In this document: positions 1-64,000 of the stretch, piece by piece
Numbering within the stretch: position 1 is the stretch's first letter
How the letters are laid out: each line of letters begins with the position of its first letter
Virus record (IMG/VR): IMGVR_UViG_3300021373_002523
Location: 87,784-151,783 of that record
DNA: 64,000 nucleotides
Reading direction: 5' to 3' (one strand)
Origin: a virus
Notes under the pieces: generated by a model
The model's input: the letters and a program-made list of their open reading frames with translations, nothing else
What the model was told of the DNA's origin: nothing
The model's database searches: none
Made by a program: the position numbers and the translations under genes

Positions 1-239
1 AAGCTAATGTCAAAATCTTTAGGGTGGTCTAATTCACCTAAAAGTTTATTAGTTTTAACTTTCTCCTTTAATTCATTAATATGAGGAAGTACTTCAGCTT
101 CTTCATAAATTCTATTATTTTTATTCTTTACTCCAATCTCAGTAAATACACCTTCAAGTACAACAGAGCCATCTTCGGCCTTAGTCATACTTAAATTTGA
201 CTTAGATCTTTCTAGAATTAAAAGTTTCTTATTTGACAT
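1..239 (-). CDS. gp21: Prohead core protease (T4 gp21-like), N-terminal part; runs off the window edge
   Basis: Not in the ORF track. Manual translation from ATG at 239: MSNKKLLILERSKSNLSMTKAEDGSVVLEGVFTEIGVKNKNNRIYEEAEV...LLGELDHPKDFDIS. Contains the NxNxRxY and GELDHP motifs of gp21 and lies directly after the portal gene. Confidence 0.9.
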   Translation of the reverse strand, partial: MSNKKLLILERSKSNLSMTKAEDGSVVLEGVFTEIGVKNKNNRIYEEAEVLPHINELKEKVKTNKLLGELDHPKDFDIS

Positions 240-283
240 CTTTCTAGTTTATTTGATTTATATATTATAACTCTTGATAGTTT

Positions 284-1930
284 TTAGATTCCAGCTAATG
301 GGTCTTCATCCATTCCGTCATCTTTCTTCTCTGGTTTAAAATCATCTTTATTTGCACCTAAAAGAATCTTCTCAATATCCTCTTCTTTATAACCTTCTTT
401 AGCTAGTTCTTCGCGCTCTTTAGCACGTGCATTTGCTTTGATATCATCGCGAGTAAATCCACCATATCTCTTAATTAAGAATCCTAAATCAAAGTAAGGT
501 ATTTCTTCCATTTCAGCAGTCATTGTACTTAATTGTGTTTTTAGATTACCAATAAAGTCAACTCTCTTTGTTTGCAATTCCATTTCTTTCATTTCTTCAA
601 ATACATTATCCTTTATAAAATCTAATCCTAATCCTGCCTTAAATGCAACATCATTTTTTAGCTCTGGGTGGTTAAGACACATTTGAAGATATACAGGCTT
701 AACTAATATTTCTTGCCATATTGATCTTAACCTTGAAATAAATCTTCCAAATTTAATTTCATCTCTTAACATACCACTTGCTTCCATATCATATGTATTA
801 CCACCTTCCCTATCAAACCTAGAGAATGGAATCTTAGAAGCTAATTGTAATTTATCTGAAAAGTATTTTAAGGATTCAGTATCACCTAAATCAGGACCGT
901 CGCCGCCTATGGTTGTAATCTCCGGTGATTCACCATCTTTAGAAGGTAACCAGTATTCTTTGTTAAACGGCATCATTGGTTTACCATTGGTTTGAATCTC
1001 ACCGCTCTCAAAGTTAAAGTCTACAACCTCACGATATGAGTTCATTAAAGTAGCTAGAGATTGTTTTGCTCTGGTTTTTGATTTACCACCAACTGGGATT
1101 GTAAATTGAGTTTTGAATGAAGCATTAGATACAGCCCAGATAATTCTACTGTGCTCCATTATTCTTAATAAGTTAAAAGATCTTATTAATCTTTCCACAT
1201 AAGATATTCTCATTGGTGAATTTACAGATGAATATGAAAGATAAATGATTTGAGAATCCCATAAGGTTCTTTCTTTTGCACCTTCTCCTTTATATTGGAT
1301 CCAAACCTTTTTACCGTCATCAGTATCAATGCCTGGCATTAATGAAACAGGATCCAATTCTTTAAATCCTATAATTTCAGTTTGCTTATCATTATAAACA
1401 ATTTCAAATGCAAGATAACCATCAATTAACCATTTTCTAAAATAGTTCCACGGAGATACAGAATCATTAAACCCAAAGTAATTATAGATATTATTATATA
1501 CATCAGCAATTTCTTCTTCTATAGATTCTCCAATATGACCGTTAAAATGAGCATATGCCATATAATTAGATTCATCAAATACAATTGCTTCATCTGTTAA
1601 TACATCTAGGATATCTTCAATTTCATCTTGTACTGCAAAGGTTCTAAGTTGATCTCTTTTACGAATATAATCTTTATCGAAGAAAGAAATATTTTTCTTC
1701 ATATTAGTATCCGTTAGTGAAAGTGCAGCAAATGCGCCGTACATATCATCACCATCAGATCCCATTGGATTAAATGTATAACCCATTTGATTTTCAGTAA
1801 AACCTACTGCACGTGAATTACGAATGATCATATCATCATATGCCATTCCTAAATTAGAAAGATCTTTTAGAAGTCTTCTAACTGGATTTCCAGTACTTAA
1901 AGGACCTCTTCTATCTGTAAAACCTGCCAT
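284..1930 (-). CDS. gp20: Portal vertex protein (T4 gp20-like)
   Basis: 548 aa; YFRKWLIDG, EYWLPSKDGESPEITTIGG, YFSDKLQLASKIPFSRF and RDEIKFGRFISRLR match the conserved gp20 blocks. Confidence 0.93.
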   Translation of the reverse strand: MAGFTDRRGPLSTGNPVRRLLKDLSNLGMAYDDMIIRNSRAVGFTENQMGYTFNPMGSDGDDMYGAFAALSLTDTNMKKNISFFDKDYIRKRDQLRTFAVQDEIEDILDVLTDEAIVFDESNYMAYAHFNGHIGESIEEEIADVYNNIYNYFGFNDSVSPWNYFRKWLIDGYLAFEIVYNDKQTEIIGFKELDPVSLMPGIDTDDGKKVWIQYKGEGAKERTLWDSQIIYLSYSSVNSPMRISYVERLIRSFNLLRIMEHSRIIWAVSNASFKTQFTIPVGGKSKTRAKQSLATLMNSYREVVDFNFESGEIQTNGKPMMPFNKEYWLPSKDGESPEITTIGGDGPDLGDTESLKYFSDKLQLASKIPFSRFDREGGNTYDMEASGMLRDEIKFGRFISRLRSIWQEILVKPVYLQMCLNHPELKNDVAFKAGLGLDFIKDNVFEEMKEMELQTKRVDFIGNLKTQLSTMTAEMEEIPYFDLGFLIKRYGGFTRDDIKANARAKEREELAKEGYKEEDIEKILLGANKDDFKPEKKDDGMDEDPLAGI

Positions 1931-1950
1931 AATCTATTTTTATTATTAGT

Positions 1951-2529
1951 TTATATATTCTTGTAATATAATGCTTGAGCCTGGTTAATATTACCACCAT
2001 AAAATTGATTTTCATTATTAACTGCCCCTACATACCAATCCTCATATCCTAAGACATAAGGATTTCTCATTTTCTTTATTATATACTGTCTTGTGCAGTA
2101 TGTTAAATTATATTTTTTACCGTAAGCCTGTTTAATGAATTCCCATCTTAATTCAGGAATAGGCCTTTGGTCTTTAGGATTACCTATTGCATTACCCTTT
2201 AATCTGCTTTGTATTATTGATTGTAAAGAAACAGTGATTTCTGTTAAAAATGGAATTCTTGCTTCATACGGCATGTAATGTAGATTAATTCCTAATTGGT
2301 GGCCATTATCTGATTCACCTAATCCTATAACCAAAGGCTTAGTATCATAAAAAGGTTCGTCTTTAGTATAATAATTAAAACAATACATTTGACCAGGGTT
2401 TAAAACACCGTCACAAGGTGCACTGATTCTAGGTATGTCTTTTTCTGATTTTTTGGATGCACGAGTTCTACCTTTATTTTCTGCAAGGTAAATATCTAAA
2501 TCTTCTGTGAATACTCCTACTAGTGCCAT
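1951..2529 (-). CDS. gp2: DNA end protector protein (T4 gp2-like)
   Basis: PGQMYCFNY...PFYDTKPLVI...GINLHYMP..R motif; adjacent to gp4 as in T4-like phages. Confidence 0.82.
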   Translation of the reverse strand: MALVGVFTEDLDIYLAENKGRTRASKKSEKDIPRISAPCDGVLNPGQMYCFNYYTKDEPFYDTKPLVIGLGESDNGHQLGINLHYMPYEARIPFLTEITVSLQSIIQSRLKGNAIGNPKDQRPIPELRWEFIKQAYGKKYNLTYCTRQYIIKKMRNPYVLGYEDWYVGAVNNENQFYGGNINQAQALYYKNI

Positions 2530-3005
2530 TAGAATAATTTTGAATCTTCTGTTAGTAACATTACTTTACAGTTTCTTTCTTTTGCCATTTTATTTAAAGC
2601 ATTAGTTTTACATAAATTTCTAATATACGATTCATATGCATATTTAAAATTTTTCATAGCCTTTGCAGTTTTTCTTTTAGGTTCCTTAGGTTTGGTTAAT
2701 TGAGCCTTAGGTTTAATTTCAACTACATATTCTTGTGTCTCGTCTCCCTTTTTCATCTTAAAGAAAAAGTCAGGATAATACTTATGAAACCTTTTATCCA
2801 ATAAATTAAAGTAAGGTATAGAAAAAGGTTCAGATATCCAATAAATGACATCTTCATTATGATCACACCAATGACAAAACTTTCTCTCCCAACTGCTTCT
2901 ATAAATTATAGGGCCTTCTCCTCTGTATTTTTGAGGAAATTTAGGTTTGTAATATCCTTGCTTAAATCCAGATTTTACAGTTGGCTTTACTTTCTTTATA
3001 CTCAT
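2529..3005 (-). CDS. gp4: Head completion nuclease (T4 gp4-like, TnsA-type PD-(D/E)xK fold)
   Basis: YKPKFPQKYRG...IYRSSWERKFCHWCD...SEP...HKYYPDF...VEIKP motifs. Confidence 0.9.
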   Translation of the reverse strand: MSIKKVKPTVKSGFKQGYYKPKFPQKYRGEGPIIYRSSWERKFCHWCDHNEDVIYWISEPFSIPYFNLLDKRFHKYYPDFFFKMKKGDETQEYVVEIKPKAQLTKPKEPKRKTAKAMKNFKYAYESYIRNLCKTNALNKMAKERNCKVMLLTEDSKLF

Positions 3006-3013
3006 TTAACATT

Positions 3014-3379
3014 TTATATTGTATAAATCCCTTCACTATCAGAGCTACCGTTTATAGAAACTGTGCCATGATATTTCTTAGGGTGTAATTTATTCCATCC
3101 TTTTGCAAATCCTCTTTTAGCTATTTCAGTAAAATAAGCAAATGCATTAGTACTTTTTTCTGGATTAAAATTTCTCCAATATCTATAAAGATCCATATAA
3201 GCATAAGCAATACAATCTTGTCTATCTTCTGGATTTCTATATGTTAATTTTCTTGAACACTTATCAGCTAATAGCATCAAAAATTCTAACGCCTTTGGTG
3301 TTAATTCTCCTTGTTCTTTAGATATAATAATCTGTTCTAGAAGATCTCTATTATTTAAATAATTTCTCTTTCTTGCCAT
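3014..3379 (-). CDS. gp55: Late-transcription sigma factor (T4 gp55-like)
   Basis: NYLNNRDLL...NFNPEKSTNAFAYFTEIA, the gp55 signature. Confidence 0.88.
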   Translation of the reverse strand: MARKRNYLNNRDLLEQIIISKEQGELTPKALEFLMLLADKCSRKLTYRNPEDRQDCIAYAYMDLYRYWRNFNPEKSTNAFAYFTEIAKRGFAKGWNKLHPKKYHGTVSINGSSDSEGIYTI

Positions 3380-3400
3380 TAACTTTTGATTTATTTATTA

Positions 3401-3427
3401 TTATATACAAAAAAGGACCGATTGTTT
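3401..3427 (-). promoter_or_regulatory. Putative middle promoter (AAAC-N17-ATATAA) upstream of gp55
   Basis: One of nine copies of the same bipartite motif upstream of replication or transcription genes. Confidence 0.65.
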
Positions 3428-3445
3428 AATTCCAATCGGTCCTCT
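3409..3445 (-). terminator. Rho-independent terminator after the 627-aa gene
   Basis: Minus strand GAGGACCGATTG-GAATTAAA-CAATCGGTCC-TTTTTT: perfect stem followed by a U-tract. Confidence 0.8.
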
Positions 3446-3476
3446 AATTATATTAAACTAGAATGTATTTTATATC

Positions 3477-5360
3477 TTAGATCTTAACCTCTAAATCACC
3501 CTTAGGCATTACTACACTCTTTCCGTTCTTAGGAACAATTACACTTAGCATATCGTCATCGCCTAATGAAGCATATTCTTCAGCAGAAACTAATACTTCT
3601 TGTCTCTTTTTCAAACCTTGACTGTTTACTTTCATTGATGCTTCTACATAACCATCATTTAAATAATCGTCTTTAGTTTTTTTTTCAGAAATATAAGAAT
3701 CAGCTAATTCTTTTTCCTTTCCCTTTAGCTCTTCTTCTAATAAATTTAGAGCTTCAGTTAATTCTTCAGTTTCACCTAACTTTTTAATAGCAGCCTCAAC
3801 TTCAGATTTCTTTTCTTCTAGGAAAGAAATTGAATCAGTAAGATCCTTTCTTTTATTTTCTTCAATTGCTTTTTCATTATCCTCAGCAATCAATCTTTCA
3901 GAAAGAATTGGAGAAACATCAAAGTTAATAAATTCTTTTACTATTTCTACCGTTTCAGTAGCAGTATTGATTTTTGACATTTCATTTAAGTTCATTCCAG
4001 GATTTACTTTATTAATGTAAATACCTTCACTTACTCCAATCATAGTTAAAAATACATCTAAGAATTCTGGATTCTGAATAGTTGTAAAGTTATCCATTTC
4101 AGCAAGTAAATCAACTGATTCAAAGAATTTGCAAATTTTATCATTTTGCCATTGATTTCTATAGCCTGAGAAATTCGTTGCTAATAAAGCTTCTTTTAAC
4201 TCAATGATACTATAATTAGTCATATCAACTTTACCCATTGTTAATGTACCTTCAGTAATGTTGTATTCTAATGATTTATTATTTTCACCGTGTAAAGAAA
4301 GAATATTTTCATTTCTTGAGAACATAGCTAAACCTTCAGTTATATCAAAGAATCTTGGATCTGTTACATTAGCTTCAGTAATATCAGTTCCGTTATAAGT
4401 ATAATTCTTTCCATGTAAGTGGAATGTTAAACCTTCTTCAGATTCTAAAACTGGAGAAAGAATACTTACAATCTTTCCATTTGCAGTAGATGCAATTTTT
4501 TGATCTTCAGCATTCATTTCATTTACAATTGCTTTAGCATCCATTGACCATGGGTGTTTTGTAGCAACTACAGAAAATTTAGATTTTACATCTGACTCAT
4601 TTAATAAAGAAGTTAAATCAGCATTAAAAGATTCCATTAATTTTCCTTTTTGTGAAGCAGTTCTTTCGATAGATTCACTGATTCTAAAATGCCATTTAGA
4701 ATTATTATAGGATTCCATAATATACTCTCTTAATTCAGAAATTGGATTTAACCAAGTATTCTGAGATAATCTTGAGTATAAGTCTCTTGCAATCTTAAAC
4801 TTAAGATTAGGGTTTGCTGCTTTTTCAATCTCTTCACTAACTAGTGAAAGGTCAGCATTCTTTAATTTCATTGGGAATGCAGTTATCGCTTCCTCTAAAA
4901 CAGTTAAAGATTCTTTAACAGAATATGAAACTCTGGAGTTATCGTTGTCCATTGCTTTTAGTCCGTTAATACTCTCCATAACTTTTTCATACAGATCTGT
5001 TAATGTAAAGTTCATTTTATTTTGATTTTTTTGATTATTATTTTCAGTGTATATATTGGATTTATCTTTATGCATTTGGCGATATTGAGCAATACCACTC
5101 ATTGCCATCTGTTGAGGAATTCCCATTCCAACTAAGATCGTCATAACTTGTTGATCTGTCATAGATCCGCTATGGTCAATTTTACCATCATTATCAATGT
5201 CTGACATTCTACCACTTTGATTGAACAATACATGAATGATATCCATTAATTGTTGTCTTGGTTGATTTAAATAAGGAGCATTAGTATTTACACCAGGTTG
5301 GGCATCAATGTGACCGTCTGTGTAAACTTGTGTTTGTCCTTCGTTAATTGTGTTTTCCAT
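3477..5360 (-). CDS. Hypothetical protein with a C-terminal coiled coil (possibly structural)
   Basis: 627-aa ORF with an E/K-rich heptad region near the C-terminus; preceded by a late-type AATATATA box (5382-5389). Confidence 0.6.
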   Translation of the reverse strand: MENTINEGQTQVYTDGHIDAQPGVNTNAPYLNQPRQQLMDIIHVLFNQSGRMSDIDNDGKIDHSGSMTDQQVMTILVGMGIPQQMAMSGIAQYRQMHKDKSNIYTENNNQKNQNKMNFTLTDLYEKVMESINGLKAMDNDNSRVSYSVKESLTVLEEAITAFPMKLKNADLSLVSEEIEKAANPNLKFKIARDLYSRLSQNTWLNPISELREYIMESYNNSKWHFRISESIERTASQKGKLMESFNADLTSLLNESDVKSKFSVVATKHPWSMDAKAIVNEMNAEDQKIASTANGKIVSILSPVLESEEGLTFHLHGKNYTYNGTDITEANVTDPRFFDITEGLAMFSRNENILSLHGENNKSLEYNITEGTLTMGKVDMTNYSIIELKEALLATNFSGYRNQWQNDKICKFFESVDLLAEMDNFTTIQNPEFLDVFLTMIGVSEGIYINKVNPGMNLNEMSKINTATETVEIVKEFINFDVSPILSERLIAEDNEKAIEENKRKDLTDSISFLEEKKSEVEAAIKKLGETEELTEALNLLEEELKGKEKELADSYISEKKTKDDYLNDGYVEASMKVNSQGLKKRQEVLVSAEEYASLGDDDMLSVIVPKNGKSVVMPKGDLEVKI

Positions 5361-5413
5361 ATTACACTATTTGATTTGTTTTATATATTATAAGTCTCTT
5401 TGATTAATTGTTA

Positions 5414-6415
5414 TCATACACCAAAGCCGTCATCAACACTCCCAAGGCCTGATTCATCTACATCTGGTTCAGAATTTGCATTCCTATATTGTATACTTTC
5501 TAAGGATTCTGGTATAATTGGGGCAGATGTTATACTAGCATCTAAGTAAGGTCCTCCGGTATTAATAGCATCTGGGTCAATATATCCTTTATTACTGAAT
5601 GTACCAGACGGTTGAACTTTAAGTAAACTATCTTGTGTGTATTCAAATTTTTGAAATATTCCACCGAAATAAATTCCTAATTCATTATCTTTACCTGCTC
5701 TAAGCATACCTACACCAGCCGCTGTTGGGTTGGCTTTAATTGCAGACTTAGTCATAAGACTTACTTCAGGTATTAGAATACCACTTTCAAAGACTGGCAT
5801 AAATGATTTTACTTCAACAGGAAATGTTACACTCCATTCTTTTTTATCATTTAATTGAAATTCAAATAATCGGTTTTGTTGATAATCTTCAGGAATAGCA
5901 AATGTTGCCTGAACTCTCATCATACCTAAGTCAACTTGAAATAAAGTATTTTTATAAACTTTACTCATTAAAGATTCTGTAACCTTTAACATTTCTAAAT
6001 TAGAAGAACAAACTACAGTACAATCAAATGTCATATTTAAGGGTAAGAAATTTGTTTCCATTGAAAATGTTTTTAATACACCTTCCCATTCTTGAACAAA
6101 CTCACTTCTAGCGAACTTGTTTGTTTGGCTACCTGAATCTATGGATATTCCAGTTAACTGTAATATACCTCTTGGAACAACTTCATAATCACCTATAGCC
6201 TTTCCATCTGCCTCTGCACCCCACAAGAAATTATCCATTAAAAATCTACCATCTCCTGTTATTGAATAAAAGAAAGGTACGGGTATCTTTTTTAATGTAT
6301 CTTCATCTACTTGATTATAATAATAAACTTTATCTTTTAGTTCTGCCAAAAGAGCTACTATAATATAGCGTAGAATTGTATTGTCCTTATTAAACTCCTG
6401 ATTATATACTGACAT
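5414..6415 (-). CDS. Tail terminator / sheath stabiliser (T4 gp15-like)
   Basis: N-terminal LRYIIVALL...KIPVPFFY...VPRGILQLTGISID...PLNMTF resembles the gp15 architecture; late-type GATAAATA box upstream. Confidence 0.55.
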   Translation of the reverse strand: MSVYNQEFNKDNTILRYIIVALLAELKDKVYYYNQVDEDTLKKIPVPFFYSITGDGRFLMDNFLWGAEADGKAIGDYEVVPRGILQLTGISIDSGSQTNKFARSEFVQEWEGVLKTFSMETNFLPLNMTFDCTVVCSSNLEMLKVTESLMSKVYKNTLFQVDLGMMRVQATFAIPEDYQQNRLFEFQLNDKKEWSVTFPVEVKSFMPVFESGILIPEVSLMTKSAIKANPTAAGVGMLRAGKDNELGIYFGGIFQKFEYTQDSLLKVQPSGTFSNKGYIDPDAINTGGPYLDASITSAPIIPESLESIQYRNANSEPDVDESGLGSVDDGFGV

Positions 6416-6445
6416 TCGTCAAGTTAATTTTTTCTTGTATTATAT

Positions 6446-8116
6446 TTATCCAATAGCTTCAATTGTAAATTCACTAAAGCCTGCATCTTTTGTAATTTCT
6501 AACTTTTTATCAAAATATTCACTTGGTAATACTGTATGGTTAATCACGAATGTATTTAATCCTATATCTTGGATAGTATTATGCAATATATTAATAATAT
6601 GATATACACCGTCAGAATCAATAGATGAAAATATTTCATCCAAGAATAAAATATTTAATGATGGAAACCTAACTTTAATCATTTTCATTAAAGCCATAAT
6701 AATTACAAAATCTACCTTTTTCTTTTCACCTGTGCTCAGTGTCTTTGGACTTATTTCAGTTCCTAGATGATGGAGTGTACAATTAAATTTATCATCAAAC
6801 CTTATACCAAACGGAATTCCCATTTCTCTACCCATCAAAAGTATATGATTATTAAATGAAGGTAATATAGATCTTACTGCTAAATTTTTAATACCACCTT
6901 CACCCATTAGATTTTCAAGAATAGTTAAATAATAATCTTCGCTTTCACTTTTTAGTTTTTCAGAAGATTTTTCATCTTTGCGTATTTTAAAATCTTTAAC
7001 CAATTGCTTTAGATTAGTAGAAGAATCTGATTCATCCTTTTCAGCAATTTCAATTAATTTAGATTTTAAATTTTCCATCTCCACTTCTAACTGACCAGTT
7101 CTTACGTGGATTTCTCTACCTTTTAATCTTAAATCATTTAATTTTTCTACAGAGTCTTCATATTCTTTTTTTGTAATTTCAAATTGTTCTTCTAAAGTTA
7201 CAAGAGATTCTTCTTTTTCCTTTTTAATATCTAAATGAAAATCAGAAGTAAGAGGAGCTGTACATGTAGGGCATGTAGAATTTTCAAATAATTTTAAATC
7301 TTCTTTAACATTCGCTATTTTATGCTTAAGAGCTGAATGCTCAGTTGATCTATTTCTTGAATCTAAATCTAATGATTCTAATTTAGTTTTAGTCTTTGCA
7401 GTAAATTCCTTTAGTTTTTTTCTTTTTTCATTTAAAGAAACTAAATCTTGCTTTAGTTTTTTAACTTTAGATTTATCTTTCTTAGCAGTAAGTAATTCTA
7501 TCTGTTCTATTTTATCATAAACAGATCCAATTGATTCGTTAAGAGTTCTAATTTCATCCTCATAAGTTCTTATCTCTTCAATGATACCTCTTCTTTTTTC
7601 TTTAACAGCCTCAGCCATTTCATTAATTATTGAAAAACCAAATATCTTATCAATGATTCTTTTCTTATCATAAGGAGACATTGTTATAAAAGACTTAAAA
7701 TCATTTACAGATAAAATAATTACATTCTTAAATACGTGATAAGGTATTTCATAAATTTCAGTCTCTAAAAAATCTTGTAAATTAACTTTACCTGCAACAT
7801 CATATTCAGCACCATTTATTTCAACATTAAAAATTCCAGGATTTATACCTCTTTCAATTTGAATACGATTACCTTTGGACTCTAACCAAATCTTACCCCA
7901 AAGAGCACCATTAACTCGGTTAGGTAAATCCTTTAAAGTGGAACCTTCTACTTTACCATAACATAAATATGTGATTACTTTAGCAAGTGTACTTTTACCT
8001 GCGCCGTTACCTCCTAAAACTAAATAAAGATTACTTTTATCTTTTTCAAAGTCAATGGTCTGTATTCTATTTCCGTAACTTGCAAAATTTCTAAACTCTA
8101 CCTTTTTAATCTTCAT
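6446..8116 (-). CDS. gp46: Recombination endonuclease ATPase subunit (gp46, Rad50/SbcC-like)
   Basis: FRNFASYGN, Walker A GGNGAGKST, CPTC zinc hook, LSTGEKK signature, LFLDE Walker B. Confidence 0.95.
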   Translation of the reverse strand: MKIKKVEFRNFASYGNRIQTIDFEKDKSNLYLVLGGNGAGKSTLAKVITYLCYGKVEGSTLKDLPNRVNGALWGKIWLESKGNRIQIERGINPGIFNVEINGAEYDVAGKVNLQDFLETEIYEIPYHVFKNVIILSVNDFKSFITMSPYDKKRIIDKIFGFSIINEMAEAVKEKRRGIIEEIRTYEDEIRTLNESIGSVYDKIEQIELLTAKKDKSKVKKLKQDLVSLNEKRKKLKEFTAKTKTKLESLDLDSRNRSTEHSALKHKIANVKEDLKLFENSTCPTCTAPLTSDFHLDIKKEKEESLVTLEEQFEITKKEYEDSVEKLNDLRLKGREIHVRTGQLEVEMENLKSKLIEIAEKDESDSSTNLKQLVKDFKIRKDEKSSEKLKSESEDYYLTILENLMGEGGIKNLAVRSILPSFNNHILLMGREMGIPFGIRFDDKFNCTLHHLGTEISPKTLSTGEKKKVDFVIIMALMKMIKVRFPSLNILFLDEIFSSIDSDGVYHIINILHNTIQDIGLNTFVINHTVLPSEYFDKKLEITKDAGFSEFTIEAIG

Positions 8117-9194
8117 AGTTAGGTGATAATGTTGTTTTGTATAATTCTTGTACTGATATTTTTAATCTATCTTTTAAATCATCATCATAATCTAATGAAT
8201 TAATATACTCGGCAGCAATATTCATTAAATTCATTTCTCCATTAAAATCTGATAATTCACCATCCTCTGTGTCATAAGGATTTTCTTCATCATAAATTCT
8301 AGGTTCTAATTTTCTAGCCAATCCATCAAGATAATCCATAAACATATTAATATTATACTTACCTAATACATTAGAAGGAATAAAAACATCTACAAAATTA
8401 TTTTCTATTTCTTTTGCAATATCTTCCATTCTCATTTCCAATATTTGATTAATATAATATCTAAGAAAAATTGGACTTTGGTGATTTTCAAAAAATTGAT
8501 GTTCCCCGCTTTCTAAATCTAATAAGTAAATACCTTTTTGGTTATCTCTATCCGACCTAGTCATCTGATAAGGATTTCCTACCAAGACAAAATTTTCTTT
8601 ATCTTGTCTATAATGAATATGCCCTGAGTATACTCTTTTAAATCTTTTAAATATACCTACTGCATTACCACCATCATGTAAATGTTTTGTACTAGGACTA
8701 GTTTGGACACCTTGTGTTTCTGTATGACAAAACATATAATCAATATTTTCCTTTATTGAATCCAATGTTTCTTTTTCATGTTCATGATTTCGCCTCCACG
8801 GCATTAGTAAACATGTAGCACTATCATACTTTAAAATTCTAGGTTCTTTTAATACAGTAACATTAGGTAAATACTTTAAACAATCAACTGATGATATCTC
8901 ATTAGAGTTTTTTCTCATAATATCATGATTGCCTACAATGATATGTATATCTGGAAAAATCTTTCCTAATTCTTCAAATACTCTAATTGCTAAATCCTGT
9001 GCAGCTAAATTAACACTCTGCCGATTATCAAATACATCTCCTAAATGATAAAGAACATCACCCTTTTTATATTCTTTTTTAACCAAGGGTATAAAAAATT
9101 CAAAAAAGTAATCTTCAATTATCTTAAGCCATAAAACAGAATTTGATCTACAACCTAGATGAGAATCTGAGACCATCCATATTCTCTTTGCCAT
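8106..9194 (-). CDS. gp47: Recombination endonuclease nuclease subunit (gp47, Mre11/SbcD-like)
   Basis: SDSHLG, LGDVFDNR, GNHD and SGHIH metallophosphoesterase motifs; overlaps gp46. Confidence 0.95.
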   Translation of the reverse strand: MAKRIWMVSDSHLGCRSNSVLWLKIIEDYFFEFFIPLVKKEYKKGDVLYHLGDVFDNRQSVNLAAQDLAIRVFEELGKIFPDIHIIVGNHDIMRKNSNEISSVDCLKYLPNVTVLKEPRILKYDSATCLLMPWRRNHEHEKETLDSIKENIDYMFCHTETQGVQTSPSTKHLHDGGNAVGIFKRFKRVYSGHIHYRQDKENFVLVGNPYQMTRSDRDNQKGIYLLDLESGEHQFFENHQSPIFLRYYINQILEMRMEDIAKEIENNFVDVFIPSNVLGKYNINMFMDYLDGLARKLEPRIYDEENPYDTEDGELSDFNGEMNLMNIAAEYINSLDYDDDLKDRLKISVQELYKTTLSPNYED

Positions 9195-9195
9195 A

Positions 9196-9690
9196 TTAAA
9201 ATAATTTTCTAATTTTTCTTTTTTCTAAAATATTGTATTTTGCATCTAATTCATTTATGAGTTCATCCTTAAATTTATTAGATAATGAATTATAGAACTT
9301 ATTAGGAAATACATCAAAGTAATCTGATAGTACACTAAATAAATCTATTCGTGAATATGAAGTTCCTGTATTTTCTATAATGTAAAAGAATACTTTATTG
9401 ATTTGTACTTTATTTAATTTTTTTATAACACCATCTGGTGTAGCTTCATTAAGATGTTCAAATTCACTACCTTTAATTAATCCATCTACTACTTCAAATA
9501 AAGCATCATAATGCATTTTATCATCCGGGTCCATTGAATCCAACCAGGAGGATGATACTGTAAAATTTATTTTTTGGCCACTTAAGTCTTGTTCACCGTA
9601 TGTATTATTAAAGATTTTATCTTTTTCTTGATAACCTGATTGTTTATCATCTTCGGCTTTTGTAAGTTTCTTTTTCTTTTTTCCCCACAT
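9196..9690 (-). CDS. Probable late-transcription coactivator (gp33-like C-terminal domain)
   Basis: C-terminal RIDLFSVLSDYFDV...LSNKFKDELINELDAKYNIL resembles the gp33 helical bundle; similarity is weak. Confidence 0.45.
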   Translation of the reverse strand: MWGKKKKKLTKAEDDKQSGYQEKDKIFNNTYGEQDLSGQKINFTVSSSWLDSMDPDDKMHYDALFEVVDGLIKGSEFEHLNEATPDGVIKKLNKVQINKVFFYIIENTGTSYSRIDLFSVLSDYFDVFPNKFYNSLSNKFKDELINELDAKYNILEKRKIRKLF

Positions 9691-9711
9691 ATTATTTTAT
9701 AATTTATTTTT

Positions 9712-10998
9712 TTAACCTGATATTTCATCAGTTTCCGTTAACCTCATATGTTCATAATCAATGTTAAATTTACATCGTGAACCTTTTCCTTGACCGTCCC
9801 TAATCTTTAAAACCTTTAACCAATATTCTCTTTCTGCATGCATTATTGAATCTTGGATTAAAGCGTACATAACATCAGCAGTATGAGCAAGACCTGCTGA
9901 TTCTGCAATATTTTCCATTCTTACTTCAGTTGCATCCCATGCACCACGATTAATTTGTGTTGCAGATATAACTAACATATCCCTTTTAACTGCTAATGCT
10001 CGAAGATCTTCAGCAATCTGTTTAATCTTCATATAAGTATTTTCAGTATTAGGATTTCTATAATTGGCTAAGATATTTATATAATCAACAACCAATACAT
10101 TTACCTTATGATCCTGTGATTCTTCTAAATCTTTTAAGTAAGCTTCGATATCTGGGATAGTACCTTGTGATGTTGGGTATTCTTTTACAAATAATTTTCC
10201 TGGTGGTAATAATCCTCTAGAGACTTTCTCTAAACGGCGCTTCATATAATCTCTATTACTTGCATTTTTATCATAATCCATCATTGGGACATTTAATAAA
10301 TTTGCACCTATTCTTTTAAGTACCTTTTGTGCTGACATTTCTGCCGTAATAAAAACTACATTATGACCCATCCTAACAAAATTAGCTGCATCATTAGCTA
10401 ACCAAATAGATTTACCAATATTTTGTTCACCTGCATAAATAATTAAAGATTTAGAATCATAACCACCACCAGATACTCTATCTACAAAACCCCAGCCTGT
10501 TTCAATTTTTTTAGATGTTCTTTGTACGTGATCAGCAGGATTAAAAAAATCTAAACCTACATCAGTATCAAAATTAATAGAACCGTCTGTTGCAACCATA
10601 CCTATCGCACGATTCACAACATCTTCAACATTTTCTGGTGATACATCTTGAGTTTTTACATATTCAATAGTTCTTACTAATTGTTTATCAAAATGTTTCC
10701 ACTTAACCCACGCCTCTCCAGTTCTTTTTAACCAATCTTGATCATACTCTTGAATGTTAATATCATAAATAGAATTAACAATATCTGGAGATAGCTCTTC
10801 ATTAAAATCTTTAACTAAAGCTTTCATCTGTTCTTTAGATGGACTTTCACCAAATTTTAAATAAAAATCTTTTGCTTGTTTTGCAATTTGATCCAAATCA
10901 CGATTAGCAAAAAATCCTTTACCTGTACCTTTAAGATAATGAGGTTTTGTTAAAAAGTAATTAAAAAAGATTTTTTCGTGATCTATACTTGATTTCAT
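9712..10998 (-). CDS. gp41: Replicative DnaB-family helicase (gp41)
   Basis: AGEQNIGKS Walker A, FITAEMS, VKEYPT, VVDYINIL, SATQINR, AESAGLAHTAD, LKIRDG. Confidence 0.95.
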   Translation of the reverse strand: MKSSIDHEKIFFNYFLTKPHYLKGTGKGFFANRDLDQIAKQAKDFYLKFGESPSKEQMKALVKDFNEELSPDIVNSIYDINIQEYDQDWLKRTGEAWVKWKHFDKQLVRTIEYVKTQDVSPENVEDVVNRAIGMVATDGSINFDTDVGLDFFNPADHVQRTSKKIETGWGFVDRVSGGGYDSKSLIIYAGEQNIGKSIWLANDAANFVRMGHNVVFITAEMSAQKVLKRIGANLLNVPMMDYDKNASNRDYMKRRLEKVSRGLLPPGKLFVKEYPTSQGTIPDIEAYLKDLEESQDHKVNVLVVDYINILANYRNPNTENTYMKIKQIAEDLRALAVKRDMLVISATQINRGAWDATEVRMENIAESAGLAHTADVMYALIQDSIMHAEREYWLKVLKIRDGQGKGSRCKFNIDYEHMRLTETDEISG

Positions 10999-11010
10999 GT
11001 ATTTTTATTT

Positions 11011-11037
11011 TTATATGCTAAAAAACATAATTAGTTT
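11011..11037 (-). promoter_or_regulatory. Putative middle promoter (AAAC-N17-ATATAA) upstream of gp41
   Basis: Copy of the recurrent motif. Confidence 0.65.
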
Positions 11038-11341
11038 ACTGATAAGGATTATGTATAACTTCATAAGTTGTATAGGCAGAATTCTGTAAAGATATTTTTA
11101 AAAACTTATGCTTAAGTAATTCCTTTAAAAGAACATTACACTGTTCTTTAGATAAACTCCATCGTTTTGCCATCGAGACATCTGTAAATTTAATCTCTTT
11201 GGCAACCTTTCCACAATAGTCTCTGATTAATTCAAAAAGTATATCTTCAGCATCAGGATAATTTGGCTGTGATGTGTGGTTTCCTAATACATACTTTACT
11301 TTGAGCTTTGCAGTATTAAGAGTTTTCGGTAGCATCCTCAA
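11036..11341 (-). CDS. Small hypothetical protein, possible winged helix
   Basis: 101 aa; SMAKRWSLSKEQCNVLLKELLKHKFLKI followed by a short beta-hairpin fits a wHTH pattern. Start codon uncertain. Confidence 0.45.
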   Translation of the reverse strand: MRMLPKTLNTAKLKVKYVLGNHTSQPNYPDAEDILFELIRDYCGKVAKEIKFTDVSMAKRWSLSKEQCNVLLKELLKHKFLKISLQNSAYTTYEVIHNPYQ

Positions 11342-12524
11342 CAGTTTCAGTGATTATATCAGCCAGTTCATTTTTATCAAGTTCTTCACCTCCATAAGTA
11401 AATTTCTCGGCAACAATAGGTTCTAACATTTTTAGTACATCTTCAGTTAAAACTTCAGGTGTATATAATTTACTTAATTCAACTGAGTCATTTAAATGCT
11501 TAACACAAATCTTACGAGCAGTTGCTGCAGGCTGAAAATAAACAGTAACATCTTTACCGTCTTTATTAAAAGAATGTTCACGGCATTCAGCTTTACCTAC
11601 TTCGGTTAATTTTTTAAATGCGCCTTCGGTGATAAACCTACCTCTTTCAATACCACAAGTATCCCAACTAATATATTCTTCTAAACCTACATAAGGATTC
11701 ATACCTTTGTTAAAAGAAATATGGAATTTAATATTTGTTGGTTTTGCAAATCTATTTTTATTAGGTTTTGCAGTTACTATAATTCCTGTTTGTTCTACAC
11801 CTTCTTTAAGTTTAGCTTTACCTAAAAATAATATAATTGATGCAGCATATTCTGGCCCAGTTCCTCCACCACCAACTTGTCTTGAGAAAAGATCTTGTGT
11901 TTGGTATGTATGATTAGAGAATAGGAATGGAATTTTACAAATACCAAACTGAGTCATAATGATTCTAAAAGTAGACTTTAGTAATTTTGCTCTTGTCATA
12001 TCAGCTTTACTACTTCCAGTTTTTGCATCATCAATTTCTTTTTGTGTTGCAAGGTTACCTGCAGAATCTAACACCACCATAATTTTAGGTAATTCAATTC
12101 CTTTTTTCTTTTGCTCAATTAAAACATCAGTAATAGCAGTAACTGAACTTCTAAATTCTTGAACCGTATTACAAGGTTCATACCTAAATTTAGATGCATC
12201 AATTCCAAACTTTTCAACTAATCTTTTATCTACTGCATTTTCTGAATCATAAAAGATAATGCTATATCCTTGTTGCTGTGCTTGTTTAATTGCATTAAGA
12301 ATAAGATAAGTTTTACCAGTTCCTGAAGGCCCTGCTAATGCAACCGCTCTATTATTAGGATATCCACCAAACAGAGAGCCTGTTAAACATGCATTAAGAT
12401 GAAAGTTACCTGTTGGTATATAATGATCAATTTCTGAAATTGTTGATTTATCTAAAGTATCACCGTACTCGGAGATCTTTGACATTTCTTTATTTAAATC
12501 TGCGAATGAAAATTCCTTTGCCAT
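11316..12524 (-). CDS. uvsX: RecA-like recombinase UvsX
   Basis: IPTG...LNACLTG, AGPSGTGKT, YDSE, VLDSAGNL, DMTRAK, NHTY, GGGTGPEYAAS, KNRF. Confidence 0.95.
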   Translation of the reverse strand: MAKEFSFADLNKEMSKISEYGDTLDKSTISEIDHYIPTGNFHLNACLTGSLFGGYPNNRAVALAGPSGTGKTYLILNAIKQAQQQGYSIIFYDSENAVDKRLVEKFGIDASKFRYEPCNTVQEFRSSVTAITDVLIEQKKKGIELPKIMVVLDSAGNLATQKEIDDAKTGSSKADMTRAKLLKSTFRIIMTQFGICKIPFLFSNHTYQTQDLFSRQVGGGGTGPEYAASIILFLGKAKLKEGVEQTGIIVTAKPNKNRFAKPTNIKFHISFNKGMNPYVGLEEYISWDTCGIERGRFITEGAFKKLTEVGKAECREHSFNKDGKDVTVYFQPAATARKICVKHLNDSVELSKLYTPEVLTEDVLKMLEPIVAEKFTYGGEELDKNELADIITETVEDATENS

Positions 12525-12542
12525 ATTATTTTTTGTTTATTT

Positions 12543-12568
12543 TTATATGTAAAAATTATGATTTGTTT
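12543..12568 (-). promoter_or_regulatory. Putative middle promoter (AAAC-N16-ATATAA) upstream of uvsX
   Basis: Copy of the recurrent motif. Confidence 0.6.
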
Positions 12569-13449
12569 AAGTTTAATCTCTTTTCAATTAAAGGTTTCCA
12601 ATATCTTTGTATTGCATATTTCCAATCCAATTTTTCAGTAAGCTCATCATATACATCATTAACATATTTTTCTAATTGAGCAGGATCTGAATTTAATTCG
12701 TTTATAATTTTTACTGCTTCATCAACTGTACTAAAAGTTTTTATACTCTTAAATCTTGATGCAAAACCTACAGGTGTAGATATTACTGGTATTTTACAAA
12801 AGGCTGCTTCGGCTATCCCATAAGGACCTGCTTCATGAGTACTAGTGCAAACATACATATCAATATCTTTATAAAGATTATGGTGTTCATTAAGATCTCG
12901 GTTGTTTATAAATTCTGGTGAACATCGTACTTGTTTACAAATATCTACAAACATTTGTGGCCTTTTAACCAAATCCCAACCTTTATTAACAAAAGGAATA
13001 CCATTTAAGCCTAAGGTTCTTATCTTATCTATTTTTCGTGTTGGATAAAAATGTTCTGAGTTTACGCCAGCAACAGCAAATTCTGCATCTATGTTAAAAT
13101 GCCTTTTTAGCGCCATTGCTATTTCTCCAGTCGGAGCAGCCCAAAGAATATCTTTGCTCTCACCGATTACTTCAATAAAATGATTACCTTCTAATTTAGG
13201 TTCTGCCCAACATACGCATATACATTTTTTATGAAAAGCTGGATCATTAATATAATTGGAAATAACACCGTTACTTAGTATAGCATCATATTCCTTCCAT
13301 GTATTATTAAATGATTGAACATCATTGGTATTATTCCAATCAAAAATAGTAAAGTCATAATCATCACTAAGATGGTTTACAACTTCACTATGAATTCTAC
13401 CTATAGACCAATCGGTCTGATTAAATATTGCTAGCCTTGGTTTTTTTTT
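12556..13449 (-). CDS. Second GT-B (GT4-like) glycosyltransferase domain, apparently reached by a -1 frameshift from the upstream GT gene
   Basis: The frame is open from 13458 but has no ATG until 13116. The skipped 111 codons (KKKPRLAIFNQTDWSIGRIHSEVV...) look like the GT-B N-terminal strand/helix. The C-terminal part has TSTHEAGPYGIAEAAFCKIPVISTPVG (EX7E motif). Confidence 0.75.
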   Translation of the reverse strand, partial: KKKPRLAIFNQTDWSIGRIHSEVVNHLSDDYDFTIFDWNNTNDVQSFNNTWKEYDAILSNGVISNYINDPAFHKKCICVCWAEPKLEGNHFIEVIGESKDILWAAPTGEIAMALKRHFNIDAEFAVAGVNSEHFYPTRKIDKIRTLGLNGIPFVNKGWDLVKRPQMFVDICKQVRCSPEFINNRDLNEHHNLYKDIDMYVCTSTHEAGPYGIAEAAFCKIPVISTPVGFASRFKSIKTFSTVDEAVKIINELNSDPAQLEKYVNDVYDELTEKLDWKYAIQRYWKPLIEKRLNLNKS

Positions 13450-14615
13450 GAAGAAGCATCAGGATGTCCTTGGTGCTCTAACCACTCATTAGTATAAATT
13501 GATGAATCATCAATATGATACCATCCTTGCCCTTGGAAAATATTTCTAACATCAGTAAAGAATTTTTCATACTTAGGAGCAATAGCTTCTAAAGAAAACT
13601 TTTCTCCATGTGCTCTACAGTCTTCGGATTTAATTTTTCCATCTAAGCAATTTTTGGCAGCTCTAACAAAATCATCAAAGGTTCTACATCTGTACCCAGT
13701 AACACCTTCAATATTATTTTCTGCAAATGCACCCCAGTCAGTAGTAATAGTTGGAGTACCAGAAAGTAAGTTTTCAATTTGAACTCCACCAAAAGGTTCT
13801 ACATACATTGATGCTAAGAAGGATGCTTTAGCACCTTTCATTAATTCTTTTCTTTTTTCTAAGCCAGCATACCCTACAAATTCAACATGATCTGGCCAAA
13901 CAAAATCAGGTTCTGCATAGTGTCCGGATAATTGCCCAGCAACTTTTAATTTAACACCTAATGCTTGTGTTACTTGTATTGCAATATTAACACCTTTGCC
14001 ATCATAAACTCTACCTACAAATAAAAAGTAATCTTCCTTTTTATCATTGTACTCAAATTCATCTAAATCAAAATAGTTAGGAATTACAATGTCATACCAT
14101 TTTTGATTACATGTACCTATATTTGGTAATCCACACCATGCATGATATATTGCATAAGATTCAAATATTTTAAAGTCAGCCCAGTGCCCATCAGCATAAC
14201 CGATTCCTGGCTCAATTACAATAAGATCATTATGAGCATCACATATAGCTCTTACACCATGACCCCAAAATGGTAAAATAATATCACCGGGTTGTTTTCT
14301 TTTTTCTATTTCAGCTATCGCATTTTTGTAAAATGTTTGATATGCTTTATCATTTATATCAAAGGTAAATAACTTACTTTGATAATCATGATCACCATAA
14401 ACTTCATTCCACTCTTCAGTGCTAATTACAGGTATAAGTTCATCCGCCTCAGGATTTGATTCTTCATGACCATAATGCATTAAGTAATGCCCTCTACCTT
14501 TCATCATTTTACAAAACTTCCATACTTTCATAGTATATGCACAAGCTGTAAAATCCTTAGTAGTTTTAGTATGAGGTAAACCTAATAAGTGTATTCTAAA
14601 TTGTTGTTTCGCCAT
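13431..14615 (-). CDS. Glycosyltransferase family 4 (GT-B)
   Basis: LFVGRVYDGKGV, EPFGGVQIENLLSGTPTITTDWGAFAE (EX7E motif). Confidence 0.9.
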   Translation of the reverse strand: MAKQQFRIHLLGLPHTKTTKDFTACAYTMKVWKFCKMMKGRGHYLMHYGHEESNPEADELIPVISTEEWNEVYGDHDYQSKLFTFDINDKAYQTFYKNAIAEIEKRKQPGDIILPFWGHGVRAICDAHNDLIVIEPGIGYADGHWADFKIFESYAIYHAWCGLPNIGTCNQKWYDIVIPNYFDLDEFEYNDKKEDYFLFVGRVYDGKGVNIAIQVTQALGVKLKVAGQLSGHYAEPDFVWPDHVEFVGYAGLEKRKELMKGAKASFLASMYVEPFGGVQIENLLSGTPTITTDWGAFAENNIEGVTGYRCRTFDDFVRAAKNCLDGKIKSEDCRAHGEKFSLEAIAPKYEKFFTDVRNIFQGQGWYHIDDSSIYTNEWLEHQGHPDASSKKNQG

Positions 14616-14645
14616 TTTTTTATAATTTTTTTATTTATTTATGTC

Positions 14646-15770
14646 TTAAAAAAGACTAGTCGTATAAATGAGGTTTCGGTTAAATGCCTTAAAGCCCATT
14701 GCAGTAACTACACGATTTATAGGATCAAGTATAGTTTTTTCAAACTGTCTATCATGATCAATCTCTGGTGCAAATTCATAAGGATAATCACCAGGCGCAA
14801 ATGCAAATACATCACAAGATTTATCTTTTGAGAAATACATTTTACACTTTTCTCCATTTCCTAGCGGTTGATATTTACCTTTAGATGAAGAATTGTTTAA
14901 TAAGTAATTATGATAACCTGCAGATCTAACGCCGATTGGACATCTTGATGCAAATTCAAATTGTTCATAATCGTTTACAATATACTTTTGATAATTATTT
15001 ACTTTTCTAGAAAAACAAATTTGATCTACATTTGCTAATTTAAATTGCCTTTTTATATCTTTAAGAAGAGCAGCAAATTCTTTCATATCTAATTTATCAA
15101 CTGAAAAAATATATGTTAGCAGATCCTTAAGTTTTTCTCTAGCAAATATTGGGGTTGATGATTGAATAATTTCAAAACCTTTTGAACTAATTTTAGAAAG
15201 ATCTTCATAATGAATGTCAGGATCCTTCCAAACAATATTTTGCATATACTTTTTCTTTGCCAACCATATTGCATTTTTGGCAATACTTTCTAATTCGAAA
15301 GATAAAAAGTTTTCTGCATTGTTATCATCAGCATATTTTTGAAGTATTTTTTCTAAATAACCATTAACCCTAACTTTATATAATTTAAGAATGAATTCTT
15401 TTTCATCACCTTCCCAACCTTCACTCTTTTTAATTACTTCATCAAATTTTACATATACTGAATCTGTATCAATATAAATACCTACAGGATTTTCAATTCT
15501 ACCAGTTACAGTAATTCCCATTTCTTTATGAGCTGCGATATCTTTATGCCAATATTGTGTAAAGTATTTATTAAGTAATTCTTCAGTATAAAGAATTGCA
15601 TCTTTACCTTGTAATGTAATCGTTTCTGCAATGTCTACATTAAAGAAATAGAAATAAGGATTACCAAATGCTCCATAAATAGAGTTAAGCATTAATTTAA
15701 CTGCTTGCTCATAATTATAAAATTTACTAGCTTCTTTCTTTATTTTTTGTAATTCAGTCAGTTCAGTCAT
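14646..15770 (-). CDS. gp43B: Family B DNA polymerase, C-terminal subunit (gp43B: motifs B and C, thumb)
   Basis: KLMLNSIYGAFGN (motif B), YIDTDSVY (motif C), AKKKY, KGFEIIQSSTP. Lacks the exonuclease domain and motif A. Confidence 0.92.
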   Translation of the reverse strand: MTELTELQKIKKEASKFYNYEQAVKLMLNSIYGAFGNPYFYFFNVDIAETITLQGKDAILYTEELLNKYFTQYWHKDIAAHKEMGITVTGRIENPVGIYIDTDSVYVKFDEVIKKSEGWEGDEKEFILKLYKVRVNGYLEKILQKYADDNNAENFLSFELESIAKNAIWLAKKKYMQNIVWKDPDIHYEDLSKISSKGFEIIQSSTPIFAREKLKDLLTYIFSVDKLDMKEFAALLKDIKRQFKLANVDQICFSRKVNNYQKYIVNDYEQFEFASRCPIGVRSAGYHNYLLNNSSSKGKYQPLGNGEKCKMYFSKDKSCDVFAFAPGDYPYEFAPEIDHDRQFEKTILDPINRVVTAMGFKAFNRNLIYTTSLF

Positions 15771-16012
15771 TATGCATTCAGTTCCAGTTCAGTTGCGTTA
15801 TAAGTTTGCTTTATTATTAATTGTTCACCGTTATTAAAATGCAGTGTACTTTTTGTTTCATCATATGTACCTGTGACTGGATTATAATAAGGTGTTGCTA
15901 ATGTTACATCATCCTCTTGGTAGGTACAGTCGTTTTCAATAAACTGAATGCTATCAGTACCGTTGGATGTAGTAATTTTTGGCAAAAGTAGTGTTTTAAT
16001 TTTAAATGCCAT
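15770..16012 (-). CDS. Hypothetical protein
   Basis: 80-aa ORF whose stop overlaps the gp43B start; has its own upstream promoter motif. Confidence 0.6.
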   Translation of the reverse strand: MAFKIKTLLLPKITTSNGTDSIQFIENDCTYQEDDVTLATPYYNPVTGTYDETKSTLHFNNGEQLIIKQTYNATELELNA

Positions 16013-16029
16013 AATGATTTATTTTATTT

Positions 16030-16055
16030 TTATATGGTATAATATTAAAAAGTTT
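16030..16055 (-). promoter_or_regulatory. Putative middle promoter (AAAC-N16-ATATAA) driving ORF80-gp43B
   Basis: Copy of the recurrent motif. Confidence 0.6.
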
Positions 16056-16060
16056 AAGAT

Positions 16061-16092
16061 AGAAAAGGCATCCCCTAAAGAGATGCCTTTCA
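16061..16092 (-). terminator. Rho-independent terminator after the clamp gene
   Basis: Minus strand GAAAGGCATCTC-TTTA-GGGGATGCCTTTTCT hairpin. Confidence 0.75.
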
Positions 16093-16114
16093 TGTTTAGT
16101 AAAATAAATTAGTT

Positions 16115-16864
16115 TTAGTCTTCATCAGTAATTGCAACTGCTACTGTTAAATGAGTGTTTGTATCTAAAGATCTAAATACAACTTTATTGCTGCATACTA
16201 CTACTCTATAATTTTCTTTATCCAAAAGATTAATATACTTTTTGTAAATAACAACTTTTTGTCCTACTGCATCTTCTCCTTCGTATGTATGTGCTAAAGT
16301 AGCATCATAAGAAAGACCTTGTACTGCAACACCTTTATCATTAACTGCTAAAGTAAATGTATCTTCTTCTCTTTCTAAATTAAATAGAGATTTCATTTTA
16401 TCTACATGAGTAGTAAGAAGATCAAATTCAAAAATACTACCTTCAGTACCAAATGCACGATCTGTTTCTTCTTTACTCATTTCCATAAATGATAAAGATG
16501 GATCTGCACATGCTAAATTAATCTGAAGATCATCATTAGCCAATGTAAAATCACTTGCCATTAATTCACCGTCAATTTCTGAATATTTAATCTTTCCTTG
16601 TACATCACCATTAAAATGAGATAGTGCATCTATAACTTTTGTACCGTTATAAAAACTAACTTTTACAGGATCAGTAATTTCTGTATCAAAGATATCAGAA
16701 GTTGGAGTTGATACTAGTTTCACTGCATCCCTCTCAGGGAAGTACACAGATGAAACGGTTCCTTCTTTACCAATTTTCATAAATATAAATTTATCAATCG
16801 GTAAAAGCTTTTTGACGAATGTACTTAATTCGTAACCGTCAATCTTTTTAATTGTTGCTTCCAT
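16115..16864 (-). CDS. Probable DNA sliding clamp (gp45-like)
   Basis: 249 aa, acidic, two-domain alpha/beta pattern, C-terminal LLDKENYRVVV...VVFRS...TVAVA; replication-gene context. Confidence 0.6.
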   Translation of the reverse strand: MEATIKKIDGYELSTFVKKLLPIDKFIFMKIGKEGTVSSVYFPERDAVKLVSTPTSDIFDTEITDPVKVSFYNGTKVIDALSHFNGDVQGKIKYSEIDGELMASDFTLANDDLQINLACADPSLSFMEMSKEETDRAFGTEGSIFEFDLLTTHVDKMKSLFNLEREEDTFTLAVNDKGVAVQGLSYDATLAHTYEGEDAVGQKVVIYKKYINLLDKENYRVVVCSNKVVFRSLDTNTHLTVAVAITDED

Positions 16865-16886
16865 TAATTTTTGTTTTTGTTTATTT

Positions 16887-16912
16887 TTATATGCATTAAT
16901 CTTAAATAGTTT
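16887..16912 (-). promoter_or_regulatory. Putative middle promoter (AAAC-N16-ATATAA) upstream of the clamp gene
   Basis: Copy of the recurrent motif. Confidence 0.6.
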
Positions 16913-18174
16913 TAAAAAGTACTATTAACTTTATACTTCTTTTTTGGTGCAGCACCTAATTCTTCTGTTACTAAAATTTTCTGTTTAGTATTATCTTGCT
17001 TCATAAAGGTAAAGTTTGTCATTTTAGATTCACCTCTACAGAATTTTTTAACTTCATCTGCCATATCCATTGCAGTAGTCACAGGTACATTTTGAGCAAT
17101 ATGATTTACTTGACCTGAATGTTCTATACCAAAATCTAAAGGTAATCCCATTAAATGTAGCATCTCTCTAATGTTTAAATACCTATCCTCTACTGGGTGA
17201 ACTCCATTAAACATATTTCTACCAATAAGAGCAGAAAAGCTTTCATTAAAGAAGTGTGGTGATGCATCCCAATAACCCAAACCTTGGCTAGTCTTATACT
17301 GCTGATGCTCTAGCATATCAGAAAAAGTTTTTGTAGACTTTTTATTTGAAAAACCTTGCTTAGGATAATTTTTATTGAGCCATTGAATACATTCATCAAT
17401 TAAATCATTTGCTTCTAAGTATTGTGCAATTGTACCCTTCTTAAATTTAGCAGCAAATTCTTTATGACTTAATCCTTCCTTTTGTAAAACAAATTCATAA
17501 GGCCTATAATGTTCTGTAACTTTACCATCTACCATAAACATATCTTGGTGAGTGGCGTCTTTTGGAATTTCATTAAGATAATCAATAAGATTTTTCTTCT
17601 CTCTAAATTTCCAATTTAACAAAGGTACCGTTGGTGTATTCCAAAAGAAGTAAAAAGTTCTTATTCTTCTTTGAGGTATTCCATGCAATTCAGTATTAGT
17701 TTTGATTAAAGAAAAACTATAACCATATTTACGACCTATTTCTTTAAGTCTTTCAACAACACCTTCTCCCATTTTTGTAAATAAGCCTGGTGCATTTTCA
17801 CCCCAAAGAACTTTAGGTTTTACATTTTCTAAAATATACTCTGATGAATCATACATCCATTTGTTTTGTGTAGCACCTGAACCACGAGATGCCGCTGTAC
17901 CTCTCGCAGAATTTAACTGGGATAAGCCTGCACAAGGGCATACTGAATTTACATAATCTACCTCTTCAAATGTTTGATTAGGAATTTCTAGATCTTCATG
18001 ATCCAATCTATACATTGGTACATCTGGCCAATATTTTTCAATATGACTTTCATTAGCAGCAAATGCTTCATAACTTAAATGAAAAGCTGGATCTACACCT
18101 GCTGATTTTTTACATCCTATGGCACTACCTCCTATAAGAGGGATTATAGTACCCCATTTTAATTCTTTACTCAT
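16912..18174 (-). CDS. DNA cytosine-C5 methyltransferase-fold enzyme with atypical SAM-binding motifs
   Basis: Motif IV CPCAGLS, VI GENAPGL, VIII HGIPQRRIRTF and IX RYLNIREMLHLMGLP are intact. Motif I is IIPLIGG (not FxGxGG) and motif X is AQNVPV (not GNxV). Confidence 0.85.
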   Translation of the reverse strand: MSKELKWGTIIPLIGGSAIGCKKSAGVDPAFHLSYEAFAANESHIEKYWPDVPMYRLDHEDLEIPNQTFEEVDYVNSVCPCAGLSQLNSARGTAASRGSGATQNKWMYDSSEYILENVKPKVLWGENAPGLFTKMGEGVVERLKEIGRKYGYSFSLIKTNTELHGIPQRRIRTFYFFWNTPTVPLLNWKFREKKNLIDYLNEIPKDATHQDMFMVDGKVTEHYRPYEFVLQKEGLSHKEFAAKFKKGTIAQYLEANDLIDECIQWLNKNYPKQGFSNKKSTKTFSDMLEHQQYKTSQGLGYWDASPHFFNESFSALIGRNMFNGVHPVEDRYLNIREMLHLMGLPLDFGIEHSGQVNHIAQNVPVTTAMDMADEVKKFCRGESKMTNFTFMKQDNTKQKILVTEELGAAPKKKYKVNSTF

Positions 18175-19193
18175 ATTTTTACTTTTTCAATTTCCAAATC
18201 TTCCATAAAAGTTAAAGGATCTATTGTACCTTCTTTAATCTCTTCTTCTAAATAAACAATAGTTTCTTTAATAGTATCTTTTATATCTTTTTTAGGCTCC
18301 CATCCCATTGATTTAGCTTTAGATATATCACCTCTAATATTTAATGCTTCACCTGCAATTGGATCATAATGATCAAAAGGTACTTCACCTACTTCCATTA
18401 TTTCCCCAATCATATTTTTAAGTTCCATTAAATTAGTCATTTTACCAGTTCCTAAATTAAATGTTTGGTTAGCTGTATTTTCATTTTCCATACAAAGAAT
18501 ATGAAATGCATTTACATCTGCAACATCTATATAATCTCTTGCTTTCATATAATCCCCAAACACAATAGGATTATGGCCACCTTTAATTCTTAAAATAAAT
18601 CCTGCAAATACTGGAGGAATAGTTCTGTTATAATCTTGCAAAGGGCCTGCAACATTAAAGTATCTTAATGCTGTATAATTTAATCCTTTAGTTCTATGAT
18701 AAGATTCAGCCAATAAAGCAAGGCATGCCTTTGTTGTAGAATAAATTGTGGTAGGGTCTGATTGTGTTTCATTAAATCCTGCATCTGGCATTTCACAATT
18801 TTCATACACAGCAGAAGTTTCACTAAAGATAATTCTTTTTACCCCAGCCTTTACACAACCGTTCATTACATTAATACTCCCTAAGATATTGTTATCTACT
18901 GCTTCATAAGGATCTTCATTACAGTCATAGATAGAAACAAGACCAGCAAAATGATAAACATAATCAGGTTTAAATTCCTCTATAATGTTTTCCACATATT
19001 GATTTCTAATATCTACCTTATGAAAATTTTCAATTTGATCATGGACTTTAGGAATATAAGTTCCGTGTTCCATATTATCTACAACAGCAATGCATTTAGG
19101 ATTATGCCCTCTGTTTAATAAGTCGTTAATAAAATTTGTACCAACGAACCCAGCTCCACCGGTAACTAGGATTTTAGTGTTTGAATTATACAT
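18171..19193 (-). CDS. NAD-dependent NDP-sugar epimerase/dehydratase (extended SDR)
   Basis: LVTGGAGFVG, HFAG, YSTTK (YxxxK), LRYFNVAGP, RDYIDVADV, FNLGTG. Confidence 0.92.
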   Translation of the reverse strand: MYNSNTKILVTGGAGFVGTNFINDLLNRGHNPKCIAVVDNMEHGTYIPKVHDQIENFHKVDIRNQYVENIIEEFKPDYVYHFAGLVSIYDCNEDPYEAVDNNILGSINVMNGCVKAGVKRIIFSETSAVYENCEMPDAGFNETQSDPTTIYSTTKACLALLAESYHRTKGLNYTALRYFNVAGPLQDYNRTIPPVFAGFILRIKGGHNPIVFGDYMKARDYIDVADVNAFHILCMENENTANQTFNLGTGKMTNLMELKNMIGEIMEVGEVPFDHYDPIAGEALNIRGDISKAKSMGWEPKKDIKDTIKETIVYLEEEIKEGTIDPLTFMEDLEIEKVKI

Positions 19194-20448
19194 TGATTTC
19201 AGTTTTAGTTGTTACTCTTTTGTAAGCTTCCCATATCTTATTATCTACATGTTCTCCAGTATAATAAGAATCTTTTAAATACTTTTCTTGTAAATTATAG
19301 AAAAGCTTTTTATAATGTTCAGGATTATCATTTAAAAATTGTACTTTCTTTTTTAAATCCTCTGGTGATTTACATCTGATGAAGTGACCTTCAGGGAAGA
19401 CATTAAAGTCGGTATCATAAGATGGATGCAAGAATGGTATAATACCATAGTGCAACATTTCTGCATACTTAGAGGTTACCATTCCTTCTTTAATAGGTAC
19501 ACAGAATGTATATTTAGTTGCAAGCAGTTCATCAGTCATTGTCTCAATTCTCTTTTCTCCTTTAAACCATTTAGGATATTCTTTCTTTAGGTCATCATCC
19601 CACTTACCATAAATATCAGTTTCAATATCATTCTTTACAATATAATCTCTTACAGGATCCCAGCGGTCCATTCCACCTGAACCCTTTCCTTGGTTTTGTA
19701 ACATCATAAATGAATTAGTCTTTTTCATTTCAAATAATTCATCAGTGTCATATCTCTTTTTATCTAAAAGGAATACAGTTTCAATTCCTGAATATTCATA
19801 AGTAGATTCAATTGTATCAATATCTCTTAAAGGTGGATTACAAAAGAACTCTTCCGTTTTTGTAAATGTATTTTGTGCTAAGTAATATGTTGGCCTATTA
19901 TTATCATTCCAATCTTTACATGCTAAAATGTATCGGTTATCAACAAGTAAACCAACAATAGGTACTTTCTTTTCCAATTCATTCATTGCTTTAATTATAG
20001 GAGCTGCATAGTACTTAAAAAAGTCTAAAGATTTAACTCTCCCGGTTCCATCTACTTTGTTAATATAATCTGGTATGTTAACTGTACTTGATGGCCCGGT
20101 ATAGAAAAAGATAAAATCTAAATCTAAATCTTTTATAATTTGAGCAGCTTCATCAGCTGATTTCCTATCAGTCATTGTAGAGTGGAATTCTTTTACATTT
20201 GATGGTGCAGCAGATTCTGTTTCAACCGGAGGACCGAATAAAGATTGAACTGCTGGTTTTTCTTTTGCTCTAACTCTACCTAAATCATTTGGGCTTAATA
20301 GCCAATATTCAATATTAGGATTTCTTTTTGCAATTGAATTAATTAATTGCTTAGGTTCACAATCTCCACCTATTGCTCCCCAACTGTTTTCATTAAACTT
20401 AATCGCTTTACCAAGTTTAAAGAAACCTACTTTTTTTACATTTTCCAT
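19186..20448 (-). CDS. GT-B glycosyltransferase, probably DNA-base modifying (phage BGT-like clade)
   Basis: N-terminal KVGFFKLGKAIKF...WGAIGGDCEP; C-terminal DIYGKW...KYTFCVP...VTSKYAEMLHYGIIPFLHPSYD resembles the BGT-like TxR/K-x-E block. Confidence 0.65.
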   Translation of the reverse strand: MENVKKVGFFKLGKAIKFNENSWGAIGGDCEPKQLINSIAKRNPNIEYWLLSPNDLGRVRAKEKPAVQSLFGPPVETESAAPSNVKEFHSTMTDRKSADEAAQIIKDLDLDFIFFYTGPSSTVNIPDYINKVDGTGRVKSLDFFKYYAAPIIKAMNELEKKVPIVGLLVDNRYILACKDWNDNNRPTYYLAQNTFTKTEEFFCNPPLRDIDTIESTYEYSGIETVFLLDKKRYDTDELFEMKKTNSFMMLQNQGKGSGGMDRWDPVRDYIVKNDIETDIYGKWDDDLKKEYPKWFKGEKRIETMTDELLATKYTFCVPIKEGMVTSKYAEMLHYGIIPFLHPSYDTDFNVFPEGHFIRCKSPEDLKKKVQFLNDNPEHYKKLFYNLQEKYLKDSYYTGEHVDNKIWEAYKRVTTKTEINV

Positions 20449-20449
20449 T

Positions 20450-21154
20450 TTAACAATTTTGAATTAAATCTTCTATTACTTCTTTATCATTTTCATATGT
20501 TAAATCATACCAACATATGTTCAGTTCTTCGAACTTTAAATTATCCATTGAGTTTATTAGATGGGTAATTTCATATTCATTTCTATTTGACATTTTAATA
20601 CTATCAAGATTATCAAATGCTTCTTTAGAAAATATCATATAACCACAGAAATATCTACCTGAAACAATGCCGTGAGGTTTCTCAATGACAACATTTTCTA
20701 ATATAGATGCAAGCTGTAAATTTCTTGCTCTTGTATCATAATCTTTATAAGTAACAACAGTTGTACTTGGATCATGATATTCTAATCCTATATTTCCTTG
20801 ATAATAATTATCTCCAAACAGACATAAGAAACCTTCATTAAATTTACCTGCCCAAACTTTTATGGCAGCACCTGGGCCATATTCATCATCCTTTTGAAAT
20901 TCATAAAATATATTGATATCTTTTTTATACTTATTAAGTTTTTCAATAATAGGATGAGATAGTTTTACACTATCTTTAAAAAAGAAGTCAGCTTTACTGA
21001 TTGTTACATAACAATCTTCTATTCCATTTTCAATACAAAATTCAATACAGTACTCTACAGTTGACTTACCTAAAATAGGATCAACTAATTTATTTTTACC
21101 GTACCTAGTGGAACGGCCTGCTGCTAATATAATTGCTTTACTTATTCTTTTCAT
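20450..21154 (-). CDS. Sugar-1-phosphate nucleotidyltransferase (RmlA/HddC-like)
   Basis: AIILAAGRSTR, LFGDN, IEKP, SNRNEYEIT (RmlA RGELEIT-like). Confidence 0.88.
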   Translation of the reverse strand: MKRISKAIILAAGRSTRYGKNKLVDPILGKSTVEYCIEFCIENGIEDCYVTISKADFFFKDSVKLSHPIIEKLNKYKKDINIFYEFQKDDEYGPGAAIKVWAGKFNEGFLCLFGDNYYQGNIGLEYHDPSTTVVTYKDYDTRARNLQLASILENVVIEKPHGIVSGRYFCGYMIFSKEAFDNLDSIKMSNRNEYEITHLINSMDNLKFEELNICWYDLTYENDKEVIEDLIQNC

Positions 21155-21897
21155 TTAGTATATTTTATTTCTAATTCATCAAACAGCTCATGGCCTTTTT
21201 TAAGGAATGAACCTGCTAATTCATATCTTTCATTTAATTCAAAGAAAGGTACTGCTCCTAATAAGTGAACAGCTAAAAAGAATTTAAGTTGATATTCATC
21301 ACACCATTCATACATTACTTTTTCTGCTTCTTTACAAAACTTACTGTACTTTTCATTTGGATTATTGTATATATGGGACTCATATTCCATGACAAATGAT
21401 TGCATAAGTTTTCCATAATCATAATAGTTCTGTTCTTCAGTTCCTCTTGGATCAATAAATAGAAAATCTTTATCATGTAAAATGTTACTTACTGTTAAAT
21501 CACCATGAACAAATCCCCAAGCAGATACTGCATCAAATTTACCTTCATAAGTATAACCTGTTCTTAATTGAAGTTTATCAAAATAATCTTGAGTTTTTAC
21601 ATCAGATCCTATATTATCAAATTTACCTATAATTGAAATTAAAGATTCTAATTGGCCTAATGAAGTATTCATAGGTTGTGATAAAATTTTATCATACCAA
21701 GTAGAATATCTTTTCATTTCATAACTTGTTTCTGATAGAGGCTTGACATCAATAAAATTAGGATGATCACAGCACATAAGAAAATCCATTTGCTGTTTAA
21801 ATTTTTCTGGATAATGCCCAGCCTCTTTAATTACTTTATTACCTTGGAGAAAAACTTTATCTCCGCTATTCCCTACTAAAATTTTACTATTATGCAT
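21151..21897 (-). CDS. APH/choline-kinase-fold phosphotransferase (probable sugar kinase)
   Basis: GNSG glycine loop, HGDLTVSNI catalytic loop, FIDPRG, YDYGKLMQS. Confidence 0.8.
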   Translation of the reverse strand: MHNSKILVGNSGDKVFLQGNKVIKEAGHYPEKFKQQMDFLMCCDHPNFIDVKPLSETSYEMKRYSTWYDKILSQPMNTSLGQLESLISIIGKFDNIGSDVKTQDYFDKLQLRTGYTYEGKFDAVSAWGFVHGDLTVSNILHDKDFLFIDPRGTEEQNYYDYGKLMQSFVMEYESHIYNNPNEKYSKFCKEAEKVMYEWCDEYQLKFFLAVHLLGAVPFFELNERYELAGSFLKKGHELFDELEIKYTK

Positions 21898-22427
21898 TTT
21901 ATTCCTAGTTTACGTGCAAAGGTTGAATCCACATCAGAATCTCCAACCATTAAGAAGTCTTCTTTATTATATTGCGGAAATTTTTCCATTATTAAATTTC
22001 CCATATCTGGTGATGGTTTCTTATTTGGTACATCTTCTCTTGTATATATGTAGTCAAATAAATTAGGATCTATTTGATGGTAACTCATAATTCTATCAAC
22101 ATTTTCTCGCGATGAATTAGATGCTACAACTAAATTTTTAAATACTTTACTTTTACACATATACAAAAGTAATTCATTTACCTTTGTTTTATGTAGGTTT
22201 TTAGAAAATATTTCTTTTTTATATTTTTGGGCTAATTTAGATTCTTTATTAGTTAATTGATATTTTTCTAATAAAACATCCATACCATAATTAATATCTG
22301 CCATAATAGCAGAAAGTGGTATTTCTATGTTTAAGACTTTCTCTAATGCCTTTCTCCATGAATCAGCATGAATCTCAATAGTTTTAACTAAAGTATCATC
22401 AAAGTCTAACATTAAACATTTTTCCAT
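21876..22427 (-). CDS. HAD-superfamily phosphatase (beta-PGM/Gph-like)
   Basis: LDFDDTLV, ASNS, KPSPD, MVGDSDVD. Confidence 0.9.
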   Translation of the reverse strand: MEKCLMLDFDDTLVKTIEIHADSWRKALEKVLNIEIPLSAIMADINYGMDVLLEKYQLTNKESKLAQKYKKEIFSKNLHKTKVNELLLYMCKSKVFKNLVVASNSSRENVDRIMSYHQIDPNLFDYIYTREDVPNKKPSPDMGNLIMEKFPQYNKEDFLMVGDSDVDSTFARKLGIKCIIVKF

Positions 22428-22445
22428 ATAAATCCTAATTTATTA

Positions 22446-22471
22446 TTATATGGCAAAATAAATAAATGTTT
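22446..22471 (-). promoter_or_regulatory. Putative middle promoter (AAAC-N16-ATATAA) heading the six-gene modification operon
   Basis: Copy of the recurrent motif. Confidence 0.62.
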
Positions 22472-22498
22472 TAAGAGTGCTAGAGATATTTTTAAGAC

Positions 22499-22530
22499 AA
22501 AAAAAGACCGCCTAGATGGCAGTCTCTTTT
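22499..22530 (-). terminator. Rho-independent terminator after the Hc1-like gene
   Basis: Minus strand GACTGCC-ATCTA-GGCGGTC-TTTTTTT. Confidence 0.78.
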
Positions 22531-22549
22531 CAGGTAATTGGAGTGGTTA

Positions 22550-22726
22550 TTATAAACTGTTTTTAGTTTCTTGTACATGTACTCTTACTTCTTGTGCTAA
22601 GTTTTTAACTTCTTGCATAGTTTTACGAATTCTTACGGCTGCTGCCTTATTTCCTTTTACATAAAACTTATCTATGTCTTCAGTACACGCTTCGATTAAC
22701 GCTTTAATTTCTTCAAATTTTTCCAT
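22550..22726 (-). CDS. Histone H1-like (Hc1-family) small DNA-binding protein
   Basis: Not in the ORF track. 58 aa: MEKFEEIKALIEACTEDIDKFYVKGNKAAAVRIRKTMQEVKNLAQEVRVHVQETKNSL; the KF..KGNKAAA.R.RK motif is typical of Hc1. Has its own late-type box and terminator. Confidence 0.85.
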   Translation of the reverse strand: MEKFEEIKALIEACTEDIDKFYVKGNKAAAVRIRKTMQEVKNLAQEVRVHVQETKNSL

Positions 22727-22764
22727 AATAATTATTTTTAGTTATTTAATCTATATATTCATCA

Positions 22765-23673
22765 CTAGAACTTGCCTTCACGGTTTCTGTAAAAACTTGT
22801 TACTTTAGGAATGTACATATAATTTTTTCCTTTGTCCTTGACATTCATCATGACTCTTTTAAACATATCCCAATCGGCTGGTAATATACCACCTGAATTA
22901 GATGGTGCACCTTTTAGCTTAGGGGCTGTGTTTCTCTGTTGATCTGGATTTCTATATCTTAATTTACCTATTATACTAGGTCTCCAAGATACAGCAGAAT
23001 GAGAAGTATCATTTGCACCATACCCTTTATTATTTAAATCCATATCATATTCTTTTTGTGGTTGCATAAATACCTTCTTTGAAGTATTGAATGCAGTTAC
23101 TTTCTTTTTACTTCTAGTAAAAACAAAACCTAAATCTGGAAATTGAGAATATGCTTTAGCAATAGTCTCTAAATGATTAGGAGCCCATTTATCATCATGG
23201 TCTAATCTAATGATATAATCACAACCATCTTTTTCCGCCATGTTTAATGAATCATTTAATGCAGCACAGCCTGCAGTAAATCTTATTTGTTTAGTAGTCC
23301 ACTTTTTGTTATTTCTTTCACCTGGTGTAGTTCTATTCTTATATTGAATTTGAGCATCAGGAATAATATCTTTAATTACTTTTTTAATTTCATTTTCATC
23401 ACCTTCATATTTGTCAGCGGTCAAATAAATTTTCCAGTTTTTATATTTTTGATTCTTAATAGAATTCAAAGCATCAGCTAAAACCCCAGGAGTAGTCATA
23501 TGTTTTGCTCTTTGCTTATTTGCAGCTCCAGCACTCATATCATGAGTGGCCATGACTATACCGAATTTAATATCATTGTCTATTTTGGAACTTAAATTCT
23601 TTTCTAAAAGAATCTGAAAATTTTCTTCTTCTAAATAAGACTCTAATAATTTAAAATCTTCAAAGGTTATCAT
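22765..23673 (-). CDS. Glycosyltransferase family 2 (GT-A) with an N-terminal capsid-targeting-like leader
   Basis: FGIVMAT...LNSIKNQKYKNWKI...ALNDSL...RLDHDDKW (DxD)...ADWDMFKR. The leader is MITFEDFKLLE. Confidence 0.82.
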   Translation of the reverse strand: MITFEDFKLLESYLEEENFQILLEKNLSSKIDNDIKFGIVMATHDMSAGAANKQRAKHMTTPGVLADALNSIKNQKYKNWKIYLTADKYEGDENEIKKVIKDIIPDAQIQYKNRTTPGERNNKKWTTKQIRFTAGCAALNDSLNMAEKDGCDYIIRLDHDDKWAPNHLETIAKAYSQFPDLGFVFTRSKKKVTAFNTSKKVFMQPQKEYDMDLNNKGYGANDTSHSAVSWRPSIIGKLRYRNPDQQRNTAPKLKGAPSNSGGILPADWDMFKRVMMNVKDKGKNYMYIPKVTSFYRNREGKF

Positions 23674-24785
23674 TTGTTAAAAAATGTTTTTATAGACTTT
23701 ATAATTCTTTCCATATCTTCATCAGTAAGATCAGAACCAGAAGGTAAACAAATACCTTGTAAGAATAATAAAGAACTGTTTCCATTTATATATTTTTTAT
23801 AACCTTGCATAACTGGTTGTTCATGCATTGGCTTCCATATTCTCCTAGCTTCAATATTATCTTTTTCCAAATGAGCAATTAAATCTTCTGGTTTATATTC
23901 ACCTTTCATTATAGCACAGGTTAACCACATATTAGATCTGTCTGTTTCTAACTCTTCCTGAAAACCAAAAAATAAATCACCTAATTCTTTTCTGTAAATC
24001 TGATTAATTTCTCTTGTTCTTTTTATTCTTTCTTCTATAACTTCCATCTGAGCAACTCCGATAGCAGCAAGAACATTACTCATTCTATAATTATATCCTA
24101 TATCAGTATGATGGTAGTATGGCCTGTTATCTTTTGCTTGTGTCGATAAAAATCTCATATAATCAGCTTTCTTTTTATCGTCAGTTACAATTACCCCACC
24201 ACCTGATGTAGATAATAATTTATTTCCATTAAAAGAATAAACACCAATATCGCCAAAGGTTCCTGTGTGCTTATCTTTAAAAGTAGAGCCGAGACTTTCG
24301 GCGGCATCTTCAATAATAGGTATGTCATATTCATCTGATAATTTTTTAATTGCTTCCATGTTACAAGGTACACCGAAAATATGTACAGGAATAATAGCCT
24401 TTGGTTTTTTACCTAAAGCTGTTGAATTGAGTATAGCAGATTCTAATAAAGTTAAATCCATATTCCAACTACCTTCTTCTGAATCTATAAAAATAGGTTC
24501 GGCACCACAATAAATTATAGGATTTGCTGTAGCTGCAAAAGTTAAAGAAGAACATATAACATAGTCATCTTTTTCTACGCCTAATGCCCTAAGAGCTAAA
24601 TGTATACCTGCAGTACAAGAAGTAACTGCTACTGCATACTTCGCTCCAGTATATTCTTTTACAATTTCTTCGAATTTATTAAGATGAGGTCCAATTGGAG
24701 CTATCCAATTATCTTTAAATACATCTTTAATATATTCTAATTCTTTGCCTGACATATGAGGCGGTGATAAGTAAATCTTTTTCAT
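23670..24785 (-). CDS. DegT/DnrJ/EryC1/StrS PLP aminotransferase (PglE-like)
   Basis: IYLSPPHM, IEDAAESLGS, SFNGNKLLSTSGGG, GYNYRMSNVLAAIG, WKPMH, LPSG. Confidence 0.93.
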   Translation of the reverse strand: MKKIYLSPPHMSGKELEYIKDVFKDNWIAPIGPHLNKFEEIVKEYTGAKYAVAVTSCTAGIHLALRALGVEKDDYVICSSLTFAATANPIIYCGAEPIFIDSEEGSWNMDLTLLESAILNSTALGKKPKAIIPVHIFGVPCNMEAIKKLSDEYDIPIIEDAAESLGSTFKDKHTGTFGDIGVYSFNGNKLLSTSGGGVIVTDDKKKADYMRFLSTQAKDNRPYYHHTDIGYNYRMSNVLAAIGVAQMEVIEERIKRTREINQIYRKELGDLFFGFQEELETDRSNMWLTCAIMKGEYKPEDLIAHLEKDNIEARRIWKPMHEQPVMQGYKKYINGNSSLLFLQGICLPSGSDLTDEDMERIIKSIKTFFNK

Positions 24786-24786
24786 A

Positions 24787-25332
24787 TTATTTTATTTTAG
24801 CCGGATTACCATAAGCCGTAATGTTATCAGGCATATTTTTTGTTACTACTGAACCTGCACCTATCATACAGTTTTTTCCAATTTTTATGTAAGGCAAAAT
24901 TACTGCGCCTGCACCAATAAAAGTACCTTCTCCAATTTCAACACCACCACATAAAGTTGCATTAGGGCCGACGAAGGAAAAGTCTCCTAACTTACAATCA
25001 TGATCAATTGATGCTGAGGTATTAATTATACAATGCTTTCCTATCTTAGTACCAACCTGTACTACTGCTCTGTGTAAAATTTGAGTACCTTCCCCAATAT
25101 CACTATCATAAACTAAAGCTGATTCTGCTATAACAATAGCATAACAACCTTCACCTAATTTATTGGCTATTGTTTTTCTTGCTTGATTATTTCCAATGGC
25201 AATAACCCAGCTCCCTCTTGCACTTTTATCGTAATCCTCATCATTCCAAAATTTTATCTGTTTAGGATGTCTATTCCATAAAACAGAATTAACTACTCTT
25301 GCATGGCCACCTTTACCGTAAATGTTAATCAT
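24787..25332 (-). CDS. Hexapeptide-repeat sugar N-acetyltransferase (PglD/NeuD-like)
   Basis: IYGKGGHA, IAIGNN..R, INTSASIDHDC, GAGSVV, GNPAK. The start is probably MINIYG at 25332, overlapping the upstream stop. Confidence 0.9.
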   Translation of the reverse strand: MINIYGKGGHARVVNSVLWNRHPKQIKFWNDEDYDKSARGSWVIAIGNNQARKTIANKLGEGCYAIVIAESALVYDSDIGEGTQILHRAVVQVGTKIGKHCIINTSASIDHDCKLGDFSFVGPNATLCGGVEIGEGTFIGAGAVILPYIKIGKNCMIGAGSVVTKNMPDNITAYGNPAKIK

Positions 25333-26380
25333 TGCTTTCTCTTTTAAATTCTGGAACAATACTTTTCATCAATAGAAGTATTTTGTAAAAATCATTAGAT
25401 CTTATTTTTGATAATTTTTCTATTTTAGGTATTAAAGTTTTAAAATCATAATCTTCATGATTTAACTTCATAATATTATGATCATCAGTAGGTATCATAT
25501 TTTCACCATTACATAATAGCTCTTCATATAATTTTTCACCTGGTCTTAGTCCTATGTATTTAATTTTAGCATCACTATTAAAATACTTAATTAAATTTTT
25601 GGCTAAATCAGTAATACTAACAGGCTCGCCCATATCAAACAAAAACACTTCTCCACCTTTACCTAGTACACCTGCCTGTAATACTAATTGACATGCTTCA
25701 GGTATAGTCATAAAGTATCTAATTACCTCTCTGTGAGTAACGCTCACAGGTCCTCCTCTTTCAATTTGTTTTATAAATGTTGGAATTACTGAACCTTCAG
25801 ATCCTAATACATTACCAAATCTTGTAACTATAAAATTTGTGGCAGATTTTGTTTCTAAAAATTGTGTATATAATTCTGCAATTCTTTTTGTAGCTCCCAT
25901 TATGTTAGTAGGATTAACTGCTTTATCTGTAGAAACCATTACAAATTTTTCAACTTCATTCATATAAGCCGTGTTAGAAACGTTCATGGTTCCTAATACA
26001 TTAGTTTTAATTGCTTCTATAGGATTAGCCTCCATCATTGGTACATGTTTATATGCAGCAGCATGAAAAACAATATTTGGTTTAAAAGAATCAAAAACTT
26101 CTTCTAACCTATACTTATCTCTTACATCACCTATTACATATTTAATATGAGAGTTTGGAAATGATCTACTTATTTCTTGTTCTAAATGAAACATTGAAGC
26201 TTCTGCATTATCAAAGACTGTAACTGAAGATGCACCAAATTTTACAAGCTGCCGTACAATTTCACTACCAATCGAGCCGGCTCCACCAGTAACTAAAATT
26301 CTTTTTCCTTTTATGTATTCTTGGATTTTATTAAGATCAGTAGAAATAGGATCTCTTCCAAGTAATTTATTATAATCCAA
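25325..26380 (-). CDS. UDP-GlcNAc 4,6-dehydratase (PglF/CapD catalytic domain, soluble)
   Basis: LLGRDP, VTGGAGSIGSE, HAAAYKHVP, STDKAVNPTNIMGATK, RFGNVLGSEGSVIP, RYFMTIPEA, GLRPGEKLYEEL. Confidence 0.95.
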   Translation of the reverse strand: MDYNKLLGRDPISTDLNKIQEYIKGKRILVTGGAGSIGSEIVRQLVKFGASSVTVFDNAEASMFHLEQEISRSFPNSHIKYVIGDVRDKYRLEEVFDSFKPNIVFHAAAYKHVPMMEANPIEAIKTNVLGTMNVSNTAYMNEVEKFVMVSTDKAVNPTNIMGATKRIAELYTQFLETKSATNFIVTRFGNVLGSEGSVIPTFIKQIERGGPVSVTHREVIRYFMTIPEACQLVLQAGVLGKGGEVFLFDMGEPVSITDLAKNLIKYFNSDAKIKYIGLRPGEKLYEELLCNGENMIPTDDHNIMKLNHEDYDFKTLIPKIEKLSKIRSNDFYKILLLMKSIVPEFKRESND

Positions 26381-26858
26381 AATCCTTAAACTTTAAAATA
26401 TTATCTTTCTTTTCCAACAAACCTTTCCCAACTAAATTATTAATTACAACTTGCTGCGACTTCATAACTCTTTTCATTGCTTCATCATAATCTAAAAATC
26501 CTGCCCAGTCAACTTCTTCTGTTTGTAATTGCCTTTTAGGTATTACTAAATCCTTCAATCCTATTTGAGAAAGATCAGATATTTGAGCAATATAATAATA
26601 AACAATTTTAGTGTATTTGTACTTTCTGGTTGTTAGTACAAATGTATGCTTATCATTTTTATTAATTAGATTTTTAGGAACCTTTATACCGACTTCTTCT
26701 TTGGTTTCTCTCAATGCAGCTTCAAAATGCGTTTCACCTTTTTCAATTCCACCTTTAGGGATTCCATAAGAACCATACCAGCCTCTATTGGTAGTATGAG
26801 CTAATAAAATTTTATTGTCATATATGATTGCTAATCCAGCTGAAAATTTTGTTTTCAT
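26370..26858 (-). CDS. NUDIX hydrolase
   Basis: Nudix box PKGGIEKGETHFEAALRETKEEVGI. Confidence 0.9.
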   Translation of the reverse strand: MKTKFSAGLAIIYDNKILLAHTTNRGWYGSYGIPKGGIEKGETHFEAALRETKEEVGIKVPKNLINKNDKHTFVLTTRKYKYTKIVYYYIAQISDLSQIGLKDLVIPKRQLQTEEVDWAGFLDYDEAMKRVMKSQQVVINNLVGKGLLEKKDNILKFKDFGL

Positions 26859-27601
26859 ATATTATTTATTTGAGACACTAACCAGTCTAATTCTACCTGG
26901 CTACCTGAGTCTGAAATAGCATTATCAGGATCTGGGTGAGTTTCAATAAATACTCCATCATATTCAAAAATCTTAGCTGCTTTAGCATATTGCTTTGCTA
27001 ATTTACGACTCCCTCCGGTTATACCATCTCCAGCCATTTGAGTAGAATGAGTACAGTCTAAAATAACTTTATCTGCAAACTTTTTCATTACATCAACTCC
27101 TCTAAAATCTACAATAAGCCTATCATAACCAAATTGTGATCCTCTTTCAGTTACCCATACTTCACAGTTAGGATCCACTTCTTTTATTTTTGTAACAGCA
27201 TGCACCATAGCCTCAGCCGATAACCATTGTCCTTTTTTAATATTAATCACATTAAAGTTTTTTGCGCATTCAACTAGAAGATCAGTTTGCCTACATAAGA
27301 AGGCTGGTATCTGAATAACATCCACTACCTCAGATAGCGGTAATGCCTGAGAAGGTTCATGAATATCAGTTATGATTTTAATATGAGGATAGAAATGTTT
27401 AACTGTTCTCATGATCTCCATCCCTTCTTTTAAACCGGGACCTCTATCAGAATGTATAGAAGTTCTATTTGCCTTATCAAAAGATCCTTTTAAATACCAA
27501 TCCTTTGTTCCCATCCAACCGTCTAAGGTTTTAGCAACCTCTAAAAAATTTTCCTCATTCTCAATACTACAAGGACCTAATATGTAAGTATATTTTTCCA
27601 T
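26855..27601 (-). CDS. kdsA: KDO 8-phosphate synthase (metal-dependent type)
   Basis: GPCSIE, KGSFDKANRTS, TDIHE, QIPAFLCRQTDL, NIKKGQ, ERG, DCTHS, ETHPDP...SD. Confidence 0.93.
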   Translation of the reverse strand: MEKYTYILGPCSIENEENFLEVAKTLDGWMGTKDWYLKGSFDKANRTSIHSDRGPGLKEGMEIMRTVKHFYPHIKIITDIHEPSQALPLSEVVDVIQIPAFLCRQTDLLVECAKNFNVINIKKGQWLSAEAMVHAVTKIKEVDPNCEVWVTERGSQFGYDRLIVDFRGVDVMKKFADKVILDCTHSTQMAGDGITGGSRKLAKQYAKAAKIFEYDGVFIETHPDPDNAISDSGSQVELDWLVSQINNI

Positions 27602-29376
27602 TATCCATCACAGCTTAAACATTCTTCCATTGCGGCTTTTGCAATGTCACCTCTTAATACAGATTCAGTTCTCATATAGTAAAGAGTTTTAATACCTTGT
27701 TTCCATGCTTCTAAATGAACTTGGTTAATCCATTTTGGAGAAGCTTCTTTAGGGAATGCTAAATTTAGAGATACTGCTTGATCAACATATTGTTGTCTAA
27801 CACCAGCCTGTCTTACCAAATCCAATTGATTTATTTCTTTAAAAGTTTTAAAGACATCTTTAAATGGAACACCTTCCTGTAATTCTGGTACTTCTTTACA
27901 TCTAATTAAGATGCCTTTTAAGAAACACCAATCATCCAAAAATTTAAGACCTTGGACAGATCCACCATCAGCCATTATTCTATCCCAAACTTTTTTATTA
28001 TTATGTCCCATTTTTTCTAAGTAATCTTCTAACTGTTGGTTCTTTCTAATAAAGGTACCTTTTGCAGATTGATCGGTCCATATATTTGCAGGTACTGGTT
28101 CAATACCAGCAGATATACCACCAGCTAATTTAGAATTAGAAACCGTAGGAGCCACAGCTCTTAAGTGAGTGTTTCTAAATCCTGTATCTCTGCACCATAG
28201 AGGTTCTCCGTATTCTTCAGCAAGATCTCGGCTTGCTCTTTCACTTTCTATTTTAATTTGAGAAAATATATTACGAGTTTCATATTGAGCTTCTAACCCT
28301 TCAAATGCAATACCTCTCTGTTGTAAATAAGTATGCCATCCAAGTACACCTAAGCCTAATGCCCTGCCCTTTTCAGCAGATCTTACAGAATTTTCAAAAC
28401 CTTTTCTGTATTTTGCCTTTTGTAAAAATTCTTCAAGTACACCATCTAGGAACCATGTAGAATCATAAATAAGATTTGTATTTTTCCACTCATCATATTT
28501 TGAAAGATTAAGAGAACTTAAACAACAAACAAAAGAATGGTTTTCATCTGTATGTAAAACAATCTCAGAACAAATGTTGGTCATAAAAACTTTTAAACCG
28601 TTTCTCTTATATGCATCAGGATTTTGTTTATTTACATTACCTCTATACATTATATAAGGTTGCCCAGTCTGCCTTCTTTTTCTTTGGACTGCTGCATACC
28701 TTTTTCTGGATTCTGTATCACCTTCCATAACATTCCTCATAAACTTATCACCTACAATAACACATTGGTTAGTATTTAAACATTGTCTATTAATATCACC
28801 TTTAGGTTCTCTGATTTCTAACCATTCCCAAAAATCATCATGTTCGATACTTAAGTTTGTACTTGCAGCTCCTCTTCTTACTGCACCTTGATTAGTAGCA
28901 AGAATAGTAGAATCATTAATTTTAATAAAAGGTACTACACCATCACTAGTACCATTATCAGTTATAGATGCTCCAGCTGGCCTAATTTGATTATGACAAA
29001 CACCAACACCTCCACCATGTTTTGCCAAAAGCATTAATTCTAAATTCTTTTGGCCAATATCATTAATAGAGTCGGCTACATCAATTCCAAAACAACTGAT
29101 AGGTAAACCTCTTTCAGTTCCAGTATTGCTTAATACAGGTGAGGCTAGATTTAACCACCCTTTCCAAATGTACTTCATAAACTTATCAGCCATATCTGGT
29201 TTTTTAAGTCTATTTGCAACTGTTGTTGCTACTCTCCAATATGCATCTTTTGGAGTTTCTCCTGGTAAACAATATCCTCTTGATATTGCATTTAAATAAA
29301 CATCAGTATGACCCCATTCTGGATAATCAACACCACGTTCCCAACCTAATTCTTTTTCTATTTGATCTGCTGTCAT
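27601..29376 (-). CDS. nrdA: Ribonucleotide reductase class Ia alpha subunit
   Basis: PISCF, TNICSEI (NxCxE), VCCLSS, RALGLG, APTVS, KTLYY, C-terminal CLSC. Confidence 0.95.
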   Translation of the reverse strand: MTADQIEKELGWERGVDYPEWGHTDVYLNAISRGYCLPGETPKDAYWRVATTVANRLKKPDMADKFMKYIWKGWLNLASPVLSNTGTERGLPISCFGIDVADSINDIGQKNLELMLLAKHGGGVGVCHNQIRPAGASITDNGTSDGVVPFIKINDSTILATNQGAVRRGAASTNLSIEHDDFWEWLEIREPKGDINRQCLNTNQCVIVGDKFMRNVMEGDTESRKRYAAVQRKRRQTGQPYIMYRGNVNKQNPDAYKRNGLKVFMTNICSEIVLHTDENHSFVCCLSSLNLSKYDEWKNTNLIYDSTWFLDGVLEEFLQKAKYRKGFENSVRSAEKGRALGLGVLGWHTYLQQRGIAFEGLEAQYETRNIFSQIKIESERASRDLAEEYGEPLWCRDTGFRNTHLRAVAPTVSNSKLAGGISAGIEPVPANIWTDQSAKGTFIRKNQQLEDYLEKMGHNNKKVWDRIMADGGSVQGLKFLDDWCFLKGILIRCKEVPELQEGVPFKDVFKTFKEINQLDLVRQAGVRQQYVDQAVSLNLAFPKEASPKWINQVHLEAWKQGIKTLYYMRTESVLRGDIAKAAMEECLSCDG

Positions 29377-29394
29377 TTTTATTTTTTTTAATTA

Positions 29395-30393
29395 TTACCA
29401 AATATCATCCCAGTTATCACCTTCTCCTGCCTTTGCATAATCAGTTGGTCTGATTGCAAAAAAGTCAGTGTGAGTATGTCCACCTGTTAAATGATAAAAC
29501 CAATCTAAATTATCTGCTGATTTTTCATCATACTCAAAAATTGCATCTAATCCTAATTCTTGTAACTTTTCGTTTGTTCTTCTATAAATAAAATTCTTTA
29601 AGTCATATGCCTTTAAATTTTCAATATCACCCATTTCAAAAATCTTATCAATATAATTATGTTCCATATCTACAATAAGTTTAGCCGCTTCATAAACAGA
29701 ATCTTTTACATCATCTCTAAGATTTTTATCTTCATCACACATATGATTAAATAATCGGCAACCCATTTTACTATGTAATGATTCATCTCTTACAGACCAT
29801 TTCATTTGTTGACCAATTCCTTTTAATAAGTTTCTCATTTGAAAAGAATAAAGAACAGCAAAAGAACTATATAAACTTACGCCTTCTGCAAATGCAGAAA
29901 ATATAGCTAAGCTTCTTGCAACTTCCTTTTTTGCATCGCCTACATTACCTAATAAATCTTTATCTGTATAATCAGCATTAGTAGACATTAAGAAGTCAAA
30001 TTTATCAGCCATTGATGGCTCATGTAAGAATGCTGCAAAATCTTCAAGACCTAATGTTTCATTTAAATAACTATAAGCTACAGCATGAATAGTTTCTTGT
30101 GAACCAAACATCATTGCCATTTGTCTTATTTCATGTTTAGGAAACCACTTGGTTACCATTCCAGTCCAATAATCAGATACTGCACATTCAGTTTGAGCAA
30201 ATCCTAAAAGAATATTTCCAACTAAATTCTTCTCGTGTGGTTTTAAATTTTCGTTCCAATCTTTAACATCACCTTGCATTGAAATTTCAGTATGTAACCA
30301 AAATGCTTGTGCTTGTGGTAACCAGCCTTCTAAATAATATTCAGGATATTCAAAAGGTTTATATTCGACACGTTCAGTAAATAGTTTGCTCAT
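29395..30393 (-). CDS. nrdB: Ribonucleotide reductase class Ia beta subunit
   Basis: FWLHTEI, QETIHAVAYS, EGVSLYSSF, RDESLH, DFF. Confidence 0.95.
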   Translation of the reverse strand: MSKLFTERVEYKPFEYPEYYLEGWLPQAQAFWLHTEISMQGDVKDWNENLKPHEKNLVGNILLGFAQTECAVSDYWTGMVTKWFPKHEIRQMAMMFGSQETIHAVAYSYLNETLGLEDFAAFLHEPSMADKFDFLMSTNADYTDKDLLGNVGDAKKEVARSLAIFSAFAEGVSLYSSFAVLYSFQMRNLLKGIGQQMKWSVRDESLHSKMGCRLFNHMCDEDKNLRDDVKDSVYEAAKLIVDMEHNYIDKIFEMGDIENLKAYDLKNFIYRRTNEKLQELGLDAIFEYDEKSADNLDWFYHLTGGHTHTDFFAIRPTDYAKAGEGDNWDDIW

Positions 30394-30417
30394 AATTAAT
30401 TTATTATTTTAGACTAA

Positions 30418-30448
30418 ACATGCAACTCATGGTGAGATGGTTGCATGT
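30418..30448 (-). other. Stem-loop in the nrdB leader
   Basis: ACATGCAAC...GTTGCATGT 9-bp stem enclosing an inner CTCA-CCA-TGAG hairpin, about 25 nt upstream of the nrdB ATG. Confidence 0.6.
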
Positions 30449-30494
30449 CTATAATTGATTTTGTTTTTTATTTATTCTACCTAAGACATTTGAT

Positions 30495-31910
30495 TTAATC
30501 ATTGTCTTGTTTTTTTAACTCCTGCTCTAAATCATAAGCTTCTTGTTGTAGCCTAAATGATTCTTTCTTATATTCTCTTCTTTGGCCATACAGCCTACTT
30601 AACACATCTTTTAAAATAGATCTCTCTGTACTATAAACGGCACCAGTTACAGAAACAATTCTATCTTCTCCTACTTCCCTATCTCTAATTTCTGGTTTTA
30701 CTTTTCTAATAAAACTTTCAGGTGAAACATTTAACTGCCTCATAATAGAAGGATACAGAGAAGCAAAATCAAAAGCAGCTACAGCATTATGCATTCCTGT
30801 TTTAGGTTCTTTTACAAAGGCTCCTTCAAACTGCTGCCTTTTAGTTGGGGGAGCTTTAGGGTCTTTAGCCATTACTAAATTTCTAGTTAAAAATTCTCTA
30901 GCTAATAATGCTTCTGTAATTGCTACTGGTGATGCAGCTTTAAAAATACTAATCTGAGTCATATGAGCAATAGTTAATGCAATTTCCATTGTCTTAATCT
31001 TTTCATGGATTAAATAAACAAGAGCGGTATCAACTGCATTATAGAAAATGTACTTAGGATAATCTTTTTCATACATATCTTGTATTGTACCTTCATATTT
31101 AATTTTACGGATTCCTACAACAGCTTCACCTACTGTATCTAATTTAAAATCTTCTTTAATATCTACAGTCCTATCCCACTTTGCATAAATATCTAAATAA
31201 TCCATTACTCCTACATGGCAGGGGAATTCATTTTTGCCAAAAGTCCTACCAATAGGAGAAGCAATAGAAGGATCAATTCCTAATTTCTTGCAACGGTTTA
31301 CAATATATTGCCAGTCAAATTGTACAAAGTTCCAACCTGTCATCATAGAAAACTTTTTAACAAAAGTATCCATGAATGTATATAGCATATCATACTCATT
31401 ATCAAAACATTTAAAGATAAAAGAAAATTCTTCACCTATATCTTTAAAATGTTCGTCTATTTGCTTTTGTATTTTAGACTGTATAGGTTTATCTAAATTT
31501 TTAGTAGCTAGCACTACACATTGTTTTTCTGGTGTTACTATACAAATTGCAGTCACCGGGTTCGGTGCTTTACTTGGTTCAGGAAATGAATCAGTAACCT
31601 CAACCTCAATATCTACAAAATATGTTTTAGGAAAATGATAACCAAATATAAGCTCTCTATCAGAAAATGATAGTTGATCCATATATTCTATAATTCTATA
31701 TTTGTTTAAGTACCTTGATTTTGCTTTCTTTACAGAACGCCCATCCCAGTTTTTAATTTTAGGATCTGCTTTAGGATCACCACCATCACAAACTTCCCAG
31801 TTAAACATATCTTCTGGTTGAAGATCATAAGTCTTAAATCTAGTTTTTCCGTCAAGATTAAAATAAGAGACCCATAATTGGCGATCTTCTTGAGTTATGT
31901 CTAATAGCAT
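30495..31910 (-). CDS. gp43A: Family B DNA polymerase, N-terminal subunit (gp43A: 3'-5' exonuclease and motif A)
   Basis: VDIEV (ExoI), TGWNFVQFDWQY (ExoII), YNAVDT (ExoIII), FEGAFVKEP, FDFASLYPSIM (motif A); ends in the fingers helix QRREYKK. Confidence 0.92.
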   Translation of the reverse strand: MLLDITQEDRQLWVSYFNLDGKTRFKTYDLQPEDMFNWEVCDGGDPKADPKIKNWDGRSVKKAKSRYLNKYRIIEYMDQLSFSDRELIFGYHFPKTYFVDIEVEVTDSFPEPSKAPNPVTAICIVTPEKQCVVLATKNLDKPIQSKIQKQIDEHFKDIGEEFSFIFKCFDNEYDMLYTFMDTFVKKFSMMTGWNFVQFDWQYIVNRCKKLGIDPSIASPIGRTFGKNEFPCHVGVMDYLDIYAKWDRTVDIKEDFKLDTVGEAVVGIRKIKYEGTIQDMYEKDYPKYIFYNAVDTALVYLIHEKIKTMEIALTIAHMTQISIFKAASPVAITEALLAREFLTRNLVMAKDPKAPPTKRQQFEGAFVKEPKTGMHNAVAAFDFASLYPSIMRQLNVSPESFIRKVKPEIRDREVGEDRIVSVTGAVYSTERSILKDVLSRLYGQRREYKKESFRLQQEAYDLEQELKKQDND

Positions 31911-31920
31911 ATTTTATTTT

Positions 31921-31946
31921 TTATAGGTAATGATTAATAATTGTTT
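31921..31946 (-). promoter_or_regulatory. Putative middle promoter variant (AAAC-N16-CTATAA) upstream of gp43A
   Basis: One mismatch to the recurrent motif. Confidence 0.5.
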
Positions 31947-32428
31947 TCTTGTCTGTTCCAATTCTCCTCATTCTTAGAGAGATAATAATTATAAAATTCT
32001 TGTGGGGTAACACCGATTGCTAAACCTGCATTAAATACAAAATGCATTACATCAATCCATTCCATTTTTAATTCTTTTAAATCACCTGGAGTTAAATCAG
32101 AAAGTTTTTGTTTTCTTACTTTAGGGTTTGCGGATTTCCAAGGTTTCCATGCAGCATTACCTACACCGTCTTCGATACCACCAACAGCATCTACCATTTC
32201 ATGTAGTTCATCAATGATTGCATGATTAGTAACCATTAAAAAATCTATAACATCACCTATCGTGAACTCTGAGAAAGGTTTTCTACCTTGCTTTTCAAAA
32301 TACATATTTTGAGTTTTAGCTTGGAGAGAATAAAGTTCTTCTAATGAATTAACTTTAACATCATATTCTTTCTCTTTCCAATAATCTCTAACATCGAGAT
32401 CCTTGCATTTATTATCAGTGTTTGCCAT
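31934..32428 (-). CDS. Dimeric all-alpha dCTP/dUTP pyrophosphatase (T4 gp56-like)
   Basis: IDELHEMVDAVGG, AWKPWK, ELKMEWIDVMHF, YLSKNEENWNRQ. Confidence 0.85.
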   Translation of the reverse strand: MANTDNKCKDLDVRDYWKEKEYDVKVNSLEELYSLQAKTQNMYFEKQGRKPFSEFTIGDVIDFLMVTNHAIIDELHEMVDAVGGIEDGVGNAAWKPWKSANPKVRKQKLSDLTPGDLKELKMEWIDVMHFVFNAGLAIGVTPQEFYNYYLSKNEENWNRQENNY

Positions 32429-32446
32429 ATAAGTTTTGATTTATTT

Positions 32447-32473
32447 TTATATAGCTAAAAGTAAAGATTGTTT
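32447..32473 (-). promoter_or_regulatory. Putative middle promoter (AAAC-N17-ATATAA) upstream of the dCTPase/dUTPase gene
   Basis: Copy of the recurrent motif. Confidence 0.62.
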
Positions 32474-33306
32474 TATTTTTCTTTTTGTTGTTTTAGAACT
32501 TCACCTAGCATATCAATACTCCATTTAGGATCAAACCAAAATCGCCTGCCGTTCTTATCTTTTATGTATGCCATGTTCTTATTGTTATAGCACTTAATAA
32601 ATTTTTCAAACTTTTCTTTATCTGATTTCCAAGGATTCTCCCAATCTTTTAATTGGCCTCCACCTAATGAATATGCTTTTCTAGGAATTTCAATACAAAG
32701 CTCTAAAAGCTGTGGGCAATTTTCTATTACTTCTCTGGCATCCATAAAAGGATTTATATGAGGTAGCCTATAAAGTATCTCGGCTCTTAAGTAATTACCA
32801 ATACCGTTAAAGTATTTTTGGTTCATAAGAACTAAATGAATAGGTTGATTAAAAACCTTTTGATCTAAATTTTTAAGAATGTTATATTTAAATTCATCAG
32901 GCTCCATTGTTGGATCTGGTCCCCGATTAGTACCCCAAGTTTCTCCTAACTTCCATTTACCGAATCTTCTTACATCAACAAAAGATAAGGTAGTACCATC
33001 ATGCCTATAAAATTTTAAATGAGCATGCTTCGGTTCTTGCCCAGTGTTAGTTAATTTAAAATGACCACTCATTCCCATAGTCATTTTAAGAGGAACTTTT
33101 TCTCCTTTCTGAGATAACCATAAGATTAATTCCTTTCCTCGACTCTCAGCAGTAATACCAAAGTCACCTTCAAAAGGTAGCTCAATATCCTTTCCTTTAT
33201 GTACTGGATTTTTCTTAATGTTAGTATATCTGATAGAAGGAGTACCACTCCCACTACACTCATTTATATAAGCTGCTGTCAATCTAAGTTCTGCTAATTC
33301 TGGCAT
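32473..33306 (-). CDS. Fpg/Nei DNA glycosylase-AP lyase, NEIL1-like (zincless finger)
   Basis: N-terminal PE, RGKEL, MGMSG, FVDVRRFGKW, NQKYFNGIGNYLRAEILYR, CY...DKNGRRFWF; no CxxC zinc finger. Confidence 0.92.
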   Translation of the reverse strand: MPELAELRLTAAYINECSGSGTPSIRYTNIKKNPVHKGKDIELPFEGDFGITAESRGKELILWLSQKGEKVPLKMTMGMSGHFKLTNTGQEPKHAHLKFYRHDGTTLSFVDVRRFGKWKLGETWGTNRGPDPTMEPDEFKYNILKNLDQKVFNQPIHLVLMNQKYFNGIGNYLRAEILYRLPHINPFMDAREVIENCPQLLELCIEIPRKAYSLGGGQLKDWENPWKSDKEKFEKFIKCYNNKNMAYIKDKNGRRFWFDPKWSIDMLGEVLKQQKEK

Positions 33307-33309
33307 AGT

Positions 33310-33822
33310 TTAATAATTATATCCTTTAATAAAAATGTTAAGGCTTGTCATTTCTTTAGGAGTCCTTTCCCCGCTACGATTTACCTCATCCAATACTTTT
33401 TGTTCTGTTTTTAATATCCAAGCTATTTTAAAGTTATTTACAAGAATAGCATAGATCTTTCTTACTGTTATATCTTCTAAAGCATAAAGCTTTTTTGCAA
33501 TCTGAGAAACTGGTACAATATGCTCTAAATGAAAAACTCCGTCTATCCTACCTACATCACGTAACCCGGCTTTATTTGTTTGCTGTCTCCATGTAACCCA
33601 TTTAAGCCTTTCTTCAGCATCAGGAATTTCTAATCTTTGCGCCTTTTGTAAAGCAGCTCGGGAATACATATAAGGGATTCCTAATTCTTTAGGTGTATTA
33701 CTATAAAACCTGATAAGTCTTGTTACAGTGTACTTTACATCCTTATCATTAGGGTTTTCTTTAATCCATTCTAAAAGAGGTTTTATCGTTTCGGCATATA
33801 ATTGTATTTTCTTTATAATCAT
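33310..33822 (-). CDS. Hypothetical protein, possible HNH/His-Me nuclease-like
   Basis: HLEHIVPVS motif only. Confidence 0.45.
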   Translation of the reverse strand: MIIKKIQLYAETIKPLLEWIKENPNDKDVKYTVTRLIRFYSNTPKELGIPYMYSRAALQKAQRLEIPDAEERLKWVTWRQQTNKAGLRDVGRIDGVFHLEHIVPVSQIAKKLYALEDITVRKIYAILVNNFKIAWILKTEQKVLDEVNRSGERTPKEMTSLNIFIKGYNY

Positions 33823-34385
33823 CCCTTCATAATTTTAAGTGAATTACGAATAGTACCGTTTACTGATTGAACAGTAATACCGAGTTCTTTTGCAATTTCA
33901 GAAGTTTTCATTTCATTACAATCAATACCAAATTTCATTTTGATAATTTCTTGTTGTTTAGGTTTTAGTTTACCCATTAACTTTTCAATTTTAAACTTAA
34001 GATGATCTGAATCATGACGTGATTCAATATGAGATTCATATGTGCCTTGATATGTTGGATCCAATTCAGATACTTTAGGTCCTATATCAGGGATATGAGT
34101 TTTATGAGCAGGTACACGAATAGTCCTACTCTTATTATTTAAGGCTTGGCGAATTGTAGCTTTAATCCATGCTGCTGCATATGAAGAAAATTTAGATCCA
34201 CCGTCTTTTTTCCATTTATCCCTAGCTTTACATAATCCGATTGTACCTTCATGGATTAGATCTTCTAGTGATAGTCCCATTCCTTGGTATTTTTTAGCAA
34301 GGTGTACGACCAATCTCATATTGGATAGCACAGGGTCAGATGAATTAATGTTTTTTTGAATGTCTTTGTACAAAGTAGTGTTCAT
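33819..34385 (-). CDS. Phage sigma-70 family RNA polymerase sigma factor (regions 2 and 4)
   Basis: NMRLVVHLAKKYQGMGLSLEDLIHEGTIGL...KFSSYAAAWIK...RTIRVPAH; region 4 LKPKQQEIIKMKFGI...TSEIAKELGIT. Confidence 0.92.
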   Translation of the reverse strand: MNTTLYKDIQKNINSSDPVLSNMRLVVHLAKKYQGMGLSLEDLIHEGTIGLCKARDKWKKDGGSKFSSYAAAWIKATIRQALNNKSRTIRVPAHKTHIPDIGPKVSELDPTYQGTYESHIESRHDSDHLKFKIEKLMGKLKPKQQEIIKMKFGIDCNEMKTSEIAKELGITVQSVNGTIRNSLKIMKG

Positions 34386-34418
34386 ATAGGTTCCGTTTTT
34401 TGTTTTATTATTAATATA

Positions 34419-34485
34419 TAAATATAATCAATTTAATTGGGATTTGAACTATAAAATCTTGTTTTTTTCAGAAAGTTATTAACAA
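34419..34485 (-). promoter_or_regulatory. Putative early promoter (TTGTTAATAACTTT...TCCCAA-N8-ATTATATTTA) upstream of the phage sigma
   Basis: The core recurs with identical spacing at 34625-34648 and 56997-57020, with variants at 34892-34915 and 37880-37903. Confidence 0.65.
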
Positions 34486-34598
34486 TTTTCAATTGGTTCA
34501 TAAATGTTATAAGGTTCATTAACTCCATCTTGATTATAGCGATTTACTGTTATTTCTCGGCAGTATCCAATTTCTTCAATGTAAACTATATTGTCCAT
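34479..34598 (-). CDS. Small hypothetical protein (39 aa)
   Basis: MDNIVYIEEIGYCREITVNRYNQDGVNEPYNIYEPIENC; directly downstream of an early-type promoter copy. Confidence 0.5.
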   Translation of the reverse strand: MDNIVYIEEIGYCREITVNRYNQDGVNEPYNIYEPIENC

Positions 34599-34624
34599 GT
34601 TGTTATGTATTAATTAATATAGTA

Positions 34625-34648
34625 TAAATATAATACTAATTTTTGGGA
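34625..34648 (-). promoter_or_regulatory. Putative early promoter (TCCCAA-N8-ATTATATTTA)
   Basis: Exact copy of the core motif. Confidence 0.6.
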
Positions 34649-34673
34649 TTCGTACCAAGATTTCTTGTTTTTT

Positions 34674-34865
34674 TTAAAAGTTTTTATTTATTTTCATTTC
34701 GTGCCATTCATCAGCAAACCAGCACATTATTTCTTTTTCCTTTTTTAGCATTCTTTTTGCAATCGCAATTGCATATTTTAATCCTTGCCTAGTACTCTCA
34801 TGATTTAACTCAGATTCTAATTGTTTAATAAGTTCAGTGAGAGGTGTGTTAATTTTGTTGTTCAT
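34674..34865 (-). CDS. Hypothetical protein
   Basis: 63-aa ORF following an early-promoter variant. Confidence 0.55.
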   Translation of the reverse strand: MNNKINTPLTELIKQLESELNHESTRQGLKYAIAIAKRMLKKEKEIMCWFADEWHEMKINKNF

Positions 34866-34942
34866 AGTATGTTATATGTTATATTGTTATATTAATATAA
34901 TTACATACTTCTGGAGAAATTTACAACAATTTCACAATTATT

Positions 34943-35146
34943 TTACAAATTCCCTGGTTTTAATTTATCATTCTCAATATCAGAGATTAAAAACCTAATC
35001 CTATCTGCTGCAAGATAGGGTGATTTGTCTTCTAATAATTGTAGTATTTGATTAAGGTTTTTGATTACTAACCTTTTACTTAAAAGTGGATTTTGTGGTG
35101 GAGTAAATTTAGTATCGGAATATTGCCAGTCGTCTCTAAGTCCCAT
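34943..35146 (-). CDS. Hypothetical protein
   Basis: 67-aa ORF following a middle-promoter copy. Confidence 0.55.
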   Translation of the reverse strand: MGLRDDWQYSDTKFTPPQNPLLSKRLVIKNLNQILQLLEDKSPYLAADRIRFLISDIENDKLKPGNL

Positions 35147-35160
35147 AGATTGATTTATTA

Positions 35161-35186
35161 TTATATGGAATAAATCAAAGATGTTT
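35161..35186 (-). promoter_or_regulatory. Putative middle promoter (AAAC-N16-ATATAA)
   Basis: Copy of the recurrent motif. Confidence 0.6.
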
Positions 35187-35190
35187 CAGT

Positions 35191-35610
35191 TTAAAATTGA
35201 GATTCTCTTTTGACAACTTCAATAGCTCTTACTAATTTATCAAAGTCAACAGGACATTTAAGATCTAATCCTGCTCTTGCTGTAAATTTAATATATGCAT
35301 CACCTCTAATATAGAGAAGTAATGTTGGTGCCATTCTAATTTTAAGATCCTTTTTTAATTTTGGAGAAGTGGCAATATCGCATCTATAATACTGAACACC
35401 ATCTAAGTCATCAATTTTTTTCCAATCCTTAAAGGCATTATCTTTATTAAACTCTGCATAAAATTCTACAACTATTACATCATGTATAGAATTATCTTCA
35501 AAAGCTTCATAACCTATAACTTTAGTATCAAAGTCTTTATCTGAAACCCATTGTTGAGCAAACACATTTGTGCTTAAGAATAAAAAAATAATAAATAAAA
35601 TCTTTTTCAT
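35191..35610 (-). CDS. Exported thioredoxin-fold protein lacking CxxC
   Basis: Signal peptide MKKILFIIFLFLSTNVFA|Q (start at 35610); VIVVEFYAEFN...YYRCDI...IRMAPTLLLY follows the Trx pattern without WCxxC. Confidence 0.65.
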   Translation of the reverse strand: MKKILFIIFLFLSTNVFAQQWVSDKDFDTKVIGYEAFEDNSIHDVIVVEFYAEFNKDNAFKDWKKIDDLDGVQYYRCDIATSPKLKKDLKIRMAPTLLLYIRGDAYIKFTARAGLDLKCPVDFDKLVRAIEVVKRESQF

Positions 35611-35611
35611 A

Positions 35612-35896
35612 TTATCTTCTTTGCTGTAATTCATAAAGGCGCTCATCCATCTTTTGAAGTTGTTCCTTTATATCTTCAACGTCTTCTTGTGTATCCATAA
35701 TAGTTTGGCGAACCAACTCATCTTTTAAATCATACTCTACCCTATCAATTACCGGCTTAGGTAACTTTTTTGCTTCATCTATATCTGATTGTAAAACAAA
35801 CCACATACTTATGACTGTTGCCATAGCAGCACCAATTGCAATTAAGGTTTTTATACTAACCCTAAAATCTAAATTTTCATTTAATTCTTTTGCCAT
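35612..35896 (-). CDS. Single-pass membrane protein with a coiled coil
   Basis: TM segment TLIAIGAAMATVISMWFVL followed by heptad repeats. Confidence 0.65.
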   Translation of the reverse strand: MAKELNENLDFRVSIKTLIAIGAAMATVISMWFVLQSDIDEAKKLPKPVIDRVEYDLKDELVRQTIMDTQEDVEDIKEQLQKMDERLYELQQRR

Positions 35897-35897
35897 T

Positions 35898-37115
35898 TTA
35901 TTTAAATGTATAATTTAATCCAAATGTAGACTGATATAATTTACTATCCCACATTTTACTGAATTCACCTTCAACGAACACACCAAGATTTTTACCAACC
36001 TTCCAACCAAAACTAGCTCCAAATGAATAATCATCCCACTGCTCTAATTCTGCATCTTGAACTAAACCACCTTTACCCCAATTATTTCTATTTAAGTAAC
36101 TTACTTCTTCATCACCCATAACATATTTATGATATGGTAAAATATAATTACCATAAGCATGCAGCCAAAAGTTATTTTTATAATGATAAAAATCAAAACC
36201 TATAATTGGTGCAATTTCACCGAACCTATCTAACTGACTCCATATTTCATTATTATATCTGTTCATTAAACTAGGAAAGATAGTTTCTCTAAAATCTAAA
36301 TCTGAATGAGCAACCTCAACTCCATTTGAATCAATCCAATACCAATCTTGTTTGGTTATTTCTTCACCAGTATACGGATCTGTACTAGTTTCTTCATAAA
36401 AGATATCTTGATATCCATAATCATATCCTAAAGTATACCATGGGTTAGATGGATATTCTTGGCCATCTATAATTTCTGTTTCATTTAACCAAATTTCTAC
36501 AGGATTATAACCATAGGCTCTCTCGTGAGTTCTGAATACAGCACCTGCTGATATTGAAAATTTTTCACCTATAGGTAAGCGGCCTCTTACTTCAGCTGAC
36601 TGATAATTTAAATTGATTCTACCAACTTCTCTACTTTCAGCTTTTACTATATGATATTTACCAGTGTGCTTTAAAAACAATCTATGATTATTAAATTCTC
36701 TACCTTGCCATCTTTCTTTTTCTAAATGAAATTGATATTCAAATCCATTTACAGCAGATGTAGGTGCAGTAAATGCTAATTGTTGTTCTGTACCATCATA
36801 ATAGTTTCTAGGCTTTCTTTCATAACCAAATCTTGCTAGCTTTCTTATTCCAAAACCATACCTATAATCAAAAGGAAATGATGGTGTATTATCTACAACA
36901 TCAGGTATAGAATATATTGAACCGTCTTGGTTGGTTCTAACAAAATAAGAAGGTGTTGATGCTTCTACAGAATTTCTAATTTCTCCTGAACCATATACCG
37001 TACCATACTTTAAAAAATCTTGGTACATTTTATTAAAAAATGAATCATTTTGAGCATTCACATTAGATGGTACTAACATTACTAATGTAATTATTATGCT
37101 AAATAAGTATTTCAT
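35898..37115 (-). CDS. Putative outer-membrane beta-barrel protein
   Basis: Sec signal MKYLFSIIITLVMLVPSNVNA|Q; aromatic/Gly-rich amphipathic strands; C-terminal STFGLNYTFK beta-signal-like end. Confidence 0.7.
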   Translation of the reverse strand: MKYLFSIIITLVMLVPSNVNAQNDSFFNKMYQDFLKYGTVYGSGEIRNSVEASTPSYFVRTNQDGSIYSIPDVVDNTPSFPFDYRYGFGIRKLARFGYERKPRNYYDGTEQQLAFTAPTSAVNGFEYQFHLEKERWQGREFNNHRLFLKHTGKYHIVKAESREVGRINLNYQSAEVRGRLPIGEKFSISAGAVFRTHERAYGYNPVEIWLNETEIIDGQEYPSNPWYTLGYDYGYQDIFYEETSTDPYTGEEITKQDWYWIDSNGVEVAHSDLDFRETIFPSLMNRYNNEIWSQLDRFGEIAPIIGFDFYHYKNNFWLHAYGNYILPYHKYVMGDEEVSYLNRNNWGKGGLVQDAELEQWDDYSFGASFGWKVGKNLGVFVEGEFSKMWDSKLYQSTFGLNYTFK

Positions 37116-37184
37116 ATAACTAAAGCTATTTTTAATATTTATTTTAAATAGGTAAGATTTTTTAAGTAAATTATCTTAATAAAC

Positions 37185-37210
37185 AAAAAAGATCGGAAAA
37201 TCCGATCTTA
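37185..37210 (-). terminator. Rho-independent terminator
   Basis: Minus strand AAGATCGGA-TTT-TCCGATCTT-TTTTGTTT. Confidence 0.8.
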
Positions 37211-37234
37211 ATTAATACTAAAGTTATTATATTT

Positions 37235-37516
37235 TTATTCTTTAAGTTTTTTAATCCACTTAATAGACTCTTTACATAATTCAAATTCTTCCGATTCTTC
37301 ACACCTAACTAGGTTAGTCTCTAAAGCTTCTAAATAACCTTCCTTATCTACACTTAAATCTAAATCCAATGTAGCTAATACTCCTATAACTACTTTATCT
37401 ACATTATTTTCTAAAGCTTTAATTACACCCTTTGTGACTTCAACTGAAACTTCGTGAGCTCTCGCCGCTGCTTCAATTTCAAGTTCTTCTAAATTTTCTG
37501 CATTAAATTCTAACAT
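37235..37516 (-). CDS. Hypothetical protein with a C-terminal UVR-like motif
   Basis: ESEEFELCKESIKWIKKL. Confidence 0.55.
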   Translation of the reverse strand: MLEFNAENLEELEIEAAARAHEVSVEVTKGVIKALENNVDKVVIGVLATLDLDLSVDKEGYLEALETNLVRCEESEEFELCKESIKWIKKLKE

Positions 37517-37851
37517 TCTTTTAAACCTTTTTTAATTTCATTACAAACATGACACTTTTCATATTCTTCGTCTAGGAGAAAAACATCAATCATATTATCC
37601 AACATAGTGTTAACTTGACTTATACTTAGTACTTTTGTTTTAATTAAACTATTAACTGCTAAAATTGAATCAGATATATTTAAGCTTTCAAAATCATTAT
37701 AAAATTTATTAGCTTGTTCTCTTGCCCATATTTCTTGATCTTCTTTCATATCTGACATTGCATGTAGTTTTGCGATTTCATCCATTTCAATACCGTGATC
37801 ATTAGGATTGAATCCATCATCAGGATTTTGATTTAACCAATCGTCTATCAT
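37510..37851 (-). CDS. Hypothetical protein with a C-terminal UVR-like motif
   Basis: FLLDEEYEKCHVCNEIKK. Confidence 0.55.
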   Translation of the reverse strand: MIDDWLNQNPDDGFNPNDHGIEMDEIAKLHAMSDMKEDQEIWAREQANKFYNDFESLNISDSILAVNSLIKTKVLSISQVNTMLDNMIDVFLLDEEYEKCHVCNEIKKGLKEC

Positions 37852-37924
37852 ATTTGTTATTTTTATTATTTATTTAATTAAAATATAACAAAAAAGCAAG
37901 GGAGTTGAAAGATATAATAAAAGA

Positions 37925-38254
37925 TTATTTAAAATATTTTAAAAGACCAATAACAGTAGCAGTTATTAATTGAACAACAGCCCAGACAGTGATAGCCTGT
38001 GTTTTAAAGGTTTTTAGATCAGCTACATCTTTAATTGTAGTATTTAATTGGCTTGGGGAAGCAACCTCATCTACGGCTTGTTTCCATTTCCATAATTCTT
38101 TGGCAAAATCTTCTTTAACTTTAAGCTCTGCTATTTCTCTTTTAAGATCTTGTATTTCACCATTAAGATTAGTGATACCATCATTAAGTCTTTCCAATTC
38201 TGCGATTACGAGTTTAGAATATTCATTCCAACCATTTTGTTCTCCGTTAGCCAT
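37925..38254 (-). CDS. Coiled-coil protein with a C-terminal TM helix
   Basis: Heptad region followed by AITVWAVVQLITATVIGLL. Confidence 0.6.
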   Translation of the reverse strand: MANGEQNGWNEYSKLVIAELERLNDGITNLNGEIQDLKREIAELKVKEDFAKELWKWKQAVDEVASPSQLNTTIKDVADLKTFKTQAITVWAVVQLITATVIGLLKYFK

Positions 38255-38432
38255 TTTTAAGAATTTGTTTAATCTTTTTAATTTTTACCGTATCGCATTT
38301 AATCCTTTTATCTTCTAGGACTGACTTAATACTTTTAAGATGGTTCTTAATATCAACATCACGATCAGTTAAGTTATTAACTAATTCTTTAAGATCATTT
38401 ATACATGACGGTTTTGACGTTAGAGAATCCAT
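38247..38432 (-). CDS. Hypothetical protein
   Basis: 61-aa ORF overlapping the next start. Confidence 0.5.
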   Translation of the reverse strand: MDSLTSKPSCINDLKELVNNLTDRDVDIKNHLKSIKSVLEDKRIKCDTVKIKKIKQILKNG

Positions 38433-38444
38433 CTTTATTTTATT

Positions 38445-38603
38445 TTATTTTTTATTTATTCTTTTTACGACATGAGAAGGTTGTTCATTTTGGGCCTGTT
38501 TCCATACTCTTCTTACTGTATTTCTAGCACGACCTAGCATATTTCTATCTTTCTCTTCTCTTATTTGTTGATTAGTTCTAGTTTGTCCACAACCACATCC
38601 CAT
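38445..38603 (-). CDS. Small basic protein starting MGCGCG (52 aa)
   Basis: Not in the ORF track. MGCGCGQTRTNQQIREEKDRNMLGRARNTVRRVWKQAQNEQPSHVVKRINKK; starts 2 nt after the upstream stop. Confidence 0.65.
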   Translation of the reverse strand: MGCGCGQTRTNQQIREEKDRNMLGRARNTVRRVWKQAQNEQPSHVVKRINKK

Positions 38604-38605
38604 AA

Positions 38606-38809
38606 TTACCATTTATTTTTAGGACAACTTTCTGTTGACCATTTTGCTTTCTTTTTTAAATAGCATCCACAAATGCAACACTTATTCCCGCATTTATCGG
38701 AGCATTGATTACATATTGATATTCTATTATTATATTTATCAGATGTAACCTGATCTCCCCAAATAATGTATTTAAAAAGGGCTATTATAAACCTAATGAT
38801 TGTTTTCAT
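38606..38809 (-). CDS. Small Cys-rich, probably zinc-binding protein
   Basis: RISICNQC...C.ICGCYL..K......CPKNKW pattern. Confidence 0.7.
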   Translation of the reverse strand: MKTIIRFIIALFKYIIWGDQVTSDKYNNRISICNQCSDKCGNKCCICGCYLKKKAKWSTESCPKNKW

Positions 38810-38821
38810 TTATGTTTTGTT

Positions 38822-41800
38822 TTAGAATGTATCGTTAGTTTGAGCTGCTCCATAGTTTAATGCCATTTGTTGAACAATTCCTTTCTCATTATCCTTAATC
38901 TCTAACTGTACTACAATCATATCACATTGTTCAATACCAGTTGGATCTATTTCTACTTCACAACAAAAAGCAGCTTTGGAAAGAGGATTAAAACCACTCA
39001 TGTCCCAATTACAATATGCCGTCCATACCGATGTAACCTCTTTCGTAAAGTCTGTACTTTGCACATCAGAACATGTGTAACCAGTTATAACCCATCTTCC
39101 ATTAAACTTGCCAAATGTACCGGCAGCAGCTGATACTGCAAGAGTTCCACAGAATAGAATCGGTTGAGTAACACCCACTGCTGGATCAATCATATACTTA
39201 TGGGATCTTGAAACAACCCATGCTGGTGTTTTTATAAATGAGTTATTGTCAACCCAGATAGAATCTCCATCTGCTATATCTCCTTGGTATGTACCAACAC
39301 CAGCATCTTGTATAAAAGCTGATTGTGTAAACATTGTGTCTTTATACACTGCACCTACCGCACTACCCTGAGCACCAGTTCCACCTTGCCCACCAACGGC
39401 TCCTTGAGTACCAGTTGCACCTTGTACACCTATTTTACCTTGATTACCAACTGCTCCTTGATTACCTGCTGCACCTTGTGTTCCTGTTGCACCTTGTACA
39501 CCAACGGTACCTTGTTCTCCGATAGCACCTTGAGAACCTGTAGCTCCTTGATTACCTACAGCACCTTGTGTTCCTGTGGCTCCTTGTTCACCGCCTGCAC
39601 CAGTAGCACCTTGCCCACCGTCTGGGCCACTATTACCTTGTTGACCTACAGCACCAGTCGCGCCTTGGAATCCAGTTGCACCTTGGAATCCTACTTTACC
39701 TTGAGAACCTGTAGCACCTTGTTCACCAACGGCACCTTGATTACCTACAGCTCCTTGATTACCTACTGCACCAGTTGCACCTTGTTTACCTACTGCACCT
39801 TGCGTTCCAGTAGCACCCTGTTTTCCTACAGCACCTTGATTACCTATTGCACCTGTTGCACCTTGTAAACCTATTGCACCTTGATTACCTACTGCTCCTT
39901 GTGTTCCTGTGGCTCCTTGTTCACCAACAGCTCCTTGATTACCTACAGCTCCTTGATTACCTACTGCACCAGTTGCACCTTGTTTACCAACGGCTCCTTG
40001 ATTACCTACTGCACCTTGTGTTCCAGTAGCACCTTGTTCACCAACAGCTCCTTGATTACCTACAGCTCCTTGTGTTCCAGTAGCACCTTGTTTTCCTGTT
40101 GCACCTTGATTACCTATTGCACCAGTTGCACCTTGTAAACCTACTGCTCCTTGATTACCAACAGCACCCTGAGTTCCTGTTGCTCCTTGTTCACCAACTG
40201 CGCCTTGATTACCTACTGCTCCTTGATTACCAACAGCACCAGTTGCACCTTGTTTACCTACTGCACCTTGTGTTCCAGTAGCACCTTGTTTTCCTACAGC
40301 TCCTTGATTACCTATTGCACCTGTTGCACCTTGTAAACCTACAGCTCCTTGTTCACCAACAGCTCCTTGGTTACCTGCTGCACCTTGTGTTCCTGTTGCA
40401 CCTTGTTTACCAACAGCACCTTGATTACCAACTGCCCCTGTTGCACCTTGTAAACCAACTGCACCTTGATTACCTGCTGCACCTTGATTACCTGCTGCAC
40501 CTTGATTACCTACTGCACCGGTTGCACCCTGACTTCCTGTTGCTCCTTGATTACCAACTTTACCTTGAGATCCTGTAGCACCTTGTTCACCAACAGCTCC
40601 TTGATTACCTGCTGCACCTTGATTACCTACTGCACCGGTTGCGCCTTGTTTACCAACGGCTCCTTGATTACCAACAGCACCCTGAGTTCCTGTTGCACCT
40701 TGTAAACCTATTGCACCTTGATTACCTACTGCTCCTTGTGTTCCAGTAGCACCTTGTTTTCCTGTTGCACCTTGATTACCTATTGCACCTGTTGCACCTT
40801 GTAAACCTACAGCTCCTTGATTACCTGCTGCACCTTGATTACCTGCTGCACCTTGTGTTCCTGTTGCGCCTTGTTTACCAACAGCACCCTGATTACCTAC
40901 AGCACCTGTTGCACCTTGTAAACCTACAGCTCCTTGATTACCAACAGCTCCTTGGTTACCTGCTGCACCTTGTGTTCCAGTAGCACCTTGTTTACCAACG
41001 GCACCCTGATTACCTACAGCACCTGTTGCACCTTGTAAACCTACAGCTCCTTGATTACCTGCTGCACCTTGATTACCGACAGCACCTTGTTGTCCGACTG
41101 CCCCGGTTGCTCCTTGAGAACCTGTAGCACCCTGTTCTCCAACGGCTCCTTGATTACCAACGGCTCCTTGATTACCTGCTGCACCTTGTGTTCCTGTGGC
41201 TCCTTGTTCACCAACAGCTCCTTGATTACCTGCTGCTCCTTGATTACCTACAGCACCAGTTGCACCTTGGCTTCCTGTTGCACCCTGTTGCCCAACAGCT
41301 CCTTGATTACCTACTGCGCCTTGATTACCAACAGCACCTTGTATACCTGTGGCTCCTTGAGATCCTGTAGCACCTTGTTCGCCAACTGCACCTTGATTAC
41401 CTACTGCTCCTTGATTACCTGCGGCTCCTTGTGTTCCTGTTGCACCTTGTTCACCAACTGCACCTTGATTACCAACTGCACCTTGATTACCTACGGCGCC
41501 TGTTGCTCCTTGAGAACCTGTAGCACCCTGCTCACCAACGGCTCCTTGATTACCAACGGCTCCTTGATTACCTGCGGCTCCTTGTGTTCCTGTTGCACCT
41601 TGTTCACCAACAGCTCCTTGATTACCTGCTGCACCTTGATTACCTACAGCACCAGTGGCTCCTTGAGAACCTGTAGCACCTTGGAATCCTACTTTACCTT
41701 GAGAACCTGTTGCTCCTTGTAAACCTACAGCTCCTTGGTTACCTGCTGCGCCTTGATTACCAACTGCTCCTTGAGTTCCAGTTGAACCAATATTACCTTG

Positions 41801-44800
41801 ATTACCAACTGCACCTGTTGCACCTTGGCTTCCTGTTGCACCTTGTTCACCAACAGCTCCTTGATTACCTGCTGCACCTTGATTACCTACTGCACCTTGT
41901 ATACCTGTGGCTCCCTGAGATCCTGTAGCACCTTGTTCGCCAATTGCACCTTGATTACCAACGGCTCCTGTTGCACCTTGTAAACCAACAGCTCCTTGAT
42001 TACCAACTGCACCTTGAGTTCCAGTTGCACCAATATTACCTTGATTACCAACGGCTCCTTGGTTACCTACTGCGCCTTGTGTTCCTGTTGCACCTTGTTC
42101 TCCAACTGCTCCTTGATTACCAACAGCTCCTGTTGCACCCTGAGATCCAGTAGCGCCTTGTTCTCCAATTGCCCCTTGAATTCCTGTAGCACCTTGTAAG
42201 CCTACAGCTCCTTGATTACCAACAGCACCCTGAGCTCCTGTTGCACCTTGTTCTCCGATAGCACCTTGATTACCTACTGCTCCTTGATTACCTACAGCTC
42301 CAGTTGCACCTTGGCTTCCTGTTGCACCTTGATTACCTACTGCTCCTTGATTACCTACAGCTCCAGTCGCACCTTGTTTACCAACAGCTCCTTGACTTCC
42401 TGTTGCTCCTTGTTCACCAACAGCACCTTGTTCTCCGACAGCACCTTGATTACCTACAGCTCCTTGATTACCTACAGCACCAGTTGCTCCTTGAGATCCT
42501 GTTGCGCCTTGTTCCCCAATTGCTCCTTGATTACCTGCTGCACCTTGTGTTCCTGTGGCTCCTTGTTCACCAACAGCTCCTTGATTACCAACTGCACCTG
42601 TAGCTCCTTGAGAACCAGTTGCTCCTTGGAACCCTACTTTACCTTGAGAACCTGTAGCACCCTGTTCACCAACTGCACCTTGATTACCTACAGCACCTTG
42701 ATTACCTACAGCACCAGTTGCCCCTTGAGAACCAGTTGCTCCTTGATTACCTACTGCACCCTGAGTTCCTGTTGCACCTTGTTGACCAACAGCACCTGTT
42801 GCTCCTTGGCTTCCTGTTGCACCTTGTTCACCAACAGCACCCTGATTACCAATAGCTCCTTGATTACCAACTGCACCTGTAGCTCCTTGAGAACCAGTTG
42901 CTCCTTGATTACCTACTTTACCTTGAGAACCTGTTGCTCCTTGATTACCTATTTTACCTTGACTTCCTGTTGCACCTTGTACACCGACCGGTCCTTGATC
43001 ACCAACTGCACCTTGATTACCAACTGCTCCCGTTGCTCCTTGAGAACCGGTTGCACCTTGTACACCGACTGGTCCTTGATCACCAACTGCACCTTGATTA
43101 CCTGCTGCTCCTTGTGTTCCTGTTGCACCTTGTACACCGACTGGTCCTTGATCACCAACAACACCAGTTGCTCCTTGTGAACCAGTTGCTCCTTGGTTAC
43201 CCACTGCTCCTTGTAAACCAGTTGCACCTTGTTTGCCAACTGCACCTTGATTACCTACAGCACCTTGGATTCCTGTTGCTCCTTGATCACCAACTTCACC
43301 TTTTGGGCCTGTGGCACCTTGTTGACCTACGGCACCAGTTGCACCCTGAGAACCCGTAGCTCCTTGTTCACCAACAGCACCTTGATTACCAACAGCACCT
43401 TGATTACCTATAGCTCCAGTGGCTCCTTGATCGCCAACTTCACCTTTTGGACCAGTGGCACCTTGTTGTCCTACTGCACCTTGATTACCTACAGCTCCTT
43501 GTATTCCAGTTGCGCCTTGTTTACCAACGGCTCCTTGATTACCAACTGCACCCTGAGTTCCTGTTGCTCCTTGTTCACCAACTGCTCCTTGATTACCTAT
43601 AGCACCTTGATTACCTACAGCTCCGGTTGCTCCTTGGAATCCAGTTGCTCCTTGATTACCTATTTTACCTTGACTTCCTGTTGCACCTTGTTGACCAACA
43701 GCACCAGTTGCTCCTTGATCACCAACTTCACCTTTTGCACCAGTTGAACCTTGACTTCCTGTTGCTCCTTGGCTTCCTGTTGCTCCTTGTTCACCAACTG
43801 CTCCTTGATTACCAACTGCTCCTTGATTACCTATAGCACCAGTTGCACCTTGAGAACCTGTAGCTCCTTGGTTACCTACAGCACCTTGATTACCAACGGC
43901 ACCAGTTGCACCTTGAGATCCTGTAGCACCTTGGCTTCCTGTTGCTCCTTGTTCACCAACTGCTCCTTGATTACCTACTGCTCCTTGATTACCTACAGCA
44001 CCAGTAGCTCCTTGATCACCAACTTCACCTTTTGGACCAGTTGCACCTTGTTGTCCTACTGCTCCTTGATTACCAACTGCTCCTTGAGTACCAGTAGCAC
44101 CTTGTTCTCCAATAGCTCCTTGTAAACCAGTTGCTCCTTGAGAACCTGTAGCTCCTTGATCACCAACTTCACCTTTTGGACCAGTTGCACCTTGTTGTCC
44201 TACTGCTCCTTGATTACCTACAGCTCCTTGATTACCTACAGCTCCTTGTAAACCTGTAGCTCCTTGGCTTCCTGTTGCGCCCTGTTCACCGATAGCTCCT
44301 TGATTACCTACTGCGCCAGTTGCGCCTTGACTTCCAGTTGCTCCTTGAGAACCTGTTGCTCCTTGATTACCAACTGCACCCTGAGTTCCTGTAGCACCTT
44401 GTTGTCCAATTGCACCAGTTGCCCCTTGGAATCCAGTTGCTCCTTGGTCACCAACATCACCTTTTGGTCCTGTAGCACCTTGGCCTCCTGTTGCACCCTG
44501 TTGCCCAACGGCACCTTGTTCTCCGACTGCACCTTGATTACCAACAGCTCCGGTAGCACCTTGGCTTCCCGTTGCTCCTTGATTACCTACAGCTCCTTGT
44601 AAACCTGTCGCGCCTTGAGAGCCAGTAGCACCTTGAGAACCAGTAGCACCTTGACTTCCTGTTGCTCCTTGATTACCTACAGCTCCTTGATTACCTACAG
44701 CTCCGGTTGCACCTTGGAATCCTGTTGCTCCTTGATCACCAATAGCACCTTGATTACCTACAGCACCTTGGCCTCCTGTTGCACCTTGTTGACCTACTGC

Positions 44801-47800
44801 ACCTTGTGTTCCTGTGGCTCCTTGTTCACCAACAGCACCTTGATTACCTACAGCTCCAGTAGCTCCTTGGAATCCAGTTGCTCCTTGGTCACCAACATCA
44901 CCTTTTGGTCCAGTTGCACCTTGCCCTCCTGTTGCTCCTTGGCTTCCTGTTGCTCCTTGAGTACCAGTAGCACCCTGTTCTCCAATAGCACCCTGATTAC
45001 CAACAGCTCCTTGAATTCCTGTTGCACCTTGTTGACCAATAGCACCTTGATTACCAACGGCACCAGTAGCTCCTTGGGATCCTGTTGCTCCTTGATTACC
45101 TACAGCTCCTTGGGTTCCTGTTGCTCCTTGTTGACCAACTGCTCCGGTGGCCCCTTGAGAACCTGTAGCTCCTTGATCACCAACTTCACCTTTTGGACCA
45201 GTGGCACCTTGTTGACCTACGGCACCAGTTGAACCTTGACTTCCTGTTGCACCCTGTTCACCAACAGCACCTTGTATACCTGTCGCTCCCTGAGAACCTG
45301 TAGCTCCTTGAGAACCTGTAGCTCCTTGATCACCAACTTCACCTTTTGGGCCAGTGGCACCCTGTTGACCAACAGCTCCAGTAGCACCTTGACTTCCTGT
45401 TGCTCCTTGATTACCTACAGCACCTTGTAAACCTGTCGCACCTTGTGAACCGGTAGCACCTTGATTACCTATTGCACCTTGATTACCTACAGCACCTGTT
45501 GCTCCTTGAGAACCAGTTGCTCCTTGGTTACCAACTGCACCTTGATTACCTACAGCACCAGTTGCTCCTTGGCTTCCTGTTGCACCTTGTTCACCAACTG
45601 CGCCTTGTTCACCAACTGCGCCTTGTTCACCAACTGCGCCTTGATTACCTACAGCACCGGTTGCTCCTTGAGAACCTGTAGCTCCTTGAGAACCTGTGGC
45701 ACCTTGTTCACCAACTGCACCTTGGCTTCCTGTTGCTCCTTGTTGGCCTACGGCACCAGTAGCTCCTTGGCTTCCTGTTGCACCTTGTTCACCAACAGCA
45801 CCTTGTTCTCCAACTGCACCTTGATTACCTACAGCGCCTTGTATTCCTGTAGCACCTTGTTCACCAACTGCACCTTGGCTTCCTGTTGCTCCTTGATTAC
45901 CAACAGCCCCAGTTGCTCCTTGAGATCCAGTAGCTCCTTGGGATCCTGTTGCTCCTTGATTACCTATATTACCTTGTGTACCTGTTGCCCCTTGTTGACC
46001 TACGGCACCAGTAGCCCCTTGAGAACCTGTAGCTCCTTGTTCACCAACAGCACCTTGTTCACCAACTGCTCCTTGTGTTCCAGTTGAACCTTGTAAACCA
46101 GTTGCACCTTGATTACCAACAGCTCCAGTTGCTCCTTGAGATCCAGTAGCACCTTGAGAACCTGTGGCACCTTGTTCACCGACTGCACCCTGAGTTCCTG
46201 TTGCTCCTTGTTGACCTACGGCACCAGTAGCTCCTTGGCTTCCTGTTGCACCCTGTTCACCAACAGCACCTTGTTCACCAACTGCACCTTGTGTTCCAGT
46301 TGAACCTTGTAAACCAGTTGCACCTTGAGATCCAGTAGCTCCTTGTTCACCAACTGCACCTTGTATTCCTGTAGCACCTTGTTCACCAACTGCACCTTGT
46401 TCACCAACTGCACCCTGAGTTCCTGTTGCTCCTTGTTGACCTACGGCACCAGTAGCTCCTTGAGAACCTGTAGCTCCTTGAGATCCTGTAGAACCTTGTT
46501 CACCAACAGCACCCTGAGTTCCTGTTGCCCCTTGTTGGCCAACAGCACCTGTTGCTCCTTGGCTTCCTGTTGCACCTTGTTCACCAACAGCACCTTGTTC
46601 ACCAACTGCTCCTTGATTACCAACAGCACCAGTTGCACCTTGTTCACCAACTGCTCCTTGTTCACCGACTGCACCCTGAGTTCCTGTTGCTCCTTGTTGA
46701 CCTACGGCACCAGTTGCACCTTGTTCACCAACTGCTCCTTGTTCACCGACTGCACCCTGAGTTCCTGTTGCTCCTTGTTGACCTACGGCACCAGTAGCTC
46801 CTTGACTTCCTGTAGCACCCTGTTCACCAATACCACCTTGTTCGCCAACTGCACCCTGAGTTCCTGTGGCTCCTTGTTCACCAACTGCGCCTTGTTCACC
46901 AACAGCACCTTGTAAACCGGTTGCACCTTGGCTTCCTGTGGCTCCTTGTTCTCCGACAGCACCTTGATTACCTACAGCGCCTGTTGCACCTTGTTCTCCA
47001 ACTGCACCTTGATTACCAACAGCTCCTTGAGTTCCTGTTGCACCTTGTTGACCAATAGCACCTTGATTACCAACAGCTCCGGTTGCTCCTTGGGAACCTG
47101 TAGCACCTTGTTCACCAACAGCACCTTGTTCTCCGACAGCTCCTTGTTCACCAATCGCGCCTTGTAAACCTGTAGCTCCTTGACTTCCGGTTGCACCCTG
47201 ATTACCAACAGCACCTTGTTCACCTACAGCTCCAGTTGCACCTTGAGAACCAGTTGCTCCTTGATTACCTATATTACCTTGTGTTCCTGTAGCACCCTGT
47301 TCTCCAACTGCACCTTGATTACCTATTGCACCTTGATTACCTACAGCACCAGTTGCACCTTGACTTCCAGTAGCACCTTGTTCACCAACAGCTCCTTGTT
47401 CACCAACAGCTCCTTGTCCGCCAGTTGCTCCTTGTTGACCAACGGCACCTTGATTACCTACAGCTCCAGTAGCACCTTGGCTTCCCGTTGCTCCTTGATT
47501 ACCTACATTACCTTGTGTTCCTGTTGCTCCTTGTTGACCAACTGCTCCGGTTGCTCCTTGTTCACCAACAGCACCTTGTTCACCAACAGCACCTTGTAAA
47601 CCTGTTGCGCCTTGAGATCCTGTTGCGCCTTGAGTTCCTGTTGCACCTTGTTCTCCAATAGCACCCTGAGTCCCGGTAGCACCTTGTTGACCAATTGCAC
47701 CAGTTGCACCTTGGCTTCCAGTAGCACCTTGGCTTCCTGTTGCTCCTTGTTCTCCAACTGCGCCCTGTTCTCCAACTGCACCTTGTATTCCTGTGGCTCC

Positions 47801-50800
47801 TTGTTCACCAATAGCACCTTGTTCACCAACAGCACCTTGTAAACCTGTTGCTCCTTGAGATCCTGTTGCGCCTTGTTCTCCAATAGCACCCTGTTCCCCA
47901 GCAGCACCTTGGCTTCCTGTTGCACCTTGTTGACCAACAGCACCAGTAGCTCCTTGGCTTCCTGTTGCACCTTGTTCGCCGACAGCTCCTTGTTCACCAA
48001 CTGCACCTTGTGTTCCTGTTGCTCCTTGTAAACCTGTAGCCCCTTGTTCTCCAACTGCACCTTGTTCTCCAACTGCACCTTGTGTTCCTGTTGCTCCTTG
48101 CTGACCAACTGCTCCAGTTGCTCCTTGGGTTCCGGTTGCTCCTTGTTCACCAACAGCACCTTGTATACCTGTTGCTCCTTGAGATCCTGTAGAACCTTGT
48201 TCACCAACAGCGCCTTGAGTTCCTGTAGCTCCTTGTTGACCAACAGCTCCTTGTTCTCCAACTGCGCCGGTTGCACCTTGAGATCCTGTTGCTCCTTGAT
48301 TACCTATTGCACCTTGTGTTCCTGTAGCACCTTGTTGACCAATAGCACCAGTTGCACCTTGAGATCCTGTTGCGCCTTGTTCTCCAACTGCACCTTGATT
48401 ACCTACAGCACCTTGTTCTCCAACTGCACCCTGTATTCCTGTTGCTCCTTGTTCTCCAACTGCACCCTGTTCTCCAACTGCTCCTTGATTACCAACTGCA
48501 CCTTGTGTTCCAGTTGCACCCTGCAATCCTACAGCTCCAGTAGCACCTTGACTTCCTGTTGCTCCTTGATTACCTACTGCACCCTGAGTTCCTGTTGCAC
48601 CTTGTTCTCCAACTGCACCTTGATTACCTACAGCACCAGTGGCTCCTTGGCTTCCTGTTGCTCCTTGCTCTCCAACTGCACCTTGATTACCGACAGCACC
48701 AGTTGCTCCTTGAGAACCAGTTGCTCCTTGTTCCCCAACAGCACCTTGATTACCGACAGCACCAGTTGCACCTTGAGATCCGATAGCACCTTGTCCACCA
48801 GTTGCACCCTGTTCACCAACAGCACCTTGATTACCTATTGCGCCTGTTGCACCTTGTTCACCAACAGCACCTTGTGTTCCTGTAGCTCCTTGTTGTCCTA
48901 CAGCACCAGTTGCACCTTGACTTCCCGTTGCTCCTTGAGAACCTGTTGCTCCTTGTTCACCAACTGCACCCTGAGTTCCTGTAGCTCCTTGGAATCCTGT
49001 AGCTCCTTGTCCACCAGTTGCTCCTTGTTCGCCAACGGCTCCTTGTAAACCAGTTGCTCCTTGAGAACCGGTTGATCCTTGATTACCTACAGCACCTTGT
49101 GTTCCAGTTGCACCTTGTTGACCAACGGCACCAGTTGCTCCTTGTGATCCAGTAGAACCTTGTGATCCAGTAGAACCTTGTAAACCTGTAGCTCCTTGTT
49201 GACCAACAGCACCAGTTGCTCCCTGAGAACCAGTTGCTCCTTGATTACCTACAGCACCTTGTGTTCCAGTTGCACCTTGTTGACCAACTGCACCAGTTGC
49301 ACCCTGAGATCCAGTAGATCCTTGTAAACCTGTGGCTCCCTGATTACCTATGGCACCAGTTGCACCTTGTTCACCAACAGCACCTTGAGTCCCGGTAGCA
49401 CCTTGTTGACCAATTGCACCAGTTGCACCTTGAGTTCCTGTTGCTCCTTGTTGTCCTACAGCACCAGGATTAGATCCTATACATATAGTATATGTAGCAG
49501 CATTTATAAATGTAAATGTTGAACCACTAAAATTACTAAGGTTCATATCTATTAAACCACCACCTGCACTAGATGAAGCAAATGTATAATTTGCAGTACC
49601 TCCACCAATTGGATCTGTTATACTTACCTGTGCTCCTGCTTGAGCTAATGCAATTGCTAATCCTAATGGATCTGTACTAATTACTCTAACAGAAGCCGGT
49701 GTTGCTGCTGAAGTTGTGGGTGAAGCCAATCCCATTCTAAATTCGTTATTACTAGGAGAAGCTCCAGAATTATATTTTACATTATAACAGCCTCCTAATA
49801 AACCTGATGCTCCTTGTTGACCAACAGCACCAGTTGCTCCTTGATTACCTATTGCACCTTGTGTTCCCGTGGCACCCTGCAATCCTACAGCACCAGTTGC
49901 TCCTTGAGAACCAGTTGCTCCTTGATTACCTATTGCACCTTGTGTTCCTGTAGCACCTTGTTGACCAACGGCACCAGTTGCTCCTTGTTCTCCAACTGCA
50001 CCCTGTGTTCCTGTTGCTCCTTGTTCTCCAACTGCACCAGTTGATCCTTGAGAACCAGTTGCTCCTTGATTACCTATTGCACCTTGTGTTCCCGTAGCAC
50101 CTTGTTCTCCAACTGCTCCAGTAGATCCTTGTTGCCCTATAGCCCCAGTAGATCCTTGTTGACCAACAGCACCCGTTGCCCCTTGACCACCAGTTGCACC
50201 TTGTTCACCAACTGCACCAGTTGCACCTTGTTCACCAATTGCACCTGTGGCTCCTTGAGATCCAATATCTCCTTGAGATCCTGTAGCGCCTTGTTGTCCT
50301 ACGGCACCAGTTGCACCTTGAGAACCAATATCTCCTTGAGATCCAGTTGATCCTTGGCTTCCTGTAGCACCCTGTGTTCCTGTAGCTCCTTGTTGCCCTA
50401 CAGCACCACTAGCTCCTTGTTGTCCTACAGCACCAGTTGCACCTTGTTCACCAACAGCACCTTGTGTTCCCGTGGCACCCTGTTCACCAACTGCACCGGT
50501 AGCTCCCTGAGATCCAGTTGCTCCTTGTTGACCTACAGCTCCAGTAGATCCTTGTTGTCCTACAGCACCAGTTGAACCTTGAGAACCTGTAGACCCCTGT
50601 TCACCAACTGCACCAGTTGCACCTTGAGATCCAGTTGCTCCCTGTTGACCAACAGCACCAGTTGCTCCTTGTTGTCCTACGGCACCAGTTGATCCTTGTT
50701 GTCCAATTGCACCAGTCGATCCTTGAGAACCCGTAGCACCTTGAGAACCTGTAGATCCTTGTTGCCCAATTGCACCAGTTGATCCTTGAGTTCCTGTAGC

Positions 50801-51577
50801 ACCCTGTTCACCAACAGCACCAGTAGATCCTTGTTGTCCAATAGCACCTTGTCCACCTGTTGCTCCTTGAGAACCTGTTGCTCCACTTGCACCTGCACCT
50901 GTTGCACCCTGTAAACCAATACCAGTTGCTCCTATGTTACCTTGTGGTCCAGTTGCACCAGTGGCTCCAGTTGAACCTAACCCAGTTGCACCAATACCAG
51001 TTGCTCCTATATTACCTTGTGGTCCAGTTGCACCAGTTGCCCCAGTCGAACCTAATCCTGTTGCACCACTTCCAGTTGCTCCTGTAAATCCAGTTGATCC
51101 GGTAAACCCAGTTGCTCCAGTTGCTCCAGTTGCTCCAGTTGCTCCAGTTGCTCCTGAGCCTGTTGCACCAATAAATCCAGTGGCACCAGCTGGACCAACA
51201 GGACCTGTTGCACCTGTATCAGGAATAGGTGCCCATGTATTATCACCTCTTAAATATGTACTAGCACTTGGGGTACCTGTTGCACTTAATGCAGCAGTTA
51301 AAACTGGATTAACAGCAGGATTACCAGTTACAGTTAAATTTATAAATTGGGAATTTCCTGAACCTACACTTACTACAGTACCACCCCCACCACCAACAGA
51401 GTTTATTGTAATGGTTGTTCCTGAAGGAGTTTCAACTACGTCTAATGTTACATTACGACCAGCCACAAGCTTGTCATTATAACACGCCTCAATTAACTCA
51501 AAAGAGGAATACTGCGTGATGAGATCACCAGCTTCCCAGAGCTCCTTAAGTTGATACTTAGGTAATATTACTGCCAT
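38822..51577 (-). CDS. Giant collagen-like fibre protein (4251 aa)
   Basis: About 1280 Gly-X-Y triplets ([21 protein letters not shown]); N-terminal anchor region containing YLRGDNTW; internal ~110-aa globular insert; C-terminal ~175-aa Cys-containing domain; late-type GATAAATA box upstream. Confidence 0.93.
39355..51215 (-). repeat. 9/18-bp period degenerate tandem repeat encoding Gly-X-Y
   Basis: Recurrent plus-strand units such as gcaccttg, gctccttg and ttgattacc; interrupted at about 49470-49805. Confidence 0.9.
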
Positions 51578-51605
51578 AATGGTTGATAGTTCTTTGTTTT
51601 ATTTA

Positions 51606-51998
51606 TCAGCCTTTCAAAATGTTTAAAAACTTATCAAATGACAGTAGGTGTGTTTTCTTTTTCTTCTTTTTCTTTTTCTTAATAGGTTCCAATAAGTCAC
51701 CGCTTCCGGTTTTTTGGCTACTAAAAGAATTCATAGAACCTGGATTTCCAGGAAGAGTAGCATTCCCCATACTCTGAACATTCATGTTCGGATTAAGGTT
51801 TACCGTACCTGCTTCGTTTTCTTTTATCTTGTTAGGTAATTCTTTTTCATCAGTCTTAACAAAATCTTCTAATGTTTTAACTGATAATTTTGATAATTCT
51901 TTTACATCATCTGAAACCTCAGATGATTTAAGTTCTCCTTTTTTATATTGCAATGCTAATGCAAAAAATCTTCTTTGTGCTTTTGATTGTGCTGGCAT
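51606..51998 (-). CDS. Hypothetical basic protein (MPAQSKAQRR N-terminus, poly-Lys tract)
   Basis: 130 aa; K9 run and C-terminal HLLSFDKFLN. Confidence 0.65.
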   Translation of the reverse strand: MPAQSKAQRRFFALALQYKKGELKSSEVSDDVKELSKLSVKTLEDFVKTDEKELPNKIKENEAGTVNLNPNMNVQSMGNATLPGNPGSMNSFSSQKTGSGDLLEPIKKKKKKKKKTHLLSFDKFLNILKG

Positions 51999-53329
51999 TA
52001 CTTAATAAATTTCTTTAAAAATGCAGTACAATAATTTAGTAGCTCTTTTCTTGCAGGTTTAATATCAGATAACTCTGTCATTGGGCCAGCTTTCCACTGA
52101 ATCCAGTCTTCTGCAATTTGTTCTAATGCAGCTTCAACATTTGGCATTAATTCAATGTACTCTTCATTTAACTTAGATTCCTTAAGATCAGCAATGTCTT
52201 TATATTTAACTTCATGCTCCTCTCCATCTTGATCTACTGCAAAAACAACATCGTTATGCCACATATCAGCATTATCTTTATTATTTGATTTAGGATTGTA
52301 AATTATTAATTCAGTTCCATCTCCTAATTGAATAAATGCATCATCAGCTTTACCTAATGCCTTTAACAGTTTTCTTTTATCAAATTTTGCTTCATTAATA
52401 TTAAAGTCGGATAAAGATTTTAAATTTTTCATATCATTGCTTTCTTTTATTGGTTGTATTATATCTTGTAATGGCTTATAAAATTTATGTATGCTTTTAG
52501 GAGTCATTTTTTGAAATGTCTTTTCATCATCTATCTTTAATGCATTACGTACTTTAGATGCAGAAATATTATCATCGGTCCTAAAAATTTCAAAACCTTT
52601 AAACTGTGGATCTACTCCAAGCTGGTCTCTATATGATTGCTTATTAATCATAGCACCATAAGATTTTTTTCTATCAGTACCAAACCCCCACATCATAGGC
52701 TCATATGCAGGCCTTGCGGCTGCAAACATTGTATCAATAGCCCCATTAGGGACAACGATAGCAGTTTCCAAAAATGGGTATTGTTTAGCCATCTTAGTAA
52801 ACATAGCTTGTTGCATTGCTTCATCAAATGGCCTTTTCTCTGAATCTCTATTTTTTCCCCTAACAAGAAATACAACAACAGGTAAACCATTTTCTTTATA
52901 CATTTTTTCAAATACTTTAACATGCCCTAATGTAAAAGGTTGGAATCTACCAACAAACATATTGACTGGCTTTTTACCTCTACCTTTATGTGGTACAGAT
53001 AAAGCTTCATTAATAATTGTAGGGCGAGTTCTATTTTTAACTCTTTGGCCATAAGGTGATAGTGAATATGTTTTTACACCTGACTGATCTTCACTAATAT
53101 TAAATAAAGTTTTATTTCTACCTAACCATCTTTTGTTAGCTTGGAGTTCAGTAAGAATCCTATTCATTTCTTCTTCTGTGATATGACCATCCGAAATAGC
53201 ATCTAAAATAATACTCCTAACCCTAGCATTAGTAGAAATATTTTTTGCTGGATATGCTTCAGTATATCTTCTTTTTACTACCACTTTCTTTTCATTTAGA
53301 AAGTTATTTAAATCATTAATGTTTTCCAT
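51998..53329 (-). CDS. HIGH-superfamily nucleotidyltransferase (cytidylyltransferase/NMNAT-like) with extra domains
   Basis: FVGRFQPFTLGH, GTDR and ISASKVR motifs; leader MENINDLNNFLNE and internal MKNLKSLSDFNINE. Confidence 0.8.
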   Translation of the reverse strand: MENINDLNNFLNEKKVVVKRRYTEAYPAKNISTNARVRSIILDAISDGHITEEEMNRILTELQANKRWLGRNKTLFNISEDQSGVKTYSLSPYGQRVKNRTRPTIINEALSVPHKGRGKKPVNMFVGRFQPFTLGHVKVFEKMYKENGLPVVVFLVRGKNRDSEKRPFDEAMQQAMFTKMAKQYPFLETAIVVPNGAIDTMFAAARPAYEPMMWGFGTDRKKSYGAMINKQSYRDQLGVDPQFKGFEIFRTDDNISASKVRNALKIDDEKTFQKMTPKSIHKFYKPLQDIIQPIKESNDMKNLKSLSDFNINEAKFDKRKLLKALGKADDAFIQLGDGTELIIYNPKSNNKDNADMWHNDVVFAVDQDGEEHEVKYKDIADLKESKLNEEYIELMPNVEAALEQIAEDWIQWKAGPMTELSDIKPARKELLNYCTAFLKKFIK

Positions 53330-53340
53330 ACCTTATATAT

Positions 53341-56157
53341 TTACTTTACCATTTTTATACCCATCATAGATGAAAAAGGATTCCAAACCATACCTTTTTG
53401 TAAAAACTTAAAGTTAGCATTACTAAACTTTTTTGTTTTAAATATGAATGCACCTGCCTTAACTTTTGTATCTAAGTATACTTGTTTAACATCCGTTACT
53501 TTTTGTGTAAGCTGAGTTAGTACATCCGAATACTTTTCATTTAATGCATTTGCTGTTTCTACCATAATAGGATAGAAAATCATCCCTACTCTATTAGAGT
53601 CATTTTTCTCCATTCTCTCTTCATATTCTTTCATATATTTAGATGCATCAATTTTACCTCTCCATGCTCCAGTCTTTTCTGATAATGTTTTTATGAAAAA
53701 CTCAAACTTACTTTTATCTTCTTTAATGAGATTATCTAAAAAGGTAACTAAGGCTTCTCTTGTAGCAGATTTCTGATTTAGCTTAGCCTGCTGTAAAACA
53801 TATGAATAACCGGATCCTTGGTTAGGGCCGGATACATCATTTGCTAAATTCATTACTTTATTATATGTTGTTGAATTTCTATTTAATTCATATGGGTTTA
53901 ACCACACCTTAACTACATCTTCATAAAATGTTGTTTGATCAGGATCTAATGCAAGGCCATCATTTCTTTTAGCATTATCAATCATTTTCATTATTGAAGA
54001 TCCGCTAGGAGTTCCTCCGCCGCCTGCTTTAGAAGAAACTTTATATTGATCAAATTCAAAATCAACCAATGCTTCATTGGATGCTTGTGGGTAAGATAAG
54101 CCTTCTCCTGTATCTTTAATTATATTAAACATCATTAATGCGCCTAACACTTCACCAAAGTCATTTGAAAAGTTAGCTATAGATACTTGATCAATTCCAT
54201 CAAAGAAAGTAGCCCCAACTTTATATACTATAGGAGTTCCACTAGAAGCATAAGTTTCAAAATCAGAAAATGTACCAACTTTATTTTTTAATACTACTTG
54301 CATAGAATCTTTAATGAATTGTTTATAATTATCAGGATAAGATGTTTTATCTATAAACTGATTTACTCTGCTCACAACTGCTATACCTGTTTTGTATGTA
54401 GTACTTGCAAGATCCATTGCATCAGGGGTTAAATCTTTTCCTTTAATTACTGCCGCTTCTCCAGTCTTTGCACTTACTTTATAACGGTTGGTTAGAAAAA
54501 TTGTATCTCCTCTTTTAAAGTCTTGTCCTAATATTTGTTTATTTGCTTTTAAAATTATCTTATAGGTATTAAATTGTCCAGAAAAAGTCTTACCTACATC
54601 CTTATGATAATGGCCGCTAGGATATTCTTCTATCTTATATGCTCGCTCTGGTAATTTTAATCCTTTTAAATACTTTTTAATATTTTCTTCGGCAGTTCCA
54701 TCATTAGCCCCAAAATTAGCTCTTACATACTCTGGGCTGTATTTTGCCCCAGCTGAATCTCTTCGTGTTTGGGGAAAAGTTTTTTCATAATGCTTTAACC
54801 AATTTGCTTGTCTTTCTTTTACACTAGGCTGTTTCTTAGCTTCATTTAAAACATCAATTTTTCCTAAGTTAATAAATTTATTATAATTAAGAACTCTTTC
54901 TTCTACAACCAATTCTTCTAAATCTTTATGATCTATTTCTTCGGTTACTTTATTACTTAAATATTCTCCAAATGTTTTAAATTCACCGGATGTTTCTTTG
55001 TTTATTGCATCGCTAATTTTGTTAATGAGTTTATTAAAATCTTCAACAACAGATGCGGTCATCACGGCACCTACTCTTTTAGGGTTTCTTTTCTTTCTTA
55101 GAGAACCTAGCATAATTTTATATAGGTTTCTTAATGAATCTGATTTTTGTAAAATTTCTTTAGTTTGTGAATTCTTAACCATATCAAGATTAAGATCAAA
55201 CTCAGGGCCTTTTGCAAAATCAGCTTTCTCTATATTTAATTTTTCTAATTCATGCCCTCTTTTAGTTACATAATCATTATATAGATTACTTACTAATTCT
55301 AAGTATCTTTCTTGTGGATTATCCATTAACAATTCACCAGCTCTTAAACCTCTTTCTTCTATAAAGGCTAAAATATCTAACAAAAGAATTTCATTAATAT
55401 CTGCAGGTGCTCTCCTTAAATCAACAGGTTTTTTATCTTTCATTAATGATTGTGTATAAGGATCGATCATTTTAGCAGTAAAGGTTTGATTAGTACCTGG
55501 CCTATAAAATTTAAAGATAATGGAATCTATAGGTTTATCTAAATCATTCTGTAGTGTTGTTTGTTGGATTGTTGGATTTAAGCAATTTATTAAATACCTA
55601 GCAAAAGAACTTGTACCAAAAACTTCTAATTGGTCTTCTTTTGGTGTTGAAAGAAATTCTCTAATCTTTCTTTTTTGCTCTTCCTTTAAATATCCACTAA
55701 ATATTGGAATAAGAGGAGTTACTTGAAATGCCGATGCCCAGTCTCTAAGAACCCTAGGATCTTCAATTACTTTAGCAATTTTACCTTTTGGATTTCTTAC
55801 TTGGATATGAGTAAGTACTAAATTATTTTTAGGCAGATTATCATACTTAATTGGACCAGGTTGATTATGAACAAAATACTGAAAGCAAAATCTCCAATAC
55901 TCCGGCAGATCTTCTACATGACCTTCAGTTTGTTTAAGTATGTATTGAATAGCAGGTTCATAGTACATCATTAATGTTCTATCCACTATATTAATTGGCA
56001 TTTTATTACTGCCTTTAAAAAATCTTATTTCATTTCCATGTCTCTCAAAAGAAAATGATGAACCTGATAATTTTTCTGTTACCAGTAAATAATCTTTAAA
56101 AAGATCATTGACAAATTGTTGCCCTACTTCTTTATATATGTTTGTTAACTCTTTCAT
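53341..56157 (-). CDS. Multidomain protein: N-terminal ligase-like nucleotidyltransferase domain and C-terminal PD-(D/E)xK nuclease-like domain
   Basis: LLVTEKLSGSSFSF (KxDG-like), IDSIIFKF...AKMID; C-terminal DFGEVLG...YP..SNEALVD....VSSK. Confidence 0.55.
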   Translation of the reverse strand: MKELTNIYKEVGQQFVNDLFKDYLLVTEKLSGSSFSFERHGNEIRFFKGSNKMPINIVDRTLMMYYEPAIQYILKQTEGHVEDLPEYWRFCFQYFVHNQPGPIKYDNLPKNNLVLTHIQVRNPKGKIAKVIEDPRVLRDWASAFQVTPLIPIFSGYLKEEQKRKIREFLSTPKEDQLEVFGTSSFARYLINCLNPTIQQTTLQNDLDKPIDSIIFKFYRPGTNQTFTAKMIDPYTQSLMKDKKPVDLRRAPADINEILLLDILAFIEERGLRAGELLMDNPQERYLELVSNLYNDYVTKRGHELEKLNIEKADFAKGPEFDLNLDMVKNSQTKEILQKSDSLRNLYKIMLGSLRKKRNPKRVGAVMTASVVEDFNKLINKISDAINKETSGEFKTFGEYLSNKVTEEIDHKDLEELVVEERVLNYNKFINLGKIDVLNEAKKQPSVKERQANWLKHYEKTFPQTRRDSAGAKYSPEYVRANFGANDGTAEENIKKYLKGLKLPERAYKIEEYPSGHYHKDVGKTFSGQFNTYKIILKANKQILGQDFKRGDTIFLTNRYKVSAKTGEAAVIKGKDLTPDAMDLASTTYKTGIAVVSRVNQFIDKTSYPDNYKQFIKDSMQVVLKNKVGTFSDFETYASSGTPIVYKVGATFFDGIDQVSIANFSNDFGEVLGALMMFNIIKDTGEGLSYPQASNEALVDFEFDQYKVSSKAGGGGTPSGSSIMKMIDNAKRNDGLALDPDQTTFYEDVVKVWLNPYELNRNSTTYNKVMNLANDVSGPNQGSGYSYVLQQAKLNQKSATREALVTFLDNLIKEDKSKFEFFIKTLSEKTGAWRGKIDASKYMKEYEERMEKNDSNRVGMIFYPIMVETANALNEKYSDVLTQLTQKVTDVKQVYLDTKVKAGAFIFKTKKFSNANFKFLQKGMVWNPFSSMMGIKMVK

Positions 56158-56210
56158 TATTAGTTTTTAGTTATACTTATTATATATTAGCTAATTAGAT
56201 TAATAAAAAT

Positions 56211-56238
56211 AAAAAAGATGAGTCATTAGCTCACCTTT
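56211..56238 (-). terminator. Probable terminator
   Basis: Minus strand AAAGGTGAG-CTAATGA-CTCATCTTT-TTT. Confidence 0.6.
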
Positions 56239-56278
56239 AATACACTTTTAATATTTTACACCTATTATTACATTATCA

Positions 56279-56602
56279 TTATGATACATCCATAATATCG
56301 CCGTGGTCACATACTATACCTTTTCTGGTTAATTCCTTACAAATTCTATCTAATGTACCAGGGCCATAAGACATAGGTAGTCTTTCTTTAACTCCTAATG
56401 ACTTTAAAAGTTTTTCAGTATCGTCAAAACCTATCTTAGATCTTTTATTTACATTTGCAGTTTTAGCTACATCATATAGAGACGTTCCATAAAATCTACC
56501 TCTATCTGTGTAAATAAAATTTATTCCTTTTATCTTAAATGATTTGCCGCTACGATCTTTATAGTTTACAGCCTCATTTATAAATTCTTCAAAGTTTTTC
56601 AT
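56279..56602 (-). CDS. Putative internal head protein
   Basis: N-terminus MKNFEEFINE resembles the T4 IP capsid-targeting sequence MKTYQEFIAE. Confidence 0.6.
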   Translation of the reverse strand: MKNFEEFINEAVNYKDRSGKSFKIKGINFIYTDRGRFYGTSLYDVAKTANVNKRSKIGFDDTEKLLKSLGVKERLPMSYGPGTLDRICKELTRKGIVCDHGDIMDVS

Positions 56603-56603
56603 A

Positions 56604-56972
56604 TTATGCTAATTTAGATTTACCGTCCCATACTTTTACGATATAAAAATTGCCATCTTTTTCTAGGTAGCGAGGATCTTGTTTAGTTGGTCTCATTAAT
56701 AGTCCGTGTGAGTTTTGGCCTCTCCCATGTTTACCTATGTTTTTATCATAGCCACGGTTTGCCATCCAACCAGACCCACCAGAAAAATAAGAAGAGAAAT
56801 AGCCTCGGTTGCTCCTGTCATTAGGATCTAGGCCTTTGTGTTTAACGATTAAGTTTTGTAAATCTTTCCATTTAGATTTGCCTTTCTTTTCAGCATAGTC
56901 CAATACCATTTTTTTAATTGTGTCCATTTCTTTAGATTCATTAAGAGATTCAAATGTATGTAAATAGTCCAT
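56604..56972 (-). CDS. Putative internal head protein / hypothetical protein
   Basis: N-terminus MDYLHTFESLNE; basic body. Confidence 0.55.
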   Translation of the reverse strand: MDYLHTFESLNESKEMDTIKKMVLDYAEKKGKSKWKDLQNLIVKHKGLDPNDRSNRGYFSSYFSGGSGWMANRGYDKNIGKHGRGQNSHGLLMRPTKQDPRYLEKDGNFYIVKVWDGKSKLA

Positions 56973-56996
56973 ATTGTTGTTTTATTTTAATTTATA

Positions 56997-57053
56997 TAAA
57001 TATAATTATTTTTGTTGGGATAAAAAAATTATTTCACTAAAAGTTATTAACAA
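56997..57053 (-). promoter_or_regulatory. Putative early promoter (TTGTTAATAACTTT...TCCCAA-N8-ATTATATTTA)
   Basis: Both boxes are identical to the copy at 34419-34485. Confidence 0.65.
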
Positions 57054-58325
57054 TTATCTCCCGTATTTTATTAGGCCTAATAATTGGTTAATTGCAGCAA
57101 AGGTACCAGTTAATTTATAAATCTTACCTTTATATTTAAATACAATACCTTCAGTTGGAAATATTGATTCTATACCACCAATTCTACTTAACCTTGCAAG
57201 TTCAGCTTCAACCTTTTTAATTTGTTCTACCCCACCTGTCTTTTTAATCTTACTTGCTTGAGCTTCTATATCTCTTCTTAACCTTTGGGCTTCTCCTGAT
57301 GGATTAGCTGCTAAAAAGTTAGAAGCATTTTTCATAATAATAGAACCTAACTCTAAAAACAGATCTTCAAAAGGTCTAATGTTTTCTTTATACTTTTTGG
57401 CAACATCTTCTTTATCAAACTTTTTAACTAGTGCAGCCTCTTTAGGTCCAACTTGTTTGGCTAAAGATCTCATATTTAAACTCTTCTTGTCACCATATGC
57501 CCATCTTCTAAGTAAACCTTCTTTTACATCCTGAGATAATTTAGGAAATTCTTTATCTATTAATTCTCTCCACCACATTTCATGATATCTTGAAACTTCA
57601 TCTCCGTCGTTTAAGCCATATCTTTTTTCTAAAGCATTAACTTGATTAATGAATCTTTTCTTGTTTGCAGTAAAATCTAAGTCTCTTTGTAATTGAATTA
57701 CTCTAGGAGGAATAATTTTAAATGTTTTACCAATATCAGATTTTAGTTTTTGAAGTATGTTTGTTATTTCTTTAGCAGGTTTATTATTTGTACCTATGAT
57801 ATTACCTTTTCCATCTGTTTCTTTTATTCCATGAAATTGTATAACATCAGTATCATAATGAATAACATTTGGGTTTAATGAATAGATTAATTCCATATTC
57901 ATAAAATCTTTTCCATTCTTAAAATATTTTTCTTGGTCTGCTGGTGGAAGTTTTCTTAATAGCTTATCTAAATCTTTAGCAGCAAAGATATAAGTATCTT
58001 CTACTAATTTTGATGCATGTCCTGTAAACATACCTATAATTCCATTAAGATCTATAGGATTTGCCATTTGGCCTTTATTTCTGGCAAATTTTACTTTACC
58101 ATCCTGTATAGTTACAAATAAGTTTTGGCCATCAGTCTTTTCCGTAGGATCTTCTTCAAAGCTTAACTGACCTCTAAGACCAGCATCAATCATTGCTTTA
58201 AAATCACCAAAGGTCAAGTCTTTATCATCAAAAGGATGAGCCATGTGGCCGGCTGCACCACCTTCAAAAAGAAATGGCTGGCTTTTGTCGGCCAGCCACT
58301 GTTCAAACAATTTTACGTGTTTCAT
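57054..58325 (-). CDS. Ligase/capping-enzyme superfamily nucleotidyltransferase-like protein
   Basis: GHMAHPFD, PTEKTDGQN (KxDG motif I), FARNK, TEGIVF (motif IV), YKLTG (motif V); leader MKHVKLFEQW. Confidence 0.65.
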   Translation of the reverse strand: MKHVKLFEQWLADKSQPFLFEGGAAGHMAHPFDDKDLTFGDFKAMIDAGLRGQLSFEEDPTEKTDGQNLFVTIQDGKVKFARNKGQMANPIDLNGIIGMFTGHASKLVEDTYIFAAKDLDKLLRKLPPADQEKYFKNGKDFMNMELIYSLNPNVIHYDTDVIQFHGIKETDGKGNIIGTNNKPAKEITNILQKLKSDIGKTFKIIPPRVIQLQRDLDFTANKKRFINQVNALEKRYGLNDGDEVSRYHEMWWRELIDKEFPKLSQDVKEGLLRRWAYGDKKSLNMRSLAKQVGPKEAALVKKFDKEDVAKKYKENIRPFEDLFLELGSIIMKNASNFLAANPSGEAQRLRRDIEAQASKIKKTGGVEQIKKVEAELARLSRIGGIESIFPTEGIVFKYKGKIYKLTGTFAAINQLLGLIKYGR

Positions 58326-58335
58326 GTTTTATTTA

Positions 58336-60045
58336 TTATGATCCCATTGTAGATTGTAAAGCTCCAACCATTGCTCCATAGTCTTCACCATATTTGTCTA
58401 ATAAACCATCAGCAGTTTTAGTTGCTTTTTCTTCATCAAAATCTTCACCGAATGCATCTTTTAGAATTGCCATTGCATATTCTTTAAATTCATCAGCTGA
58501 TTTGATTTCTTTTTCATTAAGCTTGCCAATTTTATTTGCAGCAATCTTTCTAAACTTTTCAGCAATTGAATCATCAGGTAAAACTTCTTCCTCTTCTTTT
58601 ACAACTACAGTTGCATCTTTAGGGTCATTAGCTTCATCAGGAACTACTTCAGTAATTTTTTGATCAGGAGTAATTAGTTCTTTACCTTTACCTTCAACCG
58701 ATTTAGGTTTACCCATATCCATCATATCTCCTGCAATACCTGCAGCAGTTTCTGGTCCGTCACCTTTAATTGCAGGAATTGCAATTCCATCATCTCCAGC
58801 AACTTCATCAGCGATTTCATCACCTTCAACTTTAGTAATTACTTGGCCTACAGTTTCATCTACAGCTTCATCCTTTTCATCTTCTTCTTCATAATCCTCG
58901 CCATCGTGAGTTTTGGATTTATCACCTTTATTTCCACCTAATACAACTCTGTCATATTTTTCATCTACATCATCATCTTCATCTTCATAATCTTCACCAT
59001 CATGTGTTTTAGATTTGTCACCTTTATTTCCACCTAGTACAACTCTGTCATAAGCTTCATTTACAAAAGTGGAAAAAGACATAATAGTAGATTCATTCTT
59101 TTCAGCATCTTCCTCTTCTTCTTTGTCGTATTCAACATCTTTCTTTAAAGCATCAATTTCTTCATCATCAGATTTAACAGCGCCTTTATAGTGATCCTCT
59201 TTTTCTTTGTCATCTTCAGAATCAACTTTCTTATCGCCTTTATCTTCTAGCTCATCACCTTTTCTTTCATCATCAGAACCTCTTTCTTCATCATCGTCAT
59301 CATCATCGTCATCTTCATTAACTTTTGCTTCAGCTAACGGATCAGCAGATGCAGCTACAGGAACGGCGTAATCTTCTGGCTCTTCATCATCATCGTGATA
59401 TTTAATATTCTTATTAATAGTTTCTTCCTTTTCTTTTACAAAATCTTCAAAGGCCATTATTCTACGAGTAGCTTTTGGAGTTTCAACTTCTTCATTTTCA
59501 GCATCGTCGTCTTCAACATCTACACCGCCTTTATCCTCAACTTCCGGTGCTTCAGCTGGAACCTCTTTTGTAATTTCTTGATCTGGTGAAACTTCTTTAC
59601 CTTCTTTATCTTCTAAAGATTTAGTTTTGCCGATGGCTAATACTTCATCTTCGATATCTTCAGCTCTATCCTCTTCTACTTCTTCTTCAGCTTCTACCTC
59701 TTCTTCTTCAGCTACTTCAGAATCAGATGGAATTACTTCCTCTTCACCTTCTTTATCCTCTGTACCTTCTAAAGATTTAGGAGTACCTTTGGCTTTTACT
59801 TCGTCTTCGATATCCTCAGCTCTATCTTCTTCGATTTCATCTTCAGAGATGTCATCTTTTTTAGCAGAACTTTTAGCTAATGATTCGAGTTTAGAAAGAA
59901 GATCTTTTTCTTTCTTTAATTCTTCTATACTGTCAAAACCAATCTTTTTGATCAATTCTTCAACAGCTTCTTGGCTTACTTTTGCAGACTCTGTGATCGG
60001 TTGATCTTTAGCAGAAATTGCAGAAAACTTTTTGATTGACTTCAT
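58336..60045 (-). CDS. Highly acidic, repetitive protein (possible prohead core/scaffold component)
   Basis: Very D/E-rich with internal duplications; internal IMAFEDFVKE and IMSFSTFVNE motifs; late-type box at 60067-60074. Confidence 0.6.
   Translation of the reverse strand: MKSIKKFSAISAKDQPITESAKVSQEAVEELIKKIGFDSIEELKKEKDLLSKLESLAKSSAKKDDISEDEIEEDRAEDIEDEVKAKGTPKSLEGTEDKEGEEEVIPSDSEVAEEEEVEAEEEVEEDRAEDIEDEVLAIGKTKSLEDKEGKEVSPDQEITKEVPAEAPEVEDKGGVDVEDDDAENEEVETPKATRRIMAFEDFVKEKEETINKNIKYHDDDEEPEDYAVPVAASADPLAEAKVNEDDDDDDDDEERGSDDERKGDELEDKGDKKVDSEDDKEKEDHYKGAVKSDDEEIDALKKDVEYDKEEEEDAEKNESTIMSFSTFVNEAYDRVVLGGNKGDKSKTHDGEDYEDEDDDVDEKYDRVVLGGNKGDKSKTHDGEDYEEEDEKDEAVDETVGQVITKVEGDEIADEVAGDDGIAIPAIKGDGPETAAGIAGDMMDMGKPKSVEGKGKELITPDQKITEVVPDEANDPKDATVVVKEEEEVLPDDSIAEKFRKIAANKIGKLNEKEIKSADEFKEYAMAILKDAFGEDFDEEKATKTADGLLDKYGEDYGAMVGALQSTMGS
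58888..59052 (-). repeat. Two 69-bp copies encoding YDRVVLGGNKGDKSKTHDGEDYE
   Basis: Copies at 58888-58956 and 58984-59052; identical peptide with synonymous differences. Confidence 0.85.
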
Positions 60046-60101
60046 TTTAGTTATTTTTATTTTTTTTATATATCCATGTCTTAGTGAAAAGATATTCTAT
60101 A

Positions 60102-61607
60102 TTAGAATCTGATATTCTGAACTTCGAATGGAAACTTTTCTTCTTTATATATTGTTCGCCTGGCAATACCATGACGGTAGATATAATTAACCCAGTCGTG
60201 ATCTTCGGTTTTATATCTAAAATCATCAATAAAATCATAAATTTTTACGACATCTTTTGATGAATGCTTTCTCAATCCTCTACCTATACTTTGTCTAATT
60301 ATAACTTCAGACTTAAAACTTTCAGTAAAGAAAATGTTATGTATATTTTTAATTGAAATACCTGTGGAGAATGTACCATAAGATGCTACAATAATAACAT
60401 CATCATTCTTTTCCATGCGGCTTTTAAATTCTTCTCTTATATCTACATTAACAGAACCATCTACATAGTATACTTTCTTGTCTGTTATATGCCTTAATTT
60501 ATTATATAGTTTTTCACCGTATGCAATCTTATGAAAAAGTACTAAGGAATTTGATGTGGACTTTTTAATTACCTGGCAAACAAAGTCTAACCTCTTTTCA
60601 CTTTGATTTATAAAGTTTTGTTCTAATCCAAATAATCGCTGCCTATCGTGTGGATTTTTAGATAGAAAGGAAAATGATTCTTTTTGTTCATCAGTGGCAT
60701 AATCCATGTGGAGTTGCATTACTTTACAACTGGCTATGTAACCTTCATCTTGTAAATAATTTGCTTTTACTTGAGTAACCAAAGGTCCCATTGCTGACAT
60801 TAAGCTTAGTCTATTTACAGTTCCTCTTTTAGGAATAGTTCCACTTAAACCAAATCTAAAATCACAATGCCAGCATTTATCCATTATTTTTTGAATGGAG
60901 TTAGCTTTTGCTTTATGAGTTTCATCTACAAAGACAGCATCAAATTGTTTAAAATAGTCTTCACCCTTTTTAACTAAAGATTGATATGTACCAATTACTA
61001 AGTTTGAGCTCTTTCTTATTTTTACACCTGCATAAATTTGCTGAGTTTTAAGTGGCACCCCGCATCTATTATATTCATCAAAATCGCCGGTAGCCTGTAA
61101 TACTAAATTTACATTAGGAACAATCATTAATATTTTTTTCTTGCCTAAAACATCCATCAAATATGCAACTACCATAAATGATATTAGAGTTTTACCTGCT
61201 GATGTTGCAAGCTCAGCTAAACATCTTCTATATTTTAAAATTTTAAATGCAGCTTCAATTTGATATTCTCTAGGCTTAAAGTCTGGATGTTTTTCAAAAA
61301 TTTTAGAAACCCATTCTCTAAATTCATCTTCTTTGATTTCAGTATCAAAAATATTGGTAATATTATTTAATGAATATGTAAAATCATAATCTTTACATAT
61401 ATCAATAATTTCTTTCCATAAGCCAGCTGGAATTTTATTTCTTTTTACAAATGATACATTCCCATCCCACACTCTCTTTTTAACTAAAGGGTGAAAGCGC
61501 CAACCTTCAATCTTTTTAGTTAAACTACTTTTTAGTTGTTCATACTCTAATTCTGTACAAGCATCAATAACTAAAAACTTTTTATTTTCCGAGAGGGATA
61601 ATTCCAT
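60102..61607 (-). CDS. uvsW: SF2 DNA helicase UvsW
   Basis: WDG, PREYQ, ATSAGKT, VDETH, GLSGT, ASYGTFSTGISIKNIH, QSIGRGLR, YDFIDD. Confidence 0.95.
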   Translation of the reverse strand: MELSLSENKKFLVIDACTELEYEQLKSSLTKKIEGWRFHPLVKKRVWDGNVSFVKRNKIPAGLWKEIIDICKDYDFTYSLNNITNIFDTEIKEDEFREWVSKIFEKHPDFKPREYQIEAAFKILKYRRCLAELATSAGKTLISFMVVAYLMDVLGKKKILMIVPNVNLVLQATGDFDEYNRCGVPLKTQQIYAGVKIRKSSNLVIGTYQSLVKKGEDYFKQFDAVFVDETHKAKANSIQKIMDKCWHCDFRFGLSGTIPKRGTVNRLSLMSAMGPLVTQVKANYLQDEGYIASCKVMQLHMDYATDEQKESFSFLSKNPHDRQRLFGLEQNFINQSEKRLDFVCQVIKKSTSNSLVLFHKIAYGEKLYNKLRHITDKKVYYVDGSVNVDIREEFKSRMEKNDDVIIVASYGTFSTGISIKNIHNIFFTESFKSEVIIRQSIGRGLRKHSSKDVVKIYDFIDDFRYKTEDHDWVNYIYRHGIARRTIYKEEKFPFEVQNIRF

Positions 61608-62056
61608 TAGTATTCTTTATCGTCTAAGCTGATTCTATTTCTAATTGCAAATGCCAAGTTATCACAGGTCTTTATACATTCTTGATAATAATCCATGTGA
61701 GATTGTAACATTTCCATTTGTGTTCTTAAATGAGATAAGTCTGCCTTTATAAAAGCAACTTTTTCTCCGCTTGTTAATTTAACATCATAATCAATAGAGT
61801 ATTCCCTATACTTAATTTTATAATACCTATCATATGCTGCTTGTCTTTTATGCTTAGTTGTTTTAAAATCAGTAATCTTATCTAATAAAATTTGCCTATA
61901 AGACAGCATAGTTACTTGGCACTCAGATAACTTATTCATATCTTTTAATAAAGAAACTAAATTACTTATCTTTTCTTTCCAATTATCTCTATCATTAGCT
62001 AGTCTTGTTGCTAATTCTTCATTAGCCTCTCCTGTAGCAGTATCATTATATTCCAT
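61607..62056 (-). CDS. uvsY: Recombination mediator UvsY-like
   Basis: 149-aa helical protein, KLTSGEKVAFIKAD...FAIRNRI, adjacent to uvsW. Confidence 0.7.
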   Translation of the reverse strand: MEYNDTATGEANEELATRLANDRDNWKEKISNLVSLLKDMNKLSECQVTMLSYRQILLDKITDFKTTKHKRQAAYDRYYKIKYREYSIDYDVKLTSGEKVAFIKADLSHLRTQMEMLQSHMDYYQECIKTCDNLAFAIRNRISLDDKEY

Positions 62057-62275
62057 TTAAAATATACCTTTATCGTTATTACTCTTTTTAAACCCCTTTA
62101 CTTTAGGTTGAAATTTCTTTTTAGGTTCAGGTAAAGAGAAAGATGTTTTTATTTCTTTTAATTCAGATTTAGTAAATGTAGAAAACAGCTTAAGTTTTTT
62201 ATTACTGTTTTCTAAGTCTTTATAAAAATCATCTATTTCTTCAGTCACAAATGTGTTATAATTTTTTACTCCCAT
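62057..62275 (-). CDS. Hypothetical protein
   Basis: 72-aa ORF coupled to its neighbours; starts MGVKNYNTFVTE. Confidence 0.6.
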   Translation of the reverse strand: MGVKNYNTFVTEEIDDFYKDLENSNKKLKLFSTFTKSELKEIKTSFSLPEPKKKFQPKVKGFKKSNNDKGIF

Positions 62276-63345
62276 TATATAAAAATTATATCTAAGGAGT
62301 TGTTTGTAAAATATTTATCCAAGTCGTTTAAGCACCCAGTTCTATTTTTATACTCCCATTTTACTAGATCATTTAAATCTTTTACCTTTCTTGGTGGAAT
62401 ATTAAAGTCTTTTAAAAACTTATCCCACATAAATACAGTTTGACCAGATTTTAATTTTTCAATCATTCTAGTCTTACCTTCTAAATCATTATCAAAGAAA
62501 TACCTTGCAGTTGGTATTTCATTAAATTCAATTATTTGTTTTTTAACTCCAGTTAAACCTATAGAATTATTCATAAACATTGCATCAATAGGACCTTCAA
62601 AGATAGAGAAGTCTCTTGACATATCAACGGTTAATATTCCAAACAGCATTGATATTTTATTTAAGTTATCTAATTCTTCTTCGGTAACATCCAATGGTAT
62701 TTTTAGCCTATCATATATTCTTTCTATATTCCAGGTCTTATATTTAGGGCCACCGTTATTACCTAAGTCTCTAGTTTGAAAACCTAATATCTTGCCTTCA
62801 GGTGTTAAGTTAAAAACATATAATTCTTTTCTTCTTGGATCAAAACCAAACCTATCAGTCTTATGATGTAATAGTCTACTTTTTAAATATGGGTATGCCT
62901 GATAAGTTAATGTGTTTATAGGATAAACATTAAATCCATTTATCAGCTCATCAAATGATAATGCCAATTCTTTAGCCTTATCAAAAAGATAAAAATCTAG
63001 ATTTTCACCTAGGGAAAAATGTTTACGGTTTTCTTTTATGTAATTGATTACATTAATTCTATCATCACCTTCAAAGTTTTCATTATGATCTTTTAAGAAA
63101 GTATCTAAACTCTCATGAGCAGAACAATTATAACAATGAAAATATAAATCATTCCAATAAATGTTGCCTCTCTTTTTTCGTGGAGTATCATGAGAATCAC
63201 CACAATAAGGGCATGCAAAATTTAGCCTACCTTTACTTTCTAATAATCTTCTTTTCTCTGGATGAGAATGTTGAGTATGAAGAACTCGGACCACCTTCTC
63301 GATGATCCGAGCTTTCATTTCAGAAGATATTATTACTTCTGCCAT
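62275..63345 (-). CDS. gp61: DNA primase (gp61)
   Basis: NFACPYCGDS...RG...FHCYNC zinc ribbon; FEGPIDAMF, FFDND, KDLND TOPRIM motifs. Confidence 0.93.
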   Translation of the reverse strand: MAEVIISSEMKARIIEKVVRVLHTQHSHPEKRRLLESKGRLNFACPYCGDSHDTPRKKRGNIYWNDLYFHCYNCSAHESLDTFLKDHNENFEGDDRINVINYIKENRKHFSLGENLDFYLFDKAKELALSFDELINGFNVYPINTLTYQAYPYLKSRLLHHKTDRFGFDPRRKELYVFNLTPEGKILGFQTRDLGNNGGPKYKTWNIERIYDRLKIPLDVTEEELDNLNKISMLFGILTVDMSRDFSIFEGPIDAMFMNNSIGLTGVKKQIIEFNEIPTARYFFDNDLEGKTRMIEKLKSGQTVFMWDKFLKDFNIPPRKVKDLNDLVKWEYKNRTGCLNDLDKYFTNNSLDIIFI

Positions 63346-63354
63346 ACTCTATAA

Positions 63355-64000
63355 TTAAAGATCTAACCCATTAATAAAATCATCAAAGTCATCAGCCTTT
63401 TCTTCCTTCTTAGTTTCAGTTGGAGCAGCTTGCTTTGTTTCTGTAGTTGCTACAGTTGCAGCAGCCTCAGTTTTTTGAGTGTTTACTGGAGCAGGTTTAG
63501 ATGCTGTAATGTTTGCGATAGAATCACCAGGAGATGTGAATTGAGAAAGTACATTCATTACTTTACCTCTAATTGTATCATCCCATGCCTTGTAACCCCA
63601 TGTTGATAAATCAGGAGCATCTTTTAATAAATCTAAAATTGCTTTACGGCTTTCATCCGTATCAGTAACTTTTTCACCATTAATTTCCATTGCTGATTTA
63701 TTACCGTGGAATTTACTTGAGTCATAGTTAGGATATCCACCTTTCTTTGAAATAACCAATTCAAAATTCTTTCCTTCAAATGGATCAAATACTTGAGTAG
63801 GTTCGTCGAATTGAGGATTCAGTTCTTCATCAATTTTGGTTTTAATTTTATAACCAAATTTCATGACCTTAACTTGTCCTTCAAGATCTCTGTTTTGTGG
63901 ATCCTTAATAATTTGTACCAATGCATAGAATACTTCTCTACGCTTTAAACCTTCTGACATCTTTTTGTCAACAGCAGATTCAGAGTTTCTTAGTTTAAAG
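63355..64000 (-). CDS. gp32: Single-stranded DNA-binding protein (gp32), 5' end outside the window
   Basis: IIKDP..DLEGQVKVMKFG.KI..KI, FDPFEGKNF, NYDSSKF, acidic tail DDFDDF. The frame is open to the window edge (FKLRNSESAVDKKM). Confidence 0.92.
   Translation of the reverse strand, partial: FKLRNSESAVDKKMSEGLKRREVFYALVQIIKDPQNRDLEGQVKVMKFGYKIKTKIDEELNPQFDEPTQVFDPFEGKNFELVISKKGGYPNYDSSKFHGNKSAMEINGEKVTDTDESRKAILDLLKDAPDLSTWGYKAWDDTIRGKVMNVLSQFTSPGDSIANITASKPAPVNTQKTEAAATVATTETKQAAPTETKKEEKADDFDDFINGLDL

Follow-up and report, generated by a model that had tools for sequence, protein, structure and literature searches.

A probable programmed recoding site joining two glycosyltransferase domains in a T4-like aquatic phage

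Two glycosyltransferase frames and the A-run between them

Two glycosyltransferase reading frames, GT1 and GT2, lie on the minus strand of the window, by which we mean the whole 64-kb stretch of DNA that was analysed. GT1 ends with ...TCA AAA AAA AAC CAA GGC TAG, its stop codon (13433..13431) lying 7 nt past a run of nine As. GT2 is in the -1 frame; after a TGA (13461..13459) this frame reads CFFKKKPRLAIFNQTDWSIGRIH... and stays open to 12556. The two stop codons bound the overlap of the frames, and any productive shift must fall within it (Table 1). Read in the GT1 frame, the A9 run contains A AAA AAA and A AAA AAC, the latter heptamer (13446..13440) being in X XXY YYZ phase, so that the overlap includes a slippery sequence, as expected of a recoding site. 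A -1 shift at the run leads to a predicted 686-aa GT1-GT2 product. Some megaphages decode TAG as a sense codon; this was considered for the GT1 TAG and rejected, since readthrough does not enter the GT2 frame. The end of GT1, the length of the run, the TGA of the -1 frame and the fit of the heptamer to the slippery pattern had been described in the original prediction, and all matched the minus-strand sequence and the translations.

The GT1 protein matches PF00534 in Pfam (1.4e-15) and the glycosyltransferase family phrog_3408 (2e-165), and its translation contains the EX7E motif EPFGGVQIE. In the GT2 frame, the first ATG, GTG or TTG is codon 115, at 13116, and none is found in the 114 codons before it. 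The AF2 model of GT2 is confident (pLDDT 90, pTM 0.87) and was matched by Foldseek, with probability 1.0, to the GT4/GT-B enzymes SenB, GlgM, BshA, MshA and PimA. Its EX7E motif is EAGPYGIAE, of which the second glutamate (E217) is invariant. The claim that a start-less -1 frame encodes a complete second GT-B domain is thus borne out. Judged by sequence and, for GT2, by model, both domains have two Rossmann-like halves, the C-terminal one with EX7E, and are predicted GT-B fold, GT4-like retaining glycosyltransferases.

Gene callers recover GT2 only in part. They start from the internal ATG and report a 186-aa ORF that is an annotation artefact of the frameshift. The 90% cluster of this protein holds 12 sequences from about 70 contigs, and 186 aa is the called length in nearly every case; in the wider clade, most relatives are annotated with a length near 220 aa.

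Table 1. Features of the glycosyltransferase locus (positions in the window)
Feature	Position	Strand	Description
GT1	13431..14615	-	394 aa; GT4-type (Glycos_transf_1) retaining glycosyltransferase with EX7E motif; frame-0 product
GT2 frame	12556..13458	-	-1 relative to GT1; 300 codons; predicted complete GT-B fold enzyme with EX7E
GT1/GT2 overlap	13431..13461	-	31 nt, from the GT2-frame TGA to the GT1 TAG
A9 slippery run	13441..13449	-	Candidate site of a -1 shift or of one A added in transcription
5-bp hairpin AGACC-GATT-GGTCT	13405..13418	-	22 nt downstream of the run; overlaps conserved GW[AS]IGR codons
186-aa ORF (P0004)	12556..13116	-	Gene-caller annotation; C-terminal 62% of GT2 from an internal ATG

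Conservation of the run and of the frame offset

The junction between GT1 and GT2 was compared in 24 distinct sequences, of which 12 are from IMG/VR, 11 from metagenomes and one from the window itself. They come from phages with core replication genes 77-100% identical and are not fully independent samples. The run is uninterrupted in all 24 (A9 in 22, A8 in one and A10 in one), and GT2 is in the -1 frame relative to GT1 in every case; the A8 and A10 variants likewise need a -1 shift. All three codon phases of the run are represented, and the GT1 stop lies 1-14 nt past it. GT1 relatives are present in all related loci at 70-95% identity. The GT2 frames of these loci are without exception intact ORFs of 293-308 codons, and dN/dS over the 114 start-less codons at their beginning is 0.06-0.33, no different from that of the remaining gene. 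By this measure purifying selection acts on the start-less part as well. A conserved site and offset with purifying selection downstream, together with a downstream ORF that is offset by one base and lacks its own initiation signal, are the marks of a recoding site. In a tree, the A-run loci form one clade (support 100/97). A gapped exact-pattern scan of viral contigs found no near-identical junctions with any run length, and the GT pair is absent at this position from the nearest deposited phage record, LR756500.1. L051 alone has a GT2-frame start codon ahead of the run (ATG, 33 nt upstream); in the L051-L053 lineage GT2 could initiate separately from such an ATG, which counts against recoding there.

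A split fused gene or a dead one could produce a similar picture. An A9 in place of A10 is a typical homopolymer error, and only a 186-aa fragment is called; GT2 could also be a decaying pseudogene. We give this explanation almost no weight. The same state recurs in divergent lineages and in independent assemblies from JGI, ENA, Logan, NCBI and Tara. L033, which is 98% identical in GT2, has accumulated synonymous differences (dS 0.12-0.15) and kept A9. GT2 is intact, its selection extends through the start-less part, and it is confidently modelled as a complete GT-B fold that carries the catalytic EX7E. Two dozen related phage variants share the arrangement, which argues for a real programmed recoding site and not the assembly error that the original prediction had named as its possible undoing.

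The run is also rare in its context. Only two homopolymers of at least 9 occur in the window, and the A9 junction run is one of them. On the gene strand of the 24 related loci (123 kb), the junction run is the sole A-run of at least 9, where 10-16 are expected, and five A8 runs occur against 26-42 expected; counts this low were obtained in 0 of 100 simulations. This depletion and the rarity across the window suggest that the junction run is more than chance. Part of its purity would follow from a conserved KKK linker alone, since 79% of the lysine codons of these genes are AAA.

Other arrangements of the same two domains are found in nature. Among the best 150 GT2 relatives, 30 have GT1 in frame at their N-terminus, four of them at 653-690 aa. 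The predicted 686-aa product is colinear with these in-frame fusions through the junction (...[KR]K-KP[KR][VL]AI[FW]...). The fusions (L023 from a GVMAG contig; P0081, P0089, P0122 and P0139; giant-virus MAGs and other viruses) resemble it in domains, order, join point and length, but they lack an A-run or recoding and hence exist in the fused form only. In the sister clade of the A-run loci, GT1 and GT2 are separate, ATGA-coupled genes and GT2 has its own ATG. Three ATG-initiated revertants are nested within the A-run clade, and in those of L047 and L049 the lysine run is broken (AAA AAG AAA AGG). Simple fusions or separate genes, which would have spoken against the original prediction had the homologues of the locus consisted of them, are thus confined to sister or nested lineages.

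The separately initiated GT2 of the sister lineages indicates that a free GT2 can function, and GT2 of the A-run loci might likewise be translated on its own, by termination-reinitiation or by a leader-independent start at a near-cognate codon (ATA, ATT, CTA and others) after the GT1 stop, with the A-run reduced to an unstructured, A-rich element that loads ribosomes or enhances translation. The distance from the GT1 stop to the first hydrophobic GT2 codon is within about 20 nt at all loci, many lineages have ATA at the first β-strand residue, and L003 has there a GTG, located after the run and in the GT2 frame, that gene callers have taken as the start (P0006). However, no near-cognate codon is conserved: the position is GTA in L016 and L045, CTA in the window, L018 and L046, and TTA in L019, none of which are used as bacterial starts. 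Initiation at a conserved ATA or ATT, which the original prediction had allowed for, finds no support in these codons. An enhancer role also leaves unexplained why the run is a pure homopolymer of 8-10, why GT2 is exactly in the -1 frame and why AAG interrupts the run once a real ATG is present (L047/L049), and the natural in-frame fusions join at this same position. We consider separate initiation highly unlikely. A related candidate, in which the run would be A8 and an overlapping GT2 would start at a third-frame ATG (13460..13458, with AAGGA 7 nt upstream), was rejected: L033 lacks this ATG (ACG instead) yet has A9, and third-frame starts are not conserved in other lineages.

In bacteria, homopolymer tracts within glycosyltransferase genes are textbook contingency loci. 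If an A were gained or lost in replication, subpopulations could differ in whether the fusion is ON (A10) or OFF (A9), and the assemblies would show the OFF majority. Runs of 8, 9 and 10 all exist among the lineages; phase variation at poly-A/T tracts has been discussed (PMC3711429). However, an in-frame ON state was found in 0 of 24 junctions, 0 of roughly 45 junction-spanning loci and 0 of roughly 70 contigs of the window's cluster, and a search of proteins of 526-2000 aa (5.8 billion clusters) revealed no in-frame fused allele close to the window. The A8 and A10 lineages are also in the -1 state, with compensating changes that keep the offset. No co-occurrence of ON and OFF lengths was seen among loci, cluster members and longer proteins, and DNA-level phase variation has a very small probability.

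Taken together, we consider it probable (about 0.86) that the locus is a programmed recoding site joining GT1 and GT2 in a T4-like, AT-rich aquatic phage. The check set beforehand, whether homologous loci keep the A-run and an out-of-frame second domain, came out positive throughout, L051 alone having a start ahead of the domain. The prediction that slippage at the run would yield both a 394-aa GT1 and a 686-aa GT1-GT2 gains support from the 24 conserved junctions and from the selection on the start-less GT2.

RNA-polymerase slippage or ribosomal frameshifting

RNA-polymerase slippage would require a homopolymer of about the RNA:DNA hybrid length in any codon phase, and the run has 8-10 As in three phases. 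The slippage threshold is 8-9 or more A/T and corresponds to the hybrid length, and slippage is efficient in vivo at 9 A or T, mostly adding As (PMC5009743). The window encodes sigma-70-like factors, which fits the use of a host multisubunit RNA polymerase. Canonical stimulated -1 PRF pairs its slippery heptamer with a 3' structure at a spacing of 5-9 nt or with a Shine-Dalgarno-like element on the 5' side; neither stimulator was found in conserved form. Folding of 13 junctions revealed no conserved RNA structure upstream or downstream of the run (most z-scores near 0), and the same 13 contained no internal Shine-Dalgarno-like stimulator upstream of it. No Rfam frameshift element or other known RNA element was detected at the junction, and no terminator or promoter above chance between GT1 and GT2. 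The downstream hairpin noted in the original prediction is present at close to the distance given there; it is weak and not conserved, and its folding energy is no better than that of shuffled sequence. As it overlaps conserved GW[AS]IGR codons, the hairpin is probably incidental. The heptamer A AAA AAG occurs in none of the junctions, each of which has A AAA AAA or A AAA AAC.

The direction of the shift points the other way. Antonov et al. took a uniform -1 direction among orthologues to indicate ribosomal frameshifting and not transcriptional realignment (PMC3711429), and mixed directions are absent here, all 24 junctions being -1, which counts against RNA-polymerase slippage as the sub-mechanism. 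As slippage at long A-runs consists mainly in the addition of As, the mixed-direction rule serves as a heuristic and need not hold strictly. On the basis of the hybrid-length run, the documented slippage at A9/T9, the lack of A AAA AAG and of a stimulator, and the sigma-70-like factors, we slightly favour RNA-polymerase slippage, to which we assign a little over half of the recoding probability; the data do not separate it from -1 ribosomal frameshifting.

Known systems of both kinds resemble the locus. In Thermus thermophilus dnaX (tau/gamma) and in IS-element transposases, slippage takes place at A9/T9, a run of about 9 A/T within a coding region; As added to the mRNA put a share of translation in a different frame, and two proteins sharing an N-terminus come from one gene with no RNA stimulator required (PMC5009743; PMC3711429). 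The shifted frame of Thermus dnaX ends early and gives a shorter product, whereas that of the GT locus would add a second enzyme of about 295 aa. The GT locus also differs from these systems in consisting of viral glycosyltransferase genes, with slippage as a predicted event. E. coli dnaX and the phage tail chaperone G/GT, which use -1 PRF at A AAA AAG or similar, have in common with the GT locus an A-rich X XXY YYZ heptamer and a direction conserved among orthologues. Each of them makes two products in a set ratio, one short and one extended at the C-terminus, and G/GT is phage-encoded, as is the GT locus. Unlike them, the GT locus has no A AAA AAG and no conserved hairpin, pseudoknot or Shine-Dalgarno-like stimulator, and its run of 8-10 is consistently longer than the 7 nt that a ribosome needs.

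Proposed expression, genomic setting and significance

From the observed anatomy of the site, its conservation, the selection on the start-less GT2 and the fused architecture found in nature, we propose the following scheme. GT1 and GT2 would be co-transcribed, and normal decoding would produce GT1 alone, ending at the stop just past the A9 run. In a fraction of expression events, the -1 frame would be entered within the run to give the bifunctional 686-aa GT1-GT2 (...DASSKKKPRLAIF...). Since it lacks a start codon of its own, GT2 would be made only as the C-terminal half of this fusion. The shift could arise by RNA polymerase stuttering on the 9-bp A:T hybrid and adding one A to the mRNA, or by a -1 tandem slip of the ribosome on A AAA AAA or A AAA AAC. 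The two routes may operate together, and the protein would be identical either way. The two GT4-type domains may add successive sugars to a common acceptor, and the product ratio could tune glycan length.

The acceptor may be a virion or fibre glycan, a candidate being the 4251-aa collagen-like protein encoded in the same window. T4 β-glucosyltransferase (b-gt) also has a GT-B fold, and its gene lies between those of DNA polymerase gp43 and uvsX, which is the position of the GT pair in the window, but no sequence similarity between b-gt and the pair was detected. A Pfam search of the window revealed no dCMP hydroxymethylase, including next to the GT pair, and no 2OG-Fe(II) hydroxylase. In cyanophage ACG-2014f, a GT1 homologue is located among structural, collagen-repeat and tail-fibre genes, a setting that suggests a protein or glycan substrate rather than DNA. 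Between phages with replication proteins 77-100% identical, the identity of GT2 is 38-63%. A bolder proposal, which we hold tentatively and at somewhat less than even odds, is that host RNA-polymerase slippage on A9 sets the ratio of single to tandem glycosyltransferase in a widespread clade of aquatic T4-like phages, with GT2 as a hypervariable, slip-dependent cassette. The ratio would then govern the amount of a variable second sugar in a phage glycan, which may be carried by the giant collagen-like fibre protein.

The literature we searched contained nothing relevant on frameshifting or slippage in phage glycosyltransferases. If true, the locus would be the first recoding-controlled glycosyltransferase in that literature and an uncommon phage example of productive transcriptional slippage. 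Beyond tail chaperones and capsid genes, few recoding events are known in phages, and this well-conserved gene family would join them. The annotation of about 70 public contigs would be corrected, as they carry a 186-aa ‘glycosyltransferase’ where the predicted product is a 686-aa bifunctional enzyme. The A-run form, the ATG-coupled separate genes and the in-frame fusions occur in closely related genomes and provide natural controls for studies of RNA-polymerase and ribosome slippage. Recoding would be tied to a glycosylation cassette that is hypervariable among abundant aquatic phages and may matter for the virion surface and for interaction with the host.

Anatomy of the glycosyltransferase junction

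The window belongs to a T4-like phage genome with a GC content of 34%, and every gene in it is on the minus strand. It encodes a gp20 portal, gp32, UvsW, gp46/47-like SbcCD, a DnaB/gp41-like helicase, RecA/UvsX, ribonucleotide reductase, sigma-70-like factors and a split family-B DNA polymerase (polB). The two polymerase parts are separated by ribonucleotide reductase and a glycan-biosynthesis island, and the C-terminal part adjoins GT1 across related loci. The closest deposited record, LR756500.1 from an uncultured 462-kb phage (RecA 54% identical), lacks the glycosyltransferase pair; there, a 567-aa ORF interrupts the polymerase in another way.

Around the junction, the genes are ordered polB C-part, GT1, GT2, recA, orf101 and dnaB. 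Inspection of ORFs and starts in the window placed the first ATG, GTG or TTG of the GT2 frame at position 13116. The predicted -1 product, with the shift inside the A9 run, has 686 aa and the junction ...DASSKKKPRLAIF.... A terminator scan of the GT1-GT2 interval was negative, and promoter-like matches were at chance level. The coordinates, heptamer phase, product lengths and hairpin position of the original prediction all agree with the sequence and its translations. The only other run of nine in the window, a minus-strand A9 at 3677-3685, is in frame (…S E K K T K…) inside ORF 3477-5360, 68 codons before the end of this 627-aa ORF without known function. A -1 slip there would add 5 codons before a stop, giving a truncated variant.

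Features of the window around the junction and in the glycan-related regions
Feature	Position	Strand	Remarks
GT1 (P0001)	14615..13431	minus	394 aa; 3' end ...TCA AAA AAA AAC CAA GGC TAG
A9 run	13449..13441	minus	near GT1 3' end
TGA in -1 frame	13461..13459	minus	upstream bound of GT2 frame
GT2 frame (P0002)	down to 12556	minus	300 open codons after TGA; -1 relative to GT1
polB N-terminal (exonuclease) and C-terminal genes	30495-31910, 14646-15770	minus	~14.7 kb apart
C5-cytosine DNA methyltransferase and 249-aa ORF	16912-18174, 16115-16864	minus	just upstream of polymerase C-part; no family match for the 249-aa ORF
Sugar-nucleotide/glycan island	18171-27601	minus	PglF/E/D-like enzymes, KdsA-like enzyme, further glycosyltransferases
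PglF-like dehydratase	25325-26380	minus	glycan island
DegT aminotransferase	23670-24785	minus	glycan island
PglD-like acetyltransferase	24787-25359	minus	glycan island
KdsA-like DAHP_synth_1 protein	26855-27601	minus	glycan island
Another glycosyltransferase	19186-20448	minus	glycan island
Giant collagen triple-helix repeat protein	38822-51577	minus	single 4251-aa ORF; Pfam PF01391, 1654 bits

Conservation and origin of the A-run

GT2 homologues were used as queries against IMG/VR and JGI/ENA/Tara metagenome contigs, and 85 loci were analysed by script. The original prediction of an A-run with an out-of-frame second domain was borne out in homologous loci at 24 distinct junctions of one design (window included); these stem from related phages and are only partly independent samples. 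In all 24, GT2 follows GT1 in the -1 frame and the A-run has no interruption (A9 in 22, A8 in L004, A10 in L016). The run occupies all three codon phases, and the GT1 stop lies 1-14 nt past it. Only L051 has an ATG upstream of the run (33 nt); a GTG in L003 is located after it.

L004 and L016 are likewise at -1, so the offset is kept when the run length changes. L033, whose GT2 is 98% identical to that of the window at a synonymous divergence of 0.12-0.15, retains A9. The window's truncated 186-aa ORF falls in a 90% cluster of 12 sequences (~70 contigs, five sources), nearly all called at 186 aa, and no closely related in-frame fusion was found among longer proteins. Taken as a whole, this evidence rules out an assembly error and speaks against ON/OFF phase variation of the A-run.

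The GT2 frame is intact in 24 of 24 loci, with ORFs of 293-308 codons. Over the start-less first 114 codons, pairwise dN/dS lies at 0.06-0.33 (0.05-0.36 in the rest of GT2), which indicates that these codons are read as protein. Across the 123 kb of the 24 loci, the junction is the sole gene-strand run of at least nine A in each of the 23 loci reaching nine, L004 with its A8 being the exception. Elsewhere 10-16 such runs are expected (no fewer than 6 in any of 100 Markov simulations), and A8 runs elsewhere on the gene strand number 5 against 26-42 expected. Of the lysine codons in these genes, 79% are AAA, and therefore lysine bias alone would not hold every junction pure. On sequence evidence, the A-run at the junction is under selection. 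Some lineages nested in the A-run clade regained an ATG for GT2; in L047/L049 (MIAMNGKKKRIAIW) the lysines are AAA AAG AAA AGG and the run is broken, in effect a natural control.

In a maximum-likelihood tree of GT2, the A-run loci all fall into a single clade (support 100/97), with three revertants in which GT2 has its own ATG nested within it. The sister clade has separate, ATGA-coupled GT1 and GT2, and in-frame fusions are further out. The tree is read most economically if the recoding arrangement arose once and was then kept over more than 1 substitution per site in GT2. Two loci of one ATG-type sister lineage, L027 and L072, have an in-frame A9 near the GT1 end (…KKNKQDQK, then stop), ~16 nt before the stop, and GT2 begins at its own ATG with an ATGA overlap. 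This A9 may represent a pre-adaptation, or a step on the path to the recoding arrangement.

When 1.84 billion representative proteins were scanned in full with GT2 by HMMER, 30 of the best 150 relatives had GT1 in frame at the N-terminus, among them simple two-domain proteins of 653-690 aa. The predicted 686-aa product is colinear with the natural fusions through the junction, which in protein P0089 reads ...EWIEKS..PQRKPKVAIFSE.... L023, from a giant-virus MAG, is also a GT1-GT2 in-frame fusion.

Slippage or ribosomal frameshifting as possible mechanisms

Shifts of frame at A-runs are a familiar phenomenon, with dnaX, IS elements and phage G/GT as examples. A full-text literature search found no paper that connects phage glycosyltransferases with frameshifting or slippage. 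The term 'glycosyl' is absent from the PRFect survey and from the part covered of a 2016 review (PMC5009743), and occurs once in the 2013 GeneTack survey (PMC3711429).

Within the recoding explanation, we put transcriptional slippage at about 55% and ribosomal frameshifting at about 45%; the two may also act together. Slippage is favoured by the run length of 8-10, which matches the 9-10 bp RNA:DNA hybrid, and by a site that would work whatever the codon phase. According to the 2016 review, in vivo slippage at 9 A/T is high and mainly adds As (PMC5009743). The ribosome-optimal A AAA AAG is absent from all junctions, and the sigma-like factors imply that the phage uses the host multisubunit RNA polymerase; both count toward slippage. 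Ribosomal frameshifting is favoured by A AAA AAA or A AAA AAC in the correct phase at 24 of 24 junctions and by the uniform -1 direction, a feature used by Antonov et al. as a pointer to this mechanism (PMC3711429). No conserved RNA structure was found up- or downstream of the run across 13 folded junctions, and Rfam had no match at the junction. The predicted hairpin does lie 22 nt from the run, but it is present in some lineages only and is not a conserved stimulator.

The two enzymes and their possible substrates

GT1 matches Pfam Glycos_transf_1 (1.4e-15) and the phrog_3408 glycosyltransferase family (2e-165), and has an EX7E motif. Pfam gave only a partial match for GT2. The original description of GT2 as a complete second GT-B domain is nevertheless right, because its AlphaFold2 model (input alignment of 20 homologues) is confident (pLDDT 90.2, pTM 0.87), Foldseek matched the model to GT-B/GT4 enzymes including SenB, GlgM, BshA, MshA and PimA (probability 1.0, TM 0.64-0.72), and it has an EX7E motif with an invariant E217. 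Each domain seems to be an active GT4-type enzyme. The fusion would carry two transferase activities on one polypeptide, with GT1 alone also made.

The pair is placed like b-gt of T4, between gp43 and uvsX, a clue toward a DNA substrate. Clues toward a protein or glycan substrate are the collagen-like protein, a candidate acceptor for the phage glycosyltransferases, the sugar-nucleotide island, and the neighbourhood in cyanophage ACG-2014f, where a GT1 homologue adjoins a collagen-repeat protein, a 2OG-Fe(II) oxygenase and a tail fibre. The PglF-like, DegT and PglD-like set in the island resembles a diNAc-bacillosamine-type pathway; a nucleotidyltransferase, HAD and NUDIX proteins, a GT2-family glycosyltransferase and an epimerase are also present. 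Among the putative substrates, we consider a virion or fibre protein likelier than DNA.

The GT2 family is virus-specific, with members in tailed phages and giant viruses. GT1 is 70-95% identical across loci. GT2 behaves as a hypervariable cassette within a conserved replication module, because its identity is only 38-63% whereas the flanking polB-C, RecA and DnaB are 77-100% identical (L002-L059 against the window). This hypervariability fits a function where the phage meets its host or its environment.

Follow-up and report, generated by a model that had tools for sequence, protein, structure and literature searches.

The window analysed here (the whole stretch of 64,000 nucleotides) comes from a large T4-like phage and carries six genes, all on the minus strand within 16912-22427, which code for a C5-MTase-fold protein, an SDR protein, a glycosyltransferase (GT), a nucleotidyltransferase, a kinase and a phosphatase (Table 1). 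The ORF coordinates agree with a sequence-only reading that had described these genes as overlapping or abutting: the phosphatase and kinase genes overlap by 22 nt, the kinase and nucleotidyltransferase genes by 4 nt, the GT and SDR genes by 8 nt and the SDR and MTase genes by 4 nt, and the only gap, between the nucleotidyltransferase and GT genes, is 1 nt. The same reading had placed the cluster between two polymerase genes and beside the clamp, where it indeed lies, flanked by the two parts of a split PolB and followed by a PCNA/gp45-like gene. This clamp had no match in Pfam, PHROG and PDB sequence searches, and is recognized by its Atlas features (0.95 to gp45-slide_C clusters) and by its structure (TM 0.76-0.78 to PCNA clusters). 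As a candidate for the single replication-class promoter proposed in that reading, a sigma-70-like site is present at 22474-22445, but such sites are not commoner in the window (38) than expected from shuffled sequence (47 +/- 8).

Table 1. Features of the modification cluster and its surroundings
Feature	Position	Strand	Basis or remark
PolB C part (split family-B DNA polymerase)	14646-15770		
Sliding clamp, gp45/PCNA-like, 249 aa	16115..16864	-	directly downstream of MTase
C5-cytosine-MTase-fold protein (P0001)	16912..18174	-	PF00145
Extended-SDR NDP-sugar epimerase/dehydratase	18171..19193	-	Pfam Epimerase 3.7e-47; phrog_540 5.8e-64
GT-B glycosyltransferase, T4 beta-glucosyltransferase (BGT)-like	19186..20448	-	AF2 model and Foldseek
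Sugar-1-phosphate nucleotidyltransferase, RmlA/GlmU-N type	20450..21154	-	weak Pfam and NCBIfam
APH-fold (aminoglycoside/choline-kinase-like) sugar kinase	21151..21897	-	catalytic-core alignment, PHROG matches
HAD-superfamily phosphatase	21876..22427	-	Pfam HAD_2 1.5e-25
Hc1 histone-H1-like DNA-binding protein, 58 aa	22550..22726	-	Pfam Hc1 2.8e-23
Upstream variable sugar cassette	22765..27601	-	Pfam
PolB N part (split family-B DNA polymerase)	30495-31910		

The cluster is headed by a gene coding for an Hc1 protein. Close relatives, as well as L050, L055 and L060, keep this gene upstream of the GT gene; its membership in the system is uncertain. Further upstream, a variable cassette codes for a GT2, a DegT aminotransferase, a PglD-like acetyltransferase, a PseB/PglF-like 4,6-dehydratase, a NUDIX protein and a KdsA-like aldolase. 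DegT, PglD and PseB are missing from some close relatives having all six genes (L008, L009, L011, L014 and L052), and whether the cassette extends a DNA glycan or serves something else is not settled. The window also encodes a giant, collagen-like repeat protein of 4251 aa.

Sugar supply and glycosyltransferase

The HAD phosphatase matches the HAD-IIIA, PGP and beta-PGM families of NCBIfam, each below the equivalog cut-off, and by analogy with AfhF/DLP3 gp81 and with contig 53 it may take the distal phosphate off a sugar bisphosphate (PMC13326640; 10.1101/2023.12.21.572611). The kinase has no match in Pfam or NCBIfam and matches phrog_21938 and phrog_4098; its core HGDxxxxN...D(P)RG (segment HGDLTVSN...IDPRG) aligns (E 5e-7) with the APH domain, assigned by Pfam, of the fused NTP-transferase-kinase L070:1832-3409. 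The nucleotidyltransferase is weakly matched by Pfam (NTP_transf_3, 1e-6; NTP_transferase, 4.8e-4) and, below the cut-offs, by NCBIfam (Arch_glmU, 1.6e-17; rmlA_long, 6.4e-15). Also below the cut-offs are the NCBIfam matches of the SDR protein to GalE (8.7e-41) and dTDP-glucose dehydratase (1.3e-39); an SDR gene adjoins the MTase gene in 8 lineages.

The sugar part of the cluster is of an already known kind. Kinase, phosphatase and nucleotidyltransferase are encoded together as an AfhE/AfhF-like module, by separate genes here, whereas kinase and nucleotidyltransferase are fused into NTP-transferase-APH proteins in XG4, L048 and L070 (and also in L074). The equivalent logic yields UDP-Araf in RB69, DLP3 and HY126 (PMC13326640). 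As in RB69 and DLP3, an APH-like kinase, a HAD phosphatase and a nucleotidyltransferase would give a phage-made NDP-sugar, but the system of the window lacks an arabinose-5-P isomerase and has an extra SDR epimerase. It also shares the HAD/APH/nucleotidyltransferase supply and a BGT-like GT-B fold with contig 53, whose HAD/APH enzyme, cytidylyltransferase and GT-B together turn 5hmC into heptosyl-5hmC in E. coli (10.1101/2023.12.21.572611).

The AF2 model of the GT (pLDDT 79.6) has a GT-B fold closest to BGT: the first three Foldseek matches in the PDB are all T4 BGT (1nzd, 1qkj and 1bgt; E 6e-11 to 8e-9; TM by target 0.60-0.68). By sequence the protein does not fall in PF09198, since Pfam gives a weak Glyco_trans_1_2 match alone (8.8e-4), and PF09198 clusters appear solely among its nearest Atlas features. 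In XG4, Enterococcus phage Planchet and marine contigs, which stand for three groups of phages unrelated to one another, homologues adjoin TS-like hydroxymethylase genes, and the GT family is co-encoded with a hydroxymethylpyrimidine synthase in XG4, Planchet, L048, L076 and others. The literature searched contained no experimentally characterised member of the GT family or of the MTase family. We propose, from the modelled fold and this gene context, that the GT acts on hmC in DNA. Family assignments and fold support the earlier view that the kinase, phosphatase, nucleotidyltransferase and epimerase feed a BGT-like DNA GT.

Structural proteins are glycosylated by some phages and giant viruses, and the sugar genes and GT could instead decorate a virion protein (for example the collagen-like one) or the host envelope, the MTase being a nearby ordinary anti-restriction methylase. 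The window does contain more GT genes, a bacillosamine-like cassette and the giant collagen-repeat protein. This alternative nevertheless seems very improbable, as the top structural matches of the GT are to a DNA enzyme, the cluster occupies a slot within the replication module beside the clamp, and the linkage of GT, MTase and TS-like genes recurs in unrelated phage lineages with different replicases.

An unusual member of the C5-MTase family

The C5-MTase-fold protein belongs to PF00145 (70.9 bits for a cut-off of 22), with an alignment starting only at residue 57. Structure prediction recovered the fold that had been read from the sequence, since the AF2 model (pLDDT 89.4) combines a class-I MTase fold and a target-recognition domain and matches MET1, HaeIII, HhaI and DNMT1 in Foldseek (E ~1e-13). 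Similarly to M.HhaI, M.HaeIII and Dcm, the protein has the catalytic motifs IV (PC), VI (ENV; here ENA) and VIII (QxRxR), but it differs from them in motifs I and X and in its N-terminal 45 residues, which are unalignable by sequence. Its motifs IIPLIGG, CPCAGLS, GENAPGL, PQRRIRTFY and IAQNVP are invariant across the family; over 30 sequences no variation is seen at C81, E126, Q168, R170 and R172, and other family invariants are I11, P12, G15, C79, P80, Q361, V363 and P364. Neither the SAM-binding motif I (FxGxG) nor the GN of motif X is found: motif I is devoid of the Phe and of the first Gly, A360 aligns with M.HhaI G303, and Q361 with M.HhaI Asn304. The initial observation that the cytosine-activating machinery is kept while motifs I and X depart from the canonical ones therefore extends to the whole family.

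In canonical C5-MTases an Asp after strand 3 contacts adenine N6. According to the alignment and the modelled secondary structure, this Asp is mostly kept in the family, suggesting continued binding of an adenosyl cofactor, and strand 2 is followed by no conserved acidic residue. No PDB sequence matched residues 1-80, neither PDB nor Dcm profiles matched residues 1-45, and the hhalign alignment with E. coli Dcm is limited to motifs IV-VIII. Judged from these comparisons, the cofactor region is unlike that of every characterised SAM-dependent C5-MTase.

Such a pocket had led to the proposal that the enzyme puts a non-methyl handle on cytosine after replication, which the GT then glycosylates; hydroxymethyl would be one candidate, a group taken from a SAM analogue another. 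A precedent for a non-methyl donor is CmoX of Synechococcus phage S-B43, a DNA cytosine C5-carboxymethyltransferase (PDB 8yf3; PMC12783734). CmoX is likewise a phage protein of the C5-MTase fold in which the residue of M.HhaI Asn304 is replaced, in its case by an Arg to which Cx-SAM binds through its carboxymethyl group (PMC12783734), and the invariance of the non-canonical motifs I and X and of Q361 would fit a similar change of donor. However, CmoX has Arg350, an SPPC motif and the canonical adenine/ribose contacts Phe25, Glu47, Phe48 and Asp69, and travels with CmoA (PMC12783734), whereas the MTase of the window has Gln361, CPCAG and no motif I or II recognizable by sequence, and its family profile matches 8yf3 weakly (E 1e-4). 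Moreover, no CmoA-like family or other donor-making gene recurs among the MTase neighbors in the window or its relatives. Homologues with 52-55% identity and the same motifs that carry zinc fingers, in a copepod transcriptome, and one metagenomic homologue bearing a CXXC domain also speak against this proposal.

Probable origin of the hydroxymethyl acceptor

A dedicated source of the handle had seemed necessary because no TET/JBP or dCMP hydroxymethylase gene was seen in the window. The absence itself is confirmed, as no TS-like or TET gene was found among the ~55 window proteins scanned, nor any TS-like gene by tblastn with TS-like queries. The contigs of close relatives, whose MTase is 79-85% identical, harbor two PF00303 genes: a true ThyA (E 1e-90) and a divergent homologue (E 1e-26). 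The product of the latter gene is 32% identical to T4 gp42 and best matches MilA and T4 dCMP hydroxymethylase (E 2e-25 to 5e-24; the E-value for TS is 3e-13), and the gene is flanked by guanylate- and thymidylate-kinase-like genes. In the lineage of the window the synthase gene lies ~47 kb away on the same contig, as seen in these relatives, from which the hydroxymethylase is attributed to the phage of the window. The window thus probably stops short of the gene, rather than the phage being devoid of it.

L143D, D169 and N177D, the 5hm-dCMP-synthase signature (PMC13326640), are present in all 22 complete TS-like partners except that of S-TIM5, which has N177D and not L143D; the combination of L143D/E and N177D with D169 retained occurs in the relatives' contigs and in 12 other lineages. 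Of 15 lineages surveyed for MTase neighborhoods, 11 have the TS-like gene at most 9 kb from the MTase gene (the clade of the window being counted through L047/L048 only, as its main clade has a distant TS-like gene), and lineages 2 and 4 have it farther off on their contigs, which gives 13 of 15; the two genes frequently share an operon. Extending the search for TS-like and TET genes beyond the window yielded a gp42 homologue and no dioxygenase: five related contigs, including one that is 97% complete, gave no hit to Tet_JBP (PF12851) at E <= 1.

The lack of TET/JBP and the position of the MTase gene directly beside a DNA-acting GT or kinase gene in many lineages are compatible with a handle installed by the MTase, but such a handle is improbable given that a gp42-type synthase already supplies an acceptor in 13 of 15 lineages and that Planchet has the GT family beside its pyrimidine hydroxymethylase with no MTase neighbor. 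The acceptor is most likely hmC made before replication. The cluster can accordingly still be read as one for cytosine hypermodification with a BGT-like GT, while the need for the MTase as acceptor source falls away.

A proposed T4-style pathway with an additional partner

We consider it somewhat probable (roughly 55%) that the phage replaces cytosine before replication in the manner of T4, and that the window carries the half of this system that decorates the DNA. A gp42-like TS homologue, present in the relatives' contigs, would make 5-hydroxymethyl-dCMP, which neighboring nucleotide kinases would bring to the triphosphate for incorporation of hmC by the split PolB. Judging from the protein families and from published analogues, a host phosphosugar would be phosphorylated at C1 by the APH-like kinase and then lose its distal phosphate to the HAD phosphatase; the nucleotidyltransferase would form an NDP-sugar and the SDR protein would epimerise or dehydrate it. 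The BGT-like enzyme, as fold and gene context suggest, would move this sugar onto the hydroxyl of hmC in DNA.

This scheme resembles the pre-replicative system of T-even phages, RB69 and DLP3, which combines a TS homologue, a dNMP kinase and DNA glycosyltransferases (PMC13326640): the phage is T4-like, its relatives' contigs encode a dCMP-specific TS homologue and nucleotide kinases, and the GT is a GT-B DNA glycosyltransferase. Unlike in RB69 and DLP3, the relatives' TS homologue keeps D169, indicating the hydroxymethyl rather than the 5-hydroxy type. The C5-MTase-fold gene, constant in the family of the window, is absent from these systems. A C5-MTase gene next to a DNA GT gene is shared with the post-replicative C5-MT/5mYOX(TET)/GT clusters, among which contig 53 is counted (PMC8256090; 10.1101/2023.12.21.572611), but here a TS-type hydroxymethylase replaces the TET/JBP dioxygenase (absent from five related contigs and the window proteins scanned), and IIPLIGG and AQN stand in place of canonical motifs I and X.

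The putative function of the MTase, a constant core partner of hmC operons, is the least certain element. It could act on hmC, or on phospho- or glycosyl-hmC, adding a further cytosine adduct or trimming an existing one; the Cys would attack C6, 5-CH2-O-R would leave, and another nucleophile would capture the exocyclic methylene. When SAM is absent, C5-MTases reportedly catalyse such exchanges on hmC in vitro (work of the Klimasauskas laboratory), and the residues of covalent catalysis (PC, the E of ENA, and RxR) never vary in the family while its donor site is remodelled. The gene also lies inside hmC operons, directly after those for an AGT-like DNA GT (L069), a 5-hmdU-DNA-kinase-like protein (L059) or a BGT-like GT. 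Such chemistry is nonetheless doubtful, as S-TIM5 has the MTase family with no GT and a TS homologue devoid of the hydroxymethylase signature, the strand-3 Asp is mostly kept, and no candidate nucleophile-supplying gene is conserved alongside.

Within the T4-style replacement, the MTase would most likely serve for covalent C5 modification of unreplaced cytosines, probably methylation. S-TIM5, where the MTase gene lies beside the TS homologue with N177D, supports such a finishing role, and the two tandem MTase paralogues of L070 and L074 fit enzymes for which sequence coverage matters. The unusual motif I, the strand-2 residue and the Gln at the Asn304 position count against ordinary SAM-dependent methylation, and a C5 methylase would have no substrate if cytosine replacement were complete. 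If the MTase does finish the replacement, all cytosines of the phage DNA would end up C5-substituted.

Gene content and probable sugar supply of the modification operon

The window is part of the genome of a large T4-like phage; its G+C content is about 30%, and its genes lie essentially all on the minus strand (Table). Its family-B DNA polymerase (PolB) is split into two parts lying 14.7 kb apart, between which are found the ribonucleotide reductase, sugar genes, the six-gene modification cluster and a 249-aa protein that language-model features and a predicted structure point to as a PCNA/gp45-like clamp. Among sequenced phages, the uncultured 462-kb phage LR756500 is closest by the PolB C part (59% identity). 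A block of 50% G+C is due to an ORF of collagen Gly-X-Y repeats. The window also carries a TnsA-like endonuclease gene, a second sigma factor and, in a phage predicted to be cytosine-modified, a Fpg/Nei-family DNA glycosylase.

Features of the window and of related loci (L numbers denote loci from the survey of the methyltransferase family)
Feature	Position	Strand	Remarks
T4-type portal and gp15-like protein	in window		
gp46/47-like nuclease subunits	in window		
DnaB-type helicase and UvsX	in window		
Ribonucleotide reductase	in window		
TnsA-like endonuclease	2529-3005	-	between structural genes
gp55-like factor	3014-3379		
PolB, polymerase C part	14646-15770	-	
MTase	16912-18174	-	C5-cytosine-MTase fold
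SDR	18171-19193	-	
GT	19186-20448	-	BGT-like GT-B
NTP-transferase	20450-21154	-	
Kinase	21151-21897	-	
HAD	21876-22427	-	
Hc1 (chlamydial histone-H1-like) homologue	22550-22726	-	58 aa; E 2.8e-23
Sugar cassette	22765-27601	-	GT2, DegT aminotransferase, PglD-like acetyltransferase, PseB/PglF-like dehydratase (bacillosamine-type set); NUDIX, KdsA-like aldolase
PolB, exonuclease/N part	30495-31910	-	
Fpg/Nei-family DNA glycosylase	32473-33306	-	Fapy_DNA_glyco, H2TH and Neil1 DNA-binding domains
Sigma-70-family factor	33819-34385	-	full two-domain; additional to the gp55-like factor
Collagen-repeat protein	38822-51577	-	single ORF, 4251 aa; Pfam Collagen E 1e-131 and 1e-149 at the two ends
ATP-grasp ligase	L087:2365-3582		adjoins the gp42-like gene on its downstream side; from a close relative
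AGT-like DNA alpha-glucosyltransferase	L069:8601-9998		directly before MTase; 3.9e-11
5-hmdU-DNA-kinase-like protein	L059:8550-9995		directly before MTase; HMUDK_hel 9.8e-8
Tandem MTase paralogues	L070:6843-9253		two copies
Tandem MTase paralogues	L074:9974-12410		two copies

The six ORFs lie exactly where the sequence-only reading had placed them, with neighbours overlapping or abutting, and the identities of the HAD, nucleotidyltransferase, SDR and C5-methyltransferase (MTase) genes were matched by Pfam or NCBIfam. The kinase has no library match; its core, HGDxxxxN...DPRG, can be aligned with the APH domain found in nucleotidyltransferase-kinase fusions from related operons. The glycosyltransferase (GT), modelled with 14 homologues (pLDDT 79.6), had been called similar to T4 beta-glucosyltransferase (BGT), which holds for the fold, since the three best PDB matches of the model are all T4 BGT structures, but not at the level of Pfam families. 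Matches to the promoter consensus are not enriched in the window.

Every NCBIfam match of the sugar genes falls below the equivalog cut-off, leaving heptose, hexose and pentose as candidates for the sugar. In RB69, DLP3 and HY126, UDP-arabinofuranose is made by a bifunctional nucleotidyltransferase/APH-like kinase and a phosphatase, after which modified cytosine in DNA is glycosylated (PMC13326640), and in E. coli heptose is placed on 5hmC by a metavirome cluster that combines a HAD/APH enzyme with a cytidylyltransferase and a BGT-like GT-B enzyme (10.1101/2023.12.21.572611). The window's set of HAD, kinase, nucleotidyltransferase, SDR and GT genes fits the logic of these systems, and the sugar half of the operon is of a known kind.

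Two further features lie upstream. An Hc1 homologue heads the modification cluster, and even distant T4-like relatives (L050, L055, L060) retain it upstream of the GT. The sugar cassette beyond it is variable, as some close relatives lack the aminotransferase, acetyltransferase and dehydratase.

Probable source of the hydroxymethyl acceptor

The window contains no gene resembling thymidylate synthase (TS), and no TET/JBP protein was found among the window proteins scanned, in line with the sequence-only reading. On the downstream side of the MTase, however, the window ends after 17 kb. Many near relatives in IMG/VR share its gene order, with MTases 68-94% identical. Two PF00303 genes are present on each of three long contigs from this clade: one is a true ThyA, the other a divergent copy. 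The best solved relatives of the latter are the MilA CMP hydroxymethylase and the T4 dCMP hydroxymethylase (E 2e-25 to 5e-24), with any thymidylate synthase matches far behind; it is 32% identical to T4 gp42 and is flanked by guanylate-kinase-like, thymidylate-kinase-like and ATP-grasp genes. At L087, where the gp42-like gene spans 1465-2349, the ATP-grasp ligase that follows it might attach an additional group to base or sugar.

Among TS homologues, N177D confers dCMP specificity, L143D/E accompanies hydroxymethyl products, and the recently discovered 5-hydroxy-dCMP synthases are recognised by D169N (PMC13326640, drawing on Liu and Santi 1992). The gp42 type (L143D, D169, N177D) is seen in all 22 complete TS-like partners aligned, that of cyanophage S-TIM5 excepted. 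A 5-hydroxy-dCMP synthase of the RB69 type was thus rejected because D169 is retained, and a TET route was rejected because five related contigs, including one that is 97% complete, gave no Tet_JBP match. The argument that the MTase must install a handle on cytosine, a hydroxymethylase being absent, therefore fails, since the contigs of relatives carry a gp42-type TS-like gene. The observations of the sequence-only reading were confirmed overall; of its interpretation, the logic of sugar supply and glycosyl transfer is supported and the MTase as source of the acceptor is not. The operon is a novel variation on known TS-dependent glycosyl-hydroxymethylcytosine (hmC) systems, in which the MTase is the single truly unexplained part.

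The MTase family and its neighbourhoods

All ORFs within 9 kb of an MTase were clustered for 79 loci, grouped by MTase identity into 15 lineages. In this survey, suggested by the sequence-only reading, the neighbour with the widest distribution is the TS-like gene (11 of the 15 lineages), which counters the idea of an MTase-made handle. Whole-contig searches added lineages 2 and 4, and the two lineages without the gene are represented solely by fragments estimated to be 11-15% complete. The MTase family travels with hmC synthesis.

In phages with Pol III alpha, the operon starts with Pol III alpha, the TS-like gene, DUF6378, a dUTPase-like gene and variable sugar genes, followed by a DNA-acting enzyme, the MTase, an SDR and thymidine kinase. 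The DNA-acting enzyme is AGT-like at L069, 5-hmdU-DNA-kinase-like at L059 and another GT-B enzyme in the remaining operons; L059 additionally harbors an inositol-1-phosphate-synthase-like gene and a FkbM methyltransferase. Among the window's T4-like relatives, the BGT-like GT and the MTase invariably occupy the position upstream of the clamp, and the intervening sugar genes differ. Pseudoalteromonas phage XG4 has consecutive genes for a TS-like protein, a fused nucleotidyltransferase-kinase, a GT homologous to that of the window (28% identity, E 4e-45), another GT and the MTase. In S-TIM5 the MTase lies beside a TS homologue with N177D and without L143D, and no GT is present. Conversely, Enterococcus phage Planchet has the GT family without any MTase, the GT being preceded by a nucleotide kinase, a 'thymidylate synthase/pyrimidine hydroxymethylase' and a dUTPase.

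The family also includes proteins of about 650 aa (P0043, P0084) that are 52-55% identical to the phage MTase, share the same motifs and carry C-terminal zinc fingers; they are represented by several transcripts in the transcriptome of the copepod Neocalanus flemingeri, of animal, symbiont or viral origin, and short marine contigs often encode similar proteins. One metagenomic homologue has a CXXC domain.

The C-termini may share a putative clamp-binding peptide. The PolB C part ends in ...YTTSLF, the MTases of most lineages in ...KVNSTF, ...SII or ...LF, and the BGT-like GT in ...LF in four lineages, that of the window differing. Similar ...S/K-x-L/T/I-F/I tails occur in the PolB C part and MTase of the window and at L050, L055, L058, L060, L070, L074-L076 and L078. 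When the clamp was modelled together with residues 376-420 of the MTase, the single complex prediction scored 0.08, which counts neither for nor against such binding.

Cofactor region and possible role of the MTase

The predicted MTase structure (pLDDT 89.4) has a clear C5-MTase fold. The motifs reported from the sequence (IIPLIGG, CPCAGLS, GENAPGL, PQRRIRTFY, IAQNVP) are all present, and are invariant or nearly so in 30 family members down to 46% identity. In HMMER alignments, Q361 occupies the position of M.HhaI Asn304 and A360 that of Gly303. Residues 1-80 gave no phmmer match to solved structures, and the first 45 were matched neither by solved MTases nor by E. coli Dcm in profile comparison; alignments of the family profile with solved MTases, and with Dcm by hhalign, start only at motif III/IV. 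As motifs I-III could not be mapped onto solved MTases, statements on the N-terminal cofactor site draw on predicted secondary structure. In the model, strand 1 (residues 7-10) leads into the IPLIG loop and a helix, the end of strand 2 (31-34) varies between S, N, D and E within the family, and a mostly conserved Asp58 comes after strand 3 (54-56), so that an adenine-binding Asp may survive. The atypical motifs, the unmatched N-terminus and the strand-end pattern together indicate that the donor-binding half is truly atypical. The literature searched contains no characterisation of the IIPLIGG/AQN clade.

We favour an MTase that modifies cytosines having escaped replacement, because of the S-TIM5 case, the tandem paralogues and the zinc-finger and CXXC homologues. 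In S-TIM5, a post-replicative enzyme would yield the same base type as the nucleotide route, and tandem paralogues would fit sequence-specific enzymes for which coverage matters. That the clade instead does more than make 5mC, using a donor other than SAM or acting on hmC itself, is unlikely, and a clear minority of the weight is kept for it because the cofactor site is rebuilt, with motif I altered, and because Gln replaces Asn304. Both changes disfavour plain methylation; in the natural carboxymethyltransferase CmoX the Asn304 position is an Arg that binds the carboxymethyl group of the donor (PMC12783734). The CmoX route itself was rejected, as the MTase lacks this Arg and no CmoA was found among its neighbours. 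If another donor or an hmC substrate were used, the product would be a so far undescribed cytosine derivative, and the aquatic hmC phages making it would be a widespread group.

Modification of escaped cytosines remains our preferred role for a puzzling enzyme: the MTase is conserved, keeps its catalytic residues and sits inside hmC operons in at least 13 lineages with different replicases, where C5 should already be occupied. Glycosylated hmC classically shields phages from restriction and CRISPR nucleases, and the locus represents an abundant aquatic T4-like lineage that makes its own sugar donor for this shield, with a sugar cassette differing between close relatives. Once found, the role of the MTase would be either a back-up completing cytosine replacement or a new reaction for the C5-MTase fold, and either outcome would be relevant to phage biology and to enzyme tools for epigenomics.
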